Positions 1 to 64,000 of a stretch of 64,000 bases of DNA are shown here, one piece after another. The number at the start of each line of letters is the position of its first letter. Within the stretch, counting starts at the first letter, position 1. The notes under the pieces were generated by a model. That model was not told the origin of the DNA. It saw only the letters and a list, made by a program, of their open reading frames with translations, and searched no databases. The position numbers and the translations under genes are program-made. The DNA comes from Hyalangium minutum (lineage in GTDB: Bacteria > Myxococcota > Myxococcia > Myxococcales > Myxococcaceae): the NCBI RefSeq assembly GCF_000737315.1, contig NZ_JMCB01000015.1, forward strand, positions 124,001-188,000, read 5' to 3'.

Positions 1-2
1 GC

Positions 3-1181
3 TCCTCGGAGCCTGCTCCGGCCGCCCCTGCGTCCGAAGCCCCCGCGGACACTTCCGCATCCACCCCCGCGCCCGCGCCCTCGCCAGTGGCCCCGGCTCC
101 CTCCGCGAAGAACGACGCCCCGCCGCCTCCGGCCCCGCTCCCTGTTTGCAACTCCGAGGGCAGCGCTCCGCTGGAGGCGGCCCAGCGCTACTACGACGAG
201 GAGCGTTACGAGGAAGCGCTCTCCTGCGCCGCCCAGGCTGCCGCTCTGGAGCCGGACAGCGCCGAGGCCCACGCCGAGCGCGGTATGGCCCTCTCCGCGC
301 TGAACCGGGTGCCCGAGGCCCAGCTGGCCTTCGCCCACGCGCTCGCCATCAACCCGGACGAGCCCGAGGCCTTGCTGGGCGCCGCGCACCTGTACGCCGT
401 GAACCTGTCCTCCTCTCGCGAGCATGACGAGCTGGGGCTGCTCTACTCCGAGCGCGGCCTGTCCAGGCCCGGCCAGCCGCCCGAGGTGGTGGTGCAGTTC
501 GCCCTCATCTCCGCCATGGCCTTCAATGACTTGGGCCAGTCCTCCGAGGCCTTGAACCGCGCCTCCATCGTGCTGGCGCGGGAGCCCCACAACCGCGAGG
601 CCATCTACGAGCGGGCCCTGGCCCTCTTCGAGCTGTGCCGCTTCTCCGAGGCGAAGGAGGCCTTCTCGGCGCTGCAGCGCGATCCGGAGCACGGGGCGCA
701 CGCGCACCACCACCTGGCGCTGCTGCTGGAGCGCGAGGGCAAGTGGAAGCAGGCCCAGCAGCACTTCGACAAGGCCCGCGAGATGTCCCCGGAGGACTTC
801 CCCCCGCCGCCGCTGCCCACCGAGGAAGCCTTCCGCAAGTCGGTGGCGGACGCCGTAGCGGCGCTGCCCGAGGACATGCGCAAGGACTTGGAGGGAATCC
901 CCGTTACCGCCGAGGAGCTGCCTGCCGAGGCGGACCTGCTCTCCGGCGCGCCTCCATTGTCGCCCACCATCCTGGGCCTGTTCCGAGGCCCCTCGCTGGG
1001 CGAGCCGTGTGACGGGACGGAGACGCCGTGCCGCTCGGTGGTGCTCTACCGCCGGAACCTGGCGCGTGCGGTGCGCACCCCGGAGGAGCTCCAGGAGCAG
1101 ATCCAGGTGACGCTGCTGCACGAGGTGGGGCACCTTCGCGGCGAGGACGATCAGGAACTGGCCGCGCGCGGCCTGGAGTGA
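3..1181 (+). CDS. TPR-repeat protein with C-terminal zincin-like metallopeptidase domain (5'-truncated by window edge)
   Basis: The frame is open from position 3 (Pro/Ala-rich linker). It has TPR-like helical repeats and ends in a minimal zincin domain with TLLHEVGH (HExxH). Confidence 0.8.
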   Translation, partial: SSEPAPAAPASEAPADTSASTPAPAPSPVAPAPSAKNDAPPPPAPLPVCNSEGSAPLEAAQRYYDEERYEEALSCAAQAAALEPDSAEAHAERGMALSALNRVPEAQLAFAHALAINPDEPEALLGAAHLYAVNLSSSREHDELGLLYSERGLSRPGQPPEVVVQFALISAMAFNDLGQSSEALNRASIVLAREPHNREAIYERALALFELCRFSEAKEAFSALQRDPEHGAHAHHHLALLLEREGKWKQAQQHFDKAREMSPEDFPPPPLPTEEAFRKSVADAVAALPEDMRKDLEGIPVTAEELPAEADLLSGAPPLSPTILGLFRGPSLGEPCDGTETPCRSVVLYRRNLARAVRTPEELQEQIQVTLLHEVGHLRGEDDQELAARGLE

Positions 1182-1189
1182 ATCCCTTT

Positions 1190-2374
1190 ATGGCCCCCAA
1201 AGCCCTGCCCACTGCCCGCGTCAGCCCGAAGGGCGCCAAGAGCCTGCGCCGAGGCAACCCCTGGCTCTACCGCACCGAGCTCGCCGAGCCCCCTGCCACG
1301 GACGCGCGTGGCGCGGTGGTGGCGGTGGTGGACGCGCAAGGCAACCCGATTGGCCAAGCCTTCTACGCCCAGCGCTCGCCGCTGGCGCTGCGCCTGCTCA
1401 CCCGCCGCCCGCACGCCGAGGAGCCGGTGGACGAGGCCTTCCTCCGCCGCCGCCTGGAGGCGGCCCTGGCCCGCCGCGCGCCGCTCAAGCACCGCGACGG
1501 CCTGCGCCTGGTGCACGGCGAGGCGGATCTGCTCCCGGGCCTCTTCGTGGACCGCTATGGCGCGGGGCTCTCGCTGCAGACGCTCTCGGAGGGCATGGAC
1601 GCCCGCAAGGAGCTCGTGGCGAAGATGTTGGTGGAGCTCACCGGGGCCACGCACGTGGTGTGCCGGGACGACGCCTCGGGCCGGGACTTCGAGGGCCTGA
1701 AGCGCGAGGTGACGCTGCTGCACGGCGCGGGCGAGGCGCGCTTCACCTACCACGAGGGCGAGAACCGCTTCGAGGTGGATCTGCTTGGCGACATGAAGAC
1801 GGGGGCGTTCCTGGATCAGGTGGACAACCACCTGCGCGCCGGAGAGCTGGCCCGAGGCGAGGCGTTGGACCTGTTCAGCTACCACGGTGGGTTCGCGCTG
1901 GCGCTCAGCCGCACGTGCGACACGGTGCTGGCGGTGGAGCAGGACGCGAAGGCGGCCGAGCGCGCCCGGGAGAACGCCGCGCGCAACGGGCGCTCGCACG
2001 TGACGGTGGAGACGGGCAACGCGTTCGACGTGCTGCGGCGCTTCGCGGACTCCGGGCGCCGCTTCGACACGGTGGTGTTGGATCCGCCGGGGCTGGCCAA
2101 GCGCCGCGAGGGCCTGGCCACGGCGCTGCGCGCCTACCACGAGCTGAACCTGCGCGCCCTCAAGTGCCTCAAGCCTGAGGGGCTGCTCGTCACCTGCTCG
2201 TGCTCCGGCAAGCTCACGCGCGAGGCCTTCGAGGAGATGGTCATCTCCGCCGCCGAGGACGCGCGCCGCCCCGTGCAAATCCTGGAGCGGCGCGGCGCCG
2301 GGCTGGATCACCCGGTGCTCGCGGGGCTGCCGGAGACGGAGTACCTCAAGGCGCTTTACGTTCGAGCCCTTTGA
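1190..2374 (+). CDS. Class I SAM-dependent RNA methyltransferase, RlmI-like (PUA domain + m5C MTase)
   Basis: ATG at 1190. N-terminal PUA-like GNPWLYRTE, then LDLFSYHGGF (SAM binding), FDTVVLDPP and LVTCSCS motifs typical of RlmI/RlmK. Confidence 0.85.
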   Translation: MAPKALPTARVSPKGAKSLRRGNPWLYRTELAEPPATDARGAVVAVVDAQGNPIGQAFYAQRSPLALRLLTRRPHAEEPVDEAFLRRRLEAALARRAPLKHRDGLRLVHGEADLLPGLFVDRYGAGLSLQTLSEGMDARKELVAKMLVELTGATHVVCRDDASGRDFEGLKREVTLLHGAGEARFTYHEGENRFEVDLLGDMKTGAFLDQVDNHLRAGELARGEALDLFSYHGGFALALSRTCDTVLAVEQDAKAAERARENAARNGRSHVTVETGNAFDVLRRFADSGRRFDTVVLDPPGLAKRREGLATALRAYHELNLRALKCLKPEGLLVTCSCSGKLTREAFEEMVISAAEDARRPVQILERRGAGLDHPVLAGLPETEYLKALYVRAL

Positions 2375-4214
2375 GAATCACTTCAAAGGTGGAGCCCTGT
2401 CCGGGCTGGCTCTGCACGCGGATGGTGCCGCCCAGCGCGTCGACGATCTGCTTGCAGATCCACAGCCCCACGCCGAACCCGCTGTAGTTGCGGCCGGGCA
2501 CGGCGCGCTCGAAGCGCTCGAAGATGCGGGTCTGGTCCTCCAGGGGGATGCCGATGCCCTGGTCATGCACGGCCAGCACCACCTGGGAGCCTTCGGCGCG
2601 GGCGTTGACGACGATGGGCTTGCCGTTGCCGTACTTGAGGGCGTTGCTCAGCAGGTTGGAGAGCACCTGATCCAGCCGGGCCCGGTCCCACATGCCCAGC
2701 AGCGGTCCGGTGGCGTGCACCGTGAGCGAGGTACCCGCCCGGTCCACCTCGTCCGCCATCCGGTCGCGCACCTCGCGCACGAGCTCCACCAGATCGACTT
2801 CCTCCATGCGGAGGGCCAGCTTGCCGGCGGTGATGCGCGACAAGTCCAGCAAGTCGGTGACGAGCGACTCCAGGCGCTGGACCTGGCGGGCCACGGCGTC
2901 GGCCTTGGCGGCCAGATGGGGCCGCTCCTCCTCGCTCAGGGCGGGGCGGGCCAGCTTGCGCTGCAGGGACTGAATCTGCAGCTTCATGGCGGACAGGGGC
3001 GTGCGCAGCTCGTGCGCGGCCACGGAGAGGAACTCGTCGCGCTGGGCCACGGCCTGCTGGGCGCGGGTGTAGAGCCGGGAGCGCTCCAGGGCCTGGGCGC
3101 TCTGGGCCACCATGTTGGACATGAGCTTGCGCTCTTCCGCGTCGAAGGTCCGGGGTGTGGAGAAGCGCACCCACAGCACGCCGAGCACCTCGTTGCGGAC
3201 CTTGAGGGGCAGCGCGGCGGCGCCCTCGTAGCCGGCCGCCACGGCAATCTCTCGCAGGTGGGGGTAAGCGGCGCTGTAGCGCTCCAGGTCCTCGAAGAAG
3301 AGCTCCCGGCCCTCGCGGAAGGCCTTGGCCACGGGGTTGTCCGCGAGCACGGGCAGGCTCTGGAAGCGCTTGACCAGCACGGAGTGGGTGCCCACGTGGG
3401 AGACGATCTCCAGGTGGGTGCGCGCCTCGTTGGGCAGCACGAGCGAGCCCGCGGCGGCCTCCATGGAGCCCAGGGCCAGGTGGGCGACGATGTCCGCCAC
3501 CTCCTCGGGCGTGGCGGCCCCGGAGAGCGCCGCGGTGACTTCCTGCAGCCGGGCAGTGCGCAGGGCGGCCTCGCCCAGCCGGCCGCGATCCGTGTTCAGC
3601 TCGTTGTGGAGCCGCGCGCTGTCCATTGCCAGGGCCGCGCAGTCGGCAATGGCCTCGATCAGCTCTCGGTCCGCCTGGGTGTAGGGCAGGCTGCCGGGAT
3701 CCTTCGCCAGCCAGAGTGCGCCGTGGACGCGGCTCTTGCCCGCAAGGGGCACCACCAGCAGGCTCCGCACGCCCACGTTGTCGAGGTAGGGCACGTGCTC
3801 GGGCAGCACGACGCTGCGCACGTACATGGGATCGGCGTCCTGCAGGTAGATGGCCTTGCCCGAGGCGAGCGCCTTGCCTACGAACCCCTCGCCCTCGTGC
3901 AGCGGGCGCTCATGGTTGATCTGCTCCATCACCGCTTGTCGCTCGGGGAGCCGGTGGCGGATGGTGACAGCCTCCAGCCTGGAGTCGTCCGCTGCCAGGT
4001 AGATGGCGCAGCCATCCCCCAGCGTCTCCACGACATGGCGGGCTACGGCATCCAGGATGACTTCGATGTCGGGCTTGGCTTCGGCCAACTGGCGGGACAG
4101 CTCCACCAGGATGCGCAGCCGCGCGGCGGCCTCTGTGCCGGAATGTCCTAGCGTGGGAACACCTCTCTCCGAAGCATCATAGGGGCTGGACAGGAGGTGT
4201 GTGCCTGACGGCAT
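2346..4214 (-). CDS. GAF-GAF sensor histidine kinase
   Basis: Two GAF domains, H-box AAHELRTPL, N-box NLLSNALKY, G1 DQGIGI and G2 GFGVGLWIC. The true start may be slightly downstream of 4214. Confidence 0.9.
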   Translation of the reverse strand: MPSGTHLLSSPYDASERGVPTLGHSGTEAAARLRILVELSRQLAEAKPDIEVILDAVARHVVETLGDGCAIYLAADDSRLEAVTIRHRLPERQAVMEQINHERPLHEGEGFVGKALASGKAIYLQDADPMYVRSVVLPEHVPYLDNVGVRSLLVVPLAGKSRVHGALWLAKDPGSLPYTQADRELIEAIADCAALAMDSARLHNELNTDRGRLGEAALRTARLQEVTAALSGAATPEEVADIVAHLALGSMEAAAGSLVLPNEARTHLEIVSHVGTHSVLVKRFQSLPVLADNPVAKAFREGRELFFEDLERYSAAYPHLREIAVAAGYEGAAALPLKVRNEVLGVLWVRFSTPRTFDAEERKLMSNMVAQSAQALERSRLYTRAQQAVAQRDEFLSVAAHELRTPLSAMKLQIQSLQRKLARPALSEEERPHLAAKADAVARQVQRLESLVTDLLDLSRITAGKLALRMEEVDLVELVREVRDRMADEVDRAGTSLTVHATGPLLGMWDRARLDQVLSNLLSNALKYGNGKPIVVNARAEGSQVVLAVHDQGIGIPLEDQTRIFERFERAVPGRNYSGFGVGLWICKQIVDALGGTIRVQSQPGQGSTFEVILKGLERKAP

Positions 4215-4332
4215 TGCACACTCACGGGTGGAAGAGCCCTTAGGCTTACAAAATTGTCACGAGTGGACAAGAAGAGGTGAGAGGGACGTCCACTGGTGGA
4301 ACCCCCACGCCGCGGCCCTCGGTACAGCCGGA

Positions 4333-4791
4333 TCAGGCGCGCGGGCGCACTGCCTTTACATCGCGCTCGGCGGTCCGCACGGTGCTCTTGCCGGCCTTGG
4401 GCTTCTCGGGCTGGGCGGCCTGGGCGGTGCGGCTCGGGCTGGCCACCAGAGCGGGGGACAGGGAGAACCCCGCGTGCTCCCGCTCGGAGCGGGACACGGT
4501 GTAGACCTCGGCTCCACTCGGCGTGACGTGGACGGCGAACGTGTGCGTCTCCCCGCCGCGCAGCCGCAGCGTCACCTGGCTGACGCCGGGGTGCTTGGCG
4601 CGGATCTCCACGCCGTTCTTCAGGGTGGCCACTTCCACCACGGAGGAGTCCGTCAGCTCCACCTTGCTGCCCTTGCTCGGGAAGCCGAGGAACGTCGTCT
4701 GCCCCACCCACAGCGCCAGCGGAGCCGCTCCCGAAGCCGTAGCGAAGAGGGCCACCGCGACCACCATCAGCTTTCCGGCGTTGCTCAGCAT
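4333..4791 (-). CDS. Small secreted protein with pilus/secretin N-terminal-like (T2SS-T3SS_pil_N) domain
   Basis: Signal peptide, then DSSVVEVATL...GVEIRAKHPGVSQVTL, resembling the RcpA/CpaC N-terminal beta domain. GGGAGA SD precedes the ATG at 4791. Confidence 0.6.
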   Translation of the reverse strand: MLSNAGKLMVVAVALFATASGAAPLALWVGQTTFLGFPSKGSKVELTDSSVVEVATLKNGVEIRAKHPGVSQVTLRLRGGETHTFAVHVTPSGAEVYTVSRSEREHAGFSLSPALVASPSRTAQAAQPEKPKAGKSTVRTAERDVKAVRPRA

Positions 4792-4897
4792 GGTCATCTC
4801 CCAGGCGCTTTTGTGGGCGCGCACCTGAATTATCTGACATGTAGGCAAGGAGTTGCGTCGTGCTGTAATTCCAGGAGTTTCAGGGGGTTACAGACAC

Positions 4898-4927
4898 AAA
4901 AAAGGGCCACCCTGGGGAGGGTGGCCC
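4898..4927 (-). terminator. Rho-independent terminator of ahcY
   Basis: Perfect 10-bp stem GGGCCACCCT/AGGGTGGCCC with a 4-nt loop, followed by U6 on the minus strand. Confidence 0.9.
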
Positions 4928-4956
4928 GAATTTCGGCCCGAATTCAGGCGGGCGGC

Positions 4957-6372
<1,416 letters not shown>

Positions 6373-6449
6373 GGTTGCTCCTGTGTCCGGGGCTGGAGGA
6401 GCGGAGGGCGGGCTCTGGGGCTCGCCTCCCGTGCCTGCAGCCACGAGTC

Positions 6450-6508
6450 AGCGAGCGCCGTTGCAGAACCTGAGCCTGGCGGGGAACCCCGTTGCAGCGC
6501 TCCTCAGG
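6450..6508 (-). ncRNA. SAH riboswitch (cis-regulatory RNA) in the ahcY 5' UTR
   Basis: The minus strand reads CCUGAGGAGCGCUGCAACGGGGUUCCCCGCCAGGCUCAGG-UUCUG-CAACGGCGCUCGC. This matches the recalled SAH riboswitch consensus (GAGGAGCGCUGC..CAGGCUC..CAACGGCGCUC) and lies about 80 nt upstream of ahcY. Confidence 0.9.
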
Positions 6509-6580
6509 TGGGCGACACCCTAACGGAGGAGGGGCTCTGTTTTCCAGAGGGACGGCGGGGTGGGGTGACTGGGTGCCCGC

Positions 6581-7687
6581 CTACATGCCATCCAGCAGGC
6601 CGAGCCGGTCCTTGAGGCGCAAGACGCGGCGGACGGCGGCGTCCAGCTGGGCGGCCATGGGGGGCTCGGACTGGGCCAGCTTCATGAGGATGCCGAAGTA
6701 GTCCAGGCCGCCGGTCCAGTCAGGGGGCTCGGTGGTGAGGATGAGATCGTTCCCGGCGCGGAAGGCGAGGCGGACCACTTCCTCGCGCTCGGCGCCGATC
6801 TGCTCGGCGAGGGCGCGGATGGCCACGTCATCGGTGACGGTGATCCACCCGCTCTCATGGGCGAGGGCGACGAGCGCGGGCTCGAGGATGGCGGGCTTGG
6901 AGCCGAACTGGGAGTAGACGACGTTGGACATCATGACGCCGCCGAGGAAGGGCGAGGCGGAGCCGAACACGGAGGCCTCGGCGCGGACGCGGGCCTCATC
7001 CCAGTCCACGGTGGCGCGCTCGTGGTCCGAGTCGGAGTCGAGATCGCCATAGCCGGGGAAGTGCTTGCCGATGGCGGCCACGCCGGACTTGGCGAGGCCG
7101 CGGGCGAAGGCGGAGGCCTTCTTCTTCACCACCTCGGGGTCGCCGGAGAACGCGCGGCCATTGCGGAACATGTGGCCGGAGGGGGCGACGTCGAACACAG
7201 GGGCGAGGTTCATGTTGAGGCCGACCTCGAGCATGGCCTTGCCGACGCGGACGCCCCAGGCCTCCACCTCTTTCTCCTCCAGGTTGGCGAGCTCTCTCGC
7301 GAGCGGGAGCGCCTGGAGGGAGGGGTGGCGGTTGAGGCGGTTGAAGCTGCCGCCCTCGATGTCGACGGCGAAGAAGGGAGGGATGCGAGCGCGCTGGCGA
7401 GAGGAGCGGATGCGCTCCTTGGCCGCATCGATCTTCCGGAGGGTGGCTCCCACGAAGAGCACACCGCCGACTTCGGTGGCACCTTCTTTGCTGATCTGCG
7501 GATAGGCGAGGAGCAACTGGCCGACCTTGTCGCGCAGGGAGAGCGACTGGAGGACGCGCTCAACGCGGGCCTCATCGGGAGTGCGTTCGGCAAAGGCCTT
7601 GTTCTTGGGGGCCTTCGCGGCGGCGTCGCCGAAGGCACAGAGCAGGAAAAACAGGGGCACGAGCGATGAACGAAGGGCGCCACGCAT
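6581..7687 (-). CDS. Secreted single-domain glycoside hydrolase family 3 (NagZ-like beta-N-acetylhexosaminidase)
   Basis: Signal peptide, VDIEGGSFNR, NMNLAPVFDV, KHFPGYG and nucleophile region TDDV. The real start is 7687; the ORF-track upstream extension overlaps the CAP gene. Confidence 0.8.
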   Translation of the reverse strand: MRGALRSSLVPLFFLLCAFGDAAAKAPKNKAFAERTPDEARVERVLQSLSLRDKVGQLLLAYPQISKEGATEVGGVLFVGATLRKIDAAKERIRSSRQRARIPPFFAVDIEGGSFNRLNRHPSLQALPLARELANLEEKEVEAWGVRVGKAMLEVGLNMNLAPVFDVAPSGHMFRNGRAFSGDPEVVKKKASAFARGLAKSGVAAIGKHFPGYGDLDSDSDHERATVDWDEARVRAEASVFGSASPFLGGVMMSNVVYSQFGSKPAILEPALVALAHESGWITVTDDVAIRALAEQIGAEREEVVRLAFRAGNDLILTTEPPDWTGGLDYFGILMKLAQSEPPMAAQLDAAVRRVLRLKDRLGLLDGM

Positions 7688-7832
7688 AGGAACCGCAGTC
7701 TTCCACAAACCCCGCGCGAGACCCTCTGGCACAGAGATGAGACGGGGCTTTGACGCCGCCTCCCTCGCCGTGCAATCACCCGGGCACAAAGTCCCGGATA
7801 ATAAGTCAAACCCGAAAGAAGGAGGCCGACGA

Positions 7833-8444
7833 ATGAACTGGACCCGTGGAGTGGCCCTGGTGGCCGGAGCAGTGCTGGTTGCTGGCTGTGGAGCAGAGGA
7901 GTTGGCGGCTGGGGAGGAGGGCGAGCTGGGCGAGGCGGTGCAGGTGCAGCGCGAGCAGTCCTCGGTGGAGCGGGAGCTCACGGCGCTGGCGTACTGCGAT
8001 GACGTGGCGACGTGGCCCACGGCGTACACGGATCTCGAGAACCAGGTGCTGACGCTGGTGAACCAGAAGCGCGCGGCGGGGGCCACGTGTGGCGGGGTGT
8101 ACAATCCGCCGGTGGCGGCGCTGACGCTGGACACGAAGCTGCGCTGTGCGGCGCGCAAGCACTCGAAGGACATGGGGGACAAGAACTTCTTCAGCCACAC
8201 GGGCTCGAACGGCTCCACGCCGTGGCAGCGCATCACCTCAGCGGGCTACAGCTATACGGGGGCGGGGGAGAACATCGCAGCCGGGCACGCCACGGCGCTC
8301 GCCGTGGTGAACGGCTGGATGGCCAGCACGGGGCACTGCACCAACATCATGAATGGTACCTTCAAGCACCTGGGCGTGGGGTACTACCCGCGCTCGGGCA
8401 GCACCTACACGCATTACTGGACGCAGGACTTCGGTAAGCCGTAG
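7833..8444 (+). CDS. CAP/SCP-domain lipoprotein
   Basis: AAGGAGG SD and lipobox LVAGC. CAP motifs ARKHSKDM, FFSHTGS, GENIAAG, WMASTGHCTNI and YWTQDFG. Confidence 0.9.
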   Translation: MNWTRGVALVAGAVLVAGCGAEELAAGEEGELGEAVQVQREQSSVERELTALAYCDDVATWPTAYTDLENQVLTLVNQKRAAGATCGGVYNPPVAALTLDTKLRCAARKHSKDMGDKNFFSHTGSNGSTPWQRITSAGYSYTGAGENIAAGHATALAVVNGWMASTGHCTNIMNGTFKHLGVGYYPRSGSTYTHYWTQDFGKP

Positions 8445-8468
8445 GCCGCACCTGCTCTAGGAGCCTCC

Positions 8469-9095
8469 ATGGAACTCTATTTCTGTCCGATGACCTGTTC
8501 GCTCGCGACGCGCATCGCGCTGTACGAGCTCGACGAGCCCGCGACGTTCCACATGGTGAACGTCGTCACCAAGAAGATGGCGGACGGCGGGGACTACTTC
8601 CAGATCAACCCAAAGGGGCAGGTGCCGGCGCTGCGCACGCGCGAGGGCGTGCTGCTCACCGAGGGCCCGGCGGTGCTCCAGTACGTGGCGGATCTGAAGC
8701 CGGAGCGGGGACTGGCGCCGAAGGCGGGGACGCTCGAGCGCTATCAGCTCCAGCAGTGGCTGAACTACATCAGCACCGAGGTCCACAAGCAGATCTTCTA
8801 TACGATCTTCTCGCCGCAATGGCCGGCCGAGGCCAAGGTGTTCGTGCGCGAGCAGGTGGCGCCCGCGAAGTACGACTTCCTGTCGAAGCACCTGGACGGC
8901 CGCGAATTCCTGCTCGACACAGGCTTCACCGTGGCGGACGCCTACCTGGTGACGACGCTGAACTGGTGCGGGGCGGCGGGCATCGATCTGGGGCGCTGGC
9001 CGGTGATGAAGGCGTACCTCGACCGGATGAAGGCTCGCCCGGCCGTGGGGCGCGCCATCACCGAGGAGCGGGCGCTCCGAGAGAAGATGGCCTGA
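8469..9095 (+). CDS. Glutathione S-transferase (beta-class-like)
   Basis: MELYFCPMTCSL (Cys10), INPKGQVPAL, LTEGPAVLQY and FTVADAYL. Confidence 0.92.
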   Translation: MELYFCPMTCSLATRIALYELDEPATFHMVNVVTKKMADGGDYFQINPKGQVPALRTREGVLLTEGPAVLQYVADLKPERGLAPKAGTLERYQLQQWLNYISTEVHKQIFYTIFSPQWPAEAKVFVREQVAPAKYDFLSKHLDGREFLLDTGFTVADAYLVTTLNWCGAAGIDLGRWPVMKAYLDRMKARPAVGRAITEERALREKMA

Positions 9096-10014
9096 GCTCC
9101 TCGGCTACCCAGTACACGGGGAGCAGGAAGGTGACGTCCAGGTCCAGCCCCGGCACGTCGGCGGTGAGCTGGAGCTCCCAGAGGCAGCGGTAGGAGTTGC
9201 TGAGATCGGTGGAGTGCCCGGGCTCCATCGCGGGCACCTTCAGGACGAAGGAAATGCTGTCCGGGCTCTCCTGCTCCTCGGCCTCGATGCGCAGGGCGTC
9301 CATGTACTCGCGATCGCGGACCGTCTCGGTCGATTTGTTCTTACCCGAGCCCCGCGTGACCCTCCGCTCGCGCACCCGCCGAAGCACAGCGCGCACGTTC
9401 GAGAGCTTCTCCCGGCCGCGGGGCAGGAGCAGCTCCGCCTCGGTCTCTGTGTCTGGCAGCAGCGGGAACTGCGACAGGCGCAGGCGGGTCCGTCCGTAGC
9501 GCAGCAGGGCCAGCAGCGCGGTGAAGGTCGGGATGACGGCCTTCCGAACGATGACCACGTCGAGCCCAAGGATGAACGCGCCAAAGAGGAGGGGCACGGC
9601 AGTTGGTACATCCTCTGCGAACGCGAGCGAGGCGACGGCACCGTTGAAGAAGAGCAGGAAGGGGGCCAGGAAGGCCAGGCCCAGCAGGTCTCGGGTGACG
9701 GTGGTGAGCTGCTGATCCACCAGCTCGGCCTTGGGGGGGAACTCCCAGAGCCAGGCCTGGTGCGGAAACTCCCGGGAGAGGCGGTTCAGCCGCACCCAGC
9801 GCACCGCTCTCACCAGCCCCACCAGCACGCCCACCAGCGCTCCGACGAAGAGCGCGTGGACGAGCACATGCAGCACCCCGCGCCGCTCCTGCAGGAGGAA
9901 ATCGTCGAAGACCACCAGCCGCGACAGGACCAGCGTGACGACGAGGCCGCCCAGCGTGGGGATAAGCCACTTGGGAGGAGGCCCCGCGGGGGTGGGTTGA
10001 GCCGAGGCGCTCAT
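9058..10014 (-). CDS. Hypothetical multi-pass membrane protein with C-terminal beta-sandwich-like domain
   Basis: About 4 hydrophobic segments. The ATG overlaps the stop of the upstream Cys-rich gene (TGATG). Confidence 0.7.
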   Translation of the reverse strand: MSASAQPTPAGPPPKWLIPTLGGLVVTLVLSRLVVFDDFLLQERRGVLHVLVHALFVGALVGVLVGLVRAVRWVRLNRLSREFPHQAWLWEFPPKAELVDQQLTTVTRDLLGLAFLAPFLLFFNGAVASLAFAEDVPTAVPLLFGAFILGLDVVIVRKAVIPTFTALLALLRYGRTRLRLSQFPLLPDTETEAELLLPRGREKLSNVRAVLRRVRERRVTRGSGKNKSTETVRDREYMDALRIEAEEQESPDSISFVLKVPAMEPGHSTDLSNSYRCLWELQLTADVPGLDLDVTFLLPVYWVAEELRPSSLGAPAPR

Positions 10015-10511
10015 CAGGAGACGCCCAGTTCTTTGCGCAGCCGGCCGACCACCTTGAAGTACTCCGTCCTCGAGAAGGGCACGTTGAGGATGTGGAAGTC
10101 CTTCTTCGAGAGGCCCACGCAGCCAAAGCAGTAGTTGCAGTCCTGCAGGTTCTTGCAGAGGAGCAGGTAGGCGCTGCCGGTGCAGTTCTCGCACTGCACG
10201 CAGTAGGCGCACGCGTGGCAGCTCTTGGAGTCCACGCAGTGCGAGCAGTTGTTGCACAGCTCGCAGCGCACGCAGTGGGTGCAGTGGTAGCAGCTGTCGC
10301 AGTCCTTGCAGAACATGCAGTTGGCGCAGCGCTGACAGCCCTCGCACGAGTACGAGCCGGGGTTACCCGGGTCTGCGGCGAACCCCTTGGCCAGCTTCTG
10401 GAACTGGTCCATGAACTCCCGCTTGCCCAGTGCCGCCACCGCCTCTCGCGCGGCCTTTTCCTCGGAGATCGACTCCGGCGTGGGGGCGGCGCGCGTTCCT
10501 TTCTCCTTCAC
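10014..10511 (-). CDS. Cys-rich protein with 3-residue-periodic CxxCxx repeats (the family often mis-named 'caib/baif family')
   Basis: 22 Cys, most spaced exactly 3 apart, ending in CNYCFGCVGL. GTG start with a GGAG SD. Confidence 0.75.
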   Translation of the reverse strand: MKEKGTRAAPTPESISEEKAAREAVAALGKREFMDQFQKLAKGFAADPGNPGSYSCEGCQRCANCMFCKDCDSCYHCTHCVRCELCNNCSHCVDSKSCHACAYCVQCENCTGSAYLLLCKNLQDCNYCFGCVGLSKKDFHILNVPFSRTEYFKVVGRLRKELGVS

Positions 10512-10548
10512 TCGGGCAACTCCTTCCGTGTTCGAGTCACACGGGGAC

Positions 10549-11118
10549 TTAGCGCAGTCGGGCCAGCCCCGCGAGGTCGATGCCACGCGCCACCCGCCGA
10601 ACCTCCACGGTGCCGGGGAAGCCGCGGCTCGTCACCGCCACCACATAGCGGTCGCCCACCAGCAGGTTCGCCTCGGCCGTCACCTCGGACGGGTCGTACC
10701 GCACGAAGCCCACTGCCGCATCCCAGAAGATGGGGGCCGTCGGGTCACTCTCCGGCTTGCGCTTGGCGTCCTCGGCGGCCGCACGGATGGACTTGGCGAT
10801 CTTTCCTCCCAGCGTGGTGTCTACGATGCGCACCTTCACCTCGCGGTCCTCACCTCGGATAAAGGTCCGCTCGGCCTCGCTGATGGAGACCTCACCGTAT
10901 TTACCGGTGGAGCCCTCAGTCCCGCTGTGGGTGAAGCCCTCCAGCTTCTCGGGAAGGAAGGGGGCCAGGTCCTTGAAGTAGATGGTGGGCAGCGGGGCGG
11001 CGGCCTCGGCTGCGGCCTCGGGGGTGCCCTCGGCGGGGGTGCGGCTGTCCGATGAACAACCCAGGCCCGGACAGAGGGCGAGCACCAGCAGGGTCAGAAG
11101 GGATTTGATTTCGCGCAC
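10549..11118 (-). CDS. Hypothetical lipoprotein
   Basis: Hydrophobic stretch with PGLGC lipobox. Probable GTG start at 11118. Confidence 0.65.
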   Translation of the reverse strand: MREIKSLLTLLVLALCPGLGCSSDSRTPAEGTPEAAAEAAAPLPTIYFKDLAPFLPEKLEGFTHSGTEGSTGKYGEVSISEAERTFIRGEDREVKVRIVDTTLGGKIAKSIRAAAEDAKRKPESDPTAPIFWDAAVGFVRYDPSEVTAEANLLVGDRYVVAVTSRGFPGTVEVRRVARGIDLAGLARLR

Positions 11119-11153
11119 GGGACCGATCAAAAGGTATCCCCGCGCGGCGCGCA

Positions 11154-13232
11154 ATGGACCTCTCGAAGCTCAACCCCCCACAGCGCGAAGCGGTGACGAC
11201 GCTCGAGGGCCCCCTGCTCGTGCTGGCGGGGGCCGGCAGCGGGAAGACGCGCGTGATCACCCACCGCATCGTCCACCTGCTCAACGAGCGGCCGTTCGGC
11301 GCCTCGGCGCGCAACATCCTGGCCGTCACCTTCACCAACAAGGCCGCCACGGAGATGAAGGAGCGGCTGGTGAAGATGGCGGGGCCGCGCGCACAGGGTG
11401 TCCTGGTGTGCACCTTCCACGCCTTTGGTGCGGAGATGCTGCGCGAGGACGTCCACCGGCTGGGGTGGCCCAAGAAGTTCGCTATCGCGGACATGGGGGA
11501 TCAGCTGTCGCTCATCCGCCGGGCGATGCGGGACCACAAGGTGGATGACCGGGCGTTCGACGCGCGCAAGGTGCTGACGCTCATCTCCAAGGCGAAGAAC
11601 TCGGGGCAGCCGCCGTCGCCCAAGCCCGAGGGGATAGGGGACGACTACGATCTGATCACCCACCTCGTGTACCCGAGCTACCAGCTGGCGCTGAAGGCGC
11701 AGGGCTCGGTGGACTTTGACGACTTGCTGGTGTTGCCAGCGCGTCTGCTGCGCGAGCACGAGGACTTGAAGGCGAAGTACACGCGGCGCTTCCGCTACCT
11801 GCTGGTGGATGAGTTCCAGGACACGAACCTGGCGCAGATGGACCTGCTGCGGCTGCTGACGGGCGAGTCGATGAACGTCTGCGCGGTGGGGGACGACGAC
11901 CAGGCCATCTACAGCTGGCGTGGCGCGGAGGTGAAGAACATCCTCCAGTTCGACACGTACTTCCCGGGGACGAAGGAAGTGCGGCTGGAGCAGAACTACC
12001 GCTCGATGCAGGTGGTGCTGGACGCGGCCAACGCGGTGATCGCGAAGAACCCGGAGCGCAAGCCCAAGCGGATGTGGACGGATCGGGCCGGTGGCGCCCG
12101 CATCCGGGTGGTCAAGTGCCCCAACGACGAGGAGGAGGCGCGCTACGTCGCCCGGGAGATCGAGAAGCACATCGCCCACGGGATTCCGGCGGATGACATC
12201 GCGGTGCTGTACCGGACGAACGGGCAGGCACGGCCGGTGGAGGAGGCGCTGCGGGAGAAGGGGATTGGCTACGAGGTGGTGGGTGGCAGCGAGTTCTTCG
12301 ACCGGAGCGAGGTGAAGGACGTCATCGCCTACTTCAAGGTGATCGCGAACCCGAAGGACGAGGTGAGCCTGCTGCGGATCGTCAACGTGCCGGCGCGAGG
12401 CATCGGGGACGTGACGATGGAGCGGCTGCACACGCACGCGCGGGGGCAAGGGGTGTCGCTCTGGGAGGCGATGGAGCGCAGCGAGGGGTACGAGGATCTG
12501 CCCACGGGGGCGGGGGCGAAGGTGCGCGAGTTCCTGCGGATGATCGAGCGCTACCGGGGGCTGTTCGAGGGCGGGAACCTGGCGCACGTGACGCGCAACC
12601 TGCTGGAGGAGATCGGCTTCAAGGAGGCGGCGCGGGCGAAGGCGGTGTCGGTGAGCTCGGGGGACAAGAAGGTGAAGTCGGTGGAGCAGGTGCTCACCTC
12701 GCTGGAGAACTTCGAGAAGCGCGAGGGCCCCAAGGCGAGCCTGCTCACCTACCTGAACCGGCTGAGCCTGGACACGCGGCAGGAGGAGGACGAGGACGAA
12801 CTCCCGGGCGGAAACCGGCGGGTGACGCTGATGACGGTACACTCCTCGAAGGGGCTTGAGTACCGGCTGGTCTTCTTCATTGGGATGGAGGAGGACCTGA
12901 TGCCGCACAAGGGCATGCAGGGTGAGCCCCAGAACCTGGAGGAGGAGCGCCGGCTCTGCTACGTGGGCATCACCCGGGCGAAGGAGCATCTGTACCTGAC
13001 GCGTGCGGCCATCCGGGTGAAGCGGGGGAAGGACGTGCCGTGTACACCCTCGCGGTTCCTGGAGGACCTGCCCCCGGAGACGGTGGAGCTGATCGACCTG
13101 GAGGCCCCTCGGACGGGGGCTCCCACGGTGGAAGAGAAGAACTTCTTCGCCAACCTGAAAGAGCGCTTCAAGGCCAAGGGACCAGGCGGGGGCCCGGCTC
13201 CTGGAACTCCTGGGGGACCCCGGGGAAGCTGA
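11154..13232 (+). CDS. ATP-dependent DNA helicase, UvrD/PcrA/Rep family
   Basis: LAGAGSGKT, VTFTNKAA, VDEFQDTN, VGDDDQAIY, LEQNYRS, TVHSSKGLEY and EERRLCYVGITRA. Confidence 0.96.
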   Translation: MDLSKLNPPQREAVTTLEGPLLVLAGAGSGKTRVITHRIVHLLNERPFGASARNILAVTFTNKAATEMKERLVKMAGPRAQGVLVCTFHAFGAEMLREDVHRLGWPKKFAIADMGDQLSLIRRAMRDHKVDDRAFDARKVLTLISKAKNSGQPPSPKPEGIGDDYDLITHLVYPSYQLALKAQGSVDFDDLLVLPARLLREHEDLKAKYTRRFRYLLVDEFQDTNLAQMDLLRLLTGESMNVCAVGDDDQAIYSWRGAEVKNILQFDTYFPGTKEVRLEQNYRSMQVVLDAANAVIAKNPERKPKRMWTDRAGGARIRVVKCPNDEEEARYVAREIEKHIAHGIPADDIAVLYRTNGQARPVEEALREKGIGYEVVGGSEFFDRSEVKDVIAYFKVIANPKDEVSLLRIVNVPARGIGDVTMERLHTHARGQGVSLWEAMERSEGYEDLPTGAGAKVREFLRMIERYRGLFEGGNLAHVTRNLLEEIGFKEAARAKAVSVSSGDKKVKSVEQVLTSLENFEKREGPKASLLTYLNRLSLDTRQEEDEDELPGGNRRVTLMTVHSSKGLEYRLVFFIGMEEDLMPHKGMQGEPQNLEEERRLCYVGITRAKEHLYLTRAAIRVKRGKDVPCTPSRFLEDLPPETVELIDLEAPRTGAPTVEEKNFFANLKERFKAKGPGGGPAPGTPGGPRGS

Positions 13233-13268
13233 TCCGTGGGGTTTGTGGCCCCGGGGCGCGGCACGGTC

Positions 13269-13297
13269 TTGACTTACCCCCCGGAGCCTCCTAAGAG
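13269..13297 (+). promoter_or_regulatory. Putative sigma70 promoter of rplM-rpsI
   Basis: TTGACT-N17-TAAGAG, about 115 nt upstream of rplM. Confidence 0.55.
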
Positions 13298-13411
13298 GGT
13301 CGGCCTTTCCGGGCTGAACCCTGGAGTATTCAGGGCAGACCCGTGGTTGGTTCGACTATGTCAGGCGGCTCGCGCAGGCGGGCGCCGCAGCAGAGTTTTG
13401 GAGTGCACACA

Positions 13412-13858
13412 ATGTCGCAGAGTACGTACAGCGCGAAAGCAGGGGACATCAAGCGCGAGTGGCACCTGGTGGATGTCTCGGACAAGGTCCTGGGCCGCGC
13501 CGCTAGCCAGATCGCCACGCTGCTGAAGGGCAAGCACAAGCCGACGTACACCCCGTCCATCGACACGGGGGACCACGTCGTCGTCATCAACGCCTCCAAG
13601 GTGAAGGTGACGGGGACGAAGGAGAAGGACAAGATGTACTACCGCCACCCGCGGGCCGGTTTCCCGGGTGCGCTGAAGATCACCAACCTCGAGAAGCTGC
13701 GTTCGCGGCACCCTGAGGACATCATCATCAACGCCGTGCGCCGCATGCTTCCGCGCAACGCGCTGGGCCGCCAGATGATGACGAAGCTCAAGGTCTACGC
13801 AGGCGACACCCACCCCCACGCCGCGCAGAAGCCTGCCGCGCGCGAGGTCGAGGCGTAA
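13412..13858 (+). CDS. rplM: 50S ribosomal protein L13
   Basis: [39 protein letters not shown] and [17 protein letters not shown]. Confidence 0.98.
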
Positions 13859-13893
13859 ACCCTTCTCCCCCTTTCTGAAGAGAGCAGAACCCC

Positions 13894-14295
13894 ATGCCTA
13901 TCAATCCTGAGAATGGTTTCTACGCCACCGGCCGCCGCAAGGAGGCCACCGCCCGCGTGTGGCTGAAGGCCGGTGACGGCTCCGTGACGATCAACGGCCG
14001 CGACATCAACAACTACTTCGGCCGCGAGACCTCCAAGATGGTGCTGTTCCAGCCGCTGGAGATCCTCGAGCAGAAGGGCAAGATCGACCTGACCGTGAAC
14101 GTGAAGGGCGGCGGTCTGTCGGGCCAGGCGGGCGCCATCCGCCACGGCATCGCCCGCGCGCTGTGCGCCTTCAACCCGGAGTTCCGTCCGATGCTGAAGA
14201 AGGCCGGCTTCCTGACCCGCGATGCTCGCGCGGTCGAGCGCAAGAAGTACGGTCAGCCGGGCGCGCGCCGCCGGTTCCAGTTCTCCAAGCGCTAG
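13894..14295 (+). CDS. rpsI: 30S ribosomal protein S9
   Basis: [34 protein letters not shown] and [19 protein letters not shown]. Confidence 0.98.
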
Positions 14296-14322
14296 CCTGT
14301 CTGCTCCTCAGTGGAGCAACCC

Positions 14323-14364
14323 ACGGCGGGGGTTCCCTTCAGGGAGCCTCCGCCGTTGTCTTTT
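14323..14364 (+). terminator. Rho-independent terminator of rplM-rpsI
   Basis: About 15-bp stem ACGGCGGGGGTTCCCT/AGGGAGCCTCCGCCGT with G-U pairs, followed by TGTCTTTT. Confidence 0.8.
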
Positions 14365-14380
14365 GTGCCGAGGGGGGATC

Positions 14381-14409
14381 TTCGCCCTGCGTTGGGGCGG
14401 TGCTAGCAT
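14381..14409 (+). promoter_or_regulatory. Putative extended -10 promoter of the pilT-like gene
   Basis: TTCGCC-N17-TAGCAT with TG at -15/-14, 12 nt before the ATG. No SD is visible. Confidence 0.45.
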
Positions 14410-14421
14410 TCGGGCCTGACC

Positions 14422-15783
14422 ATGGAACTCAACGAGATTCTTCAGATCGCACTTCGAGGCGGCGCCTCGGATATTCACTTGAAGGCCGGACTTCCGCCCA
14501 TGTTCCGCGTGGATGGCTCCCTCGTGCCTCTGAAGGACGGCAAGCGTCTGCCGCCGGAGGAAGTGGCGCGCATGGCGTTCGGCATCATGAACGAGTTCCA
14601 GAAGGAGAAGTTCAAGGCCAGCAACGAAGTGGACCTGGCGTACGGAGTTCCGGGCCTGGGCCGCTTCCGCGTGAACATCTTCCAGCAGCGCGGCACCATC
14701 GGCGCCGTGCTCCGCGTCATCCCCTTCAAGGTGATGACCATCAAGGACCTGCTGCTGCCGCCCATCCTCGAGAAGATTGTGGGTGAGGAGCGCGGTCTCG
14801 TCCTCGTCACGGGGACGACGGGTTCGGGTAAGTCCACGACGCTCGCGGCGATGATCGATCACATCAACGCGAACGAGACCAACCACATCATGACGGTGGA
14901 GGACCCGATCGAGTTCCTCATCCGCGACAAGCGCTCGATCATCAACCAGCGCGAGGTGGGTGTGGACACGCTGTCGTTCTCGCAGGCGCTGAAGAGCGCG
15001 CTGCGCCAGGACCCGGACGTCATTCTCGTGGGCGAAATGCGTGACTACGAGACCATTGAAACGGCGCTCCACGCGGCGGAAACGGGCCACTTGGTGATGT
15101 CGACGCTGCACACGCTGGACGCGACGGAGACGATCAACCGCATCGTGTCGGCGTTCCCTCCGCACCAGCAGAAGCAGGTGCGCTTGCAGCTGGCGTCGGT
15201 GCTCAAGGCGGTGGTGAGCCAGCGTCTGATTCCGCGCGCGGACGGCAAGGGCCGTGTGGCGGCGGTGGAAGTGCTGCGCGTGACGGCGCGCGTGCGCGAG
15301 CTCATCGAGGACAAGGACCGCACGAAGGAGATCCACGACGCGATTGCGCAGGGCTTCGACACGTACGGGATGCAGACGTTCGACCAGTCGCTGATGGGGC
15401 TGGTGCGCAACGGGCTGGTGTCCTACGAGGAGGCGCACCGGCAGGCGACGAACCCGGACGACTTCGCGCTGCGGTTCTCGGGCATCAGCGGGACGGCGGA
15501 CTCGAAGTGGGACAACTTCGACGGCAAGGCGGGCGAGTCCCGTCCGGTGCCGGGCACGGCGCAGTTCGCGCAGAAGGGCCAGCCGGGTGCCGGCGCGGCT
15601 CCGGCGGCGGGAGCGCGGCCGGGAGTGCCGGCGACTCCGGCTCCGGGTGGAGCGCGTCCTCCGCCTCCTCCGCCTCAGGCGGCGGGTGGAGCGGCTCGTC
15701 CTCCGGCCGCGGGTGGAGCGCGTCCTCCGCCTCCGCCTCCGGGCGCGGGCGGTGACGACGACTTCAGCATCGAGCGGTTCTGA
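14422..15783 (+). CDS. PilT/PilU-family type IV pilus ATPase paralogue with Pro/Gly/Ala-rich C-tail
   Basis: ASDIHL, Walker A GTTGSGKSTT, EDPIEF, ALRQDPDVILVGEMRD and GHLVMSTLHT. The canonical AIRNLIRE motif is replaced by RVRELIED. Confidence 0.92.
   Translation: MELNEILQIALRGGASDIHLKAGLPPMFRVDGSLVPLKDGKRLPPEEVARMAFGIMNEFQKEKFKASNEVDLAYGVPGLGRFRVNIFQQRGTIGAVLRVIPFKVMTIKDLLLPPILEKIVGEERGLVLVTGTTGSGKSTTLAAMIDHINANETNHIMTVEDPIEFLIRDKRSIINQREVGVDTLSFSQALKSALRQDPDVILVGEMRDYETIETALHAAETGHLVMSTLHTLDATETINRIVSAFPPHQQKQVRLQLASVLKAVVSQRLIPRADGKGRVAAVEVLRVTARVRELIEDKDRTKEIHDAIAQGFDTYGMQTFDQSLMGLVRNGLVSYEEAHRQATNPDDFALRFSGISGTADSKWDNFDGKAGESRPVPGTAQFAQKGQPGAGAAPAAGARPGVPATPAPGGARPPPPPPQAAGGAARPPAAGGARPPPPPPGAGGDDDFSIERF
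15645..15734 (+). repeat. Intragenic direct repeat encoding GGARPPPP in the PilT-like tail
   Basis: GGGTGGAGCGCGTCCTCCGCCTCC at 15645-15668 and 15711-15734, with a degenerate copy in between. Confidence 0.75.
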
Positions 15784-15898
15784 GCCGTGAGAGCAGTGCC
15801 CGCCCTTACGCGTCAGGGCGGGGTGGCGGCGGTGGCCCTCCCAGAACGGTCGAGGGCCCCAGCTGCCAAAGCTTCGAGCCAAAACAAGCCATCGAATA

Positions 15899-15923
15899 GG
15901 TTTGCCAGCTTAAGTGGCAAACC
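15899..15923. promoter_or_regulatory. Inverted repeat (candidate operator) upstream of the dipeptidase-like gene
   Basis: GGTTTGCCA-GCTTAAG-TGGCAAACC, with perfect 9-bp arms in an AT-richer intergenic patch. Confidence 0.5.
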
Positions 15924-15991
15924 TTGAAAAAGCGGCCGAAGTTTGAGACTTCCGCGTGCGGCGCTTTCCACGCCATGTGAAGGAGCACCGC

Positions 15992-18040
15992 ATGCGGAGA
16001 CTGACTGGCCTTGTCCCCTGGAGTTGTCTGACCCTCTCATTCGCCTCGGTGTTGGCGCTGAGCCAGGGCTGCAACCCGGTGACAGAGGATGAACTGCAGG
16101 ACTCGGCTTCGCTCGAGGCCCCCACGGGAGAAGTGGCGCAGCAGGTGGCGGTGCCGGGCTTCGCGGAGCTGCACCACCACATGTTCGCGGAGGAGGCCTT
16201 TGGCGGCGGCTGGTTCCACGGCAGCCACACCGGCACGTTGGTGAGCTGCGACGGTGGCGCGCCCGAGAGTGATCATGCGCGCGTCCGCATGGACCTGAGC
16301 AACATGCTCAACCTCTGCCCCAACTCGGGGAGCGTGAACCTGAGCGGCGTGCCCATCCTCTCGGCGTTCTTTGGGGTGGGCGGTGCGGCGGCCTCGGAGT
16401 TCATCGGGAAGATCGAGGGCACGGAGGGCGACACGGGCCTGCACCTGGGGCGCATGAACGTGCCGAACGAGTGGCCGCGCTGGGACACGATCGCGCACCA
16501 GCAGGCGTGGGAGGGCTCGCTGCAGAAGGCGTATCAGGGGGGCCTGTCGCTGGTGACCATCTCCCTGGTGAGCAACGAGTTCCTCTGCAAGGCGCTGCCG
16601 TACCAGAACCTCAAGCGTCCGTGTGACGAGATGGTGGACGTGGACGTGCAGCTGCAGATGGCGCGGGACTTCGACGCGCGGACGTCGTGGGCGGAGATTG
16701 CGCTGTCTCCGGCGCATGCGCGGCAGATCATCGCGTCGGGCAAGCTGGCGATGGTGCTGTCCATCGAGTCGAGCAAGCTGTTCGGGACGAAGGACTGGCG
16801 AGCGGAGCTGAGCCGGGTGTACTCGCTGGGGGTGCGCTCGTTGCAGCCGGTGCACCAGCTGGACAACCGGTTTGGCGGGGCGGCGCCGCACAACGCCATC
16901 TTCCAGGCGGCGCAGTTCCTGGAGAACTGCCACATCGACACGGACTGCGGGCTGACGGGGAACGGCTTCACGCTGGGGTTCGACGTGGACTCGAGCTGCC
17001 GCAACGTGAAGGGACTGACGGCGGATGGGAAGTCGCTGGTGCAGGAGATGATGGCGCGCGGCATGCTCATCGACGTGGCGCACATGTCCGAGCGGAGCGT
17101 GCAGGACACGTTCGTGCTGTCGCAGGCAAACACGTACTACCCGCTGTACATCTCGCACGGGCACTTCCGGGAGGTGATGAACCCGGAACTGGCGGCGACG
17201 GAGAAGACGACGCCGTCGTGGGTGGTGAAGTACCTGCGGCAGACGGGCGGCATGTTCGGTCTGCGCACGGCGCATGACGAGACGCGGACGTACACGAAGA
17301 CGACGGTGGCGAACAGCTGCCACGGGTCGACGCGCTCGCTGGCGCAGGCGTACGAGTACGGCCGCCAGGGCCTGAAGGTGCCGATGGGGTTTGGCGCGGA
17401 CCTGAACGGGTTCATCCAGCAGGTGCGGCCGCGGTTCGGGAACTACGGGGCATGCTCGGCGGGGTTCCGTGCGGAGGCGGACGCGCAGATGAACCAGCAG
17501 CGGCAGACGGGTCCGGCGCGGCTGGGGACGGACTTCGACGTGTACGGCCTGGCGCATGTGGGGCTGCTGCCGGACGTGGTGAGGGACCTGAAGAACCTGG
17601 GGGTGAACACGACGGGGCTGGAGGGCTCGGCGGAGAAGTTCATCCAGATGTGGGAGCGTGCGAACAGCGCGCGCACGGGGATGGCGGATGCGGCGCTGGA
17701 CATCGACACGAGCGGAGTGGCGGCGTACGTGCCGAAGGCGACGCGCGAGGCGCAGTACCCGATGACGTGTGGCAAGTCTTACGCGCCGAACTCGAAGCTG
17801 ATCGGAGACACGTGCCGCTTCAACGCGGAGTGCGTGAGCGGGGCGTGCAACGCCATTGATGGCTGCAGCGGGCTGAACGGCACGTGCATCTGCGACGGGG
17901 ACAACGATTGCACGACGACGCAGTACTGCGGCTGGGGCTTGAACGCAGGCACCTGCCAGAACAAGAAGGCGCGAGGCGCGCTGTGCTCCGCGGGCCGCGA
18001 GTGCCTCTCGGGCAAGTGCAGTTGGCTGATGTGCACCTGA
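15992..18040 (+). CDS. Lipoprotein of the membrane dipeptidase (M19)/amidohydrolase fold with C-terminal Cys-rich domain
   Basis: AAGGAG SD and lipobox-like LSQGC. ELHHHM, LQPVHQLDNRFGG, IDVAHMS, YISHG and FGADLNGF. Cys-rich tail CxCDGDNDC...C..GREC.SGKC. Confidence 0.75.
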   Translation: MRRLTGLVPWSCLTLSFASVLALSQGCNPVTEDELQDSASLEAPTGEVAQQVAVPGFAELHHHMFAEEAFGGGWFHGSHTGTLVSCDGGAPESDHARVRMDLSNMLNLCPNSGSVNLSGVPILSAFFGVGGAAASEFIGKIEGTEGDTGLHLGRMNVPNEWPRWDTIAHQQAWEGSLQKAYQGGLSLVTISLVSNEFLCKALPYQNLKRPCDEMVDVDVQLQMARDFDARTSWAEIALSPAHARQIIASGKLAMVLSIESSKLFGTKDWRAELSRVYSLGVRSLQPVHQLDNRFGGAAPHNAIFQAAQFLENCHIDTDCGLTGNGFTLGFDVDSSCRNVKGLTADGKSLVQEMMARGMLIDVAHMSERSVQDTFVLSQANTYYPLYISHGHFREVMNPELAATEKTTPSWVVKYLRQTGGMFGLRTAHDETRTYTKTTVANSCHGSTRSLAQAYEYGRQGLKVPMGFGADLNGFIQQVRPRFGNYGACSAGFRAEADAQMNQQRQTGPARLGTDFDVYGLAHVGLLPDVVRDLKNLGVNTTGLEGSAEKFIQMWERANSARTGMADAALDIDTSGVAAYVPKATREAQYPMTCGKSYAPNSKLIGDTCRFNAECVSGACNAIDGCSGLNGTCICDGDNDCTTTQYCGWGLNAGTCQNKKARGALCSAGRECLSGKCSWLMCT

Positions 18041-18055
18041 GCTGATGCCTCAAGG

Positions 18056-18078
18056 GCGGCGGGTTCGATTCCCGCCGC
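18056..18078 (+). other. Hairpin identical in form to a tRNA/tmRNA T-arm
   Basis: GCGGCGGG-TTCGATT-CCCGCCGC. No acceptor stem or D-arm partner is visible. Confidence 0.45.
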
Positions 18079-18182
18079 GGAGAGAGAGTTCATCTCTGTC
18101 TTCAGCGAGACACGGCGCCCCGGCGCTGACCGCGCCGGAGAGCCGTGCGTTTCAGGGATGCAGCAGCGGGACACCTGGGCGA

Positions 18183-18476
18183 TCAGTTCGCCCGGGACTC
18201 GGTCTGCTGGGTCGCCGGCTTCGCAGTGCTGCAGAGCCGCGAGGACTCATCGCCCTGCCGGGAGGCCTGCTCGTCCTCAGTGGCCGGGGATTCGCAAAAG
18301 CACGTGGTCGTCCAGTTCCCGAAGGAGGTGCACTCCTGGTAACAGTTCGGGTCCGTGGTCCGCGGGCACTGGCGGATGTCCCCCGGGGTGCAGTTGGAAA
18401 GCAGATTCTCCGCCAGCGCCGCCGCAGGCGAGAGCACCATTGCCATGAAGAGACCTGTCATTGCCTTCTTGAACAT
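18183..18476 (-). CDS. Small secreted Cys-rich protein (7 Cys)
   Basis: GGAG SD, signal peptide ending AAALA and a CTPGDIRQC motif. Confidence 0.7.
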   Translation of the reverse strand: MFKKAMTGLFMAMVLSPAAALAENLLSNCTPGDIRQCPRTTDPNCYQECTSFGNWTTTCFCESPATEDEQASRQGDESSRLCSTAKPATQQTESRAN

Positions 18477-18539
18477 ATTCGCTCCTTGTCGATACACGGC
18501 CGGGATTGGCCGTGGTGCTTCTTCATTCGATGTCTGTTT

Positions 18540-18830
18540 TCAGTAGCAGCAGTACTGGCACTCGTTGAAGCTGTCGCAGTCCAGGATGCACTCCGGATCG
18601 CCATTGCAGGCCTCCTTGCACGCATTGATCTTGGCGTAGCAGCGGCTGCACGGCTGGGGGAAACAGGCGGGAATTTCCTCGGAGGGGGCCTGCTGGGGCA
18701 GGGACACCAGCTGCTGGCTGGCGGTGGAGGCATCCGAGGGCACCGGGTTCACCCTGGCTGAAGAGGTGTCACCGGCGTAGGACACACCGATAGAGAGGGT
18801 CATCGCGACCATGAGCAGCATGCGCTTCAT
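18540..18830 (-). CDS. Small secreted Cys-rich protein (10 Cys in last 41 aa)
   Basis: GGAG SD, signal peptide ending VSYA, and C-terminal CFPQPCSRCYAKINACKEACNGDPECILDCDSFNECQYCCY. Confidence 0.72.
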   Translation of the reverse strand: MKRMLLMVAMTLSIGVSYAGDTSSARVNPVPSDASTASQQLVSLPQQAPSEEIPACFPQPCSRCYAKINACKEACNGDPECILDCDSFNECQYCCY

Positions 18831-18951
18831 TTTCGACTCCGTCTTGTAATGGGATGGAGCTGCAACTCAATTCTTCACTGCCGCAAGGAATTGCACTTGC
18901 ACAGGGATGGGTGACGGGCTTCCGTCACTGGGGGCCCTGCTCCCCAAAGGC

Positions 18952-20751
18952 TCACTGCGGGCGTGTCAACACCACTCCCTCTGGCGTCCAGCCTCTCCTC
19001 ACGGCGGCCCAGGGAGTGTCCTGGCCGTCCAGCTGGAAGTTGACGAGGAATCCCCTGGCTACGAGCTGCTCGGGCCCCCAGCCGCTCTCGCCACGTTTTC
19101 GATAGACGATGTGCTCGAAGTTGTAGGGCCCACCCTGACGCTCCCAGGCAATCCAGGGAGCGCCATTCCGGTCCAGCGCGAGCCGCGGTGTGCCCGGAGG
19201 GGAGCTCCCCGTCAGTGCCTGTAAGGCCTCGGGCGGGGTCCACCCCGTGAGCCCGTCCCTCCGCGAGAAGTAGACCTCGTGGCTTCGGAGGTCCTGAGAC
19301 ACCTCGGACCAGGCGACGAGAGGCTTTGAGTCTTTCAGCAGGAGAGCGATCTCCTTCGCGGACGAGCGGGAAGCTCTGTCTCCCACGAGCGGAGTGCCGA
19401 CAGGCGCCCAGCCCTGGTTCTGGTACTCCCAGACAATGACCTGTGGCTGAGCTTCCCCTACCGGGATCTCGGACCAGGCCACCATCACCTGGTCGGCTTC
19501 GGTGGCAATTGCCGGAGAGGTCGCGGGGGTGTCTCGTTCCGGGTTGGCCTCGAGAGGTCCACCGAAGGTGTTCCAGCCGGTGAGCTCCCATCGGGCCACG
19601 TGGATGACTTCCTCATCCGACCACGCAAGGATTGGATCGCCGTCGGTCTCGAGCGTCATGGAAAGCCCGGAGACCTCTCCCCCCTTCGAGGGGCTCGGAG
19701 TGCCCAGGGACTGCCAGCCCGTTCCGTCGAAACGCTTCACGTAGATGAAGGAAGGAAGAGTTCCTTCCACCCAGGCCAGGACGATCCGGCCGGCCCTGTC
19801 CATGGCAACCCTGGGCGAGATGGCCGCACGGATGCGCTCTTCCTCCGACCGAGGCATCGGCAGGGGCTCCCAGCCCTCTTTTGTCCAGCGCGCGACCACG
19901 AGGAGCGGTCGCTCCCTCAGGGCCTCGGTCTCGGTCCAGGCCAGCACTCGCCCTGTCCTCCCAGGGTCGGAGGCGAAATCCGCCTCCTGAATGGTCGCCT
20001 CGCTGGGGGCAGGACCCGTGCGGGTGAAGGGCCACCAGGTGACGCTCTGCGGGAACTGCTCGTCGGCCCGGAGCGGGTTCCCCGCCAGATCGGTGAGCAT
20101 GGGGGGAGCCAGCTCGGCGGTCAGGGTCACCGGGGGCTTCAGGGGGAGGTCGGGGATGAGCCGGAGACGAAGCCCGTTCTCGACGAGCGTCAACTGGCAG
20201 GGCACCGGCGTGCCGTTCTCGTCACGCACCCAGGCGGAGGTGCTCTGGAGCGAGCGCGGATCCATGGGCTCCGAGAAGAGGAACTCCAGTGGCTCGTTCC
20301 CCGAAGGGAAGCGTGTCTGGGGATTCAAGCCGAGGACAGCGGGTGCGGTCCGGTCCACGGTCACGCTCATGGGCGGGCTCTCGAAGCTGCGGGTCTCGAG
20401 GCGGGCCTTCATCACGAAGGAGAACGTTCCCTCCGGGGAGGTGGTGCAATCCAAGGTGAAGCGGTACGGCTCCGAGAGCGTCACGACGTGACTGCCGTCC
20501 AAGAACAGGGACACCTCGTCAGGCGTTCCTCCCTCCACGGTGGCGGAGAGCAGCACGCTCTCGCCCGCGCGGCAGAACCGTGGAGCTGTCGAGTCCAGGG
20601 TGACGGTGAGGACGGGAGGCTCCGGAGGGGGCTTCTCGAGCTCCAGATACTCGCGAAGCGGATCGCACGCGAGCAACGCCAGGGTTCCTCCCAGGAGGAG
20701 GGGGGCGCGACGCCGGGCCGGAGCCGGGCAAGGTGTCTGGGGCCGTTTCAT
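18952..20751 (-). CDS. Lipoprotein with bacterial Ig-like domains and beta-propeller-like C-terminus
   Basis: Lipobox LALLAC, DRTAPAV and FLFSEPMDP..LTDLAGN (SbsA/Big_5-like), then repeated W-containing beta segments. Confidence 0.7.
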   Translation of the reverse strand: MKRPQTPCPAPARRRAPLLLGGTLALLACDPLREYLELEKPPPEPPVLTVTLDSTAPRFCRAGESVLLSATVEGGTPDEVSLFLDGSHVVTLSEPYRFTLDCTTSPEGTFSFVMKARLETRSFESPPMSVTVDRTAPAVLGLNPQTRFPSGNEPLEFLFSEPMDPRSLQSTSAWVRDENGTPVPCQLTLVENGLRLRLIPDLPLKPPVTLTAELAPPMLTDLAGNPLRADEQFPQSVTWWPFTRTGPAPSEATIQEADFASDPGRTGRVLAWTETEALRERPLLVVARWTKEGWEPLPMPRSEEERIRAAISPRVAMDRAGRIVLAWVEGTLPSFIYVKRFDGTGWQSLGTPSPSKGGEVSGLSMTLETDGDPILAWSDEEVIHVARWELTGWNTFGGPLEANPERDTPATSPAIATEADQVMVAWSEIPVGEAQPQVIVWEYQNQGWAPVGTPLVGDRASRSSAKEIALLLKDSKPLVAWSEVSQDLRSHEVYFSRRDGLTGWTPPEALQALTGSSPPGTPRLALDRNGAPWIAWERQGGPYNFEHIVYRKRGESGWGPEQLVARGFLVNFQLDGQDTPWAAVRRGWTPEGVVLTRPQ

Positions 20752-20802
20752 TCGAGGAGCTCGTGACTTCCCCTTGGACACGCGGGCCATTTTTTCTGGG
20801 AC

Positions 20803-22323
20803 TTATTGGACCAGGCCCATTCCCACGCTGCCTCCGTAGGTCCACACCAGGTGGTGCCCGGAGAGCGTCCGGACCCAGGCGGGGCCGGCATTCCCCAGGA
20901 AGGTCAACCGGAGCGGACCTGTGATGGGCACCCACAAGGCGCCAGCAGCCCCGGTGTACGGCTGGAAGCCGAAGCTGGCGTTGCCGGTTCCCGGCTCCCA
21001 CTGCCGGGCGAGGAAGCCTCCCAGCTCCGCGGAGAGCTGGAGCTGGAGGCCCTCCGGGTCTCGCATCAGCCGGCCCACACCCAGCCGCAGCTCGAAGTCA
21101 TTCTGCAGGAGCTGCATCTGCTCGTGCCGCCCGTGCTTCAGGCCCAGCGCGGCCGTGACCACGTTCAGCGCGTCACTCGCCCAAGCGTACTGGAGCTGGG
21201 TGTTGGCCCCCACCATGGGCCCGAAGGTGGAGACGAGGGGCCGGCCCAGAGCGGGGCCCAGGTGCAGCATCCACCGCCCCGAGGCAGAGCCCTTGATCGG
21301 GTGGAACACCAGCCCGCTCGGCACGAGCTGGTCACGTGTCACCTCGATGCGGCCGGCGGGTGGCACCTCCACCCGTGCCGTCAGGGCACTGCGCTCCTTC
21401 CGGGTCGTCAGGAGGTAGCTGCCCGCGGGCAGGGCCAGTGTCGCCACTCCCTCGCCCTTGCGCACCAGCCCCAGGAAGGGTTCTCCGGAGGAAGTGGTCA
21501 CCGTCCAATCGCCCGGCTCGGGGATGGCGAGCGTCAGGAGGGAGGAGGCCGTGGCAGGGGAGGTGAGGATGAGCTCTCCCTGACCCTGGAGGTCGAAGCG
21601 GAAGTGGGGGTGCTGCACCCCCGCGTGTGACAGAAGCGAGGACTCGATCGTCCGCGCGTAAGAGTAGGCGTAGGCCTCGGCCAGGGTGATGCGGCCGTCT
21701 CCTGTCAGGTCCGCCGCTCCGCGAAGCGCTGCGACCAGGTGGTGGGTGAAGATGGAGCCTGCGAGCGCATCCGACTCCTGGGCGGACTCGTCCGCAGCGG
21801 ACGCGGTGATGATGATCCGTCCGGCGATCTGCGGCTGTTCTACGCTCATGCGGATGTCCGGGAGCGGCTTGAGGCCTTTGATCCGCGCTGCGCGTCCGGA
21901 CTGGCACGAGTCCACCACCAGCAGTGCGACGCCCACGGGAGCCTGTTCCACGAAGTGGACCACCTCGCGGATGGGCAGGCGTGTTCCCGACAGGTGCAGC
22001 GCTTCCGCTTCCGCGTGGCTGGAGACGTAGACGAAGAGCTGGTCTCCCGGACGCGCCTGCTCCTGGAGGCGCTCTCCGAAGCGTGCAAGCCGGGCGCGGA
22101 GCTCATCGGCGGTGGCTCCGAGCAGCAGCAGGCTGTCCTCCGGCCGCACTCCGCCGGCTTCACCCAGCACGCTCAGCACCGAGCGGGCATCCCGCTCCGC
22201 GTATCGCAGCGGTGCGTCACTGCCGATCCCCTGATTGGTACCCACGGCGATGGCGAACCTTCGCGGGCCAGGCTCGGCTGGCGGGCTGGCCGCCAGGAGC
22301 GCCAGCAGGAATGCCCCGATCAT
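20803..22323 (-). CDS. Caspase-family (peptidase C14-like) protein with predicted C-terminal beta-barrel-like domain
   Basis: Short signal peptide, RRFAIAVGTN, LRYAERDA, His in YVSSHA, Cys in VVDSCQSG, and SIFTHHLVAALRGAAD. ATGA overlap with the anti-sigma gene. Confidence 0.82.
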   Translation of the reverse strand: MIGAFLLALLAASPPAEPGPRRFAIAVGTNQGIGSDAPLRYAERDARSVLSVLGEAGGVRPEDSLLLLGATADELRARLARFGERLQEQARPGDQLFVYVSSHAEAEALHLSGTRLPIREVVHFVEQAPVGVALLVVDSCQSGRAARIKGLKPLPDIRMSVEQPQIAGRIIITASAADESAQESDALAGSIFTHHLVAALRGAADLTGDGRITLAEAYAYSYARTIESSLLSHAGVQHPHFRFDLQGQGELILTSPATASSLLTLAIPEPGDWTVTTSSGEPFLGLVRKGEGVATLALPAGSYLLTTRKERSALTARVEVPPAGRIEVTRDQLVPSGLVFHPIKGSASGRWMLHLGPALGRPLVSTFGPMVGANTQLQYAWASDALNVVTAALGLKHGRHEQMQLLQNDFELRLGVGRLMRDPEGLQLQLSAELGGFLARQWEPGTGNASFGFQPYTGAAGALWVPITGPLRLTFLGNAGPAWVRTLSGHHLVWTYGGSVGMGLVQ

Positions 22324-23012
22324 CCCCGCGTCCCCACCTTCAGGGACACCGAGGTGTGCACCACGTTTGGGGGAAGCTGGGAAGGCGCTGGCAGCCAGCC
22401 GCGGGCCTCGTTCAGCTCGAGTGGCGCATCCGAGTAGAAGGCGTGCACCGTGAAGTCTCCTTCGGTGACCTCGAAGACGGGTGTCATCTGGGCCTCGGCC
22501 AGTTCGCCGCTCGTGGTGCCGCCGGTAGGCCAGAGCTGCTCGGCCTTGCCGCTGGCGTCCACGGAGACGATCAGGGCGAACGGATGACCGCCGCCCCGGA
22601 GCCTCAGAGCGACGCGATCGCCCTGGCTGAGGACGGGGTTCACCTCGCCATCGGCCAGCCGGACCAGCTCCACCGCGGGTGGGCCCTTCACCCGGATGCC
22701 CGGCGGGCCGTCTCCGATGGGCTTCTGCTCGCCGCGCGGGAGCAGGAGCACCACGGCCGCGGCTGCGGCCATGATTGGCACGAGCATCCACCCGGAGAGC
22801 CAGCGGGAGGGCCGTGGCTTCGTTCCCCGGGCCTGCTCCGCCCTCACCTGGGCGCGAACCTGGAGGAAGCGAGGGTTTGCACGGGAGGCCTCCGCGTGAG
22901 CTTGAAGGCGCTCCAGGCGGCCCTGACAGGTGGCACAGGACTCCAGGTGCTTCGGACGAGGCCCCCCGACGGCCACCTCATCCAGGGCGAGGTCCGACAG
23001 GTGCTCGCTCAT
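22320..23012 (-). CDS. Membrane-anchored zinc-finger anti-sigma factor with DUF4384-like periplasmic domain
   Basis: HLESCATC (HxxxCxxC), TM segment WMLVPIMAAAAAVVLLL, and IRVKG...GDRVAL. ATGA overlap with the ECF gene. Confidence 0.8.
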   Translation of the reverse strand: MSEHLSDLALDEVAVGGPRPKHLESCATCQGRLERLQAHAEASRANPRFLQVRAQVRAEQARGTKPRPSRWLSGWMLVPIMAAAAAVVLLLPRGEQKPIGDGPPGIRVKGPPAVELVRLADGEVNPVLSQGDRVALRLRGGGHPFALIVSVDASGKAEQLWPTGGTTSGELAEAQMTPVFEVTEGDFTVHAFYSDAPLELNEARGWLPAPSQLPPNVVHTSVSLKVGTRG

Positions 23013-23521
23013 TCCCATGCTCCCTTCCTCTTGCGCGGCTCACCGAGGGTCTGGGCCAGGGTGGAGATGTGCTTCACTTCGCGCACGATGGTCTTCCGGG
23101 AGAGCCCCATCACCTGGGCAATCTCTTCCTGGGAGAGTTCGTCGACATAATAGAGGGCCGCCACGGTGAGGCTGCGCTCGTCGAGTTCTCGCGAGAGCTC
23201 GAGCAGGAAATCGCGGCACTCGGAGGGCGCGAGCGTGTCCACTTCGGGCTCGGGCCCTGCCTCCTGGGGAGCGACGTCCCGCAGGCTCCGGGAGCGGAGC
23301 ATGTTGAGGCAGACGTTGGTCGTCACCCGGTAGATGTAGGTCATCGGCCGGGCTTCCCGCCGGAACGCCGACGCGTTCTGGAGGATGCGGATGAAGGTCT
23401 CCTGGACGGCATCCCATGCGTCCGCCTCCCGTTCGAGCAGGCTTAGGGCTCTCCGGTACATGCCAGGCGCGTACCGGTCGTAGAGCTCCTCGAGTTCCGC
23501 AGGGCTCAGCCCTCGGCTCAT
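23009..23521 (-). CDS. ECF RNA polymerase sigma factor
   Basis: LYDRYAPGMYRRA, DAWDAVQETF, YIYRVTTNVCLN, and region 4 LSQEEIAQVMGLSRKTI. Confidence 0.9.
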   Translation of the reverse strand: MSRGLSPAELEELYDRYAPGMYRRALSLLEREADAWDAVQETFIRILQNASAFRREARPMTYIYRVTTNVCLNMLRSRSLRDVAPQEAGPEPEVDTLAPSECRDFLLELSRELDERSLTVAALYYVDELSQEEIAQVMGLSRKTIVREVKHISTLAQTLGEPRKRKGAWE

Positions 23522-23644
23522 CTCTTCCTGTTTGGACACGCGGGAGGGGAACGAAGGGACACGGATTCGGTCGCGGTCACGGGGGCGAGGTGGAGCGGGA
23601 GGTCTCACTCACCGCCAACGATGAGTGAGACCCTGCTCGAAATG

Positions 23645-25312
23645 TCACGGCTGGGACGGGCAGAGGTTGTGCTCGTCCAGCGGGTTGATGTGGCCCTCGG
23701 CGTTGCCTGTGAAGGAGCGGGCGTAGATGCCGCCGTCGAAGCTGCCGTCGGTGAAGGCAATGTCGGCGTTGGGGGCCAGCACCGTGCCCCAGAAGCCGTA
23801 GCCCTGGGCATGGATGCTCGTGGCATCCACGAAGTTGTAGAGGATGCCGTGCTGGTCGATGCCTCCGGCGAACGAGTGGCCGAAGCCCGTGAAGGTGGCC
23901 GAGCCGCCGCGGATGTTGATCACCGCCAGCGAGCCGGCGGGCGCCTCGATGGAGAGCAGCGTGGCGCCGGTGAAGGCGCTGGCGTTCACCTCGAAGACGT
24001 TCAGGCTGGGGTCCGTGCCGCGCAGCATGATGCCGCCCCAGGACTCACGCGTCGTGGTGCCGTTGACGGCGAGGCTGGCCAGCTGGGCGGACAGGTTGCT
24101 CAGCTCCGCGCCCCGGGCAGTGAAGTGGATGGGCGTGCCCTGAGAGACGGTGCCCCGGTAGGACATCACGGAGGTGTCGCCGCTGTAGGTGCCGCCATAC
24201 CAGGCATCCCCCCAGATGGCGCCGCGGGAGAGGGAGAGGTTGCCACCCGCCACCAGGGTGTTGGAGATGTCGGTGTCCGGCAGGCCCGAGCCGACCGCGA
24301 AGTCGGTCATGGTGATGTTGCCGCCCGCGGCCACTTTGCCCACCACGTCGTGGCCACCGATGTAGTCCCCGAGGAGGAAGAGGTTGTAGTCGTTCAGCCG
24401 GACCGGCAGGCCCGCGGAGCCGTCGTGCGAGCAGGTGCCCGTGGCGCCATGGCAGGTGTCCACCGTGCAGGCGTTGCCGTCATCGCAGTCCGCGTTGACG
24501 TGGCAGCCGGGGTCGCACGCGTCGCCGACGCTGTCCTCGTCCGCATCGGCCTGGTCCGGGTTGAAGGTGCAGCGGCAGTTGTCGAGCGTGTCGGGGATGC
24601 CGTCGTTGTCGCAGTCGGCGATCTGGTCGGTGTCGAGCAGCGCGTAGTCGAAGGCGAGGTACGGCTCATTGGGAGCGATGATGGTGATGACCACGCGGCC
24701 GTCCGTCATGGCGGACCAGGGCACGATGGCGTAGGCGCGCTGGACGAGGCCGTCCTGGCCGCCGCCCTGGGTGGTCAGCGGCACCACCACGCCGTCCACG
24801 CGGATGCTCGCGGGGGTGACGTCGTAGTCGCCGAAGACGAGGTTGATGTAGTGGTCGACGCCGTAGTCACTGTCACCTGGGACGGGGACGGTGAAGGTGA
24901 ACGTGAAGTTGATTCCATCCGAGGCCCCGGCAGGGGTGCGGGATTGGTCGGTGTACTGCGCGCCGTTGGTCGCCGTGCGCTCGGCGGCGGAGCGGAAGTC
25001 GAAGTCATCGCCCGCGCCGACCGCGGTGCTGCCGTTGCGGTTCCAGTCCGGCAGAAACTCCCCGGGCTCCAGGAGGCCATCGCCGTCCACATCGGCTGGC
25101 TGGTTGTGCGGAGACGGGGTGGCGCGAACGAGCCCAGCGGGGGCGATGCCGAACCCGTCGATGTCGCCGATGAGCCGGCGGACCACGTTCGTCTGGCCGA
25201 GGTTGCGGGCCTCGGTTCCCGCCGGGGAGCCAGTGTCTTCGGATTCCACGGCGTTACAGGCGGAGAGCAGCAGGAGGGCTGCAGTGAGAGACGGAAGTAG
25301 AGCGGTGCGCAT
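23645..25312 (-). CDS. Choice-of-anchor A family lipoprotein with TSP type-3 and CDDGNxCTxD repeats
   Basis: Lipobox LLSAC, DNDGIPDTLDNC...DADEDSVGDAC, CDDGNACTVDTC, and a C-terminal YNLFLLGD...DVVGKVAAGGN...GTVLAP domain. Confidence 0.8.
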   Translation of the reverse strand: MRTALLPSLTAALLLLSACNAVESEDTGSPAGTEARNLGQTNVVRRLIGDIDGFGIAPAGLVRATPSPHNQPADVDGDGLLEPGEFLPDWNRNGSTAVGAGDDFDFRSAAERTATNGAQYTDQSRTPAGASDGINFTFTFTVPVPGDSDYGVDHYINLVFGDYDVTPASIRVDGVVVPLTTQGGGQDGLVQRAYAIVPWSAMTDGRVVITIIAPNEPYLAFDYALLDTDQIADCDNDGIPDTLDNCRCTFNPDQADADEDSVGDACDPGCHVNADCDDGNACTVDTCHGATGTCSHDGSAGLPVRLNDYNLFLLGDYIGGHDVVGKVAAGGNITMTDFAVGSGLPDTDISNTLVAGGNLSLSRGAIWGDAWYGGTYSGDTSVMSYRGTVSQGTPIHFTARGAELSNLSAQLASLAVNGTTTRESWGGIMLRGTDPSLNVFEVNASAFTGATLLSIEAPAGSLAVINIRGGSATFTGFGHSFAGGIDQHGILYNFVDATSIHAQGYGFWGTVLAPNADIAFTDGSFDGGIYARSFTGNAEGHINPLDEHNLCPSQP

Positions 25313-25380
25313 GGCCGCGGACCCTATCCGCAGCGCATCCTGGTTTTAAAAGGAAATAATGCTAATGGAGAATTTCTAAA

Positions 25381-25530
25381 TTTTACGACCACCGAGAGAC
25401 CGGCACGGGGCGTCGCTCGGAGCTGGAGTTCCACATGCGTCCGGACAGGCCCGAGTCCGGGCGCGGCTCGGGGTATGAGGGCGTCGAGCCGATGCTCGCG
25501 GCGCTCATCCAGCGGGTCGAGAACGCTTGA
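25381..25530 (+). pseudogene. Possible C-terminal gene remnant or 31-aa sORF (ATG at 25435)
   Basis: Open frame with high-GC third positions (..SELEFHMRPDRPESGRGSGYEGVEPMLAALIQRVENA*) that starts abruptly at an AT-rich patch. Confidence 0.3.
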
Positions 25531-25583
25531 GCAACGCTCCCGGGGTCTGCTTGGCTGATGCCTTCGTTTGCCAGGGAGACGTC

Positions 25584-26420
25584 ATGCAGACCCGTGCTGT
25601 TGCCAATACCTCGTCCGCCCCCACGTACAGCCCGACACTTGCGCTGGCCTTCGCGAACGCTGTCGAAGCCGCCTACAACTTCTACGACAACGGCACGCCC
25701 ATCTCGCTCGCGGGCTACACCATTGGCCCAGACATCTACGTCTTCGAGTTGGAGAAGAAAACGTTCTTTGGCTACGTGGCCACCGGAACACCGCCGAACA
25801 GCGGCATCCCGCAGCACAACCTGGTGGTATTCCGCGGGACGCGCACCAAGGAAGAGGGCTTCTACGACATGGACTGGAGCCTGGTGCCGGGAAATCTTGG
25901 GGGCCAGGCTGTCGGCAACGTCGCCAAGGGCCTGTATGACTTCTATACGGGCGCAGGGCCCCTGGAGAAGAGCCTCTCCCAGCTCACGTTGGAGGCGATC
26001 TCCTGGTTCTCGGATACGTCGCTGCCGCTCTACGTGTGTGGCCACAGCCTCGGGGGCGGAGTCGCCACGCTGGCGTCGCTCGATATCGTGCTGAACAATG
26101 CCTACACGGCTGCGGCGCCGATCATGTACACCTACGGCGGCCTGCACGCCGGGGACCAGAACTTCGTCACTGCGTTCAGCACCGCCGTGGCGGCGGCCTT
26201 CCGCGTCACCAACCTTGCTGACTTCGTTCCCCAGCTCACCGGCTTAGCTGCGGACAACACCCAGTACGTCCATGTCGGCGAGCAGTGGTGGTTCGTCGCC
26301 TACAACTCGTACCTCTGGGAGAACCACGAGCTGTCGAACACGTACCTCACGGCGCTCACGTCGTACCCCAGCCAGGTCGTGAACACGCCGCCGCCGAACT
26401 TCCCAGCCAGCGGTGCATAA
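25584..26420 (+). CDS. Lipase class 3 family protein
   Basis: GGGAGA SD, VVFRGT, nucleophile GHSLGGG, RVTNLADFVP and a C-terminal NHEL His. No signal peptide. Confidence 0.88.
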   Translation: MQTRAVANTSSAPTYSPTLALAFANAVEAAYNFYDNGTPISLAGYTIGPDIYVFELEKKTFFGYVATGTPPNSGIPQHNLVVFRGTRTKEEGFYDMDWSLVPGNLGGQAVGNVAKGLYDFYTGAGPLEKSLSQLTLEAISWFSDTSLPLYVCGHSLGGGVATLASLDIVLNNAYTAAAPIMYTYGGLHAGDQNFVTAFSTAVAAAFRVTNLADFVPQLTGLAADNTQYVHVGEQWWFVAYNSYLWENHELSNTYLTALTSYPSQVVNTPPPNFPASGA

Positions 26421-26533
26421 GCTCTGTCAGGCCCGCTGGTAGCGGAGGTCCATGATGAACGCTGTCGGGAGTACACTGGCACGCTTCGCCGCGTAGCTGT
26501 GCGCAACCAGAAGGGCAAGACGGTGTGTGTCAC

Positions 26534-26571
26534 GGCCCCGCGTTCCTCAAGCCAGGGACGCGGGGCCTTTT
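26534..26571 (+). terminator. Rho-independent terminator
   Basis: Stem GGCCCCGCGTTCCT/AGGGACGCGGGGCC with a 6-nt loop, followed by TTTT. Confidence 0.8.
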
Positions 26572-26630
26572 CTGAGCCGCCTCCGGCACTGTCCGGCGCG
26601 CGCACCACCGGGTCGGCCTCTGGCGCCCTT

Positions 26631-27335
26631 TCAGCCCTCGTCGTCCGAGCCGGGCTCGGTCCCTGGGGCCGCGCGGCGGATCACCACCACGGAGACCTGC
26701 TCGCCCTTGGCGGGGCGCACCATCACCTGCAGCTCGTCCGAGCCGTTGCGGTAGAGGTTCTTCTCCACCTCCGTATAGCCGGCCTTGCCGAGTTCCTCTC
26801 GGTAGAAGGTTTCCACCTCGGGCTGCTTGGCGGCGGCCGAATAGGTGAGCGAGCGGGCCGCCTCCACATCGCTGTGCAGCACCTCGCTAGCGCCGGGGAA
26901 GATGGGCGCGAAGGAGGACGACCGGGTGGGAGGCTGGGAGAGATCCGCCTCGCCCAGGTACACCGCCGTGGTGCCATCCGGGTAGGGCTGGAGGATGACG
27001 GTGTACGAGATGAGCCGCTCCGTATCCAAGGCGGTGAGCTGCGGCTGGCGGAAGGGCTGGGCCTGCTGCTCCACGGGGGGGATGAAGAAGCCCCACGCCA
27101 GGAAACGGTCCACCAGGTGCTGGAGCAGAACCTGGGGCTTCTCCTTGCTGCGCACCGCGTGGATGCGCACGGGGATGCCGTCGGCCATCATCACGCCCGG
27201 CACGTCCACGGCGTCCACCACCTGGGGCACATCCCAGGTGAAGGGCAGCCGCTGTGCCGCCGCCTCGCCCGCGCCCAGAAGCGCCCCCCACAGGGCCAGC
27301 CCGGCCCACCTCGCACCTCGTGTTCGCATCCTCAC
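26631..27335 (-). CDS. Hypothetical secreted protein, last gene of Tad-like operon
   Basis: Signal peptide and typical codon usage. ATGA overlap with the upstream gene. Confidence 0.75.
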   Translation of the reverse strand: MRMRTRGARWAGLALWGALLGAGEAAAQRLPFTWDVPQVVDAVDVPGVMMADGIPVRIHAVRSKEKPQVLLQHLVDRFLAWGFFIPPVEQQAQPFRQPQLTALDTERLISYTVILQPYPDGTTAVYLGEADLSQPPTRSSSFAPIFPGASEVLHSDVEAARSLTYSAAAKQPEVETFYREELGKAGYTEVEKNLYRNGSDELQVMVRPAKGEQVSVVVIRRAAPGTEPGSDDEG

Positions 27336-27670
27336 CTCTGGAGCTGGCGTTCGTCTCGGGGGCGCCTGCGCTGCTGGCGCTTCTTCTCGCGGGTATCGGC
27401 GCTGCCGTCCTTTTGAGGGCAGTGCTCGGCGCAGGCGTTGAAGGCGCTGTCGAAGCGGTCCTTGCAGCGCACGGCGCAGGCCTGGACTCCGCGGGCCTGG
27501 GTGGGGTCACCGGCCTCGGGGCAGCGCCCCAGACAGCTCTCCATCTCCGTGCTGGCGCGCGTGGCGCACCGGGCCTCGCACTGCTCCGGGTTCGCTTGGG
27601 CCATGGGCGCCGCCAACCCAAGGCCGAGCGCCACCCACAGGGCCCCGGGAAGCCTTGCTGGGCGGATCAT
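27332..27670 (-). CDS. Small secreted protein with four CxxxC pairs
   Basis: Signal peptide ending AQA, then CEARC, CLGRC, CAVRC, CAEHC and a basic tail. Overlaps both neighbours. Confidence 0.7.
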   Translation of the reverse strand: MIRPARLPGALWVALGLGLAAPMAQANPEQCEARCATRASTEMESCLGRCPEAGDPTQARGVQACAVRCKDRFDSAFNACAEHCPQKDGSADTREKKRQQRRRPRDERQLQR

Positions 27671-28644
27671 CAGTCACAGTCCTTTCCGAGGAAGCAATTC
27701 CCGTTGCCGCGACGCTTGAGGTAGGAGAGGCCATACGGGAAGGTGGTGATGCCCACCAACGAGCCCGGCGAGGTGGGCCAGATGCCGGTGCCGGACTTCT
27801 CGGCGAGAGGGGGAAGCTGCATGAAATTCGTCTCCTCGCCCGGAGCGCTCATGAAGAACTGCCGCTCGTTGATGGGCGGGGGCATGCCCAGCACGGCCTC
27901 CGCCAGCTCGCTGGCGCTCTGTGGGATGATCAGGGCCTCCGGCTCATAGGCGGCGCGCACCGCGGCATAGAAGGGCAGGTTGGGACAGGGCAGGGTGGGC
28001 ATGTACTGGCTCGGGATGAGGCAGGTGGGCGTCTCCACAGGGCCCGCCAGTCCCCAGTCATCCACCAGCATGGCGTAGCCGCCGCGGCAGGTGCCGCTCA
28101 CCGCGCGCCCGGCGGCGCATACCCGGAGGAAGGCGCCCGAACTCTCCAACTGCCGCTTCGTGTAGAGCGCCCTCCGGCCCCGGTCCAGAAAGGAGCGGGG
28201 GAAGCGGACCGCGGTCAGGTCCGCTCCGGCCGTGCAGACGGTGCCGTCGTTGTCCCGGTAGATGAGCGTCAGCAGGGGAAACGAGGCGCCGAAGCCAGGG
28301 CCCTCTCCCATGTCGCAGCGGACGTCCAGGTTGTTGCCCCGGGTGAACACCTGGGTGATGCCGCCGGCGTTGACCGAGGACAGGCCGTTGAAGTCCTCAT
28401 AGCGGCCCTTGGCCCGGTTCGCGGCGGTGGCCATGGAGTTCTCCGCCTTTGAATAGGTGAGGGGGATGATGTGCATCTTCCCGGCGGTCCCATCCCAGAG
28501 GGCGGAGATGGCGGCCTCCTGCACCTTGAGGGACAGGTAGCCGATCTCCGCCAGGTAAATGCCGAAGGCCACCAGGCTGACGACGAGTGTCACGCCCAGG
28601 GCGGTCTCCACCACGGCCTGGCCTCGGGCACGGGCGGTCTTCAT
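27670..28644 (-). CDS. TadE-like pseudopilin
   Basis: MKTARARG|QAVVETALG prepilin-type site followed by a hydrophobic helix. ATGA overlap with the TadG-like gene. Confidence 0.8.
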   Translation of the reverse strand: MKTARARGQAVVETALGVTLVVSLVAFGIYLAEIGYLSLKVQEAAISALWDGTAGKMHIIPLTYSKAENSMATAANRAKGRYEDFNGLSSVNAGGITQVFTRGNNLDVRCDMGEGPGFGASFPLLTLIYRDNDGTVCTAGADLTAVRFPRSFLDRGRRALYTKRQLESSGAFLRVCAAGRAVSGTCRGGYAMLVDDWGLAGPVETPTCLIPSQYMPTLPCPNLPFYAAVRAAYEPEALIIPQSASELAEAVLGMPPPINERQFFMSAPGEETNFMQLPPLAEKSGTGIWPTSPGSLVGITTFPYGLSYLKRRGNGNCFLGKDCD

Positions 28645-30275
28645 CGATACCCCCCGTAGCCCTGGTTCAGCAGGGCCTCGAAAGCCTGGGCGTGCTCGCC
28701 GGCGCCTGCGCTGTTCAGGGTTTTCACCGCATCCACCGGGCCCTTGTTGTCCACATCCGGCGCGACGAGCGTGGCGCGCCAGTAGGGGTTGAGGAGGTTG
28801 GGCGGCTCGCTCCAGTGATCGCCGCCGATGACGGGCGCGGAGATGGGGAGGCTGCTGCCGCGGTGGTAGTAGGCGATGCCGGTGGAGAGCGCCGTGGAGA
28901 CGCTGCGGCCCGGCGAGTCCAGCCGCGCGTCCAACTTGTCGGTGCGCGTGAACTCGAGCTTGTAGAGCAGGTTCCACGGGTCCGGTCCGCGCACGCTGGC
29001 GTCGCGGCGGATGACGGCGAAGTTCTTGGGCTGGCCGAAGTTGTTCCTCTCGTTGGCCACCTGGCGCACGTTGTAGTCCAGGAAGGCAGGCCACACTCCC
29101 GGGCAGCTGGACGGCGCGCTGGAGCAAGGGGTGAGGAAGTGGACCTGGGCGTTGTCGTCCTTGCCCCCCATCCACGTGTGCACGGGCTTCGCCCCCCCCT
29201 TCAGCTCCACCTTGATGTCCTCCTTCCCGATGGTCTCGCCCCACGTAGGAGGGCACGGCGGCGCGCCGCCGTGGGCGGTGTGGTTGTAGACGGTATTGAC
29301 ACTGCCTTCGTCCATGGCGGCCGCGGCGGGGGCGTAGGGCGGCATCAGGCTGGCGGCGTCGCCCTCGGAGAAGAACGAGGTCCCCTCACCCCGGGCGATG
29401 GAGACGTGGTCCGGCGGGCGTATCACCCGCAGCAGGTTCTGCTGGTGCGGGGCGTAGTCCTCCATCTTGCGGTGAGTGGTGAAGCGCCAGCCACGGCTGC
29501 CCATGGCGGCGTTGACCGCGTGCGCCACCGTGAGTGGCAAGGGATCGCACACCGCGCCCGAGTCCGTGCAGAGGGCGCCGCCGCTCACCTCGTCCTCGGA
29601 GACTTTGCCCGCGGCCGGCGGTGCGCTCCACTCGCCCCGGGTGCCCCCCTCGGCGATCTTGTCCAGGATGGGCTCGGCGAGCTCCTGGCTGTTCAGCTTG
29701 TCCACCAACCGCCGGTAGACCTCCTGCTGCTCGGCATAGAGCGCGAGCTGGGCCAACTGCATGAAGAACACCTGCCGCCCGGCGGCCGCGTCCATGCCCT
29801 TGAAGATCTTGTCGACGCGGTCATCCTCCTTCTGCAGCTCGTCCTGCAGCTTCTTCAAGTCCTCTAGGCCCTTCTTGCCGCACTTGCACATCTTCGCGCA
29901 GAACTTGTTGGAGGACGCGCAGGGGCAGCCGAAGTCCTTGTTGTACTGGTAGAGCTTCTCGGAGTTCTTGAAGGCCTTCTTCGTGCCATTCAGGTACGAG
30001 CGGTACAGCGTGGTCCAACTGACGAGGCTCTGGGCGCCGAGCTGCGCCACGCCATGGGCGATCTGCGCGCGGCTGAGCACGGCGATGTTGTTGAAGGTGC
30101 GCGCGGTGGCCACCGCGTTGGAGAAGGCGGTGGCGTCCGCGGCCGTCTGCAACTCGATGCGCTCGCGCACCTTGACGGAGAACGACAGCGTCATCACCAC
30201 CATCAGGGCGACCAGCAGCAGCGTGAGGGCGAACAGCAACAGCGTCTGTCCACGGCGGAGGAAGTGCGTGCGCAT
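28641..30275 (-). CDS. TadG-like pilus assembly protein
   Basis: RRG|QTLLLFAL, hydrophobic helix, then RERIELQTAADATAFSNA (Tad N-terminal motif). Confidence 0.8.
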   Translation of the reverse strand: MRTHFLRRGQTLLLFALTLLLVALMVVMTLSFSVKVRERIELQTAADATAFSNAVATARTFNNIAVLSRAQIAHGVAQLGAQSLVSWTTLYRSYLNGTKKAFKNSEKLYQYNKDFGCPCASSNKFCAKMCKCGKKGLEDLKKLQDELQKEDDRVDKIFKGMDAAAGRQVFFMQLAQLALYAEQQEVYRRLVDKLNSQELAEPILDKIAEGGTRGEWSAPPAAGKVSEDEVSGGALCTDSGAVCDPLPLTVAHAVNAAMGSRGWRFTTHRKMEDYAPHQQNLLRVIRPPDHVSIARGEGTSFFSEGDAASLMPPYAPAAAAMDEGSVNTVYNHTAHGGAPPCPPTWGETIGKEDIKVELKGGAKPVHTWMGGKDDNAQVHFLTPCSSAPSSCPGVWPAFLDYNVRQVANERNNFGQPKNFAVIRRDASVRGPDPWNLLYKLEFTRTDKLDARLDSPGRSVSTALSTGIAYYHRGSSLPISAPVIGGDHWSEPPNLLNPYWRATLVAPDVDNKGPVDAVKTLNSAGAGEHAQAFEALLNQGYGGYR

Positions 30276-30278
30276 GGG

Positions 30279-31043
30279 TCACCAGGGGCAGTTCATGGCA
30301 GCGAAGTGCCGGGACTTGGCGGGGGTCATCATCCGCATGGTGAAGGTGGTCTCGATGGGCAGCGTGTACTGCCCACGCCCCACGCGGGCCCGCAGCTCGC
30401 GGGCCATGGCCGCGGGCAGGCGGAAAGTCTCCCTGCGCGAGCGTCTCCAGCGGGCGTCCTCTTCCGCGAGCATCAGGGGGTTGGCCGCGTGGTACTCCAT
30501 GAGCCCCAGCCGTGCGAGGAACATGCGGCTGAGCACCCAGTTGGCGAAGGGGATCTTCAGCGGGAACCAGTAGATCATGCGCGTCTCCAGGCGCATGAGG
30601 TGGCCGGGGCGGTCGAAGGCGCGGTCCTGAGGGGCGGGCGCGAAGCTGCGGCCAACTAGCTCGCGCTGGATCCAGACGATGCTGCCGTCATGGCCGGCAT
30701 CCCTGCGGGCCAGGAAGCGGTGGTCATTGCGCTTGTACTCACCAAAGGCACGGGCGAGCTTGTCCGCAGCGCTTCTGCCCGCAGTGGCGCGGCCCAGGAA
30801 GGAGCGGAACGAGGGCAGCAGTGCCAGCACCGCCGCGTCCTGCATCCGCCCACAGTCCCCGTGCGAGATGCTCCCGGCACGCGTAGCCTGGAAGACGGCG
30901 TACTGCGCCAGCAGGCGGGCCTGCAGCGCCAGGAAGAGCTGCAGGGTGCCCAGGATCAAAAAAACCACCAGCGGCAGCGTCAACGCCGCCTCGACCGCCG
31001 CCTGTCCTGACTGACCCTCACGCGCCCAACCGGGGGTGTCCAT
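30279..31043 (-). CDS. TadE-like pseudopilin
   Basis: SG|QAAVEAALTLPLVVFLILGTLQL...QYAVFQATRAG. Confidence 0.85.
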   Translation of the reverse strand: MDTPGWAREGQSGQAAVEAALTLPLVVFLILGTLQLFLALQARLLAQYAVFQATRAGSISHGDCGRMQDAAVLALLPSFRSFLGRATAGRSAADKLARAFGEYKRNDHRFLARRDAGHDGSIVWIQRELVGRSFAPAPQDRAFDRPGHLMRLETRMIYWFPLKIPFANWVLSRMFLARLGLMEYHAANPLMLAEEDARWRRSRRETFRLPAAMARELRARVGRGQYTLPIETTFTMRMMTPAKSRHFAAMNCPW

Positions 31044-31136
31044 GCGTCATGAGAGACGCAGTGGGGATTTCCCGGCCATACCACCATTGGCCATGGCGAG
31101 GCTCGGCTGGGCTGGACTTCGCGCGGCGTTTCGTTA

Positions 31137-31157
31137 AACATGTTCATTGAACGTGTT
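31137..31157. promoter_or_regulatory. Candidate TetR operator overlapping the tetR -10/start
   Basis: AACATGTTCA-T-TGAACGTGTT inverted repeat (1 mismatch), adjacent to TAAACA. Confidence 0.65.
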
Positions 31158-31791
31158 CAACAAACGCAAGTCACAGAGTGGAACTCGAGCTACCCAGAAG
31201 GAAGCCACCGGGCACGCGGTTCTCCAGGCGGCGCGCGTGGAGTTCGAGCGCGTGGGCTTCGAGGCGGCGAACCTGCGGTCCATCGCGGCGCTCGCGGGGG
31301 TGTCGGCCGGGACGGTGCTCCACCACTATGGAGACAAGCGAGAGCTGCTCCACGCCGCGCTGTTCGATGATCTCGAGCAGACGTTGGCGCGTGCGCTCGC
31401 CGGGCTCGGCAAGGGCTCGCTGGAGGAGCAGCTCTCCGCGCTGACACGCACCGTGTTCGGCTACTACCAGCGCCGCCCCCAGCTCTCGCGCACCCTGCTC
31501 AAGGAGTCGCTCTTCGCCGAGGAGCCCTGGGCCCAGCGGTTCACCGCCCAGGTCGGCCGGGTTCATGGAGCCCTCGCGCAGCTGGCCCAGAAGGCGAGCG
31601 AGCGCGGCGAGCTCCGGCCCAACGTGGACGGTGCGCTGTTCGCCGTCGCGTACTTCTCCTTCTTCTACTTCGCCCTCATCGCATGGGTGCAGGGCGCGCA
31701 TGGCTCACCCATGGAGCTGGTGGATCGCCTGGTTCGCCAGCATCTCGAGGGCCTGCGTCCGGATCCCAAGTCGCGGAGGAGGAAGTCATGA
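31147..31791 (+). CDS. TetR/AcrR family transcriptional regulator
   Basis: HTH GFEAANLRSIAALAGVSAGTVLHHYGDKRELL. The start is uncertain (TTG 31147 or GTG 31153). Confidence 0.9.
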   Translation: MNVFNKRKSQSGTRATQKEATGHAVLQAARVEFERVGFEAANLRSIAALAGVSAGTVLHHYGDKRELLHAALFDDLEQTLARALAGLGKGSLEEQLSALTRTVFGYYQRRPQLSRTLLKESLFAEEPWAQRFTAQVGRVHGALAQLAQKASERGELRPNVDGALFAVAYFSFFYFALIAWVQGAHGSPMELVDRLVRQHLEGLRPDPKSRRRKS

Positions 31792-32702
31792 AGTCCATGT
31801 TCAGGGATGCGCAGGCGAAGACCGTGCTTCTGCAGTGGTTCGATCGCTTCCGGGAACGCATCCCGGCACCGACCGAGAGCCGGAGGGTGCAGACGCGGTG
31901 GGGGGACACCCACGTCCTTGTGGGAGGACCAGAAGGGGCCCCACCGGTGGTGTTGCTCCACGGAGCCTTGGCGAGCTCGGCGCATGTGCTGAGGGAGCTG
32001 GCGCCCCTGCTGGAGCGCTTCCGGGTGCATGCGGTGGACCTCATCGGTCAGTCGGTGAAGAGCGCGGATGTTCAGCCCTCCGTCTCCAACAACGCGTATG
32101 GGGAGTGGCTCGCGGAGGTCCTCGAGGGGCTCTCGCTGCGGCGCACGCATGTGGTGGGGGTGAGCATGGGCGGCTTCGCGGCCATCCGCCTCGCGGCGTT
32201 CGCGCCGGAGCGCATCGATCGGCTCGCCCTCCTTGTTCCAGCCGGCGTAGTCAATGGCTCGGCCTGGGAGGGGCTCACCAAGGTCGGCCTTCCGATGATG
32301 CTCTATCGCCTGTCACCCTCCGAGCGGCGGCTCCAGGCCGTCGTCCGTCACCTGTTCACGACCCTGGATGAGGACTGGGTGCCGTACATGGGCGATGCCT
32401 TGCGCTCCTACACCCTGAACCTCCGAGTGCCGGTGCTCGCCCGGCCGGAGGAGTTCCAGGGCTTGAAGGCGCCCACGCTCGTGCTGGGTGCGGACCAAGA
32501 TGTGAGCTTCCCGGGGCAACGGCTCCTGGCTCGTGCGCCGGAACTCTTTCCCACGCTCGTCGGCCGAGAGCTCCTCAAGGATTGCCGGCACTGTCCACCG
32601 ACCACGGACGCCTTTCGGCGCTGGCTGTCGGATCGGCTCAGCGACTTCCTGTCTGAGCCAGGTCCGCTCCAGACGAGGCGTTCTGGAGCGGCCGAAGCGT
32701 AG
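31788..32702 (+). CDS. Alpha/beta-fold hydrolase
   Basis: LLHGA oxyanion loop, GVSMGG nucleophile elbow, and a C-terminal His (CRHCP). ATGA overlap with tetR. Confidence 0.9.
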   Translation: MKSMFRDAQAKTVLLQWFDRFRERIPAPTESRRVQTRWGDTHVLVGGPEGAPPVVLLHGALASSAHVLRELAPLLERFRVHAVDLIGQSVKSADVQPSVSNNAYGEWLAEVLEGLSLRRTHVVGVSMGGFAAIRLAAFAPERIDRLALLVPAGVVNGSAWEGLTKVGLPMMLYRLSPSERRLQAVVRHLFTTLDEDWVPYMGDALRSYTLNLRVPVLARPEEFQGLKAPTLVLGADQDVSFPGQRLLARAPELFPTLVGRELLKDCRHCPPTTDAFRRWLSDRLSDFLSEPGPLQTRRSGAAEA

Positions 32703-32745
32703 CGCTGCTCACGGGAAGCGGGCAGGACGTGAGCGGCGCGGAGAG

Positions 32746-33501
32746 CTACTCCGAGTAATCCTGCCTGGCGACAAGGCGCCAGTTGCGGTCGTAGACGTGG
32801 AGCATGGAGAACCAGCCGCTGTGGCAGCTTCCGCTGTTGCTGGCGGTGTAGCCGTAGACGTAGCCGTTGTGGACGCGGGCGTTGAGCTGGGGCGAGCCGG
32901 GGTTCTCGCAGGGCTGGGTGACGCGGACCGCCTGGTAGGCAGCCTCGGCGAGCACTTCTTCCTGGCCCTGGAAGTCGTAGATGGAGTGGACGCGGTTGGC
33001 AGTGAAGGTGACGAGATCGTCGGCCTTGTCTTTGTCGCTCTGCGCGAGGAAGGACTGCAGGTCGGCGAGGGTGGCGGCCTCGGAGGTGATCGAGCCGGTG
33101 AGGCGGTGAACGGCGCCGTCATTGTCGGAGAGCGCAGTGCGGATGGCGGCGATGCCGGCCGAGCCCTGGTAGACCGAGGTGTCGCCCCAGGTGAAGCTGA
33201 AGGCGGTGCCGGAGGTGTAGGCGTTGAGCGCGCAGGAGCCGCCGGCGCCAGCGGGCGCGACGAGGATGATCTTGCGGACGCGGTACTCGGGGTTCAGGAG
33301 GGCGATGCACTCGTCGCCAGCGACGCCGTCGTAGTTGCCGGCCGGGAGCACGGCCTCGACGATGTTGTAGATGCGCAACGTGGGATCCGTGACCTGTTGC
33401 TCGGTGGTCTGGAGGGTATCCATGTCCGCCTCGTCACCGAGGCAGCCGGCAGCGAGGGAAGAGGCGAGGAGGAGGGTGGAGAGACGGAGAGAGGTTCGCA
33501 T
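32746..33501 (-). CDS. Hypothetical lipoprotein
   Basis: Lipobox LAAGC and strong coding-strand codon bias. Confidence 0.75.
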   Translation of the reverse strand: MRTSLRLSTLLLASSLAAGCLGDEADMDTLQTTEQQVTDPTLRIYNIVEAVLPAGNYDGVAGDECIALLNPEYRVRKIILVAPAGAGGSCALNAYTSGTAFSFTWGDTSVYQGSAGIAAIRTALSDNDGAVHRLTGSITSEAATLADLQSFLAQSDKDKADDLVTFTANRVHSIYDFQGQEEVLAEAAYQAVRVTQPCENPGSPQLNARVHNGYVYGYTASNSGSCHSGWFSMLHVYDRNWRLVARQDYSE

Positions 33502-33581
33502 GGCCGCGGAACCTAGCACGCGTGATTCGAGCGTTCTCTGACATTCGTGTAACTGAGGAAGAAGCCTCTGCCGCTCGCCCG

Positions 33582-35783
33582 CTACAGGCTGAGCTCGAGG
33601 TTGCCGAGGATGCGCCGTCCCTCCATGCGGTAGTCGAAGGGCAGGTCTCCGGTTCGCACGAGGAAGTCCTCGGTATCGAACAGGTTGGTGACGGAGAGCC
33701 CCACGGAGGACCACACATTGATCTGCAGGCGCGTGTTCACGTCGAAGCGGAGCCAGGCCGGCACGGACTCAGGCCGGGCCTCCCGGTAGGCGGGGGTCTC
33801 GAAGTCTCCGGGCCTGCGCAGGACGGTGCTTTGGTAGCGGCCTTGGAGCGCCAGGGTGAAGCGCCGGATCGAGTAGCTCACCCCCGCCTTGGCCGTGTGC
33901 GCGGGGGCCCAGGTGAGCTGCCGGAGACTGCCCTCGCTGTCGTCATCTGTCTCTCCCAACAAGCGCGCGTAGCTGTAGTTGCCAAAGGCCATCAGCCGGC
34001 CGCGCGTTCCCAGCTCCGCGTCCGCCATCAGCTCCAGCTCCACGCCCGCGGTGTCTCGGGAGAACAGGTTGTTCACCTGGAGCTGCTCATAGCCGATGAG
34101 GTTCTCGTAGCGGGAGACAAAGACGGTGGTTCGTGAGCTCAGGTGCCGGTGGATCAGCCAGTCCGCGCCGAGCTCGAAGGTGGTCACCCGCTCGGGGAGG
34201 ATCGAGTCGATGTCCGTGTCCGCCATCCAGCTGTTGGTGCTGAACAGCTCGGTGGGCGACGGCGCCCGGAACGCGCGGCTGGCCTGGAGCTTGAAACTCA
34301 AGGAGGGGAGCGCGGCGTAGACCAGCGCGAGCCGGGGGCTGAGCTGCTCGTACGAGCGCGCGCTCGGGCGAGCGGTAGGCGCTTCGGGGGCGCGGTAGCG
34401 GAAGAACTTCAGGTCATAGCGCAGGCCCGCGGTCAGCGAGAGGGGCGTGTCCAGCAACTGGCTCCAGGACAGCTGCGCATAAGCCGCCGCGTTGCTCACG
34501 GGCCGGTTGAGGATGCCCTCGTAGAAGGGCCCCAGCTCGACCAGCGTCTCGGAGGGAGGAGAGTCCTCCTCGAAGTTGAGCAGGTCGGCGTTGCTGTAGT
34601 GAACGTGGTCGCCGTTGTACAGGAAGAGGGAGTACTCCACTCCGCCCAGCAGCGAGAGTCGCTCGGCCAGCTCGCCGGAGAGCTGCGCCCGGGTGAAGAC
34701 CTCGTCCACGTGTGTGTCGAGCGTCTCCGTGACGCCGTTGGGGTAGTACCCGTCCAGGGCGCCGCTCGGGTAGAAGCGGATGTTCAGGTCGTAGTCGTGC
34801 CGCTGGAACATGAGCACGTACTCGTGCTGGAGCGGGCGCTCGGGCTGCGAGCGGTAGCTCAGCACCGCGAGGTGGCGGCCCTCGCGGATGGGCTGCTCGG
34901 CATCGGGCGCCCAGCTGAACCAGCCAAGGCCGATTCCCTGCTCCCAGGCCTGCTGGTGGTAGCTCAGCGACAGCCCCTCCAGGGCCTTGCGTGCCTCCAA
35001 CTTGAGGAAGACGTACCGGCTGCCGAGCGGCTCCGAGACGCGGAAGCGCTGGAGCGCGCCTTGGTCGTCCACTCGCCCCGAGCCGTCCGGGGACAGATAG
35101 ATGCTCCCATCCGTGCGCGCGTAGCGGAACCCCAGCACGGTGGAGAGGTGCTCGGAGCGAGAGGCCGCCACCGCCTCCACGCTCGAGGTCCCCTGGTTGC
35201 CGAGCCGCAGGCGCGCCTCGCTGTTGATCTCCAGGCGCTCCTGCTCGTTCAGGGCCTTGGGCGAGGAGATGGTGTTGATGGCGATGATGCCCTGGGTGGC
35301 GCTGGAGCCGTACAGCGCGGAGCCGGGCCCGCGGATGATCTCCACACTTTTGACGAAGAAGAGCGGGGTGATGTCCCAGGTGTACGCGCTGGCGGTGTCG
35401 TGGTCGTTCACCGGCACGCCGTCCACCAGCACCAGCAGGTGGTTGTTGTTCCAGCCCTCTTGGATACCGCGGGCGCCCACCACCGAGCGCTCGAAGTCCC
35501 GGGCGGGGAAGAAGCCCGGCTGGCTGAAGAGGATGTCGTTCAGGCTCGTCCAGCCGAACTGTTGGATCTGCTCGCGGGTGACCAGGGAGGCCACGCCGGG
35601 AGCCTCGCTCGCCTTCTGCCGCTGCTTGGCGGGCGTGGCGAGCTCCAGCTTCAGCAACTCCTCGAGCGACAGCTTTTGGGACCAGTGCGAGTCCTCCCCG
35701 GCGGGAGCGGGAGCCTGCTGGGCGGAGGCGGGCGTGGCGGCCAGGGCGACCCCAAGCAACAGCGGGATGAGGGCAGGGCGCAT
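33582..35783 (-). CDS. TonB-dependent receptor (YfiR-associated type)
   Basis: Signal peptide, SLEELLKLEL..EAPGVASLVTREQI plug start, VEIIRGPGSALYGS, and C-terminal VTNLFD..GRRILGNLELSL. Confidence 0.9.
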   Translation of the reverse strand: MRPALIPLLLGVALAATPASAQQAPAPAGEDSHWSQKLSLEELLKLELATPAKQRQKASEAPGVASLVTREQIQQFGWTSLNDILFSQPGFFPARDFERSVVGARGIQEGWNNNHLLVLVDGVPVNDHDTASAYTWDITPLFFVKSVEIIRGPGSALYGSSATQGIIAINTISSPKALNEQERLEINSEARLRLGNQGTSSVEAVAASRSEHLSTVLGFRYARTDGSIYLSPDGSGRVDDQGALQRFRVSEPLGSRYVFLKLEARKALEGLSLSYHQQAWEQGIGLGWFSWAPDAEQPIREGRHLAVLSYRSQPERPLQHEYVLMFQRHDYDLNIRFYPSGALDGYYPNGVTETLDTHVDEVFTRAQLSGELAERLSLLGGVEYSLFLYNGDHVHYSNADLLNFEEDSPPSETLVELGPFYEGILNRPVSNAAAYAQLSWSQLLDTPLSLTAGLRYDLKFFRYRAPEAPTARPSARSYEQLSPRLALVYAALPSLSFKLQASRAFRAPSPTELFSTNSWMADTDIDSILPERVTTFELGADWLIHRHLSSRTTVFVSRYENLIGYEQLQVNNLFSRDTAGVELELMADAELGTRGRLMAFGNYSYARLLGETDDDSEGSLRQLTWAPAHTAKAGVSYSIRRFTLALQGRYQSTVLRRPGDFETPAYREARPESVPAWLRFDVNTRLQINVWSSVGLSVTNLFDTEDFLVRTGDLPFDYRMEGRRILGNLELSL

Positions 35784-35787
35784 GGGC

Positions 35788-38145
<2,358 letters not shown>

Positions 38146-38147
38146 GC

Positions 38148-38774
38148 TCAGGGCTCCTCTTGGCGGGGCTCGACGAGGCGGGACAAGCTCAGCAGCCCCG
38201 CATCCAGGTCCGCTCCCTCGGCCCGGGCGGCCGACAGGTGGATGAGGATGACGGGGGTGTTTCCCTGGCGTTCCAGGCCAATGGCCAGCCCCTGGGTGAT
38301 TTGCTTCTCGTGGCCGGCGATGGACAGGACGGAGAGCCGCCGCGTCACCTGGGCGATGCGCTCGGACTCGGATTCGAGCCCTTCACAGACATAGAGGGCC
38401 ACAGCGTGCTTTTCGGAGAGCTCGGTCTGGAGCTGATTGCTGTCACTGAAGCCAATGCGCACCACGTGCAGGGGCCGCCCCGAGATGACCCTCCCACGTG
38501 CCGCCAGCTCCAGCGCGTTGCTGAACTCGCGCCCCTGGCTCTCCGACGTCGCGTCTCCTTGGCGGTGGGCAACGGCGAGGATGAGCGGAGGAGGGTGCTG
38601 TCCCATCCTCCGGTCGTAGGCCAGGACTCGCACCAACATGGACGCCCTCAGGGTGGCAGGCAGGTCCGCGCCCCGAGCCGCCAGTGGAACCCCGATCAGC
38701 GCGATGAGCAGCAAGGAGCTCGGATAAAGCCAACGAACGCGACTGTTCAGGGCCCGATGAGGCAACGAGGACAT
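38148..38774 (-). CDS. YfiR family (DUF4154-like) periplasmic protein
   Basis: Signal peptide and LRASMLVRVLAYD..ALYVC..VLSIAG..GLAIGL..PVILIHLSAARAEGADLDAGLLSLSR, which resembles YfiR/DUF4154. Confidence 0.8.
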   Translation of the reverse strand: MSSLPHRALNSRVRWLYPSSLLLIALIGVPLAARGADLPATLRASMLVRVLAYDRRMGQHPPPLILAVAHRQGDATSESQGREFSNALELAARGRVISGRPLHVVRIGFSDSNQLQTELSEKHAVALYVCEGLESESERIAQVTRRLSVLSIAGHEKQITQGLAIGLERQGNTPVILIHLSAARAEGADLDAGLLSLSRLVEPRQEEP

Positions 38775-38988
38775 CTGGACACCCCCCCGCCCTAAAGTAC
38801 ACGGAGAGTGAATCGATAGGGCTGGCTCAGAATACCCGGCTGTCTTGCTTTAAACAGGAACCCACGGGTGGCGCCGCAATGCCTACCCAATCAAAATCAA
38901 ATCAACCCACTCGAGGGACGAGATAAGGAATCTCGTGCGGCGTGGCGCCTCCCTCCCAAGCCCGAGCGAATCTGGCTAATCTCCTCTC

Positions 38989-40077
38989 GTGGCCCTCGTT
39001 CCCGACGCACTCCAGCAGCTCCGTACCTTCGCGAAGCGAAGGCTCGCCCATCCTCATGGCCAGCAGCTCTGCCACTACCTGGACGGCGTTGCCTGGGAGG
39101 AGGCCCTGCAGGACAGCCTCCTCGTCCCCGAGGACATGAGCCTCGGCTTCTACACACCCTTTTGGGCGGACTACACCGAAGCGCAGCGGCTCGCGCTGAA
39201 TCACTGGGTGTACATCCTGAAGTACTACCGCATCAGCGACGGCGAGCGCTTCGTCATCACCACCAACGAGTGCGTGGCGGACTTTCTCCAAGGGGTGGAT
39301 CCGGAGGTGGCCGGCCTGCTGCGCCTGGAGGCGGCAGAGGAGCGCGACCACATCGCCGCCTTCGAGCGGGTGCGTGCCGGGATTGTTCGCCACCACGGCT
39401 TCGAAGGTGTGCGCATGCCCGTCAAGCCCCTGCGTGCGCTCGTCACGTCACCGCGCACGCTGCACTTTCTCCTGAGGCACTTCGGCGCGGACTTCATCGT
39501 CACCTATTACCTGGGCCGCGGCCTCGTGAACCACATGGGCAAGGCCTTCGAGACGAAGGTGGCGGATCTGGACATCGGCCACCCTGCCTTCAAAGGCATC
39601 TCCCGGTTCCACACCGTGGACGAGAACCGCCACATGGCCGTCTCGCGGATGATGGCCGCGTGCACCTACGCGCTCGTCTCCCGGAGGAGTGAGGCCAGCC
39701 CCCTCTACGAGGTGCTCAACCAGAACCTGCGGGAAGCCGTTGTGGGCTACACGCTCTCGGACCGCCTCACCAAGGAGCAGGAGCGCGCCATGTCCCGGCT
39801 CGTGCTGCCTCAGATGCGCGCGCTGCGCGACGTTCCTACCCAGCGGCTCGAGGCCACCATCGACGCCCACTTCACTGGGCTCAGCGGCATGGAGCGCGCC
39901 AAGAACACGTACATGCCGCGCTTCAATCAGCGGCTCCTCGACCAGGCCTGTCTCTCCCCCAAGGAGAAGCGCGACCTGTTCGAGCTCGTCTGCTCGCTGC
40001 AGGGTAACCTGCGCTTCTTCCCCGAGGGCTACGTGCCTGGGGCAGAGGTCCCGGCGATGTCTCTCGAAGAGACATGA
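38989..40077 (+). CDS. Ferritin-like dimetal-carboxylate enzyme, AurF superfamily, with CylC-halogenase-type motifs
   Basis: YYRISDGERFVITTN, EAAEERDHIAAF, YYLGRGLVNHMGK and ISRFHTVDENRH. GTG start 6 nt after TAATCT. Confidence 0.8.
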   Translation: MALVPDALQQLRTFAKRRLAHPHGQQLCHYLDGVAWEEALQDSLLVPEDMSLGFYTPFWADYTEAQRLALNHWVYILKYYRISDGERFVITTNECVADFLQGVDPEVAGLLRLEAAEERDHIAAFERVRAGIVRHHGFEGVRMPVKPLRALVTSPRTLHFLLRHFGADFIVTYYLGRGLVNHMGKAFETKVADLDIGHPAFKGISRFHTVDENRHMAVSRMMAACTYALVSRRSEASPLYEVLNQNLREAVVGYTLSDRLTKEQERAMSRLVLPQMRALRDVPTQRLEATIDAHFTGLSGMERAKNTYMPRFNQRLLDQACLSPKEKRDLFELVCSLQGNLRFFPEGYVPGAEVPAMSLEET

Positions 40078-42062
40078 CACAGCTCCGTGGAGGCGCACTT
40101 CCACGCGCGAGTCTCGTGGTAGGAAGCGCTTCCCACCATGCGAATGGAACTCCGAGTCCTGTCTCTCTGTCTGACGGACGAGGTGGACTGGTCCATGGAC
40201 GTAGCGGCGTTCCGCGCACCCGAGAGCCTGGCCCCGCGCGCCCCGGGCCGGGCGGCCCGTGCATGCTGGAGGGAAGGAGCCCGTCGGGTCATCAGGAACA
40301 GGAGCGTCAGAGCCACCATCCAGGCGCTCCCGCTGCCGGCCGCCGCGCATCCTCCACCCTTTGGCGTCTCTAGCGCCGGAGGCTCCGCCGGTTCCGACGG
40401 CTCCGATGGCTCCGATGGAGGCGCCGGGGGACAGGTGAGGGGCTCCGTTGAAGGCTCCCTCTCCATCCGGAACACGGTATCGGTCACCACCAAGTGGGGA
40501 CGGCCCTCCATCCACTTCAGCAGGTTGGCCGTCGTGCCGGCGACGGGAACTGACGGACTCCCGGGACCCGCGAGGTAGTACTGGCTGTTCATCACGTAGA
40601 CGACCGTCCCGTCCGGTCCGAGCATCACGGGAGCCGAAGGAAGGCCCCAGGAGGACACCTGCTCCTCGACCCCAGCCGGTGAGCGGAGCCACACCTGATT
40701 CACGCCCCCTCCGAGTCGCGTGAAGGCCACCCAGCCCTTCGACAGCAAGAAGCTGGCGCTCCCCGGCGTGTCGGAGAGGACGTGCCGCTGGCCAGCTCGT
40801 AGGAGCACCGTCTCACTGACCTGGTTGGGTTTTTCGAGCAGGTAGACCTGATCGTCGCCCTCGGCGATGGGAAACTTCACAGTGCCCTCGGCTTCGGCAA
40901 ACACCTGCTCGACCTGCTCATTCCGGTAGCGAAGGAGCAGGTTTCTGGTACTGCCGAGGAGGGTTCCATCCTCGCCGAGCCAGTTCGCCGCAAATTCCGA
41001 CGGGAGAGAGGTCCTCGTCCCCGTGGAGAAATTGAGGAGGCCCCAGCGTTGATTGGCCTCGAAGTAGGCCAGGTGGCTTCCCGTGATCCGGTAATAGCGC
41101 GAGAGTGGGCTATAGAGGTTCCAGGAGAACTCGGCCAGGGAGCTGCGCTGCCCATCCTGGACCTGAAGGAGCTCCATGTTGCGGGTGCCCAAGATCGCTC
41201 CTCCTGGCATCAGGTGCCCGATGTCATAGGAGCGGTTGCAGCTCAGGCCGCAGATGTAGCTGTTGATCTGGAGGTTCTCCAGGAGCGTGTCGATCTGTCC
41301 CGAGGTTCGGTCCAGCACTCGGGCCCTGCGTTGCTCGTCGACGAAGAGCACCCGCTGCGCATCGAAGTCGATCACCGAGCCGGGGACGCTCACCACCGGA
41401 ACGAGCCGCCGACTGTTCTCCACATAGATGGATCGCACCACCTCGCTGCTGCTCTGGGAGCCGGAGAGGGCCCTCAGGCGGATACGAACCCATTTGCCCG
41501 CGTATTCCGCCAAGCACAGTTCCTGGTCGAGCCTACCCTTGGCACTCAGGCTCGGCGGGCCTGGGAGCGGAGTGCCAGGAGTCCCTCGGGGATCCACCAC
41601 CTCGAAGTTGGCACGCACCTCACATCCCTGGGGATGATCGTCTTCACAGCTCGCCGTGAGCCGGATCGAGGGCTGCAGCACGAGCCCACTGGCGGGCGTC
41701 GAGATTGTAAGCCGTGGCGGCCGATCGACCTGGAGCAGCCGTGAGACCCGGGCTTCCGTGCCATGAATATCCCGCGCCGTGACGGTGAGCAGGTGCTCTC
41801 CGTAAGGCACCCCATCGATGGAGAGGATCGCTCTCGGCCGGAGATCGACTGGCATCGGGAAGACCTTGCCCCCGAACTCCGCCTGCATCGAGCTGAGCTG
41901 GTACACGGACTGGACGGAGACCAGGATCTCGAAGTCACTCTCGATCAGGGTTTGAGCGGGCCAGTCGAGGCGGAGCTCGATCTGAGCTGAGGCGACTCCA
42001 CTGGCCAGCAGACAGAGTGGGAGCAGCAGCAAAGGGATGCGTCGGAGTGGAGCAGGTCGCAT
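40029..42062 (-). CDS. Secreted beta-rich protein with MYXO-CTERM-like sorting signal
   Basis: Signal peptide, Ig-like and propeller-like regions, PSEP linker, and GGGCAAAGSGSAWMVALTLLFLMTRR followed by an 83-aa extension. Confidence 0.75.
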   Translation of the reverse strand: MRPAPLRRIPLLLLPLCLLASGVASAQIELRLDWPAQTLIESDFEILVSVQSVYQLSSMQAEFGGKVFPMPVDLRPRAILSIDGVPYGEHLLTVTARDIHGTEARVSRLLQVDRPPRLTISTPASGLVLQPSIRLTASCEDDHPQGCEVRANFEVVDPRGTPGTPLPGPPSLSAKGRLDQELCLAEYAGKWVRIRLRALSGSQSSSEVVRSIYVENSRRLVPVVSVPGSVIDFDAQRVLFVDEQRRARVLDRTSGQIDTLLENLQINSYICGLSCNRSYDIGHLMPGGAILGTRNMELLQVQDGQRSSLAEFSWNLYSPLSRYYRITGSHLAYFEANQRWGLLNFSTGTRTSLPSEFAANWLGEDGTLLGSTRNLLLRYRNEQVEQVFAEAEGTVKFPIAEGDDQVYLLEKPNQVSETVLLRAGQRHVLSDTPGSASFLLSKGWVAFTRLGGGVNQVWLRSPAGVEEQVSSWGLPSAPVMLGPDGTVVYVMNSQYYLAGPGSPSVPVAGTTANLLKWMEGRPHLVVTDTVFRMEREPSTEPLTCPPAPPSEPSEPSEPAEPPALETPKGGGCAAAGSGSAWMVALTLLFLMTRRAPSLQHARAARPGARGARLSGARNAATSMDQSTSSVRQRDRTRSSIRMVGSASYHETRAWKCASTELCHVSSRDIAGTSAPGT

Positions 42063-42162
42063 GGACGGGCTCGAAGAAGCTTGACAGGGCCCGGCCGCCC
42101 GACCGGACACGATGGCCGGAGCTCCTGGCAAAAGTACCACACGGAGCACTCGGCCTCCAGGC

Positions 42163-42282
42163 GGCAGGTCTCTCCTTCGGCGGGACCGCTGGGTCTGCTA
42201 GAGTCCTGCGGTGGGGCGGCTCTGGGTGTGCTTCCTTCTCACCCTACTGATGGTAGTGCATCCGCTCTCCGCCCCGCTTTTT
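42163..42282 (+). ncRNA. Candidate structured leader RNA upstream of the RING-TerD gene (two stem/TCCTTC/hairpin units)
   Basis: Two units, each a stem enclosing TCCTTC plus a hairpin. The second unit is closed by a 9-bp stem followed by U5. Folded by eye only. Confidence 0.45.
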
Positions 42283-42299
42283 CCCCCCTCGGAGACGCC

Positions 42300-44915
42300 G
42301 TGACTTCGCTCACGCTCGATCTGCCCCAAGCCACGGGGACCCCCGCGGCCCTGTTGCTGCGCAAGACATCGCGCGTCTTTGTCCCCGCCGTCCCCCACGG
42401 CAAGCCGTCGGTCCAAGGGCGCGAGGGCGTGCGCGCGCTCGAGGCGGACCTGCTCGGGCTGGGCTACACGCTCTCGGGTCCGCTCCAGGATGCGCTCGCC
42501 GCGCTCCCCCCGGATGCGCTCGCGGAGCTGGGCCGATTCGTCTTCTCCACACTTGCCCAGATGCTGGGCCGGGATCGGGCCTTCGTGCCCCTCTTCACCG
42601 GCTTTCCTCACAGCGTCCCGCAGGACTCCGATTCGTTCTTCATCCAGCGCATGCGGGTGTGGCTCTTCCAGTCGCCCGAGCAGCCCTGCCTCCAGTGCGG
42701 GAAGGTGGCCACGGTGAAGGCGCTCGATCCCTGCGCCCATGCCGTCTGCACGAGCTGCTTCGATCCACGCCAGTTCAACGCATGTCCCATCTGCCACCGG
42801 CGCGTCTCTCCCGGGCAGCCCTACTTCCAGCCGGTGGCTCAACCCTCCACGCGGCGGCTCCATGTGCTCCGGCAAGGGCGCATGACCCGGTTGTCGCTCT
42901 CCACGGACCTGGACTCCGCCGCGCGGGAGTTGCTGGAGCGGCTGCTCTCCCGCGCCACCGTCCTTCGTCCGGATGAGCTCGAGGTGGTGGGCACGCTCGT
43001 GTTCCACTTGGGCCTGAAGGTGCTCGGCTGGCTTCCGCCGCGGATCCCCGTGAAGGAGACGCTGGCCCAGGTCGTCGGTGGCCTGCTGCGGCGTGAGCCG
43101 GCCGCCGCGGCGGATGTGCTGGGGGGCACCGCCGCGCATTTGAAGACCGCGACGGACTTCCTCCGCGTGCTCGTCGCGTGGGCGGGTGGCAACCCAGACC
43201 TCACGGTCAAGGTGCCCCTCAAGAGCTACCCTCGCTCGCTGCGGCGCGCGGTGCTGAAGGCCCTGGAGGCGCTCCCGCTGCTGAACCTCACCGAGGATGT
43301 GCACCGCCACCCGGGCCTCTGGAAGGCCATTGCGGGCCAGCTCCACGTCTTCGAGCGCTGGCAAGAGCACCCGAACGTCGCCCTGGCCTTTGCCACCTTG
43401 CGCGGCACGGTGGTGGAGCCCCATAGCGAATTCAGCCATGCGCTGTTGGCCCAGGCCCGCGAGTACCGTGACTCTTTCCTGCCCCAGGCTGTGGAGGGAG
43501 GGCTCACGATCCGCTTCCGCTCGTGGAGTTCGCAGGTGGAGGAGGCGCTGAAGCGGCGGGACATGAACGGTGTGTTGCGGCTGCTGCGCCAGCGTCCCGG
43601 GGAGCTGCTGCGCAGGCTGGACCATGTGGCCCGCACGGCTCTCAGGGATGAACAAGGGGTCTTCCACCAGCGAGAACTCGTCACCAGCCTGGAGGCGGTG
43701 GCACCGCGCGCGGCGCCTGCGCTGCTCCTCACCGCCACTGCACATCTGCGCCGCCGACATGCCCCCTTCGCGCGGCGGGTGTTCTTCCCCAAGGGAGAGG
43801 CCACCCACGCCTGGGGCACCGAGGACCGGCGGCCGCTGCTGCCCGGGGACGCCATCGGCGAGCTCGTGGGTCCCCTGGAGCGCGAGCTGCTCCGGCGTGC
43901 GGAGCGGCTCCCCACATTGCCGCAGGCGGTGCTGGACGAGGCGCTCGCTGACCTGCTCGTGCCCCTCGCGGAGAAGACCGCGTCCCGAGCGCTCGTGGCG
44001 GTGCCTCGTGGGAGCGTGCTGGACCTGCCGCAAGGCGAGCACCTGCGCTTCTTCGTGCACTGGACGGAGCCCGCGGGGACGCGCGTGGATCTCGATCTGT
44101 CCGTGGCGCTCTACGACGCGAAGTGGTGGCTCGTCGATCTGTGCGACTACACGAACCTGCGCCTCGCGAACGACGCGGCCGTGCACTCGGGAGACATCAC
44201 CTCGGGGGCTCCTCCTCTGGGAGGCGCCGAGTTCCTGGACGTGCACGCGCCGGCGCTGCTGAAGAAGGGCGTACGCTACGCGGTGCCGGTGATCTTCTCC
44301 TTCAACAGCGTGTCCTTTGACCGCATGCAGGATGCCTTCGCGGGCTTCATGGTGCGCGACAGAAAGGACGGTCCTCACTTCGATGCGCGCGAGGTCGAGC
44401 AGCGCTTCGACCTGCAGGGGAACGCGAAGATCGCCGTGCCGCTCATCATCGACCTCGAGGCACGCAAGCTGCGCTGGGTGGATGTGAAGGTGCCGGCCGA
44501 CGACCTCTTCCACAGCGTCGCGCGCGCCCGGGGCGATCTTGCCCACTTGGGGAAGGACACCCTGGCCTACTTCGGGACGGGCGCGAGGCCGACCCTCTGG
44601 GAGCTGGCCTGTCTGCACGCGGCGGCGCGCACCCGCACGGTGCACGTGCGCCGCCGGGACGGGAACGTGGTGGTTCTCACCCGTGCACCCGACGAGGACA
44701 CCCGCCACTTCCTCTGGAGGCTCCGCCGCCTGGAGGGCGCCCGTGGGGTGCCACGGCTGACACTTCAGCCCGCGCCCGCTTTCTTCGCGGGACTCTCGGA
44801 CGAGCCCGCTCTGCCCCAGGGCAGCGAGGGCTATGCGCTCCGCTTCCGTCACACGGAGGCGGATCAGGTCAGGCGGCTCGCAGCGGGCGATCTCGTCGCG
44901 GCGCTGCGGCCCTAG
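42300..44915 (+). CDS. Prokaryotic RING finger + TROVE-like helical + TerD-domain protein (MXAN_6230/SCO0854-like, Prok-RING_4 type)
   Basis: GTG with GGAGA SD. C-x2-C-x11-C-x-H-x2-C-x2-C-x8-C-x2-C at 42687-42794, RPGELLRRLD, and TerD motifs DLDLS, HSGD, EFLDV. Confidence 0.85.
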   Translation: MTSLTLDLPQATGTPAALLLRKTSRVFVPAVPHGKPSVQGREGVRALEADLLGLGYTLSGPLQDALAALPPDALAELGRFVFSTLAQMLGRDRAFVPLFTGFPHSVPQDSDSFFIQRMRVWLFQSPEQPCLQCGKVATVKALDPCAHAVCTSCFDPRQFNACPICHRRVSPGQPYFQPVAQPSTRRLHVLRQGRMTRLSLSTDLDSAARELLERLLSRATVLRPDELEVVGTLVFHLGLKVLGWLPPRIPVKETLAQVVGGLLRREPAAAADVLGGTAAHLKTATDFLRVLVAWAGGNPDLTVKVPLKSYPRSLRRAVLKALEALPLLNLTEDVHRHPGLWKAIAGQLHVFERWQEHPNVALAFATLRGTVVEPHSEFSHALLAQAREYRDSFLPQAVEGGLTIRFRSWSSQVEEALKRRDMNGVLRLLRQRPGELLRRLDHVARTALRDEQGVFHQRELVTSLEAVAPRAAPALLLTATAHLRRRHAPFARRVFFPKGEATHAWGTEDRRPLLPGDAIGELVGPLERELLRRAERLPTLPQAVLDEALADLLVPLAEKTASRALVAVPRGSVLDLPQGEHLRFFVHWTEPAGTRVDLDLSVALYDAKWWLVDLCDYTNLRLANDAAVHSGDITSGAPPLGGAEFLDVHAPALLKKGVRYAVPVIFSFNSVSFDRMQDAFAGFMVRDRKDGPHFDAREVEQRFDLQGNAKIAVPLIIDLEARKLRWVDVKVPADDLFHSVARARGDLAHLGKDTLAYFGTGARPTLWELACLHAAARTRTVHVRRRDGNVVVLTRAPDEDTRHFLWRLRRLEGARGVPRLTLQPAPAFFAGLSDEPALPQGSEGYALRFRHTEADQVRRLAAGDLVAALRP

Positions 44916-44934
44916 GTCCGCTCACGAAGCCGTC

Positions 44935-46332
44935 TCAGTGCACCGTGGGCCCGGAGCTGGGCCTCTGCTCTTTGAGCCCGAGCGCCGCCCGGCACGTCTT
45001 CGTGTACAGGTCTCGGAAGAGGTTGTTCGGGTCGGTGAGCTGCTTCACCGCCTGGTACGTCTCCCGGTTCCAGATGCTCCAGAACGTCTGCTCGTCGTAG
45101 TAGTTGTACGAGATGAGCGTCTTGGTGCCGTTGATCTCTCGCAGCTCGTCCTCGAACTCCTTATAGAGGTTGCGGCCCGGCTGCTGCTTCATCCCGTACA
45201 CCGCGAGGTCCAGGAACAGCGGATCCTTCACGCCGGCCCACCAGCGGGGCGTGAGCCACTCGTAGTTCCGCATGCGCCGGTAGGGCACGCACCACACCGG
45301 GTAGAAGTGCATCTCGCGGTGGTACCAGTCCATGAACTCGGCCGTGCGCGAGAACGGCACGAACACGTCCACGATGACGGAAGGGTTCTTCTTCGGCAGG
45401 AAGCGATGGAACCGGTCCGCGGTCCTCAGCACGCTGTCCGAGTGCACCAGCTTGCCGAACAGCGCCCGGCCCACGAGGCTGCGTGGCTTGACGCGCGTCA
45501 CGCCCCGGTTGTACCGGAACAGGTAGTCGTAGGTCGTGAGGTAGTCCGCGGCGCGCTGGGGGATGCTCTCGCAGTACGCTTTGAGCCAGTCGTAGCGGCT
45601 CGTGTACGGCGCCCGCTCCGTGAAGCGGCCCACGCACAGCACGTGCTTCGTCGGCGAGAAGATCTGCCCGTCCAGATAGTCCGCGTCCTGCGCGGTGAAG
45701 TGACGCCAGATGGCCTGATGGAAGGCCTCGAGCGTGGCGTAGGTCTCATACGTCACGTGCACGTACGGCGCCGCCGGCACCAGCTTGAACTTCAGCTTCG
45801 ACAGGATGCCCAGCGTCCCGAACGAGCCGTGGAGCATCTGGAACACGAGCGGGTTCTCCGTGGGGGAGCAGCGCAGCACGACTCCCTTCGCGGTGATGAG
45901 CTCGTACTCCAGGCACGTGTCGTGGAAGCCCCCGTACTTGAAGGACATGGACTCGATGGAGCAGCCCGCGACCGAGCCCCCCAGCGTGATGGTCTTGTGC
46001 TCGGGGACGATGACGGGCACCAGCCCATAGCGCATCGTCGCGCGGACCACCTCGTCGAAGGTCACCGCAGGCTCCGCCGTGCACGTGCGCCCGATGGGAT
46101 CAATCTCAAGGATCTGATCGAGGTCGCTCAGGTCGATCTTCTCATCGGTGCGCCGCGGGTCATCGCGCTTGGGGACCTGGTGCGGCGGCGTCTTCTTCTT
46201 GAGGGAGAGGGGGCGCGTGCTCTTTCGCTCTCGCAGTTGCCGCGCGATGCGCTGGCGCTTCACCGTGTGCAGCGCATCGTGCGTCGAGGGCTCCTCCAGC
46301 CAGCGCTCTGCCGGTGCCGACTCCAGATGCAT
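44935..46332 (-). CDS. FAD-binding oxidoreductase, Delta24-sterol reductase (DHCR24)-like
   Basis: CTAEPAVTF, TITLGGSVAGCSIESMSFKYGGFHD, HGSFGTLGIL, and C-terminal FWSIWNRETY..DPNNLFRDLYTK. Confidence 0.8.
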   Translation of the reverse strand: MHLESAPAERWLEEPSTHDALHTVKRQRIARQLRERKSTRPLSLKKKTPPHQVPKRDDPRRTDEKIDLSDLDQILEIDPIGRTCTAEPAVTFDEVVRATMRYGLVPVIVPEHKTITLGGSVAGCSIESMSFKYGGFHDTCLEYELITAKGVVLRCSPTENPLVFQMLHGSFGTLGILSKLKFKLVPAAPYVHVTYETYATLEAFHQAIWRHFTAQDADYLDGQIFSPTKHVLCVGRFTERAPYTSRYDWLKAYCESIPQRAADYLTTYDYLFRYNRGVTRVKPRSLVGRALFGKLVHSDSVLRTADRFHRFLPKKNPSVIVDVFVPFSRTAEFMDWYHREMHFYPVWCVPYRRMRNYEWLTPRWWAGVKDPLFLDLAVYGMKQQPGRNLYKEFEDELREINGTKTLISYNYYDEQTFWSIWNRETYQAVKQLTDPNNLFRDLYTKTCRAALGLKEQRPSSGPTVH

Positions 46333-46427
46333 TTCGTCCCTCCGAACCTGGAAGGTGGTGAATGCACGCACGTTCGGTGAGTCCTGGCCCGCCGGGTGGG
46401 CCCTTGTCCGACCGGTTGCTCAGCGGC

Positions 46428-48209
46428 TCAGTCCGGGTCTGGATGACCATCCACCCGCAACTGAAAGAGGAAATAGGGAGGAATGCAGGCGCCTTGAGTC
46501 TCCGACACCTTGGCGCAGAGATAGTCGTCGCGGCAGAGCTCCGTCTCGCTGCAGGACTGCAGCGCGCCCGGCCGCACATTTTCTCTCAAGCATTGCGCGA
46601 ACGGCAGCCGGCCCCGTGACAGGCAGTGGTTGAACGTCTGGAGCACCGCGATCGACCCGCAGACCTCACCCTGCCGCAGGTTCTGGCAGTTGCCCGAGCA
46701 CATCCCTCCGGGAAAGCCTACAGACGTGTCCTCGCAGATGCGGCCGGAGCCGCAGCGGAGCTCTTCGCCGGGCGAGATGGAATCGGTCTGGGGATTCTCA
46801 TGGTGTTGCACTTGGCCGGGCTGGCAGAAGGAGCCCGCCTGCGGCTCTTGGGGCATGCACACGCCCGTGGGGCTCACCCGGGAGTCGCTCACGAGCGCGC
46901 GGCACTCGAGCCCCGCCGAGCAGCCCCAGTCCCGGAAGGACGGATCGCCCAGCCCGCAGTGCGCTCCGAGGTCTCCCTTCTCCTCGGCGGCACGGGTGGA
47001 CGGCGCGCGGAACGGCGCAGGCTCCTGCTCGGACAGCACTGCTTGGAAGAAGCGCTCGCGCCGCGGTTGATCGAGCAGGAAGTGAGGCGAAGCCGCGACG
47101 AAGATGGAGTTTACTGGCTCCGTCTCGCGCCGGTCCTTCCCCAGGAAGTGGAAGCCCGCCACGGTTCGGCCCTGGTGGCAGCCCGAGCAGGACAGATCGT
47201 TCAAGCGCTGCAGGAGGCCCTGGGGCGAATGCAGCGTCTTCCTGCCCGTGAAGGAGAGCTGGGCGAAGTCGCTCTCCACGAAGAGCTGGTGAAAGGGCGC
47301 ATTGGCCAGACGATGGGAGCCAGCCAGGGCCACCGAGCGTGCACGCCGGGCCAGGAACTCCTCTGGGAGCATGGCCACGCCCTCGTCGATCTTCGCCAGG
47401 TTCTGGGGATCGGCGATCCACGTCCGCAGCTTCTCCCGCAGGCCCGGCACCGCCTGGATGCGTGCCACATCGGGCGTATTCTCGAGCGGAGCCAGCCGGA
47501 AGACCTCCCCTTTCTTCTGGAAGACGCGGAGGAGGTACTCCGCGTAGCCGCCGAAGTCGGGCCGCACGGTGGACGGCCAGCGCACGGACTGCAGGTTGAG
47601 CTCGATCGACTTGAGCTCGAGTTGTCCCAGCGAGGCCGGAGAGATGGCGCTGGAGTCCTGCGAGAGCGCCTGTTGGAGCTCCTGCCAGCGCCTTGCCGCG
47701 TCTGCGCACTGGCCCTCGCGCCCCGGTCCCCAGAAGACCACGTTCAAGGTGAGCGGCAGTCGGGAGTAGATCGGCTCCTTCCCTGAAGTGCGGTAGGCCA
47801 GACGGTAGATGAAGCGGAGCTCTCCACAGTGTTCGGGGTGGAAAGGCGCCCGGTCGAGGCGGTTCACGATGCCGACCAGCTCGAAGAAGGCCTGGGGTGA
47901 CCGCAGCCAGTCGCTGTCCAGGAGGCGGTGCGGCGTGCGCATGGAGGTGCTGAGCAGGCGATCGTGGCTTCGCAGCTCCGAGAGATCCTCGGTCACGCTC
48001 TCCGCGATCGAGCGGTAGGCGGCGTTCTCGAACAGGGCCTCGTTGCTGGGAACTGGAGCAGGTGCCCCGAATGCCAGGCGGGCCAGGTCGAAGCCGTTCC
48101 TCTCCCATTTTTGCAACAGGACGGGATCGTCCACCCTCAGAGGCACCTGCGTGCACAGGGAAGCCAAGCCCAGCAGGACTGCCAGGTGAGGCAATGAGTG
48201 GATTCCCAT
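46428..48209 (-). CDS. Hypothetical exported protein with one CxxCH motif and a Cys-rich C-terminal domain
   Basis: Hydrophobic N-terminus, SCSGCHQ, and a C-terminal third with many Cys. Confidence 0.7.
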   Translation of the reverse strand: MGIHSLPHLAVLLGLASLCTQVPLRVDDPVLLQKWERNGFDLARLAFGAPAPVPSNEALFENAAYRSIAESVTEDLSELRSHDRLLSTSMRTPHRLLDSDWLRSPQAFFELVGIVNRLDRAPFHPEHCGELRFIYRLAYRTSGKEPIYSRLPLTLNVVFWGPGREGQCADAARRWQELQQALSQDSSAISPASLGQLELKSIELNLQSVRWPSTVRPDFGGYAEYLLRVFQKKGEVFRLAPLENTPDVARIQAVPGLREKLRTWIADPQNLAKIDEGVAMLPEEFLARRARSVALAGSHRLANAPFHQLFVESDFAQLSFTGRKTLHSPQGLLQRLNDLSCSGCHQGRTVAGFHFLGKDRRETEPVNSIFVAASPHFLLDQPRRERFFQAVLSEQEPAPFRAPSTRAAEEKGDLGAHCGLGDPSFRDWGCSAGLECRALVSDSRVSPTGVCMPQEPQAGSFCQPGQVQHHENPQTDSISPGEELRCGSGRICEDTSVGFPGGMCSGNCQNLRQGEVCGSIAVLQTFNHCLSRGRLPFAQCLRENVRPGALQSCSETELCRDDYLCAKVSETQGACIPPYFLFQLRVDGHPDPD

Positions 48210-48239
48210 GGGAGCACTTTAGACGGAACATGTTCCTGC

Positions 48240-51179
48240 ATGCGCAAGCTCATCATCGCGGCAGCGATTCTGGTGGTCGGGGGATTGGCGCTCTTCGTTC
48301 TCCTGGACTCGGAGACCTCTGGGGATACCCCTGTGGCCTCGCCTGCGGGCTCCGAGCAGCCCTCGTCACAGCCCGCAGCCACGGCGAAGCGGGCGGGCAC
48401 GGTGCTGCAGCCGGAGACCCCGGAGGATGTGGGCGCGAAAGGCACCGCCAGCGCGGGCAGCACGCCGTCTCTGGCCCAGGCGCCCTCGGAAGAGGATGGA
48501 GTGCTGGAGGTCGAGGTGCTCGCGGGCGATCGGCCCGTGCCCGGCGCCAGCGCACGGCTGTATTGGCGAGGCGCTCGTGATCCCAGGCTCGGGGAGGTGT
48601 CCTGGCGATTGGCCAGCTCTGGCAGCACGGACGCCCAAGGGCGCGTGAAGCTCGCGTCGAGGCCCGGTGGATACATGCTCGCAGTGCGCGCTCAAGGTTC
48701 CGCGCTGCTGCTCCGCGACGTGGTGCGCCCCTATGGCGAAGCGCTCACGCATCTTCGCGTCACGCTGGAGGTACCGCAGACCCTCACCGGCCGCACGGTG
48801 GAGCAGGGCACCCAGGAGCCGCTGCCCCTCGTGGAGCTTGTCCTCACGGCTCAAGGGCCCTCGCTCGCGCCCTGGCAGCGCGCCGAGGCTCCCGCCGAGG
48901 AGCGTGTGTACGCGTCGAGCGATGAGCGCGGCCAGTTCCGTGTCGACGGGCTGGCTCCAGGCACTTACCAACTTGAGGCGCGAGCCCCAGGCCACGCTCG
49001 GACGGTGCAGCGCAACGTGCGAGTCCCTGCCTCGGGGCCGCTCACGGTGGCCCTCCAGGCCGCTGGCGTCATCGAGGGCTTCGTCGTCGACTCCCAGGGC
49101 CAGCCCGCCGCGGACGCCGAGGTGCAGGTGGGCGGACGCTCGCCCCAGGCCGTCACTACGGGGCAAGGCGGTGGTTTCTCTCTCGAGGTGGAGCCTGGGG
49201 CCCACCTCCTCTCCGCGCGGCGGGGAGAGGAGGCCGGCTCGCTGGAGAAGCCCCTCACCGTGAAGGCGGGGCAGACGGTGAGGGATGTGCGGCTGCGCCT
49301 CGGGAAGGGCTCGGTGCTGGAGGGGCGCGTGGTGGCCCGCGCCACGGGGGCTCCGATCGTGGGCGCCAACCTCTCGGTCAGCCCCACGGGCGGCGCGGGA
49401 GACTCGGGGCAGGCGGTGACGGACAGCACGGGCCACTTCTCCGTCGGAGGGCTGGCCCCCGGCAGCTATGATCTCGGAGTCAGCGCTCCAGGCTTCTCTT
49501 CGCTCTCTCGCCGGGGGCTGACGGTGACCACGGGCGAGCGCTTCCCGCTGGAGCTCTCGCTCACGGGCACGGGTGTGGTGGAGGGGCGCGTGAAGGACAG
49601 CGCCGGACAGCCGGTGGTCGGCGCGCGGGTGGAGGGAGGATCGCGCTGGGGCGGCTCGCTGGGCAACACGATGGCCGAGTCCCGCACTGATGCCGAGGGA
49701 CGCTACCGGCTGGAGGGGCTCGCCGCGGAGACCGTCGATATCACGGCCCGGAGGGAGGGCGAGGCGCTGGGAACCAGCCAGCAGGTGGAGGTGCGTGAGG
49801 GCGGCACGTCGCAGCTGGACTTCACGCTGCAGGACACCGGCACCGTGGAAGGGGTGGTGCGGGCTGCTCGCGGTGCGCTTCCCTCCGAGCCGATGGTCGT
49901 CATGGCGTCCCGGCGAGGGGGCATGTTCTTCAGCATCAACGGTTCCGGGATCGGCCGGGCGGAGGTGGATGCGGCGGGCAGCTTCCGGATGACGCTCCCG
50001 CCGGGCCGGTACAACCTGCAGCCGCAGCTCACGGCGCGCCGGAGCTTCATGAGCACCGGTGGGTCCCAGGTGCAGGTGGAGGCGGGGAAAACTGTCCGGG
50101 CCGAGCTGACCTGGCAGGACAATGAGGCCTCGGGGGAAGGAGTGCGGGGCGTGGTTCTCGAGCCCGAGGGTGCTCCCTCACCGGGCGCCTTCGTCACGGT
50201 GGCTTTGGAAGGAGGCATGCCGGGCATGCGCATGATGGCTCCCACGGACGATGAGGGGCGCTTCTTCGTCAGCATGCCTTCGATGGGGACCGCCGGTGCT
50301 TCACATCGCTTCCATGTGAGCGCGCGCAACGGGGGACGCGCAGGCGAGGCGCTCGGGGTGAAGCTGGGCGAGCAGGAGGTGGTGGTGAAGCTGCGGCCCG
50401 GAGGCGCGGTGCGAGGCCAGGTGGTGCGCTCCAGCGGCGCGGCCGTGCAAGGCTTCACCCTGACGGTCCAGCCCCAGGGTTCGGAGCGCATGGGGTGGGG
50501 CACTCGCACCTGGGAGTTCCCGGGCGATCGCTTCGAGCTGAGGGATGTGCCCGCCGAGTCCCTCAAGCTGGTGGCTCGGACGGCGGACGGCGCGGGCGGA
50601 GAAGCCTTGTCGTCCCCCTCCACGGGGGCTGTGTCCGAGGTGGAGATCACCCTGCGGCCCACGGGCACGATTCGAGGCCGCGTGGTGTTGGAGGCCACGA
50701 AGGAGCCCGTCGGTGGGGCGCTGATCTTCCTTGAAGGAGAGCGTCGGCCCGGAGCGGATGTGCCCACGTCGAGCGATGGCCGCTTCACCCTGGAGGGCGT
50801 GTCCGCGGGCGAGCACGAGCTGCTCATCGTTCCGGGCGGCATGCGGACGCCCGAGCGCAAGAAGGTGACGTTGAGCGAGGGTCAGGTGCTGGACCTGGGG
50901 GACGTCGTGCTGAGCCCTCCTCGGACGCCTCCTGGCTCCGTGGGGTTGATTGTGGAGCCACAGGGCAGCCAGGTCGCCATCTCCGAGCTGATGCCCGGGA
51001 GCCCCGCGGGGAGCGCGGGGCTGCAGGTGGGGGACGTGCTGGTGGAGGTGGATGGCTCGCCCATCACAGCGCCTCAAGAGGCCTTCATGAGGCTCCGGGG
51101 AGCGCCGGGATCGCCTGTGGTCATCAAGGTGCGGCGCGCGGGTGCGGAGAAGTCTTTCACCGTCACCCGCGCGCCCTGA
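48240..51179 (+). CDS. Membrane-anchored carboxypeptidase-regulatory-like repeat protein with C-terminal PDZ domain
   Basis: N-terminal TM, repeated GxVxDxxGxPV...GxY beta-sandwich units, and PDZ PGSPAGSAGLQVGDVLVEVDG. Confidence 0.85.
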   Translation: MRKLIIAAAILVVGGLALFVLLDSETSGDTPVASPAGSEQPSSQPAATAKRAGTVLQPETPEDVGAKGTASAGSTPSLAQAPSEEDGVLEVEVLAGDRPVPGASARLYWRGARDPRLGEVSWRLASSGSTDAQGRVKLASRPGGYMLAVRAQGSALLLRDVVRPYGEALTHLRVTLEVPQTLTGRTVEQGTQEPLPLVELVLTAQGPSLAPWQRAEAPAEERVYASSDERGQFRVDGLAPGTYQLEARAPGHARTVQRNVRVPASGPLTVALQAAGVIEGFVVDSQGQPAADAEVQVGGRSPQAVTTGQGGGFSLEVEPGAHLLSARRGEEAGSLEKPLTVKAGQTVRDVRLRLGKGSVLEGRVVARATGAPIVGANLSVSPTGGAGDSGQAVTDSTGHFSVGGLAPGSYDLGVSAPGFSSLSRRGLTVTTGERFPLELSLTGTGVVEGRVKDSAGQPVVGARVEGGSRWGGSLGNTMAESRTDAEGRYRLEGLAAETVDITARREGEALGTSQQVEVREGGTSQLDFTLQDTGTVEGVVRAARGALPSEPMVVMASRRGGMFFSINGSGIGRAEVDAAGSFRMTLPPGRYNLQPQLTARRSFMSTGGSQVQVEAGKTVRAELTWQDNEASGEGVRGVVLEPEGAPSPGAFVTVALEGGMPGMRMMAPTDDEGRFFVSMPSMGTAGASHRFHVSARNGGRAGEALGVKLGEQEVVVKLRPGGAVRGQVVRSSGAAVQGFTLTVQPQGSERMGWGTRTWEFPGDRFELRDVPAESLKLVARTADGAGGEALSSPSTGAVSEVEITLRPTGTIRGRVVLEATKEPVGGALIFLEGERRPGADVPTSSDGRFTLEGVSAGEHELLIVPGGMRTPERKKVTLSEGQVLDLGDVVLSPPRTPPGSVGLIVEPQGSQVAISELMPGSPAGSAGLQVGDVLVEVDGSPITAPQEAFMRLRGAPGSPVVIKVRRAGAEKSFTVTRAP

Positions 51180-51182
51180 GCG

Positions 51183-54100
51183 TCAGTTCACCTTCACGGA
51201 GATGGGCGCGGACGTGGTGATGTTGCCCGCCACGTCATAGGCCTTGGCCGTCAGCGTGTGCGTGCCCTTCGGCACGGTGAGCAGGCCCCAGCTCATGCTG
51301 TAGGGGGCCGTGGTGTCCGTGCCGATGACCGTGGCGCCGTCGTAGAACACCACCTGCGTCACTCCCGAGCTGTCCGAGGCGCTGGCCTGGATGGTGGTGC
51401 TCAAGAACAGGGACGCTCCACTGGCCGGAGAGGTGATCGCCACCGCGGGCGCGAGGTTGTCCACCGAGAGCATACGGCCCGTGGACGTGGTGGCGTTGCC
51501 CGCCGTGTCATAGGCCCGCGTGGTGAGCGTGACGGAGCCGTTGGCCGCGGTGGTCGTGTCCCAGTTGATGGAGTAGGGCGCCGTGGAGTCGCTGCCGACC
51601 AGCGTCGATCCCGCGTAGAACTCGACCCGGTCCACGCTCACGTTGTCGCTCGCTGTGGCGCTGAGCTGCACCGTGCCTCGGACATAGGCGTTCTGCGCCG
51701 GAGCACTGACGGCCGTCGCCGGCGCCGTGTTGTCGAGCGTCACCCCCACCCCGGCGGAGGTTCGGCCGTTGCTCATGCTGTCGAAGGCCTTCACCGTGAG
51801 CGTGTAGGTTCCATCCGCCACACCCACCGTGTTCCAGGTCAGCGCGTGGGGCGGGCTGTAGGACGTGCCGATCAGCGTCGCGCCCGCGTAGAACTCGACC
51901 TTTGAGACGGAGTGGTTGTCACTGGCCGTGGCCTCGATCACCGCGGTGCCTCGGAGGAGCGCGCCCGCCGCAGGGGAGGTGAGCGCCGCGTCCGGCGGGG
52001 TCTTGTCGACGGTCACTGCGACCGCTGCAGAGTTCCCCGCGCGGCCTCCCGTGTCGTAGGCCTTCGCCGTGAGCGTGTGGGCCCCATCCGTCAGGCCCGA
52101 GGTGTTCCAGCTCACCTCATAGGGAGCGCTGGTGTCGGTGCCGATCAGCGTCCCGTCCGCGAAGAACTCGACCTTGGCCACCGCCAGGTCGTCATCGGCC
52201 GCTGCGGTCACGAGCGTCTGGCCTCCCACCACCGCGTTGTTGGCAGGTGAGGTGAGAGACACGGTCGGCGGCAAGAGATCCGTGGGCTGGCCCACCGCGA
52301 ACACCAGATCGTCATGGTCGTCATAGGCGCCGCCGCTGCACGCCGTGCCGGCGTTGCCACCCGAGCGGAACTGGGCGCGCACGGCCTGCAGGCTGCCCAC
52401 AGGCAGGATGTACTCCGCCGAGAGGGTCTGGACGGTGTAGCTCGTCCCCACCGGCCGGAGCGTGATCAGGTACGTCCACGAGGGCTGGTTCGCATTGCCC
52501 GTGTAGAACAGGTCCAGCGCGTCCGTGGCGTTGCTGTACGGCGTGACGTCGACGTCGATCCGCGCGCGCTTGCCTTCGGCCAGGTACTCCCCGTTGAGGC
52601 GGGTCACCTTGATGCGGAAGACCCGCTCCGTGTAGTGGGCCTCGGCCGTTCCGTCGGCGCACCCGTCGAGCGTATTGGGTGGGTTGCTCTCGGAGCTCGC
52701 CCGGCCCATCAAGAGGTTCACGCTGTCGCAGACGTCGTCCAGCGTGGCGCACTTCGGGGCGCGGAGGAGGGGATCATACGTGGCCGTGCCAGGCTGACTC
52801 ACGATGACCGTGATGGCGGTGCTCGTGGTCTGGTTGCCTGTGGCGTCGTAGGCGATGGCGCTCAGCGTGTAGTTCCCGTTCGGCCGCTGGGTGGTATCCC
52901 AGGGGACGCTGAAGGGCGGCGTCGTGTCGCTGGCGATCAGGTAGTAGTTCCAGATGAAGTCGACCCGGGTGACCGCCACGTTGTCCGTGGCATTCGCCTG
53001 GACGTTGACCACCCCTGACACAGTCGCGAACGGAGCCGGCGAGCTGATGGACACGGTGGGCGGCGTGGAGTCGTTGTTCACTGTCACGATGACCGCGGCC
53101 GAGGTGGTCGAGTTCCCCGCCGCGTCGAAGGCCTGGGCGGTCAGCGTGTGCTGGCCGTTGGAGAACCCCTGGCTGTTCAGGTTGAAGGCGAATGGCGCGG
53201 AGGAGTCCGTGCCCCAGTTGATGCCATCCACGAGGAACCGAACGGAGGACACGCCCCGGTCATCCGTCGCGTTCGCTTGGACGGTGAAGTACCCGAAGAT
53301 GACCGCGCCGCTCGTGGGGGAGGTGATGGAGACCGTCGGCGCGGAAGTATCATTGTCCACCGTCACGCTCACGTCGGCCGTGGAGGTGGCGTTGCCGCTG
53401 GTGTCCGTGGCCCGGGCTCGCAGCGTGTGGTTGCCGTTCGCCGCCGTTCGTGTGTTCCACGCGTAGCTGAAGGGCGCGGTGCTCGAGGTTCCCAGCAGGG
53501 TACCGTCGAGGAAGAACTCCACTTTCGCCACCGCGATGTTATCGGTGGCGTTCGGCGACAGCGTCACGCTGCCACCTAAGACCGCACCGGCCACGGGAGA
53601 GGTGAGGGTGATGGAAGGGGGCATGGTGTCGCGCTCGACCGTCACGGACACCTGGGCCGAGGTCGCGGTGTTGTTCATCGCGTCGGAGGCCCTGGCGGTC
53701 AGGACGTGCCCACCCACCGTCTCAGTCCCCGTGTCCCACGAATAGGTGAAGGGCGGGGTGAAGTCCGTGCCGAGGTAGCGGGAGTCGCTGTAGAAGTCGA
53801 CCTGGGTGACGCGCTTGTTGTCCGTGGCGCTCGCTGAGAGCATCACGGTGCCCCGCAGGGTCGCGCCACTCGCCGGAGCAGTGAGGGAGACCGTCGGTGG
53901 CGTGTAGTCGTTGTCCACCATCACCGTGATGGGCTGCGAGGTCCCCACCATCCCGCCCTCGTCGCGCGCGCGGGCCGTCAGCGTGTGGGGGCCGTTGGGA
54001 AGCCCCCAGGTGTTCCAGCTCACCAGGAACGGCTCCGTGGTGTCCGTCTTGATCAGCGTGTCCCCGTCGTAGAAGTCCACAGCGGTCACAAAGCCGTTGT

Positions 54101-57100
54101 CGCTCGTCGAGGCCTGCAGGTAGGGGGTCTGGCTCACCACCGCTCCATCGGAGGGAGAGGTGAGCGTCACCGTGGGCGGGACGGTGTCCACGAACACGGG
54201 GAAGACCAGATCGTCGTGATCGTTGTAAGTCCCCTGCGTGCACGGACTGATGCCTCCTCCCGGGTTGGCTCGGAAGTTCACGCGCACGGCCTGCAGGGTG
54301 CCCACCGGGAGGGTGTAGTTCGTTATGAAGGTGTACTCCCCATCCCAGGCTGGCCGGCGGGTGCCAACGTACGTCCACGAGGGTTGAGTCGCGTCCGCTG
54401 CGATGTACACGTCGATCGCGTCATAGGTGGCGGAGTTCTCGGCCCAGACGGTGACCTCGATGCGGACCGGCTGCCCGGCGGCGATGGGTCGGCCGTTGTC
54501 CCGAATGATGCGGATCCGCTCGATGGACTCGGAGTGGTGATAGCCCCAGGTGTTGGGGCTCTCGCTGCAACCGTCCAGCGTGTTGGGTGCGTTCAGCTCG
54601 GGGCCGGCTCCTCCTCGTCCCAAGAGCAGGTCCTGGCTGTCGCAGCGGTTCTCCAGGCTGTCGCACCGGGGCGCCTTCAACACCGGGTCATAGCGCGCGT
54701 TGCCTGCGTTGGTGACCTCCACTGCGATGGGCGCGCTCTCGGTCGACTGGTTCGCGCCATCGAAGGCCCGGGCCGTCAGCGCGTAGCTGCCATTGCTCAC
54801 GGTCGCCGTGTCCCAGCTCACCGAGTACGGCGCGGTGGTGTCCTCTCCGATGTAGCGGCCGTTCCGGAGGAAGACCACCCGGGTGACCCGCCGGTTGTCG
54901 CTCGCGGTGGCCTGGAGGGTCACGGTGCCGGTCAACGTGACGCCACTGGAGGGTGACGTGAGGGTGGCCTCGGGCGGGACAAGGTCGTTGTCCACCGTCA
55001 CGCTCACGGAGGCCTGCGTCGAGGCGTTACCGGCCGCGTCGTACGCGATTGCACTCAGCACGTAGGGGCCATTGGCCCACTCGCGGGTGCTCCAGCTCGC
55101 GGTGTAGGGGGGCGAATACGAGGTGCTCCAGAGGAGGTCTCCGTTCACGAAGAAGTCCACGTGCGTCACGCCTCGGTCATCGTTGGCGTTGACCTGGAGC
55201 GAGACCGTCTCTTCCACGATGGCGCCGCTCACGGGTGTCAGGAACGAGGCCACGGGCAGCGTGAGATCGTTGTCGGTGACGACGTTGACCGGAGCGGAGT
55301 AGGCGACGTTCCCAGCCGCGTCGTACGCTCGTGCGGTGAGGCTGTGCGTGCCGTTGGGTGCCTCGCGGCTCGCCCAGCTCAGGGAGAAGGGAGGGCGGGG
55401 GCTCGTCCCGATCAACGTCGAGCCATCGTAGAACTCCACGCGCTGCACACCGAAGTTGTCGCTCGCGGCCGCGGTGATGGTGACGGTACCACTGATCGCC
55501 GTGCCATCGGCCGGAGCGGTAATGGCGACGCTCGGCGGAGTGAGGTCCGGATCGAAGCGCACCGTCAGGAGCAGGTCGTCGTGGTCATTGAGGGGGCCTG
55601 GCACACACGCCGCCGATGAGCTGTTCACCGAGCGATAGACGCCTCGAAGGAGCTGCGGACTGCCCGCGGGCAGCAAATAGGTGGTTGAGAGTTCCTGGCG
55701 CCCGCTCCGGGTCGGAGACAGGGTGGCGACGAGGGTCCACTCCGGTGCGTGGGCGTCCGGTGCGGCATAGAGGTCCAACACCTCCTGGGAGAAGTTCTTG
55801 CTCGCCTGAACCGTGGCCCGGACCGTCACCTGCCTGCCCGCCGCGAGCAGCTCGGCAGGGAACGTATGGATCTGGAGCTTCTCGAGCGAAGGACTGGAGC
55901 CGTACGTGCCCTCCGTCCCATCCGCGCAGGTGCCGCCCACGGTGTTGGGCGCGTGGAGCTCGGGGCCCACGGGTCCGCGGCCCTCTAGCAGCCAGCCCGA
56001 GGTGCACCCGTTGGCCACGGTGGCGCAGCCCGGAACTCCGAAGGTGGGATCGAACGTCGCGATGCCGTCGTTGTGGACCGTCACCGCCGCGGCGTTGCTC
56101 ACGCCTGCGTTGCAGCTCGTGTCGTAGGCCCGGGCGGTGATCTGCCCCGAGCCGTTGCTGCCGCTGGAGCTCTCCCAGTCCAGCTCATAAGGAGGGGTGA
56201 CGTCCCGGCCGATCAAGTGGTGATCGAAGTAGAACTCCACCGCAGTGACCTCCTCGTCATCCGCCGCGGTCGCCGCCAGCCTTACGAAGCCAGACAGGTT
56301 CGCGCCCGAAGAGGGCTGGGTGAGGACGGCCTGCGGCGGCGTCGAGTTCGATCCCAGGCAGCCAGAGAAGAGGATCCGGTTCGGGGTGGAGGTGCTTGTC
56401 GCGAGCACCTTGCCGGGCGTGGCACGGGTGAGCAGCGCGGTGGAGACCTCCTCGGGGGTGGCCAGAGGGTGGCCCTCCAGATAGCGCGCGGCCACGCCCG
56501 CCACGTGGGGAGCGGCCATGGAGGTGCCGCTGAGCGTGGCGGTGGCGTCGTCGCTCTCGTTCGAGGCCGAGAGGACACTCACGCCGGGCGCGAAGAGGTC
56601 CACGCACGGGCCCTCGTTCGACGACGTCGCTTTGACGTCATAGATGTCCGTGGAGCCCACTGTGAGGGCCGCCGGAGTCCTCGCGGGAGACTTGGTGCAT
56701 GCGTTCCCAAAGTCATTGCCGGCAGCGGCGGTGTAGACGACCCCCGCGTTGATGGAGGCGGTGACCGCGTCGTCGACGGACTGCGTGGCGGCGCCACCCA
56801 GGCTCATGTTGGCCACCGCGGGCTTGAGGTGGTTGGCGGTCACCCAGTCGACGCCGGCAATCACCTGGGACGCGGTGCCTTCCCCAGCGCAGTTCAGGAC
56901 CCGCACCGCATGCAGCGTGACGCCCTTGGCCACGCCATAGGTCGTCCCGCCTATCGTGCCCGCCACGTGGGTTCCGTGGCCGTGGCAGTCGTTCGAGCCG
57001 AGGCCGTCAGTAATGGAGCTGAAGCCGTCCACCGCGCGCCCGCCGAACTCGGCGTGGGTGGTGCGGATGCCCGTGTCGATGACGTAGGCGTGAACCCCAG

Positions 57101-57566
57101 AGCCCGTGGCGCCGTAGTAGTAGGTGGCATCCAGCGGCAGGTCCTGCTGGTCGATGCGGTCGAGCCCCCAGACCGCCTGGGACTGCGTGCTGGAGAGGGT
57201 GACCTTGCAGTCCTCCTCCACGTACCGCACGTGCGGATCGTTGCTCAGCTTCAGCGCGGCTTCCTCGGACATCGTCGCGGCGAAGCCGTGGAGGGCGTGG
57301 GCGTAGACGCGGTCCACTGAGCCCCCGTGGAGCGCGGCGAGCTGCCGCGAGAGCTTCCCCGCCTGCGCGCCGGCCAGGGCCTTCTCGTCGAGCACGACGA
57401 TGTACTTCCCTGGCAGGGCCTTCTCGGTCTTCAGGAGCCGGCTTCCCGTGACGAAGGAGGCCGCCGTCTTCTTCGGAGCTTCCGCTTCAGCGGCGCGGTC
57501 TGCGGCTGGGCGCTCACAGGCAGCGAGCACAAGTCCTACGGCCAGCAGTGTCACCAGGGTGCGCAT
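51183..57566 (-). CDS. S8 subtilisin-like lipoprotein (I9 prodomain + S8 + 13 Big domains + 3 copies of an unknown Cys-containing domain)
   Basis: Lipobox VLAAC. Triad VIDTG / HGTHVAG / GTSMAAPHVAG, and repeated DxTPPTVxLTSP..VxFY..DxTxPY..W..G.HTLTAxAxD units. Confidence 0.92.
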   Translation of the reverse strand: MRTLVTLLAVGLVLAACERPAADRAAEAEAPKKTAASFVTGSRLLKTEKALPGKYIVVLDEKALAGAQAGKLSRQLAALHGGSVDRVYAHALHGFAATMSEEAALKLSNDPHVRYVEEDCKVTLSSTQSQAVWGLDRIDQQDLPLDATYYYGATGSGVHAYVIDTGIRTTHAEFGGRAVDGFSSITDGLGSNDCHGHGTHVAGTIGGTTYGVAKGVTLHAVRVLNCAGEGTASQVIAGVDWVTANHLKPAVANMSLGGAATQSVDDAVTASINAGVVYTAAAGNDFGNACTKSPARTPAALTVGSTDIYDVKATSSNEGPCVDLFAPGVSVLSASNESDDATATLSGTSMAAPHVAGVAARYLEGHPLATPEEVSTALLTRATPGKVLATSTSTPNRILFSGCLGSNSTPPQAVLTQPSSGANLSGFVRLAATAADDEEVTAVEFYFDHHLIGRDVTPPYELDWESSSGSNGSGQITARAYDTSCNAGVSNAAAVTVHNDGIATFDPTFGVPGCATVANGCTSGWLLEGRGPVGPELHAPNTVGGTCADGTEGTYGSSPSLEKLQIHTFPAELLAAGRQVTVRATVQASKNFSQEVLDLYAAPDAHAPEWTLVATLSPTRSGRQELSTTYLLPAGSPQLLRGVYRSVNSSSAACVPGPLNDHDDLLLTVRFDPDLTPPSVAITAPADGTAISGTVTITAAASDNFGVQRVEFYDGSTLIGTSPRPPFSLSWASREAPNGTHSLTARAYDAAGNVAYSAPVNVVTDNDLTLPVASFLTPVSGAIVEETVSLQVNANDDRGVTHVDFFVNGDLLWSTSYSPPYTASWSTREWANGPYVLSAIAYDAAGNASTQASVSVTVDNDLVPPEATLTSPSSGVTLTGTVTLQATASDNRRVTRVVFLRNGRYIGEDTTAPYSVSWDTATVSNGSYALTARAFDGANQSTESAPIAVEVTNAGNARYDPVLKAPRCDSLENRCDSQDLLLGRGGAGPELNAPNTLDGCSESPNTWGYHHSESIERIRIIRDNGRPIAAGQPVRIEVTVWAENSATYDAIDVYIAADATQPSWTYVGTRRPAWDGEYTFITNYTLPVGTLQAVRVNFRANPGGGISPCTQGTYNDHDDLVFPVFVDTVPPTVTLTSPSDGAVVSQTPYLQASTSDNGFVTAVDFYDGDTLIKTDTTEPFLVSWNTWGLPNGPHTLTARARDEGGMVGTSQPITVMVDNDYTPPTVSLTAPASGATLRGTVMLSASATDNKRVTQVDFYSDSRYLGTDFTPPFTYSWDTGTETVGGHVLTARASDAMNNTATSAQVSVTVERDTMPPSITLTSPVAGAVLGGSVTLSPNATDNIAVAKVEFFLDGTLLGTSSTAPFSYAWNTRTAANGNHTLRARATDTSGNATSTADVSVTVDNDTSAPTVSITSPTSGAVIFGYFTVQANATDDRGVSSVRFLVDGINWGTDSSAPFAFNLNSQGFSNGQHTLTAQAFDAAGNSTTSAAVIVTVNNDSTPPTVSISSPAPFATVSGVVNVQANATDNVAVTRVDFIWNYYLIASDTTPPFSVPWDTTQRPNGNYTLSAIAYDATGNQTTSTAITVIVSQPGTATYDPLLRAPKCATLDDVCDSVNLLMGRASSESNPPNTLDGCADGTAEAHYTERVFRIKVTRLNGEYLAEGKRARIDVDVTPYSNATDALDLFYTGNANQPSWTYLITLRPVGTSYTVQTLSAEYILPVGSLQAVRAQFRSGGNAGTACSGGAYDDHDDLVFAVGQPTDLLPPTVSLTSPANNAVVGGQTLVTAAADDDLAVAKVEFFADGTLIGTDTSAPYEVSWNTSGLTDGAHTLTAKAYDTGGRAGNSAAVAVTVDKTPPDAALTSPAAGALLRGTAVIEATASDNHSVSKVEFYAGATLIGTSYSPPHALTWNTVGVADGTYTLTVKAFDSMSNGRTSAGVGVTLDNTAPATAVSAPAQNAYVRGTVQLSATASDNVSVDRVEFYAGSTLVGSDSTAPYSINWDTTTAANGSVTLTTRAYDTAGNATTSTGRMLSVDNLAPAVAITSPASGASLFLSTTIQASASDSSGVTQVVFYDGATVIGTDTTAPYSMSWGLLTVPKGTHTLTAKAYDVAGNITTSAPISVKVN

Positions 57567-57785
57567 GGGTCTTCCCTCGGGGGACGGAACCTGTTTCCTG
57601 GTGAATTGAAGAAATCCCAGGAGACTGGATCTGGCCCGGGGCAAAAAGTGGCCTCCGCGCTCTCCATGGTGCTGGGTGGTGTGTGGGGGGGGACTCTCTG
57701 AGCCCACCCACCCCTGTGGGCCTCGGGCGGGCAAACCTGTCCGACAAGTGGACCGGTTCGCCCTGCGCCGGGCCGGAGCGGCGGC

Positions 57786-58886
57786 TCAGTCGAACTCGAG
57801 CGCGCGCTGGAAGTCCGCCGGGTTGGTGGCGGCGCTGCGGGCCGTCTCCAGATCGATGACGCCCTCGCGGTACAGCTGGCTGAGGTGCTGATCGAAGGAC
57901 TGCGTGCCGTAGGTGTCGCGGCCCTTCTCGATGACGTCCTTGAGCTCGTTGGCGCGGTCCTCGCGGATGTACTCCTGGACCGTCTTCGTCTGGACCATGA
58001 TCTCCAGCGCCACCGCGCGGCCCTTGTTGTCCGCCCGAGGCAACAGGCGCTGGGAGATGGTGGCCTTGAGGCTGTCAGCCAGGCGCATGCGCACCATGGC
58101 TTGCTCCTCGGCGTTGAACACCGACACGAGCCGGTTGATGGTGCGCGAGGCGTCCGTGGTGTGCACCGTGGAGAGCACCAGGTGGCCCGTCTCGGAGGCC
58201 TTGAGCGCGATGTCGATCGTCTCCGTGTCGCGCATCTCGCCCACGAGGATGACGTCCGGGTCCTGCCGCAGCGCCGCGCGCAGCGCCATGGCGAAGCTGT
58301 TGGTGTCCGGGCCGATCTCGCGCTGCGAGATGGAGGACTTGACGTTCTTGTAGACGAACTCGATCGGGTCCTCGATGGTGAGGATGTGCAGGCTCTCGCT
58401 GCGGTTGATGTGATCGATCATCGCCGCCAGCGTGGAGCTCTTGCCCGAGCCCGTGGCCCCCGTCACCAGCACCAGCCCGCGATCCTGGCTGGCGATGGAT
58501 TTGAGCACCTGCGGCAGTCCCAGCCCGTCGATGGTGGGCACGTTGGCGGGGATGATGCGGAGGATGACGGCGAGCGTGCCGCGCTGCCGGTAGATGTTGA
58601 CGCGGAAGCGGGCCACGCTGGGCAGGCCGTACGAGGCGTCATGCTCCCGGAGGGTGTCGATCTCGTTCTTCACCGCCGGATCATGGATGAGGTGGAGCGC
58701 CACCTCGCGGGTGTGTTCCGGCGCCAGCTTCTCGGTCTTCAGCGGACGGAGGACCCCGTTGACGCGGTAGATGGGCGGATCACCGGGGCGGAAGTGGATG
58801 TCCGAGGCGCCGTTCTGCACGCCCACGGTGAGAAGTTTGTCGAGTGTGGCCTTGTCCAGGGTCGTTCCCTCGCGAAGTGCGAGCAC
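57786..58886 (-). CDS. PilT/PilU-family ATPase paralogue
   Basis: GASDIHF, GATGSGKSST, EDPIEF, ALRQDPDVILVGEMRD, GHLVLSTVHT. TVQEYIRE replaces AIRNLIRE. The start is uncertain (GTG 58886 or CTG 58859). Confidence 0.9.
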   Translation of the reverse strand: MLALREGTTLDKATLDKLLTVGVQNGASDIHFRPGDPPIYRVNGVLRPLKTEKLAPEHTREVALHLIHDPAVKNEIDTLREHDASYGLPSVARFRVNIYRQRGTLAVILRIIPANVPTIDGLGLPQVLKSIASQDRGLVLVTGATGSGKSSTLAAMIDHINRSESLHILTIEDPIEFVYKNVKSSISQREIGPDTNSFAMALRAALRQDPDVILVGEMRDTETIDIALKASETGHLVLSTVHTTDASRTINRLVSVFNAEEQAMVRMRLADSLKATISQRLLPRADNKGRAVALEIMVQTKTVQEYIREDRANELKDVIEKGRDTYGTQSFDQHLSQLYREGVIDLETARSAATNPADFQRALEFD

Positions 58887-59032
58887 CGTAGCACCCCAGG
58901 GCCCCTCTTCAGAAGGTGGCCGCATGCCTGCTCTGGGAGATGGGCGTGCAGGATGAACTGTGCGAGGGTCGGCCTCGTGGGGTGGCGTCTCAGGCAGGGG
59001 CCTGGGTCGCTGCGGCCCCCGGAGGACGTGGC

Positions 59033-59674
59033 ATGGCCCGGCAACCGCTGGCGTCGAAGTTCCTGGAGGGTGCGCTTGACTGGGTGAAGCGACTGCCCAC
59101 GGCGTTGGCCTCGGATGTGGCGGTGGATGTGGGGCGCAAGCGGGTGCGGCTCTCGCACGCTCGGGTGGAGGCGCTCGCACGGCAGGTACTGGCCAAGGTG
59201 AAGCCGCTGGAGCTGCACGCGTGGGAGGATGGCCCGGAGGTGTATGGCCTCCGGTTCTCGGTGAGTGGCTGGCGCCTGTTCGCCGAGGTCACCCTGGAGC
59301 GGCTGGAGCTGGTCTCCGGGACTTATAAGGTGTGGCTGCGCACCCCGGGCAAGGTGGAGCTGGAGGAGTCCAAGGCCGGGTCCCTCCTCGTGGGCGTGCT
59401 GCGGCGGGGAGCAGGGCAGGGCGCGGTGCGGGCCCTGGCGGAGAAGCTGCTCCCGCCCAACATCCGCTGGGACGGCAAGGTGCTGGTGGTGCAGGGAAAT
59501 CTCCCGAAGGAAGGCGTCATCTCCGCCAAGCTCTTCGAGAGCTCCTCCCTGGCCATGTCCGCCGAGCACACCCCGGATGGGCTCTGGCTGGCGGCCGAGG
59601 AGTGGCCCAACCTCATGGATCTCTTGCAGGCCGTCATGGGCACGGACCTGCCTCGCAAGCCGCTGGGGACCTGA
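59033..59674 (+). CDS. Hypothetical protein
   Basis: GGAGGA SD and typical codon bias. No motif recognised. Confidence 0.75.
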   Translation: MARQPLASKFLEGALDWVKRLPTALASDVAVDVGRKRVRLSHARVEALARQVLAKVKPLELHAWEDGPEVYGLRFSVSGWRLFAEVTLERLELVSGTYKVWLRTPGKVELEESKAGSLLVGVLRRGAGQGAVRALAEKLLPPNIRWDGKVLVVQGNLPKEGVISAKLFESSSLAMSAEHTPDGLWLAAEEWPNLMDLLQAVMGTDLPRKPLGT

Positions 59675-59685
59675 GCCGCGTCCGC

Positions 59686-60423
59686 TCAGGCGTCCTCGTC
59701 GCCGAGCTGCGCCCTCAGGCGGGACAGGCGCATGGGGCCGATGAGCCCCTGCTGGGCCAGGAGCTGGAGCAGCTCCACCGTGGCGCGCAGCCGGGCCTCC
59801 TGGAGCTCCTCCGTCTCGCCAGCGATGTCGGACTCCAGCAGCGTGTCCAGGTGCTCAGTGTTGATGGGGGTGGGGCCCTCGGACCAGGCGATGTCGAAGA
59901 GCCGCTTGGCGATGTGAGCCCGCGCCGTCCGCTCCAGGTCCGTGGCCCCCTTCTGCGAGAACTTCAGCATCAGCGCGTCCACGCCCTCCCGTGTCAGCGC
60001 CGCGAGCGCCGGAATCTCCCCGAGCGCCTCCTCCACGAAGGACGCATCGAAGGAGTCCACCTCCTCGTCGTAGCCAAACGCCTCCTCTAGGAGGATGGAG
60101 GCGATGAAGGCGTCCGTCTCCTCCTCGGTGGCGCCCTCCGAGGTGAGGGCTTCCCGGGCTTTGGCGGTGGCTGCGGCCAGCTTCGCGTCCTGGCCCACCG
60201 CGAGCGCCGCCGAGTGCGCCGCCAGCAACACGAGCGAGGCCTGGGCATCCGACGCGAGCTTGCGGCCGCTGATCCCGAGCACCTCGGAGCGCTGCTGGGG
60301 GTGCTTGACCGCGGTGGCGGTGAAGAGCTGCTCCTCGGCATCGAGCGGCTCACCGGCCTTCTCCTTGCGGAGCGTCTCCCGGGCGGCATCGAGGCTGAGA
60401 AAGCGGGCAATCAGTGGGTGCAT
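59686..60423 (-). CDS. Hypothetical alpha-helical protein
   Basis: Strong codon bias. ATG at 60423 lies 7 nt after an extended -10. Confidence 0.75.
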   Translation of the reverse strand: MHPLIARFLSLDAARETLRKEKAGEPLDAEEQLFTATAVKHPQQRSEVLGISGRKLASDAQASLVLLAAHSAALAVGQDAKLAAATAKAREALTSEGATEEETDAFIASILLEEAFGYDEEVDSFDASFVEEALGEIPALAALTREGVDALMLKFSQKGATDLERTARAHIAKRLFDIAWSEGPTPINTEHLDTLLESDIAGETEELQEARLRATVELLQLLAQQGLIGPMRLSRLRAQLGDEDA

Positions 60424-60430
60424 GCCGCGC

Positions 60431-60450
60431 CTGTTACCACATGCTAGACA
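60431..60450. promoter_or_regulatory. Back-to-back extended -10 promoters for two leaderless divergent genes
   Basis: Plus strand: TG-C-TAGACA-7nt-ATG (recX). Minus strand: TG-G-TAACAG-7nt-ATG. The intergenic distance is 34 bp. Confidence 0.6.
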
Positions 60451-60457
60451 GCAAGCG

Positions 60458-60964
60458 ATGAGCACGGAGCAGGAAGGCCCCGAGGCAGTGCGGCGCGCGA
60501 CAGAAGCGTGCCTGCGGCTGTTGGCCCTGCGCGCCCGGAGCCGCCACGAGCTCCAGCAGGCCATGGGCCGCAAGGGCTTCTCCGAGCAGGTGCAGGAAGA
60601 GGTCCTCCAGAAGCTCCAGGGCTTCGGCTACCTGGATGATGCGCGCTTCGCCCGGGAGCGCGCCGCCTCGCTGCTGCAGAAGGGGAGGCTCGGCCCCCAG
60701 GCGGTGCTCCAGCGGCTGGAGGCCCACGGATTGTCGAGCGAGGCGGCCCGAGAGGCCGTGGCCTCGGCCACCGGGAGCGTGGAGTTCGACGCGCTGGCCG
60801 CCGCGCGGAAGGTGCTCGAAGGGCGAGGGTTGCTCGGGCGCTCGCTCGCCCCCAAGGAGCGGGCTCGGGCCGGACGCCTCCTCCACAGCCGGGGCTTCTC
60901 CGAGGACGTCATCCACCGGCTGCTCGGTGAACCATCGCTGGATCCGTCCGGGCTGGACGATTAG
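60458..60964 (+). CDS. recX: Regulatory protein RecX
   Basis: CLRLLALRARSRHEL..KGF..GYLDDARFA..GPQAVLQRL..GRLLHSRGFSEDVI. Confidence 0.88.
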   Translation: MSTEQEGPEAVRRATEACLRLLALRARSRHELQQAMGRKGFSEQVQEEVLQKLQGFGYLDDARFARERAASLLQKGRLGPQAVLQRLEAHGLSSEAAREAVASATGSVEFDALAAARKVLEGRGLLGRSLAPKERARAGRLLHSRGFSEDVIHRLLGEPSLDPSGLDD

Positions 60965-60979
60965 CTTGCGCGGGTGCCC

Positions 60980-61756
60980 ATGCGTCTCACTTTCACCTGC
61001 CTGACCGCCTTCCTGTTGCTCTCCACCGGCTGTGCCGCCCTCAGTGAAGGGCAGGCCGGGGATCCGGACTATGCCGCCCAGGCCGAGGAGAACCTCCGCC
61101 TCGGGGACGAGGCCCTGGAGAACCGCGACTTCCTCCGCGCCGAGAAGTACTTCGGCTACGTGAAGACGAAGTTCCCGTACCTGGAGGCCTCCAAGGAGGC
61201 CGAGCTGAAGCTGGGGGACGCGGACTTCGAGCAGGAGCACTGGCCCGAGGCCCGCGAGAAGTACGACTCCTTCGTCAAGCTCCACCCCACGCACCCCAAG
61301 GTGGACTACGCCGCCTACCGCTCGGCGCTCACGCACATCAAGGACATGCCCTCGGACTTCTTCCTCCTGCCGCCCTCGGAGGAGAAGGACCAGACGGAAG
61401 TCCAATCCGCGCTCAACGCGATGAACTCCTTCCTGCGCCAGTATCCGGACTCGCAGTACGCCAAGGAGGCCAAGGAGCAGGCCGCCGAGGCCAAGGGCCG
61501 TCTGGCCAAGCACGAGCTGTACGTGGCCGCCTTCTACCGCAAGCGCGAGCGCTGGCCCGCCGTGGCCCAGCGCCTGGAGGGGCTGCTGGCCCGCTACCCG
61601 GGTACCCAGTACGACGAGGAGGCCTTCTTCTCCCTCCATGAGGCGTACGTGAAGCTCAAGCAGCCGGAGAAGGCCAACGAGACGCTGCGCAAGCTCATCC
61701 AGCAGCTGCCGGGCACGCGCGCTGCCGAGCGGGCCCAGCGTATGCTCGGGTCGTGA
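60980..61756 (+). CDS. bamD: Outer membrane protein assembly factor BamD
   Basis: Lipobox LSTGC, TPR repeats, FPY..KEAEL, LHPTHPKVDYAAY, YPDSQYA and LAKHELYVAAFY. Confidence 0.9.
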   Translation: MRLTFTCLTAFLLLSTGCAALSEGQAGDPDYAAQAEENLRLGDEALENRDFLRAEKYFGYVKTKFPYLEASKEAELKLGDADFEQEHWPEAREKYDSFVKLHPTHPKVDYAAYRSALTHIKDMPSDFFLLPPSEEKDQTEVQSALNAMNSFLRQYPDSQYAKEAKEQAAEAKGRLAKHELYVAAFYRKRERWPAVAQRLEGLLARYPGTQYDEEAFFSLHEAYVKLKQPEKANETLRKLIQQLPGTRAAERAQRMLGS

Positions 61757-62475
61757 AGTCGTCCGAGGATTGGAGCCGGCTGGGGGGCATCCTCATTGCC
61801 CTCATGGCCTTCGTCATGGTGGCGCTGGCGGGTCCCCGGTTGCTGGGGATGGCCGCGGGCCCCGAGGCCGAGATCATCGCCGTGCTCAAGGGCCTGGAGA
61901 AGCGGGGCGTCTCGCTCTCCCTCCCGGGCGTCCCCGCTCCGCTCACCTCGAAGGACTTGCACTACGAGCGGATCACCGTGCGTGTGGAGCCCGGGGGCCA
62001 GCGGGCCGAGGTGCTGGCCACCCTGGACTTCACCGGCGCCCTGGGCGAGACGAATGTCAGCTCGTTAGGAGTAGAGCAGGTGTTCTTCGTGCTCCGGGAC
62101 GGGGATTGGGTGCCCGAGACGCTGGCGGCACCTCGGCTGGCGGCGGTGGTGAGGGCGCTGGAGGCCCGCCGGAGGGCCTTGGATCAAGGGGATGCGGCGG
62201 CGCTGGCCCAGCTCTGGGGGCCAGGGGAAGAAGACGGCGGGGGTGGGTCGGTGGGAGTAGGAGAGCCCGAGCTGGACACGGTGCTGGCCCTCAAGCAGCG
62301 GCGCTACAGGGCTGAAGCATGGTTCCTCCGCCTGGAGCGGGAGGACGCCGTGGCCACCGAGCACTGGCGCCTCCAGGGGGATCTCCCCTCCCGGCCCGTG
62401 GACCAGCAGGGGGAGCGCCACTTGAATCTCCTGCGCCGTGGAGAGGAATTCTTGTTTTCGGCGGCAGTCAGGTAG
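61753..62475 (+). CDS. Hypothetical membrane-anchored protein
   Basis: GTGA overlap with the bamD stop and one N-terminal TM helix. Confidence 0.7.
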   Translation: MKSSEDWSRLGGILIALMAFVMVALAGPRLLGMAAGPEAEIIAVLKGLEKRGVSLSLPGVPAPLTSKDLHYERITVRVEPGGQRAEVLATLDFTGALGETNVSSLGVEQVFFVLRDGDWVPETLAAPRLAAVVRALEARRRALDQGDAAALAQLWGPGEEDGGGGSVGVGEPELDTVLALKQRRYRAEAWFLRLEREDAVATEHWRLQGDLPSRPVDQQGERHLNLLRRGEEFLFSAAVR

Positions 62476-62513
62476 GCTAACGGTCTGATCGCCAGCTTTG
62501 GCGAGGTTGGGAC

Positions 62514-63239
62514 ATGGACGAGGCCCTCAAGCAGATCCTCACCCTCGGGCGGGGGTATTTCGACAAGAAGCAGTACGCGCAGGCCGAGCAGTATCTGGCC
62601 CAGGTGGTCGAGCGTCACCAGACGTTCGCCGACGTGTACAACATGCTCGGCGTCATCTACCACGACCAGGGGCAGTTCGCCCGGGCACAGCGGGCGTTCG
62701 AATCCGCGCTCCGCATCAACCCGGCCTATACCGAGGCGGCCCTGAACCTGGCCGTCATCTACAACGACATGGGCAAGTATGCCGAGGCGAAGGAGGTCTA
62801 CCAGAACGCCCTCGCCCGGCAGAAGAACGGCCCCGGGGACATGGACCCCTTCGTCAAGGGGAAGATCGCCAACATGTACGCCGACATCGGCAACGTGTTC
62901 GCCTCCAACTCCGCCTGGGAGCAGGCCATTGGCGAGTACCAGCGCGCCCTGGGCCTGTGCCCTCAGTTCGTGGACATTCGCGTCAAGCTGGGGGATGCCC
63001 TGCGGGATGCGGGCCGCCACGCCGAGGCCATCAAGGAGTTTGAGCAGGCCATCGAGCAGAACCCGGGCTTCATGCCGGGTCGCATCCATTATGGAATCGC
63101 GCTTTACTCCGCGGGCCAGCGGGCGGAGGCGGTGAAGGTGTGGGAGGACGTGCTGGCGCGCGATCCGGACAACAAGAGCGCGCGGATGTACCTCAATCTG
63201 GTGAAGGAACCGGCGGGGAAGGCCGAGCAGGCGGGCTGA
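62514..63239 (+). CDS. TPR-repeat protein
   Basis: Multiple TPR consensus repeats (YNMLGVIY, AALNLAVIY, IRVKLGDAL). Confidence 0.85.
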   Translation: MDEALKQILTLGRGYFDKKQYAQAEQYLAQVVERHQTFADVYNMLGVIYHDQGQFARAQRAFESALRINPAYTEAALNLAVIYNDMGKYAEAKEVYQNALARQKNGPGDMDPFVKGKIANMYADIGNVFASNSAWEQAIGEYQRALGLCPQFVDIRVKLGDALRDAGRHAEAIKEFEQAIEQNPGFMPGRIHYGIALYSAGQRAEAVKVWEDVLARDPDNKSARMYLNLVKEPAGKAEQAG

Positions 63240-63276
63240 TATTCATGGAAACCCTCTTCATCGAGGTCCCGGTACC

Positions 63277-64000
63277 GTGAGCACACCGAGCGGGTCGAAG
63301 GCGTACGCCCTGAAGTTCATCTCTGGGAAGTACCAGGGTGGCGAGTTCCCCCTGAAGCAGGACAAGCAGATCGTCATCGGCCGGTCCAGCGAACTGGACA
63401 TGGTGCTGGTGGAGGACATGGTCTCGCGCAAGCACGCGAAGATCATGATCGCCAGCGGCGCCATCACCATCGAAGACCTGGGCTCCACCAACGGCACCTT
63501 CGTCAACGGTGAGAAGGTGAAGCAGGCCCGGCTCAAGGAGGGCGATCGCATCCTGATCGGCACCTCCATCCTCAAGCTCATCCAGCAGGGCGCCGACTCG
63601 GTCAACGTGGACGAGAACGTCGTCAAGCAGAAGCTCGAGGAGGCCGCGGCGGCCCAGGCGGCCCGCTCCACGAAGACGTCGTCCATGACGGGGAAGATCG
63701 AGGAGATCCCCCTGCCGGACCTGCTGCAGCTCTTCCACACGTCGAAGAAGAACGGCGTGCTCGTCATCACCAACGAGCGCGAGGGGAAGATCTACCTGCG
63801 CCAGGGTCGCGTGTACTACGCGGTCATCGACGAGAACCACAACCTGGGGCCGCAGAAGAGCTTCAACCGCATCATCACCTGGGAAGTGGGCGACTTCGAG
63901 CTGCGCCCGGCGGACAACCAGGAGTTCATGGTGGAGCTGGACTCGTCCACCGAGGCGCTGCTGATGGACGCGCTTCGCCAGCTGGACGAGTTCAAGCGCA
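63277..64000 (+). CDS. FHA domain + DUF4388 (PATAN-like) protein, 3'-truncated by window edge
   Basis: GTG start. FHA IGRSSELD..VSRKHA..DLGSTNGTFVNG, then GKIEEIPLPDLLQLF..KKNGVL. It is missing from the ORF track because no stop lies in the window. Confidence 0.88.
   Translation, partial: MSTPSGSKAYALKFISGKYQGGEFPLKQDKQIVIGRSSELDMVLVEDMVSRKHAKIMIASGAITIEDLGSTNGTFVNGEKVKQARLKEGDRILIGTSILKLIQQGADSVNVDENVVKQKLEEAAAAQAARSTKTSSMTGKIEEIPLPDLLQLFHTSKKNGVLVITNEREGKIYLRQGRVYYAVIDENHNLGPQKSFNRIITWEVGDFELRPADNQEFMVELDSSTEALLMDALRQLDEFKR

Follow-up and report, generated by a model that had tools for sequence, protein, structure and literature searches.

In cyanobacteria, chlorinated alkyl chains are made mainly by diiron halogenases. 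The 64,000-nucleotide stretch of DNA analyzed here (hereafter the window) carries a gene that the preliminary description of the locus presented as a stand-alone, putative CylC-type halogenase in a myxobacterium. Does the encoded protein belong to this family and, if so, is it a halogenase?

The gene, its host and its family

The gene lies at 38989..40077 on the forward strand and encodes a protein of 362 aa. It starts with a GTG, which fits the N-termini of the homologues, has the same GC3 as the neighboring genes (0.87), and was also called by NCBI on contig JMCB01000015.1 (assembly GCA_000737315.1), the source of the window, where it occupies 162989-164077. JMCB00000000 corresponds to Hyalangium minutum DSM 14724T (PMC5441343), and the ribosomal protein L13 of the window falls in a 90% identity cluster with those of H. 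gracile and H. versicolor. The identity of the contig and the clustering of L13 thus show that the gene was correctly attributed to a myxobacterium. It also stands alone, as had been proposed: it is monocistronic, and its upstream and downstream neighbors are divergent and convergent, respectively. Scans of the divergent intergenic region upstream (214 bp, 38775..38988) for sigma-70-like promoters, terminators, and Rfam elements detected none, and the surroundings of the gene likewise showed no riboswitch, promoter consensus, or terminator. Its product would be a soluble, cytoplasmic protein.

The gene itself has a precomputed match (E <= 1e-5) to the recent Pfam family PF28091, named "CylC-like". 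A large protein search retrieved 86 homologues of about 360 aa, all annotated as hypothetical, and all the full-length ones match PF28091. They come nearly all from Myxococcota, including Melittangium boletus and many MAGs of "Archangium"/Myxococcaceae, with a single one from Planctomycetota. When searching 1.84 billion representatives with phmmer, we obtained just 50 clusters at E <= 1e-3, and the tail of the list is made of cyanobacterial proteins of 427-470 aa with QE[RK]xHIRxF and HFLDEAFH motifs. The E values to cyanobacterial CylC-type proteins in this library of 1.84 billion range from 1e-5 to 2e-4. One such protein, P0125 (E 1.1e-5), is encoded in a locus with the order lipase-FAAL-desaturase x2-ACP-PKS-ACP-CylC-thioesterase, which is a bona fide CylC-type setting. 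The hhalign comparison of the family of the window protein (A1, 46 sequences) with 35 cyanobacterial CylC-type proteins (A3) gave a probability of 98.7% (E 2.4e-16) over 200 columns, leaving the C-terminal third of the 362-aa protein unaligned. In contrast, the AurF Pfam model (PF11583) reached only 14.1 bits (E 0.026, residues 190-234), below its cut-off of 29.6. An NCBIfam scan and a PDB sequence search with the protein returned nothing useful, and no AurF or CylC structure was retrieved by PDB sequence searches with the protein, the family profile, or the CylC-type profile. The Pfam match, the profile alignment, and the sub-threshold AurF score bear out the earlier assignment: as judged from sequence, this is a dimetal-carboxylate protein of the CylC family and not of the AurF family.

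Fold and putative active-site residues

The AF2 model computed with the family alignment is all-helical (mean pLDDT 93.5, pTM 0.91), with core helices at residues 64-100, 105-136, 167-192, and 199-230. In this order, the helices hold E86; E114, E117, E118, and H121; R177, N181, H182, and E188; and H208, D211, E212, and H215. Foldseek ranked AurF (2jcd, 3chh) and CmlI (5hyh) first among PDB structures (TM 0.45-0.54, E ~4e-3), followed by R2-like ligand-binding oxidases and RNR R2. The family profile touches the RNR R2 6zjk (E 0.025), with the E, ExxH, and ExxH ligand motifs in register. A four-helix-bundle core bearing E...ExxH twice is present according to the AF2 helices and the Foldseek matches, and the predicted fold is that of the ferritin-like diiron superfamily. 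CylC, BrtJ, ColD, and NocO are in the same Pfam family and have the same predicted four-helix core. Neither the profile search nor the fold search found a CylC-family structure in the PDB copies searched, and the AF2 model of P0125 is equally remote from solved structures.

CylC itself is difficult to handle (PMC12101540). Wang et al. described nine residues that are conserved in 242 CylC homologues and all essential in NocO (E94, Q128, E129, H132, E252, H279, D282, E283, and H286); they make up the motifs QExxH and HxxDExxH, and the Q128A variant is inactive (PMC12101540). From the published mutagenesis primers (PMC12101540), we derived the NocO sequence in the vicinity of these residues and mapped it on the window protein by hhalign and by a joint MAFFT alignment.

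The four motifs pointed out in the preliminary description are all present as written. The motif of core helix 1 (YYRISDGERFVITTN, Y79-N93, 39223..39267, forward strand) includes E86, a predicted metal ligand that keeps NocO E94, together with Y79 and N93, which are common to CylC-type proteins. The motif of core helix 2 (EAAEERDHIAAF, E114-F125, 39328..39363, forward strand) has the form ExxEExDH, where the predicted ligands E118 and H121 keep NocO E129 and H132, and E117 takes the place of the halogenase-signature Gln, NocO Q128. The D120 of this motif is invariant only in the clade of short proteins described below. In the segment of core helix 3 (YYLGRGLVNHMGKAFE, 39505..39552, forward strand), which includes the motif Y173-K185 (YYLGRGLVNHMGK), both hhalign and MAFFT align R177, N181, K185, and E188 with R253, N257, K261, and E264 of P0125, while G178, H182, and G184 are found only in the short clade. 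The motif of core helix 4 (ISRFHTVDENRH, I204-H215, 39598..39633, forward strand) contains HxxDExxH, here H208-T-V-D211-E212-N-R-H215. Its predicted ligands H208, E212, and H215 keep NocO H279, E283, and H286, and D211, predicted to be in the second sphere, keeps D282. The region of this last motif is the sole stretch touched by the AurF Pfam model.

With E188 as the equivalent of NocO E252, the protein keeps eight of the nine essential residues and has the HxxDExxH halogenase motif. The exception is the Gln, replaced by a Glu (E117) that is invariant in the 46-sequence family. A halogenase-annotation pipeline from 2026 gives ExxQExxH plus HxxDExxH as the family signature, and the first half of it is not found in the window protein, which has E114-A-A-E117-E118-R-D-H121.

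Across 46 homologues of 24-91% identity, the ligand residues do not vary, and the motifs are therefore not there by chance. Over the same range of identities, N71, H72, Y79, N93, K146, R177, N181, H182, and H294 are also strictly invariant. Active sites that act on a defined substrate typically show such invariance of a full ligand set and of many additional polar residues, which argues against a non-catalytic or ligand-binding ferritin-like protein, be it R2lox-like or involved in metal handling. The latter reading would fit a gene devoid of pathway context and the presence of R2lox and RNR R2 among the fold and sequence matches, since these proteins have a ferritin-like diiron or Mn/Fe fold. 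The weak profile match to 6zjk and the Foldseek matches reflect a relation at the superfamily level only; the extra His (H208) and the R/N/K/E residues of helix 3 are CylC-like. We regard a non-catalytic role as extremely unlikely.

The preliminary description had noted the lack of a Glu in the third helix. This holds for the segment RGLVNHMGK itself, but an invariant Glu, E188, is found three residues on (GKAFE). It is conserved just as in halogenases, and the argument built on a missing helix-3 Glu fails. In the hhalign and MAFFT alignments, E86 and E188 are matched to E102 and E264 of P0125. We considered a pairing of "VNHM" in the window protein with "KNHE" in NocO, which would put a Met in place of E252, and rejected it because both methods give E188. 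The helix-end registers for E188 are about 9 residues apart between the AF2 models of the window protein and P0125, and contradict each other.

The spacing of the motifs had been read as CylC-like, which is not what we observe. The distance between the His of helix 2 and the His of helix 4 is 87 in the window protein and 84 in AurF, against 147 in NocO and 153 in P0125. CylC-type proteins have an insertion of ~55-75 residues between helices 2 and 3, corresponding to residues 155-242 of P0125, where pLDDT is lower; hhalign leaves a gap over it. Their helix 3-4 loop is also 7 residues longer than that of the window protein in the hhalign alignment. In other words, the 362-aa protein lacks the helix 2-3 insertion and falls short of the halogenase-type size of ~430-470 aa.

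An AurF-like spacing raises the question of an arylamine N-oxygenase akin to AurF of Streptomyces thioluteus or CmlI (PF11583; 2jcd/3chh, 5hyh). These are the nearest solved structures and the best structural matches, with similar length and ligand spacing, HxxDExxH, and an acidic residue ahead of the helix-2 ExxH (E117 where AurF has D135). In UniRef, the homologue of Melittangium boletus is even named "Aminobenzoate oxygenase". At the sequence level, the protein has each of the seven positions that make up the AurF 3-His/4-carboxylate set (E86, E118, H121, E188, H208, E212, and H215), as do halogenases. The sequence relation remains below the Pfam threshold, 14.1 bits against 29.6, and concerns the HxxDExxH stretch only; AurF and CmlI were not found by the family profile among PDB sequences, and the Foldseek scores given above are low. 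The contexts of the motifs in the window protein, LALNHW, SDGE, EERDHIAAF, and ISxxH, match those of CylC-type proteins and not those of AurF. There is no pathway for aminoarenes or nitro compounds among the window ORFs near the gene. Hence, N-oxygenation of the AurF/CmlI kind seems very unlikely.

The short ExxEExDH clade and its possible chemistry

To place the E117 substitution in context, we counted the two states of the helix-2 motif in the motif-bearing sequences from the large protein search and the phmmer match lists. ExxEExxH was found in 114 sequences of 330-405 aa, nearly always as ExxEExDH, and ExxQExxH in only 8, namely CylC-type proteins and two others (P0117 and P0123). The ExxEExDH form is invariant in the whole short clade. 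Measured over 339 core columns, identity to CylC-type proteins is ~18% for the window protein, compared with 44% within the short clade and 57% within the CylC-type. In a midpoint-rooted NJ tree, the Q-types form one clade and the E-types the remainder, which hints that the Q state is derived. These comparisons place the 362-aa protein outside the halogenase clade, in a small short clade found mostly in Myxococcota and Planctomycetota. A scan of one genome per GTDB species identified at least 29 loci, 24 of them in MAGs of Myxococcota, 4 in Planctomycetota, and one unclassified; this number is a lower bound, since the scan relied on two peptide patterns.

Our literature search found no paper describing this clade. 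Eusebio et al. reported that CylC homologues outside cyanobacteria are rare and "mostly deltaproteobacteria" (PMC8406957). To be counted, a BLAST match to CylC/BrtJ needed at least 25% identity and an E below 1e-19 (PMC8406957). The window protein would not qualify, given its core identity of ~18% and phmmer E of ~1e-5. The supplements of that study contain no myxobacterial accessions (PMC8406957). The short ExxEExDH clade is already within PF28091.

The two groups have in common the invariant residues N71, H72, Y79, E86, N93, E114, E118, H121, F125, R177, N181, E188, H208, D211, E212, H215, and S219. They differ in several positions adjacent to the ligands, compared here as alignment columns and not from coordinates. 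Position 120 is D in the short clade and variable in CylC-type proteins; position 178 is G instead of Y/F, 182 is H instead of M/A/L, 184 is G instead of L, 209 is T instead of L/F, and 214 is R/H/Q instead of F. In the window protein itself, H182, G178, G184, T209, and R214 replace hydrophobic residues. The columns indicate that the short clade is more polar beside the ligand residues than the CylC-type.

How do these results bear on the possibility of a genuine CylC-type radical halogenase that, with no dedicated FAAL or ACP, chlorinates an acyl-ACP or lipid of primary metabolism at an unactivated carbon? The protein is in the same Pfam family, its profile has a 98.7% match to BGC-embedded CylC-type proteins, and it retains eight of the nine NocO-essential residues, including HxxDExxH and E188, along with the helix-3 residues R177, N181, and K185 common to halogenases. 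On the other hand, it has ExxEExDH where CylC-type proteins have ExxQExxH, and loss of the Gln inactivates NocO. In addition, core identity is just ~18%, the helix 2-3 insertion is absent, and polar residues replace hydrophobic ones at the site-adjacent columns. FAAL/ACP/PKS or Rieske genes are missing from the context of the gene, the host belongs to the myxobacteria rather than the cyanobacteria, and the distribution of the clade is patchy, without a partner gene. We therefore think that acyl halogenation of this type is unlikely, and that the protein acts in trans on a primary acyl-ACP, as the preliminary description suggested, is a guess. The motif, the missing insertion, and the polar columns do not support the halogenase label that the gene had been given.

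We favor another reading, which we consider reasonably probable: an orphan ferritin-like diiron O2-activating oxidase or oxygenase of a new CylC-like subclade. This reading builds on what was observed of family membership, fold, conservation of the residue set, separation of the clade, and absence of partner genes. Two Fe (or Mn/Fe) ions would be held by E86, E118, H121, H208, E212, and H215, with E117, D211, and E188 in the second sphere. A non-dedicated ferredoxin/flavodoxin system might reduce the cofactor, which would then activate O2, and the activated center would oxidize a substrate, probably not carrier-tethered, for whose delivery there is no dedicated FAAL/ACP pair. Candidate outcomes are hydroxylation, desaturation, N-oxygenation, or halogenation. 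In polarity, this substrate probably exceeds a plain alkyl chain, because H182, D120, T209, and R/H/Q214 replace the hydrophobic residues of halogenases beside the ligands.

Among these outcomes, we consider a non-halogenating oxidation likelier than halogenation. To our knowledge, all characterized members of PF28091 are halogenases, which counts against this preference. CylC is predicted to leave one coordination site open, its helix-3 Glu lying beyond the first sphere. The window protein keeps the helix-3 pattern R-x3-N-x3-K-x2-E, and may thus retain the same proposed open halide coordination site. Furthermore, a Gln is also found at the Q position in an RNR R2 (QEEIH, 6zjk), and Q versus E at this position may therefore not decide the chemistry.

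More speculatively, and with doubts on our part, the short clade could represent another type of diiron halogenase, one that works independently of a carrier protein on substrates that are free or polar, or else a non-halogenating sister or ancestor of CylC. If the latter, the state of position 117 (E/Q), H182, and the insertion would reveal a switch from oxygenation to halogenation, much as an Asp/Ala switch did for mononuclear Fe/2OG halogenases.

The protein is compact, stand-alone, and confidently modeled. Its source, H. minutum DSM 14724, is a type strain that can be cultured, and a homologue is present in Melittangium boletus DSM 14713. This makes it a good candidate for structural studies and for E/Q swaps with NocO. 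It could yield the first experimental structure of the family core and serve as a natural comparator to understand what makes such centers halogenate rather than oxygenate. It is also a warning that not every PF28091 match is an acyl halogenase: the short clade lacks ExxQExxH, and caution is in order when annotating such matches.

Genomic surroundings

The window is core genome, with genes for L13/S9, AdoHcy hydrolase, UvrD, BamD, two T2SSE-type ATPases, and Tad pilin-like proteins, as well as a 2200-aa subtilase and a MXAN_6230/SCO0854 RING protein. The absence of FAAL, ACP, and PKS genes noted earlier holds for every sizeable ORF of the 64 kb, among which we found no PKS, NRPS, FAAL, ACP, Rieske, or desaturase gene. 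There is no conserved neighbor across the 30+ related loci: clustering the neighbors of 35 loci revealed only lineage-level synteny and generic families (histidine kinases, Ser/Thr kinases).

Upstream and divergent, an apparent operon on the reverse strand (33582-38774) comprises genes for a YfiR/HmsC-like DUF4154 periplasmic protein (38148..38774), a CHASE8/HAMP/PAS hybrid histidine kinase/response regulator (35788..38145), and a TonB-dependent receptor (33582..36017). Further away, TadE-like and TadG-like (Flp pilus assembly) genes (28641-31046, reverse strand) are divergent from a gene for a TetR-family regulator (31138-31791). Downstream, the convergent gene at 40029..42149 (reverse strand) encodes a 706-aa secreted protein, and 49 nt of its ORF are shared with the 3' end of the CylC-like gene. 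At aa 598-623, this protein carries a MYXO-CTERM-like tail (GGGCAAAGSGSAWMVALTLLFLMTRR), which is followed by ~83 further residues. The extension past the tail may result from a lost stop codon or a frameshift; the stop is the same in the NCBI gene call, and NCBIfam gave no MYXO-CTERM match in the protein. At 41991-44915 on the forward strand, a gene matches the equivalog model of the MXAN_6230/SCO0854 family prokaryotic RING-domain protein over its full length (1041 bits). The subtilase gene (51183-57785, reverse strand) encodes a Peptidase_S8 domain with an I9 propeptide, then 13 Big_7 Ig-like domains, and adjoins a gene (48198-51179, forward strand) whose 993-aa product combines five CarboxypepD_reg domains with a PDZ domain at the C-terminus.

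Some related loci have arrangements of their own. The gene of one short-clade member, 51% identical to the window protein (P0087, gene 7808-8872), overlaps at its start by 4 nt the end of a gene (7035-7811) with weak Fer4_13 and Lactamase_B_5 matches, itself preceded by a methyltransferase gene. The product of gene 7035-7811 could be a dedicated electron donor or partner; the arrangement occurs in this single contig. In two MAGs of Myxococcota (L021, 3557-6614; L018, 3791-7372), the short-clade gene has a glycosyltransferase-like gene upstream and a same-strand classical SDR gene directly downstream, families that were assigned by reading the sequences and not by a Pfam scan. This arrangement is not conserved at the other related loci, and a candidate second paralogue in these two MAGs was rejected as a spurious low-complexity ORF. 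In Planctomycetota, YaaA is found upstream of the short-clade gene. Finally, the QExxH-type CylC-like protein P0117 (391 aa; L007, 7542-8717, and also L008) is encoded next to an ABC transporter, a 54-aa ORF, and three ATP-grasp ligases of the MvdD type. This locus looks like a graspetide/microviridin-type RiPP cluster, which suggests that the diiron halogenase-like enzyme P0117 may act on a peptide instead of an acyl chain.

Follow-up and report, generated by a model that had tools for sequence, protein, structure and literature searches.

What kind of element occupies the region upstream of the gene at positions 42300-44915 (plus strand) of the Hyalangium minutum DNA examined here, a stretch of 64,000 nucleotides from contig JMCB01000015.1 (assembly GCA_000737315.1) that we call the window? 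The gene begins with a GTG codon and encodes an 871-amino-acid member of the MXAN_6230/SCO0854 family, referred to below as the RING-TerD family, and the intergenic region before it spans 237 nt (42063-42299). The original prediction placed a structured leader RNA in this region, composed of two similar units that each present TCCTTC, and proposed that this RNA is the cognate ligand of a TROVE-like protein and/or an attenuator. The stretches and coordinates quoted in that prediction are all correct. The questions that remain are whether an RNA structure is selected at this site, how far it extends, and how it might serve the gene that follows.

A Covarying Hairpin Precedes RING-TerD Genes

An alignment of 30 myxobacterial homologues of the protein was used to fetch 80 loci from species-representative genomes. 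This collection includes 13 loci from Myxococcaceae and ~20 from MAGs of the Haliangiales/Kofleriaceae type, along with loci from Streptomyces, Planobispora, and Solirubrobacter. When the leader from the window was used as a BLAST query, all 80 loci showed a hit at the equivalent position, just 5′ of the gene. The aligned region spans 42213 to ~42282, and its identity is 70-92% where the whole core aligned, whereas the corresponding proteins are only 41-78% identical. In total, the hairpin described below is present on the gene's strand and 5′ of the gene in 84 of 84 genomic homologues examined from Myxococcota, Actinomycetota, and Deinococcus. The element is likewise present in Micromonospora.

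The hairpin core (42213-42275, extendable to 42210-42278) corresponds to the second predicted unit together with its outer stem, and both of these helices are real. The element is ~63-80 nt in length and consists of two helices, P1 and P2. P1 pairs GGGGCGG (42213-42219) with CCGCCCC (42269-42275) in the RNAalifold consensus, and covariation is evident as changes from G-C to A-U and U-A. In the window, this stem can be extended to 10 bp (42210-42219 with 42269-42278) by the pairs G42210-U42278, G42211-C42277, and U42212-G42276. P2 pairs GGGUGUGCU (42224-42232) with AGUGCAUCC (42255-42263) and encloses CTTCCTTC; it also contains covarying pairs, and its nucleotides A42255 and G42256 are invariant.

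Much of the sequence conservation falls in the internal loop and the base of the apical loop, as judged by column counts from 95 distinct sequences. The internal loop between the two helices is 4 × 5 nt in size, with CUCU on its 5′ side (42220-42223) and GCUCU on its 3′ side (42264-42268), and its invariant strands are pyrimidine. C42220 is invariant, U42221 and C42222 are nearly so, and the CUCU of the 3′ side is invariant or nearly invariant. The apical loop begins with the invariant segment UCCUUCUC (42233-42240), which opens with UUCCUUCUC, and identity reaches 95 or 94 of 95 sequences at 42233-42238, 92 at 42239, and 76 at 42240. Together with C42231 and U42232, this segment makes up a CUUCCUUCUC core, within which UUCCUUCU resides. 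The loop then passes through a variable part (42241-42251) whose length differs by lineage and which holds a nonconserved ATG at 42250, and it ends with GGU (42252-42254; G or C at 42252, G in 79 of 95 at 42253, and U in 80 of 95 at 42254). A CUAC/GUAG hairpin that had been drawn within the second unit is not conserved and falls in the variable part of the loop, and its GUAG half closes P2. Overall, ~25 positions are invariant or nearly invariant among the 95 sequences, and those that are unpaired are almost all pyrimidines.

Two smaller details concern the loops. At 42223/42264, the closing position of the internal loop, the 95 sequences carry U-G in 19 cases, C-A in 55, and C-G in 9, an alternation that suggests conservation of a wobble-type geometry. 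In addition, an extra CCCC-GCAA-GGGG hairpin with a GCAA tetraloop sits in the apical loop of some Haliangiales-like loci and was noted in L021, L022, L026, and L033, which indicates that the variable part of the loop tolerates insertions.

Support for the structure comes from both folding and covariation. The hairpin is the MFE and the centroid structure of 42210-42278 (-36.9 kcal/mol), with z = -5.07 relative to dinucleotide shuffles, none of which (0 of 200) folds as well. In a MAFFT alignment of 75 distinct sequences (A2), the RNAalifold consensus consists of P1 and P2, 93.5% of the cells in these helices are paired, and 10 pairs have changed on both sides. An alignment of 101 hits (A5) built with model R1, our model of the motif, gives 97.6% paired cells and nine pairs with changes on both sides, which account for 116 such cells. 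In neither case did any of 500 shuffles score as high, and controls in which the pairing partner was slid along the alignment were paired in only 40-61% (A2) or in 38-65% (A5) of cells. For example, the counts at three covarying pairs are C-G 46 and U-A 39, G-C 68 and A-U 19, and G-C 61 and U-A 17. In Deinococcus, the two P1 strands (CGCCGCUGG and CCAGCGGCG) are wholly unlike those of the other phyla in sequence, and their pairing is kept. Thus, the structured RNA upstream of the RING-TerD gene is selected and is not a chance fold, as had been proposed, with UUCCUUCU lying in an invariant core and both helices covarying.

The folded species can be assigned to one strand. The reverse complement of the hairpin folds to only -25.5 kcal/mol, and the frequent G-U pairs together with the asymmetry in model scores (73.5 bits on the plus strand versus 8.5 on the minus strand) indicate that the plus-strand RNA is the form that folds. 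These G-U pairs make the structure strand-specific and argue against an operator or other inverted repeat that acts as DNA. A coding feature in the same place might be suspected from a long ORF that stays open back to 42081, or from a 17-codon uORF (ATG 42250 to TGA 42303) whose stop codon overlaps the GTG start. However, the conservation lacks three-base periodicity and the loop varies in length by lineage. The uORF or leader peptide was rejected, as its ATG belongs to the variable part of the loop and lacks conservation. An N-terminal extension of the protein was also rejected, because, in the GTG-start protein, the NCBIfam match starts at residue 16, after the element, and codon periodicity is absent; moreover, Haliangiales-like proteins start just past the hairpin. 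A DNA-level or coding explanation therefore carries very little probability and can be regarded as effectively excluded.

Promoter Position Predicts That the Hairpin Begins the mRNA

A conserved promoter box precedes the hairpin. In the window, this is the extended -10 box TGcTAGAGT (42196-42204, plus strand), with TG at 42196-42197 and TAGAGT at 42199-42204. A TANNNT box ends 5-12 nt 5′ of P1 in 110 of 111 loci, and the TGn extension is present in the Myxococcota loci inspected. Promoter geometry places the predicted transcription start region at 42210-42212, or 6-8 nt 3′ of the -10 box, and the hairpin would therefore form the extreme 5′ end of the mRNA. From this arrangement, we infer with good support that the gene's own transcript, initiated at a sigma-70-type promoter, opens with the hairpin.

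Published data for Streptomyces coelicolor bear on this assignment. The primary TSS of SCO0854 was mapped by dRNA-seq to 899420, which is 118 nt 5′ of the coding sequence at 899538 (Jeong et al. 2016, PMC4895711), and no other TSS is listed for this gene (PMC4895711, Supplementary Dataset 1). When leaders from Actinomycetota are measured from the first base of P1, their predicted lengths are 98-130 nt with a median of ~108 nt. The 118-nt leader of SCO0854 is consistent with a start at P1.

The region originally described as the first unit (42163-42199, plus strand) is not part of the RNA motif. Its fold is equaled by 82 of 200 shuffles (z = -0.10), and its MFE structure differs from the one that had been drawn. 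Among the nearest genomes, BLAST conservation begins at ~42194 in most cases and at ~42172 in one, and it never reaches the 5′ strand of this unit. Model R1 has no hit there, and the unit is not conserved in L001-L013 beyond the -10 region. Because it lies upstream of and across the -10 box, with its 3′ strand overlapping 42196-42204, we conclude that it is promoter DNA that falls outside the transcript and that includes a weak -35 area (~42176-42182) and the start of the extended -10 element. Given that neither this unit nor the CUAC/GUAG hairpin is conserved, the notion that the same architecture occurs twice in the window fails, and the sharing of TCCTTC, once taken as the sign of a motif, is a coincidence. 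Although both pairings can be drawn, and although the real motif does occur as a full tandem pair in Deinococcus yavapaiensis, a leader of two like hairpins that spans 42163-42282 and presents TCCTTC twice is hardly credible and is effectively excluded.

Other sequences upstream of the -10 box were noted. A perfect TTGACA hexamer is present at 42081-42086 (plus strand) with no usable -10 box at a distance of 16-18 nt; a consensus scan called no promoter at this hexamer, and it may have arisen by chance. Streptomyces loci (e.g., L070, L035, and L058) have a recurring (G)TGGC(A/G) element, placed at the -35 position and preceded by an A/T-rich stretch, ~35 nt upstream of the -10 box, and similar strings (TGGCGG or TCGGCG) occur in Myxococcaceae. 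This element may represent a shared -35 region or a regulator site.

The Motif Accompanies a Single Gene Family

A search of the 64-kb window with model R1 yields one hit of 73.5 bits, the next-best score being 15.9 and the best on the reverse strand 8.5. Over 849 kb of related loci, the same model finds one hit per locus, always on the gene's strand and with scores of 48-85 bits. The exception is the pair in D. yavapaiensis (L207), where two full tandem copies (2824-2899 and 2901-2982, scoring 48.5 and 55.7 bits) lie downstream of a single extended -10 promoter and ahead of the RING-TerD gene, and CUUUU follows the second of them.

The association was also examined in the reverse direction by scanning metagenomes with a degenerate DNA pattern and then filtering the matches with model R1, an approach whose reach is limited by the stringency of the pattern. 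Of 120 stretches recovered, 32 are true R1 hits (at least 57 bits) and 88 are chance matches. All 29 true hits with sufficient downstream DNA precede a member of the family as judged by hmmsearch, and the remaining three are cut by contig ends 15-87 nt past the motif. Four pattern matches in viral contigs had raised the possibility that phages carry the motif, and all four proved spurious when scored with model R1. Away from the RING-TerD genes, the motif was not found in the rest of the window, in the 849 kb of flanking DNA, or among the metagenome pattern hits.

The family itself has confirmed matches in 301 GTDB species in one pattern-limited scan, and it is common in Streptomyces and myxobacteria. 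The gene is solitary, and its flanking genes vary between lineages. The window's copy is monocistronic, flanked by a divergent neighbor on its 5′ side and a convergent neighbor on its 3′ side. Judged from these sequence comparisons, the RNA and the gene have been transmitted as a unit in three phyla. Such co-inheritance amid differing neighbors argues against dependence on a host factor specific to any one lineage.

Downstream Layout Differs among Lineages

In the window, P1 is followed directly by a U5 run (42278-42282), which ends 17 nt before the GTG at 42300, as had been stated. This run belongs to a pyrimidine-rich 3′ tail that continues through a C-rich spacer (42278-42289, plus strand) and that, together with P1, resembles an intrinsic terminator or attenuator. 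A Shine-Dalgarno (SD) sequence, GGAG (42291-42294), lies 5 nt 5′ of the start codon and has no predicted pairing to the hairpin. This layout is characteristic of Myxococcaceae, in which a U-rich run and GGAG are followed by a start codon 23-47 nt past P1, and in which 4-7 T residues occur within the 9 nt after P1 in 14 of 14 cases. In contrast, most Actinomycetota have only 0-4 T residues in this interval. Their layout has a spacer with a median of 36 nt that usually lacks a U run, an SD of the GGGGGA type, and often a TTG start codon, and the distance from the element to the start codon is 30-100 nt in most of them. The 15 nt past P1 are 75% pyrimidine, compared with 48% in a control segment.

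A third layout is found in Haliangiales-like loci (L014-L028, L041, L045, L060, L110, L161, and similar ones), where an ATG occurs 4-20 nt past P1 and no SD is present. Such genes would need some SD-independent route of initiation, and this beside a very stable hairpin.

A consensus terminator scan made no call at P1 and the U run, because the "loop" enclosed by the stem exceeds 8 nt. The window resembles an intrinsic terminator here in that the 10-bp G+C-rich stem leads directly into U5 within the 5′ UTR. The differences are that this stem encloses a 49-nt structured insert rather than a loop of 3-8 nt, that the U run is missing in most Actinomycetota, and that sequence conservation is far above what a terminator needs. 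Thus, the earlier suggestion of an attenuator fits the window and other Myxococcaceae, where P1 is followed by a U run, but it cannot be extended to the motif in general.

Switching between alternative structures is not predicted. Partition-function folding of 107 whole leaders gives a pairing probability of ~0.9 for P1, and neither alternative pairing nor SD sequestration is predicted for these leaders, with the probability of pairing between the ribosome-binding region and the element being 0.00-0.03 in three lineage groups. There is good support from this modeling for the view that the hairpin folds constitutively and is not a switch. Pairing of the loop in cis with a GAGAAGGAAG site was considered and rejected, as one near-match was found downstream among 95 loci and none in the 400 nt upstream.

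A stable hairpin at or near +1 could guard the mRNA from 5′-end-dependent decay, and the pyrimidine-rich loops and 3′ tail might also, or instead, recruit a general factor such as ribosomal protein S1 (for SD-independent initiation), Rho, or a cold-shock protein. The Haliangiales-like genes, with an ATG so close to the hairpin and no SD, would fit this arrangement well. However, a generic stabilizer or S1 site requires neither ~25 invariant nucleotides nor confinement to a single gene family, and the searches of the window, the 849 kb of flanks, and the metagenome pattern hits found the motif nowhere else. We consider a purely structural or host-factor leader unlikely.

Comparison with Known Structured RNAs

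Searches against Rfam 15 gave no match at E ≤ 10 for 41000-43500 of the window, and no match at E ≤ 1 for four loci from Streptomyces, Haliangiales, Planobispora, and Solirubrobacter. At gathering thresholds, the whole window contains only an SAH riboswitch elsewhere. As no Rfam 15 family matches, the hairpin is a new RNA motif and a candidate for a new Rfam family.

One precedent is the Ro60 (Rsr)/YrlA system, in which a small structured RNA adjoins, on the same strand, the gene that encodes a helical RNA-binding protein of the ring type. The genes for bacterial Y RNAs lie no more than 4 kb from rsr and share its strand, and in M. smegmatis the RNA is located 5′ of rsr (PMC4201824). The 5′ and 3′ ends of Y RNAs pair into a stem that encloses loops (PMC4201824), and the hairpin resembles them in that its terminal stem also encloses loops. 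It shares the strand of the gene that it directly precedes, whose product is TROVE-like by fold but has no match to Pfam TROVE. However, Y RNAs are 80-130 nt in length with a long stem carrying the Ro site and a large internal loop, whereas the hairpin is ~63-80 nt with a P1 of 7-10 bp. It lacks the bulged Ro-binding site, and it lacks the tRNA-like domain and the GNCGAAN0-1G motif. CGAA is absent from 42210-42282, ARAGORN detects no tRNA-like structure in the element, and the Rfam Y RNA models do not match. Furthermore, the hairpin is an mRNA 5′ leader and not a separate gene. By the features of size, structure, and sequence tested, it is not a Y RNA.

Autoregulatory leaders, such as those of ribosomal protein genes and the thrS operator, offer a second precedent. 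They share with the hairpin a conserved 5′ UTR structure confined to the gene of a presumed RNA-binding protein, and in some lineages the hairpin is similarly placed next to or over the translation start. The comparison differs in that binding is putative here and in that the hairpin does not evidently mimic another cellular RNA. Mimicry of the 3′ end of 16S rRNA (h45 plus the anti-SD tail) was considered and rejected, as local alignment with a 16S sequence was no better than that of dinucleotide shuffles (200-844 of 2,000 as good).

The motif also resembles the orphan riboswitch candidates in the Breaker and Weinberg collections, being intergenic and covarying with invariant loop nucleotides, a fixed gene association, and a downstream region that varies by lineage. 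Unlike these candidates, it has no Rfam 15 match and no predicted platform for alternative pairing. The main texts of the 26- and 50-genome surveys from the Breaker laboratory, one of which covered Streptomyces avermitilis, mention neither the motif nor RING or tellurite-related genes, and TerD is mentioned in none of the papers retrieved by our search of the riboswitch-survey literature.

Could the hairpin be an aptamer for a small molecule or ion tied to TerD or RING function, such as a metal ion or a derivative of a nucleotide? P1, stabilized by the ligand, would then cause termination in Myxococcaceae or to block initiation in the Haliangiales-like lineages. The strict 5′ UTR location before one gene family across phyla, the clustering of invariant nucleotides in the internal loop and the base of the apical loop between covarying helices, and the lineage-dependent downstream region all accord with such a role. 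Tandem copies like those in Deinococcus occur in some riboswitches, and a universal ligand would fit co-inheritance across phyla. Among the hallmarks of a riboswitch, though, a 5′ UTR structure backed by covariation is present, whereas a mutually exclusive platform is not predicted, and P1 is predicted to be largely formed without ligand. The architecture is limited to a two-helix hairpin, and the gene offers no clue to a metabolite. The conserved unpaired bases are nearly all pyrimidines, which is unusual for known aptamers. On balance, we doubt that the hairpin is a riboswitch.

Domains of the RING-TerD Protein

In the literature collection searched, no published work on the MXAN_6230/SCO0854 family was found. 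Residues 16-866 of the 871-amino-acid protein match the NCBIfam model NF041916 with 1041.5 bits (cut-off 600), and Pfam Prok-RING_4 (PF14447) matches with 59.8 bits. The closest named proteins, from Hyalangium species and a Myxococcus sp. isolate, are 76-79% identical. AlphaFold (pLDDT 87.8) predicts an N-terminal domain, a RING domain (residues 127-175), a helical domain (~196-560), a TerD domain (~575-735), and a C-terminal alpha/beta domain. TerD crystal structures match the model with E = 1e-5. Of 69 invariant residues, 14 are arginine, in keeping with a candidate RNA-binding protein.

The helical domain is of particular interest in view of the TROVE-like repeats assumed in the original prediction. 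Modeled alone (pLDDT 91.2) and compared with the PDB by Foldseek, it has one hit with a probability of 1.0, which is Ro60 bound to misfolded pre-5S rRNA (9nep_A; E = 3.9e-3, TM 0.36). This is the only Ro60 entry hit, and generic HEAT proteins score E ≥ 0.06. Against a viral library, the top hits include a phage protein with a TROVE domain (E = 6.9e-3, TM 0.46), along with three phage proteins related to it. However, none of 56 family members has a Pfam TROVE match, and the protein differs from Ro60 in that it lacks a vWA domain and has RING and TerD domains instead. The idea of a TROVE-like protein thus gains modest support at the level of the predicted fold, where the helical domain resembles Ro60/TROVE weakly but specifically, and none at the level of domain profiles.

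Two phage proteins in BFVD are the best structural matches to the helical domain and outrank the annotated phage TROVE protein. These are A0A248SJK3 (844 aa; E = 7e-7, TM 0.64) and H6SUA9 from Campylobacter virus IBB35 (695 aa; E = 1e-4, TM 0.45). On the strength of these model comparisons, they may be phage relatives of the domain.

Possible Partners and Functions of the Hairpin

We tentatively favor the possibility that the hairpin is a cognate RNA ligand or autoregulatory operator of the protein encoded downstream, a reading that we hold at somewhat less than even confidence and that draws on analogy with the systems described above. The gene's own product is the most economical partner for the RNA, because the two are co-inherited across three phyla, the hairpin is predicted to be constitutively stable and to display invariant pyrimidines, and the protein has a Ro-like domain. 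The protein would bind the helix and the exposed pyrimidine strands and thereby exert feedback on its own expression. In Myxococcaceae, including the window, the output could operate through the terminator-like P1 and U run. In the Haliangiales-like lineages, the bound hairpin might occlude the start codon located 4-20 nt past P1. Termination at the U run would release an RNA of ~70 nt that might remain associated with the protein, in the manner of Y RNAs and Ro60.

Several observations count against recognition by the gene's own protein. The resemblance to TROVE proteins is weak (TM 0.36-0.46), and the hairpin has none of the Y RNA features that serve Ro binding or resemble tRNA. For most Actinomycetota, no direct route from binding to output is apparent, because 30-100 nt separate the element from the start codon and there is no U run. 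At the SCO0854 leader, the catalogue of S. coelicolor sRNAs has no entry, and the ratios of ribosome footprints to mRNA for SCO0854 are similar to those of neighboring genes. Finally, invariant nucleotides outside the helices would be just as typical of an aptamer in a riboswitch.

A more elaborate proposal, which we regard as speculative and rather improbable, is that the RNA and protein constitute a self-contained RNP module analogous to Ro60 and its Y RNA. Such a module would combine the RING/TROVE-like/TerD protein with a co-inherited, dedicated RNA of ~70 nt that has pyrimidine loops and corresponds to the 5′ terminus of the protein's mRNA. This RNA would set the level of the protein, through attenuation or occlusion of the start site, and then, once freed at the U run, would remain attached and so gate or target what the protein does. 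This activity might, for instance, couple RNA surveillance to a RING-type ligase or to calcium or stress sensing by TerD.

If the protein does bind this RNA, the family would represent a second bacterial lineage of TROVE-like RNPs, one that is joined to RING and TerD domains and that would link RNA surveillance to ubiquitin-like machinery or to calcium/tellurite stress machinery. If the hairpin were a riboswitch, its ligand would be a direct clue to the signal that TerD/RING proteins answer. The co-inherited structured RNA provides an experimental handle on this uncharacterized family, and a seed alignment (A5) and model R1 of the RNA motif exist.

Additional Features of the Locus

The divergent neighbor of the RING-TerD gene begins with an ATG at 42062 on the minus strand and has a signal-peptide-like N terminus. 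This gene (40029-42062, minus strand) encodes 677 amino acids that include a region of PSE repeats, and Pfam and NCBIfam scans gave no match. In one Streptomyces locus (L206, 8706-9731), a gene for an RNase_T-family exonuclease is located 3′ of the RING-TerD gene on the same strand; this neighbor is missing in S. coelicolor, the window, Deinococcus, and Micromonospora. The SAH (S-adenosylhomocysteine) riboswitch aptamer mentioned above is located at 6446-6511 of the window (minus strand) and matches RF01057 with 66.5 bits, compared with a gathering score of 37.
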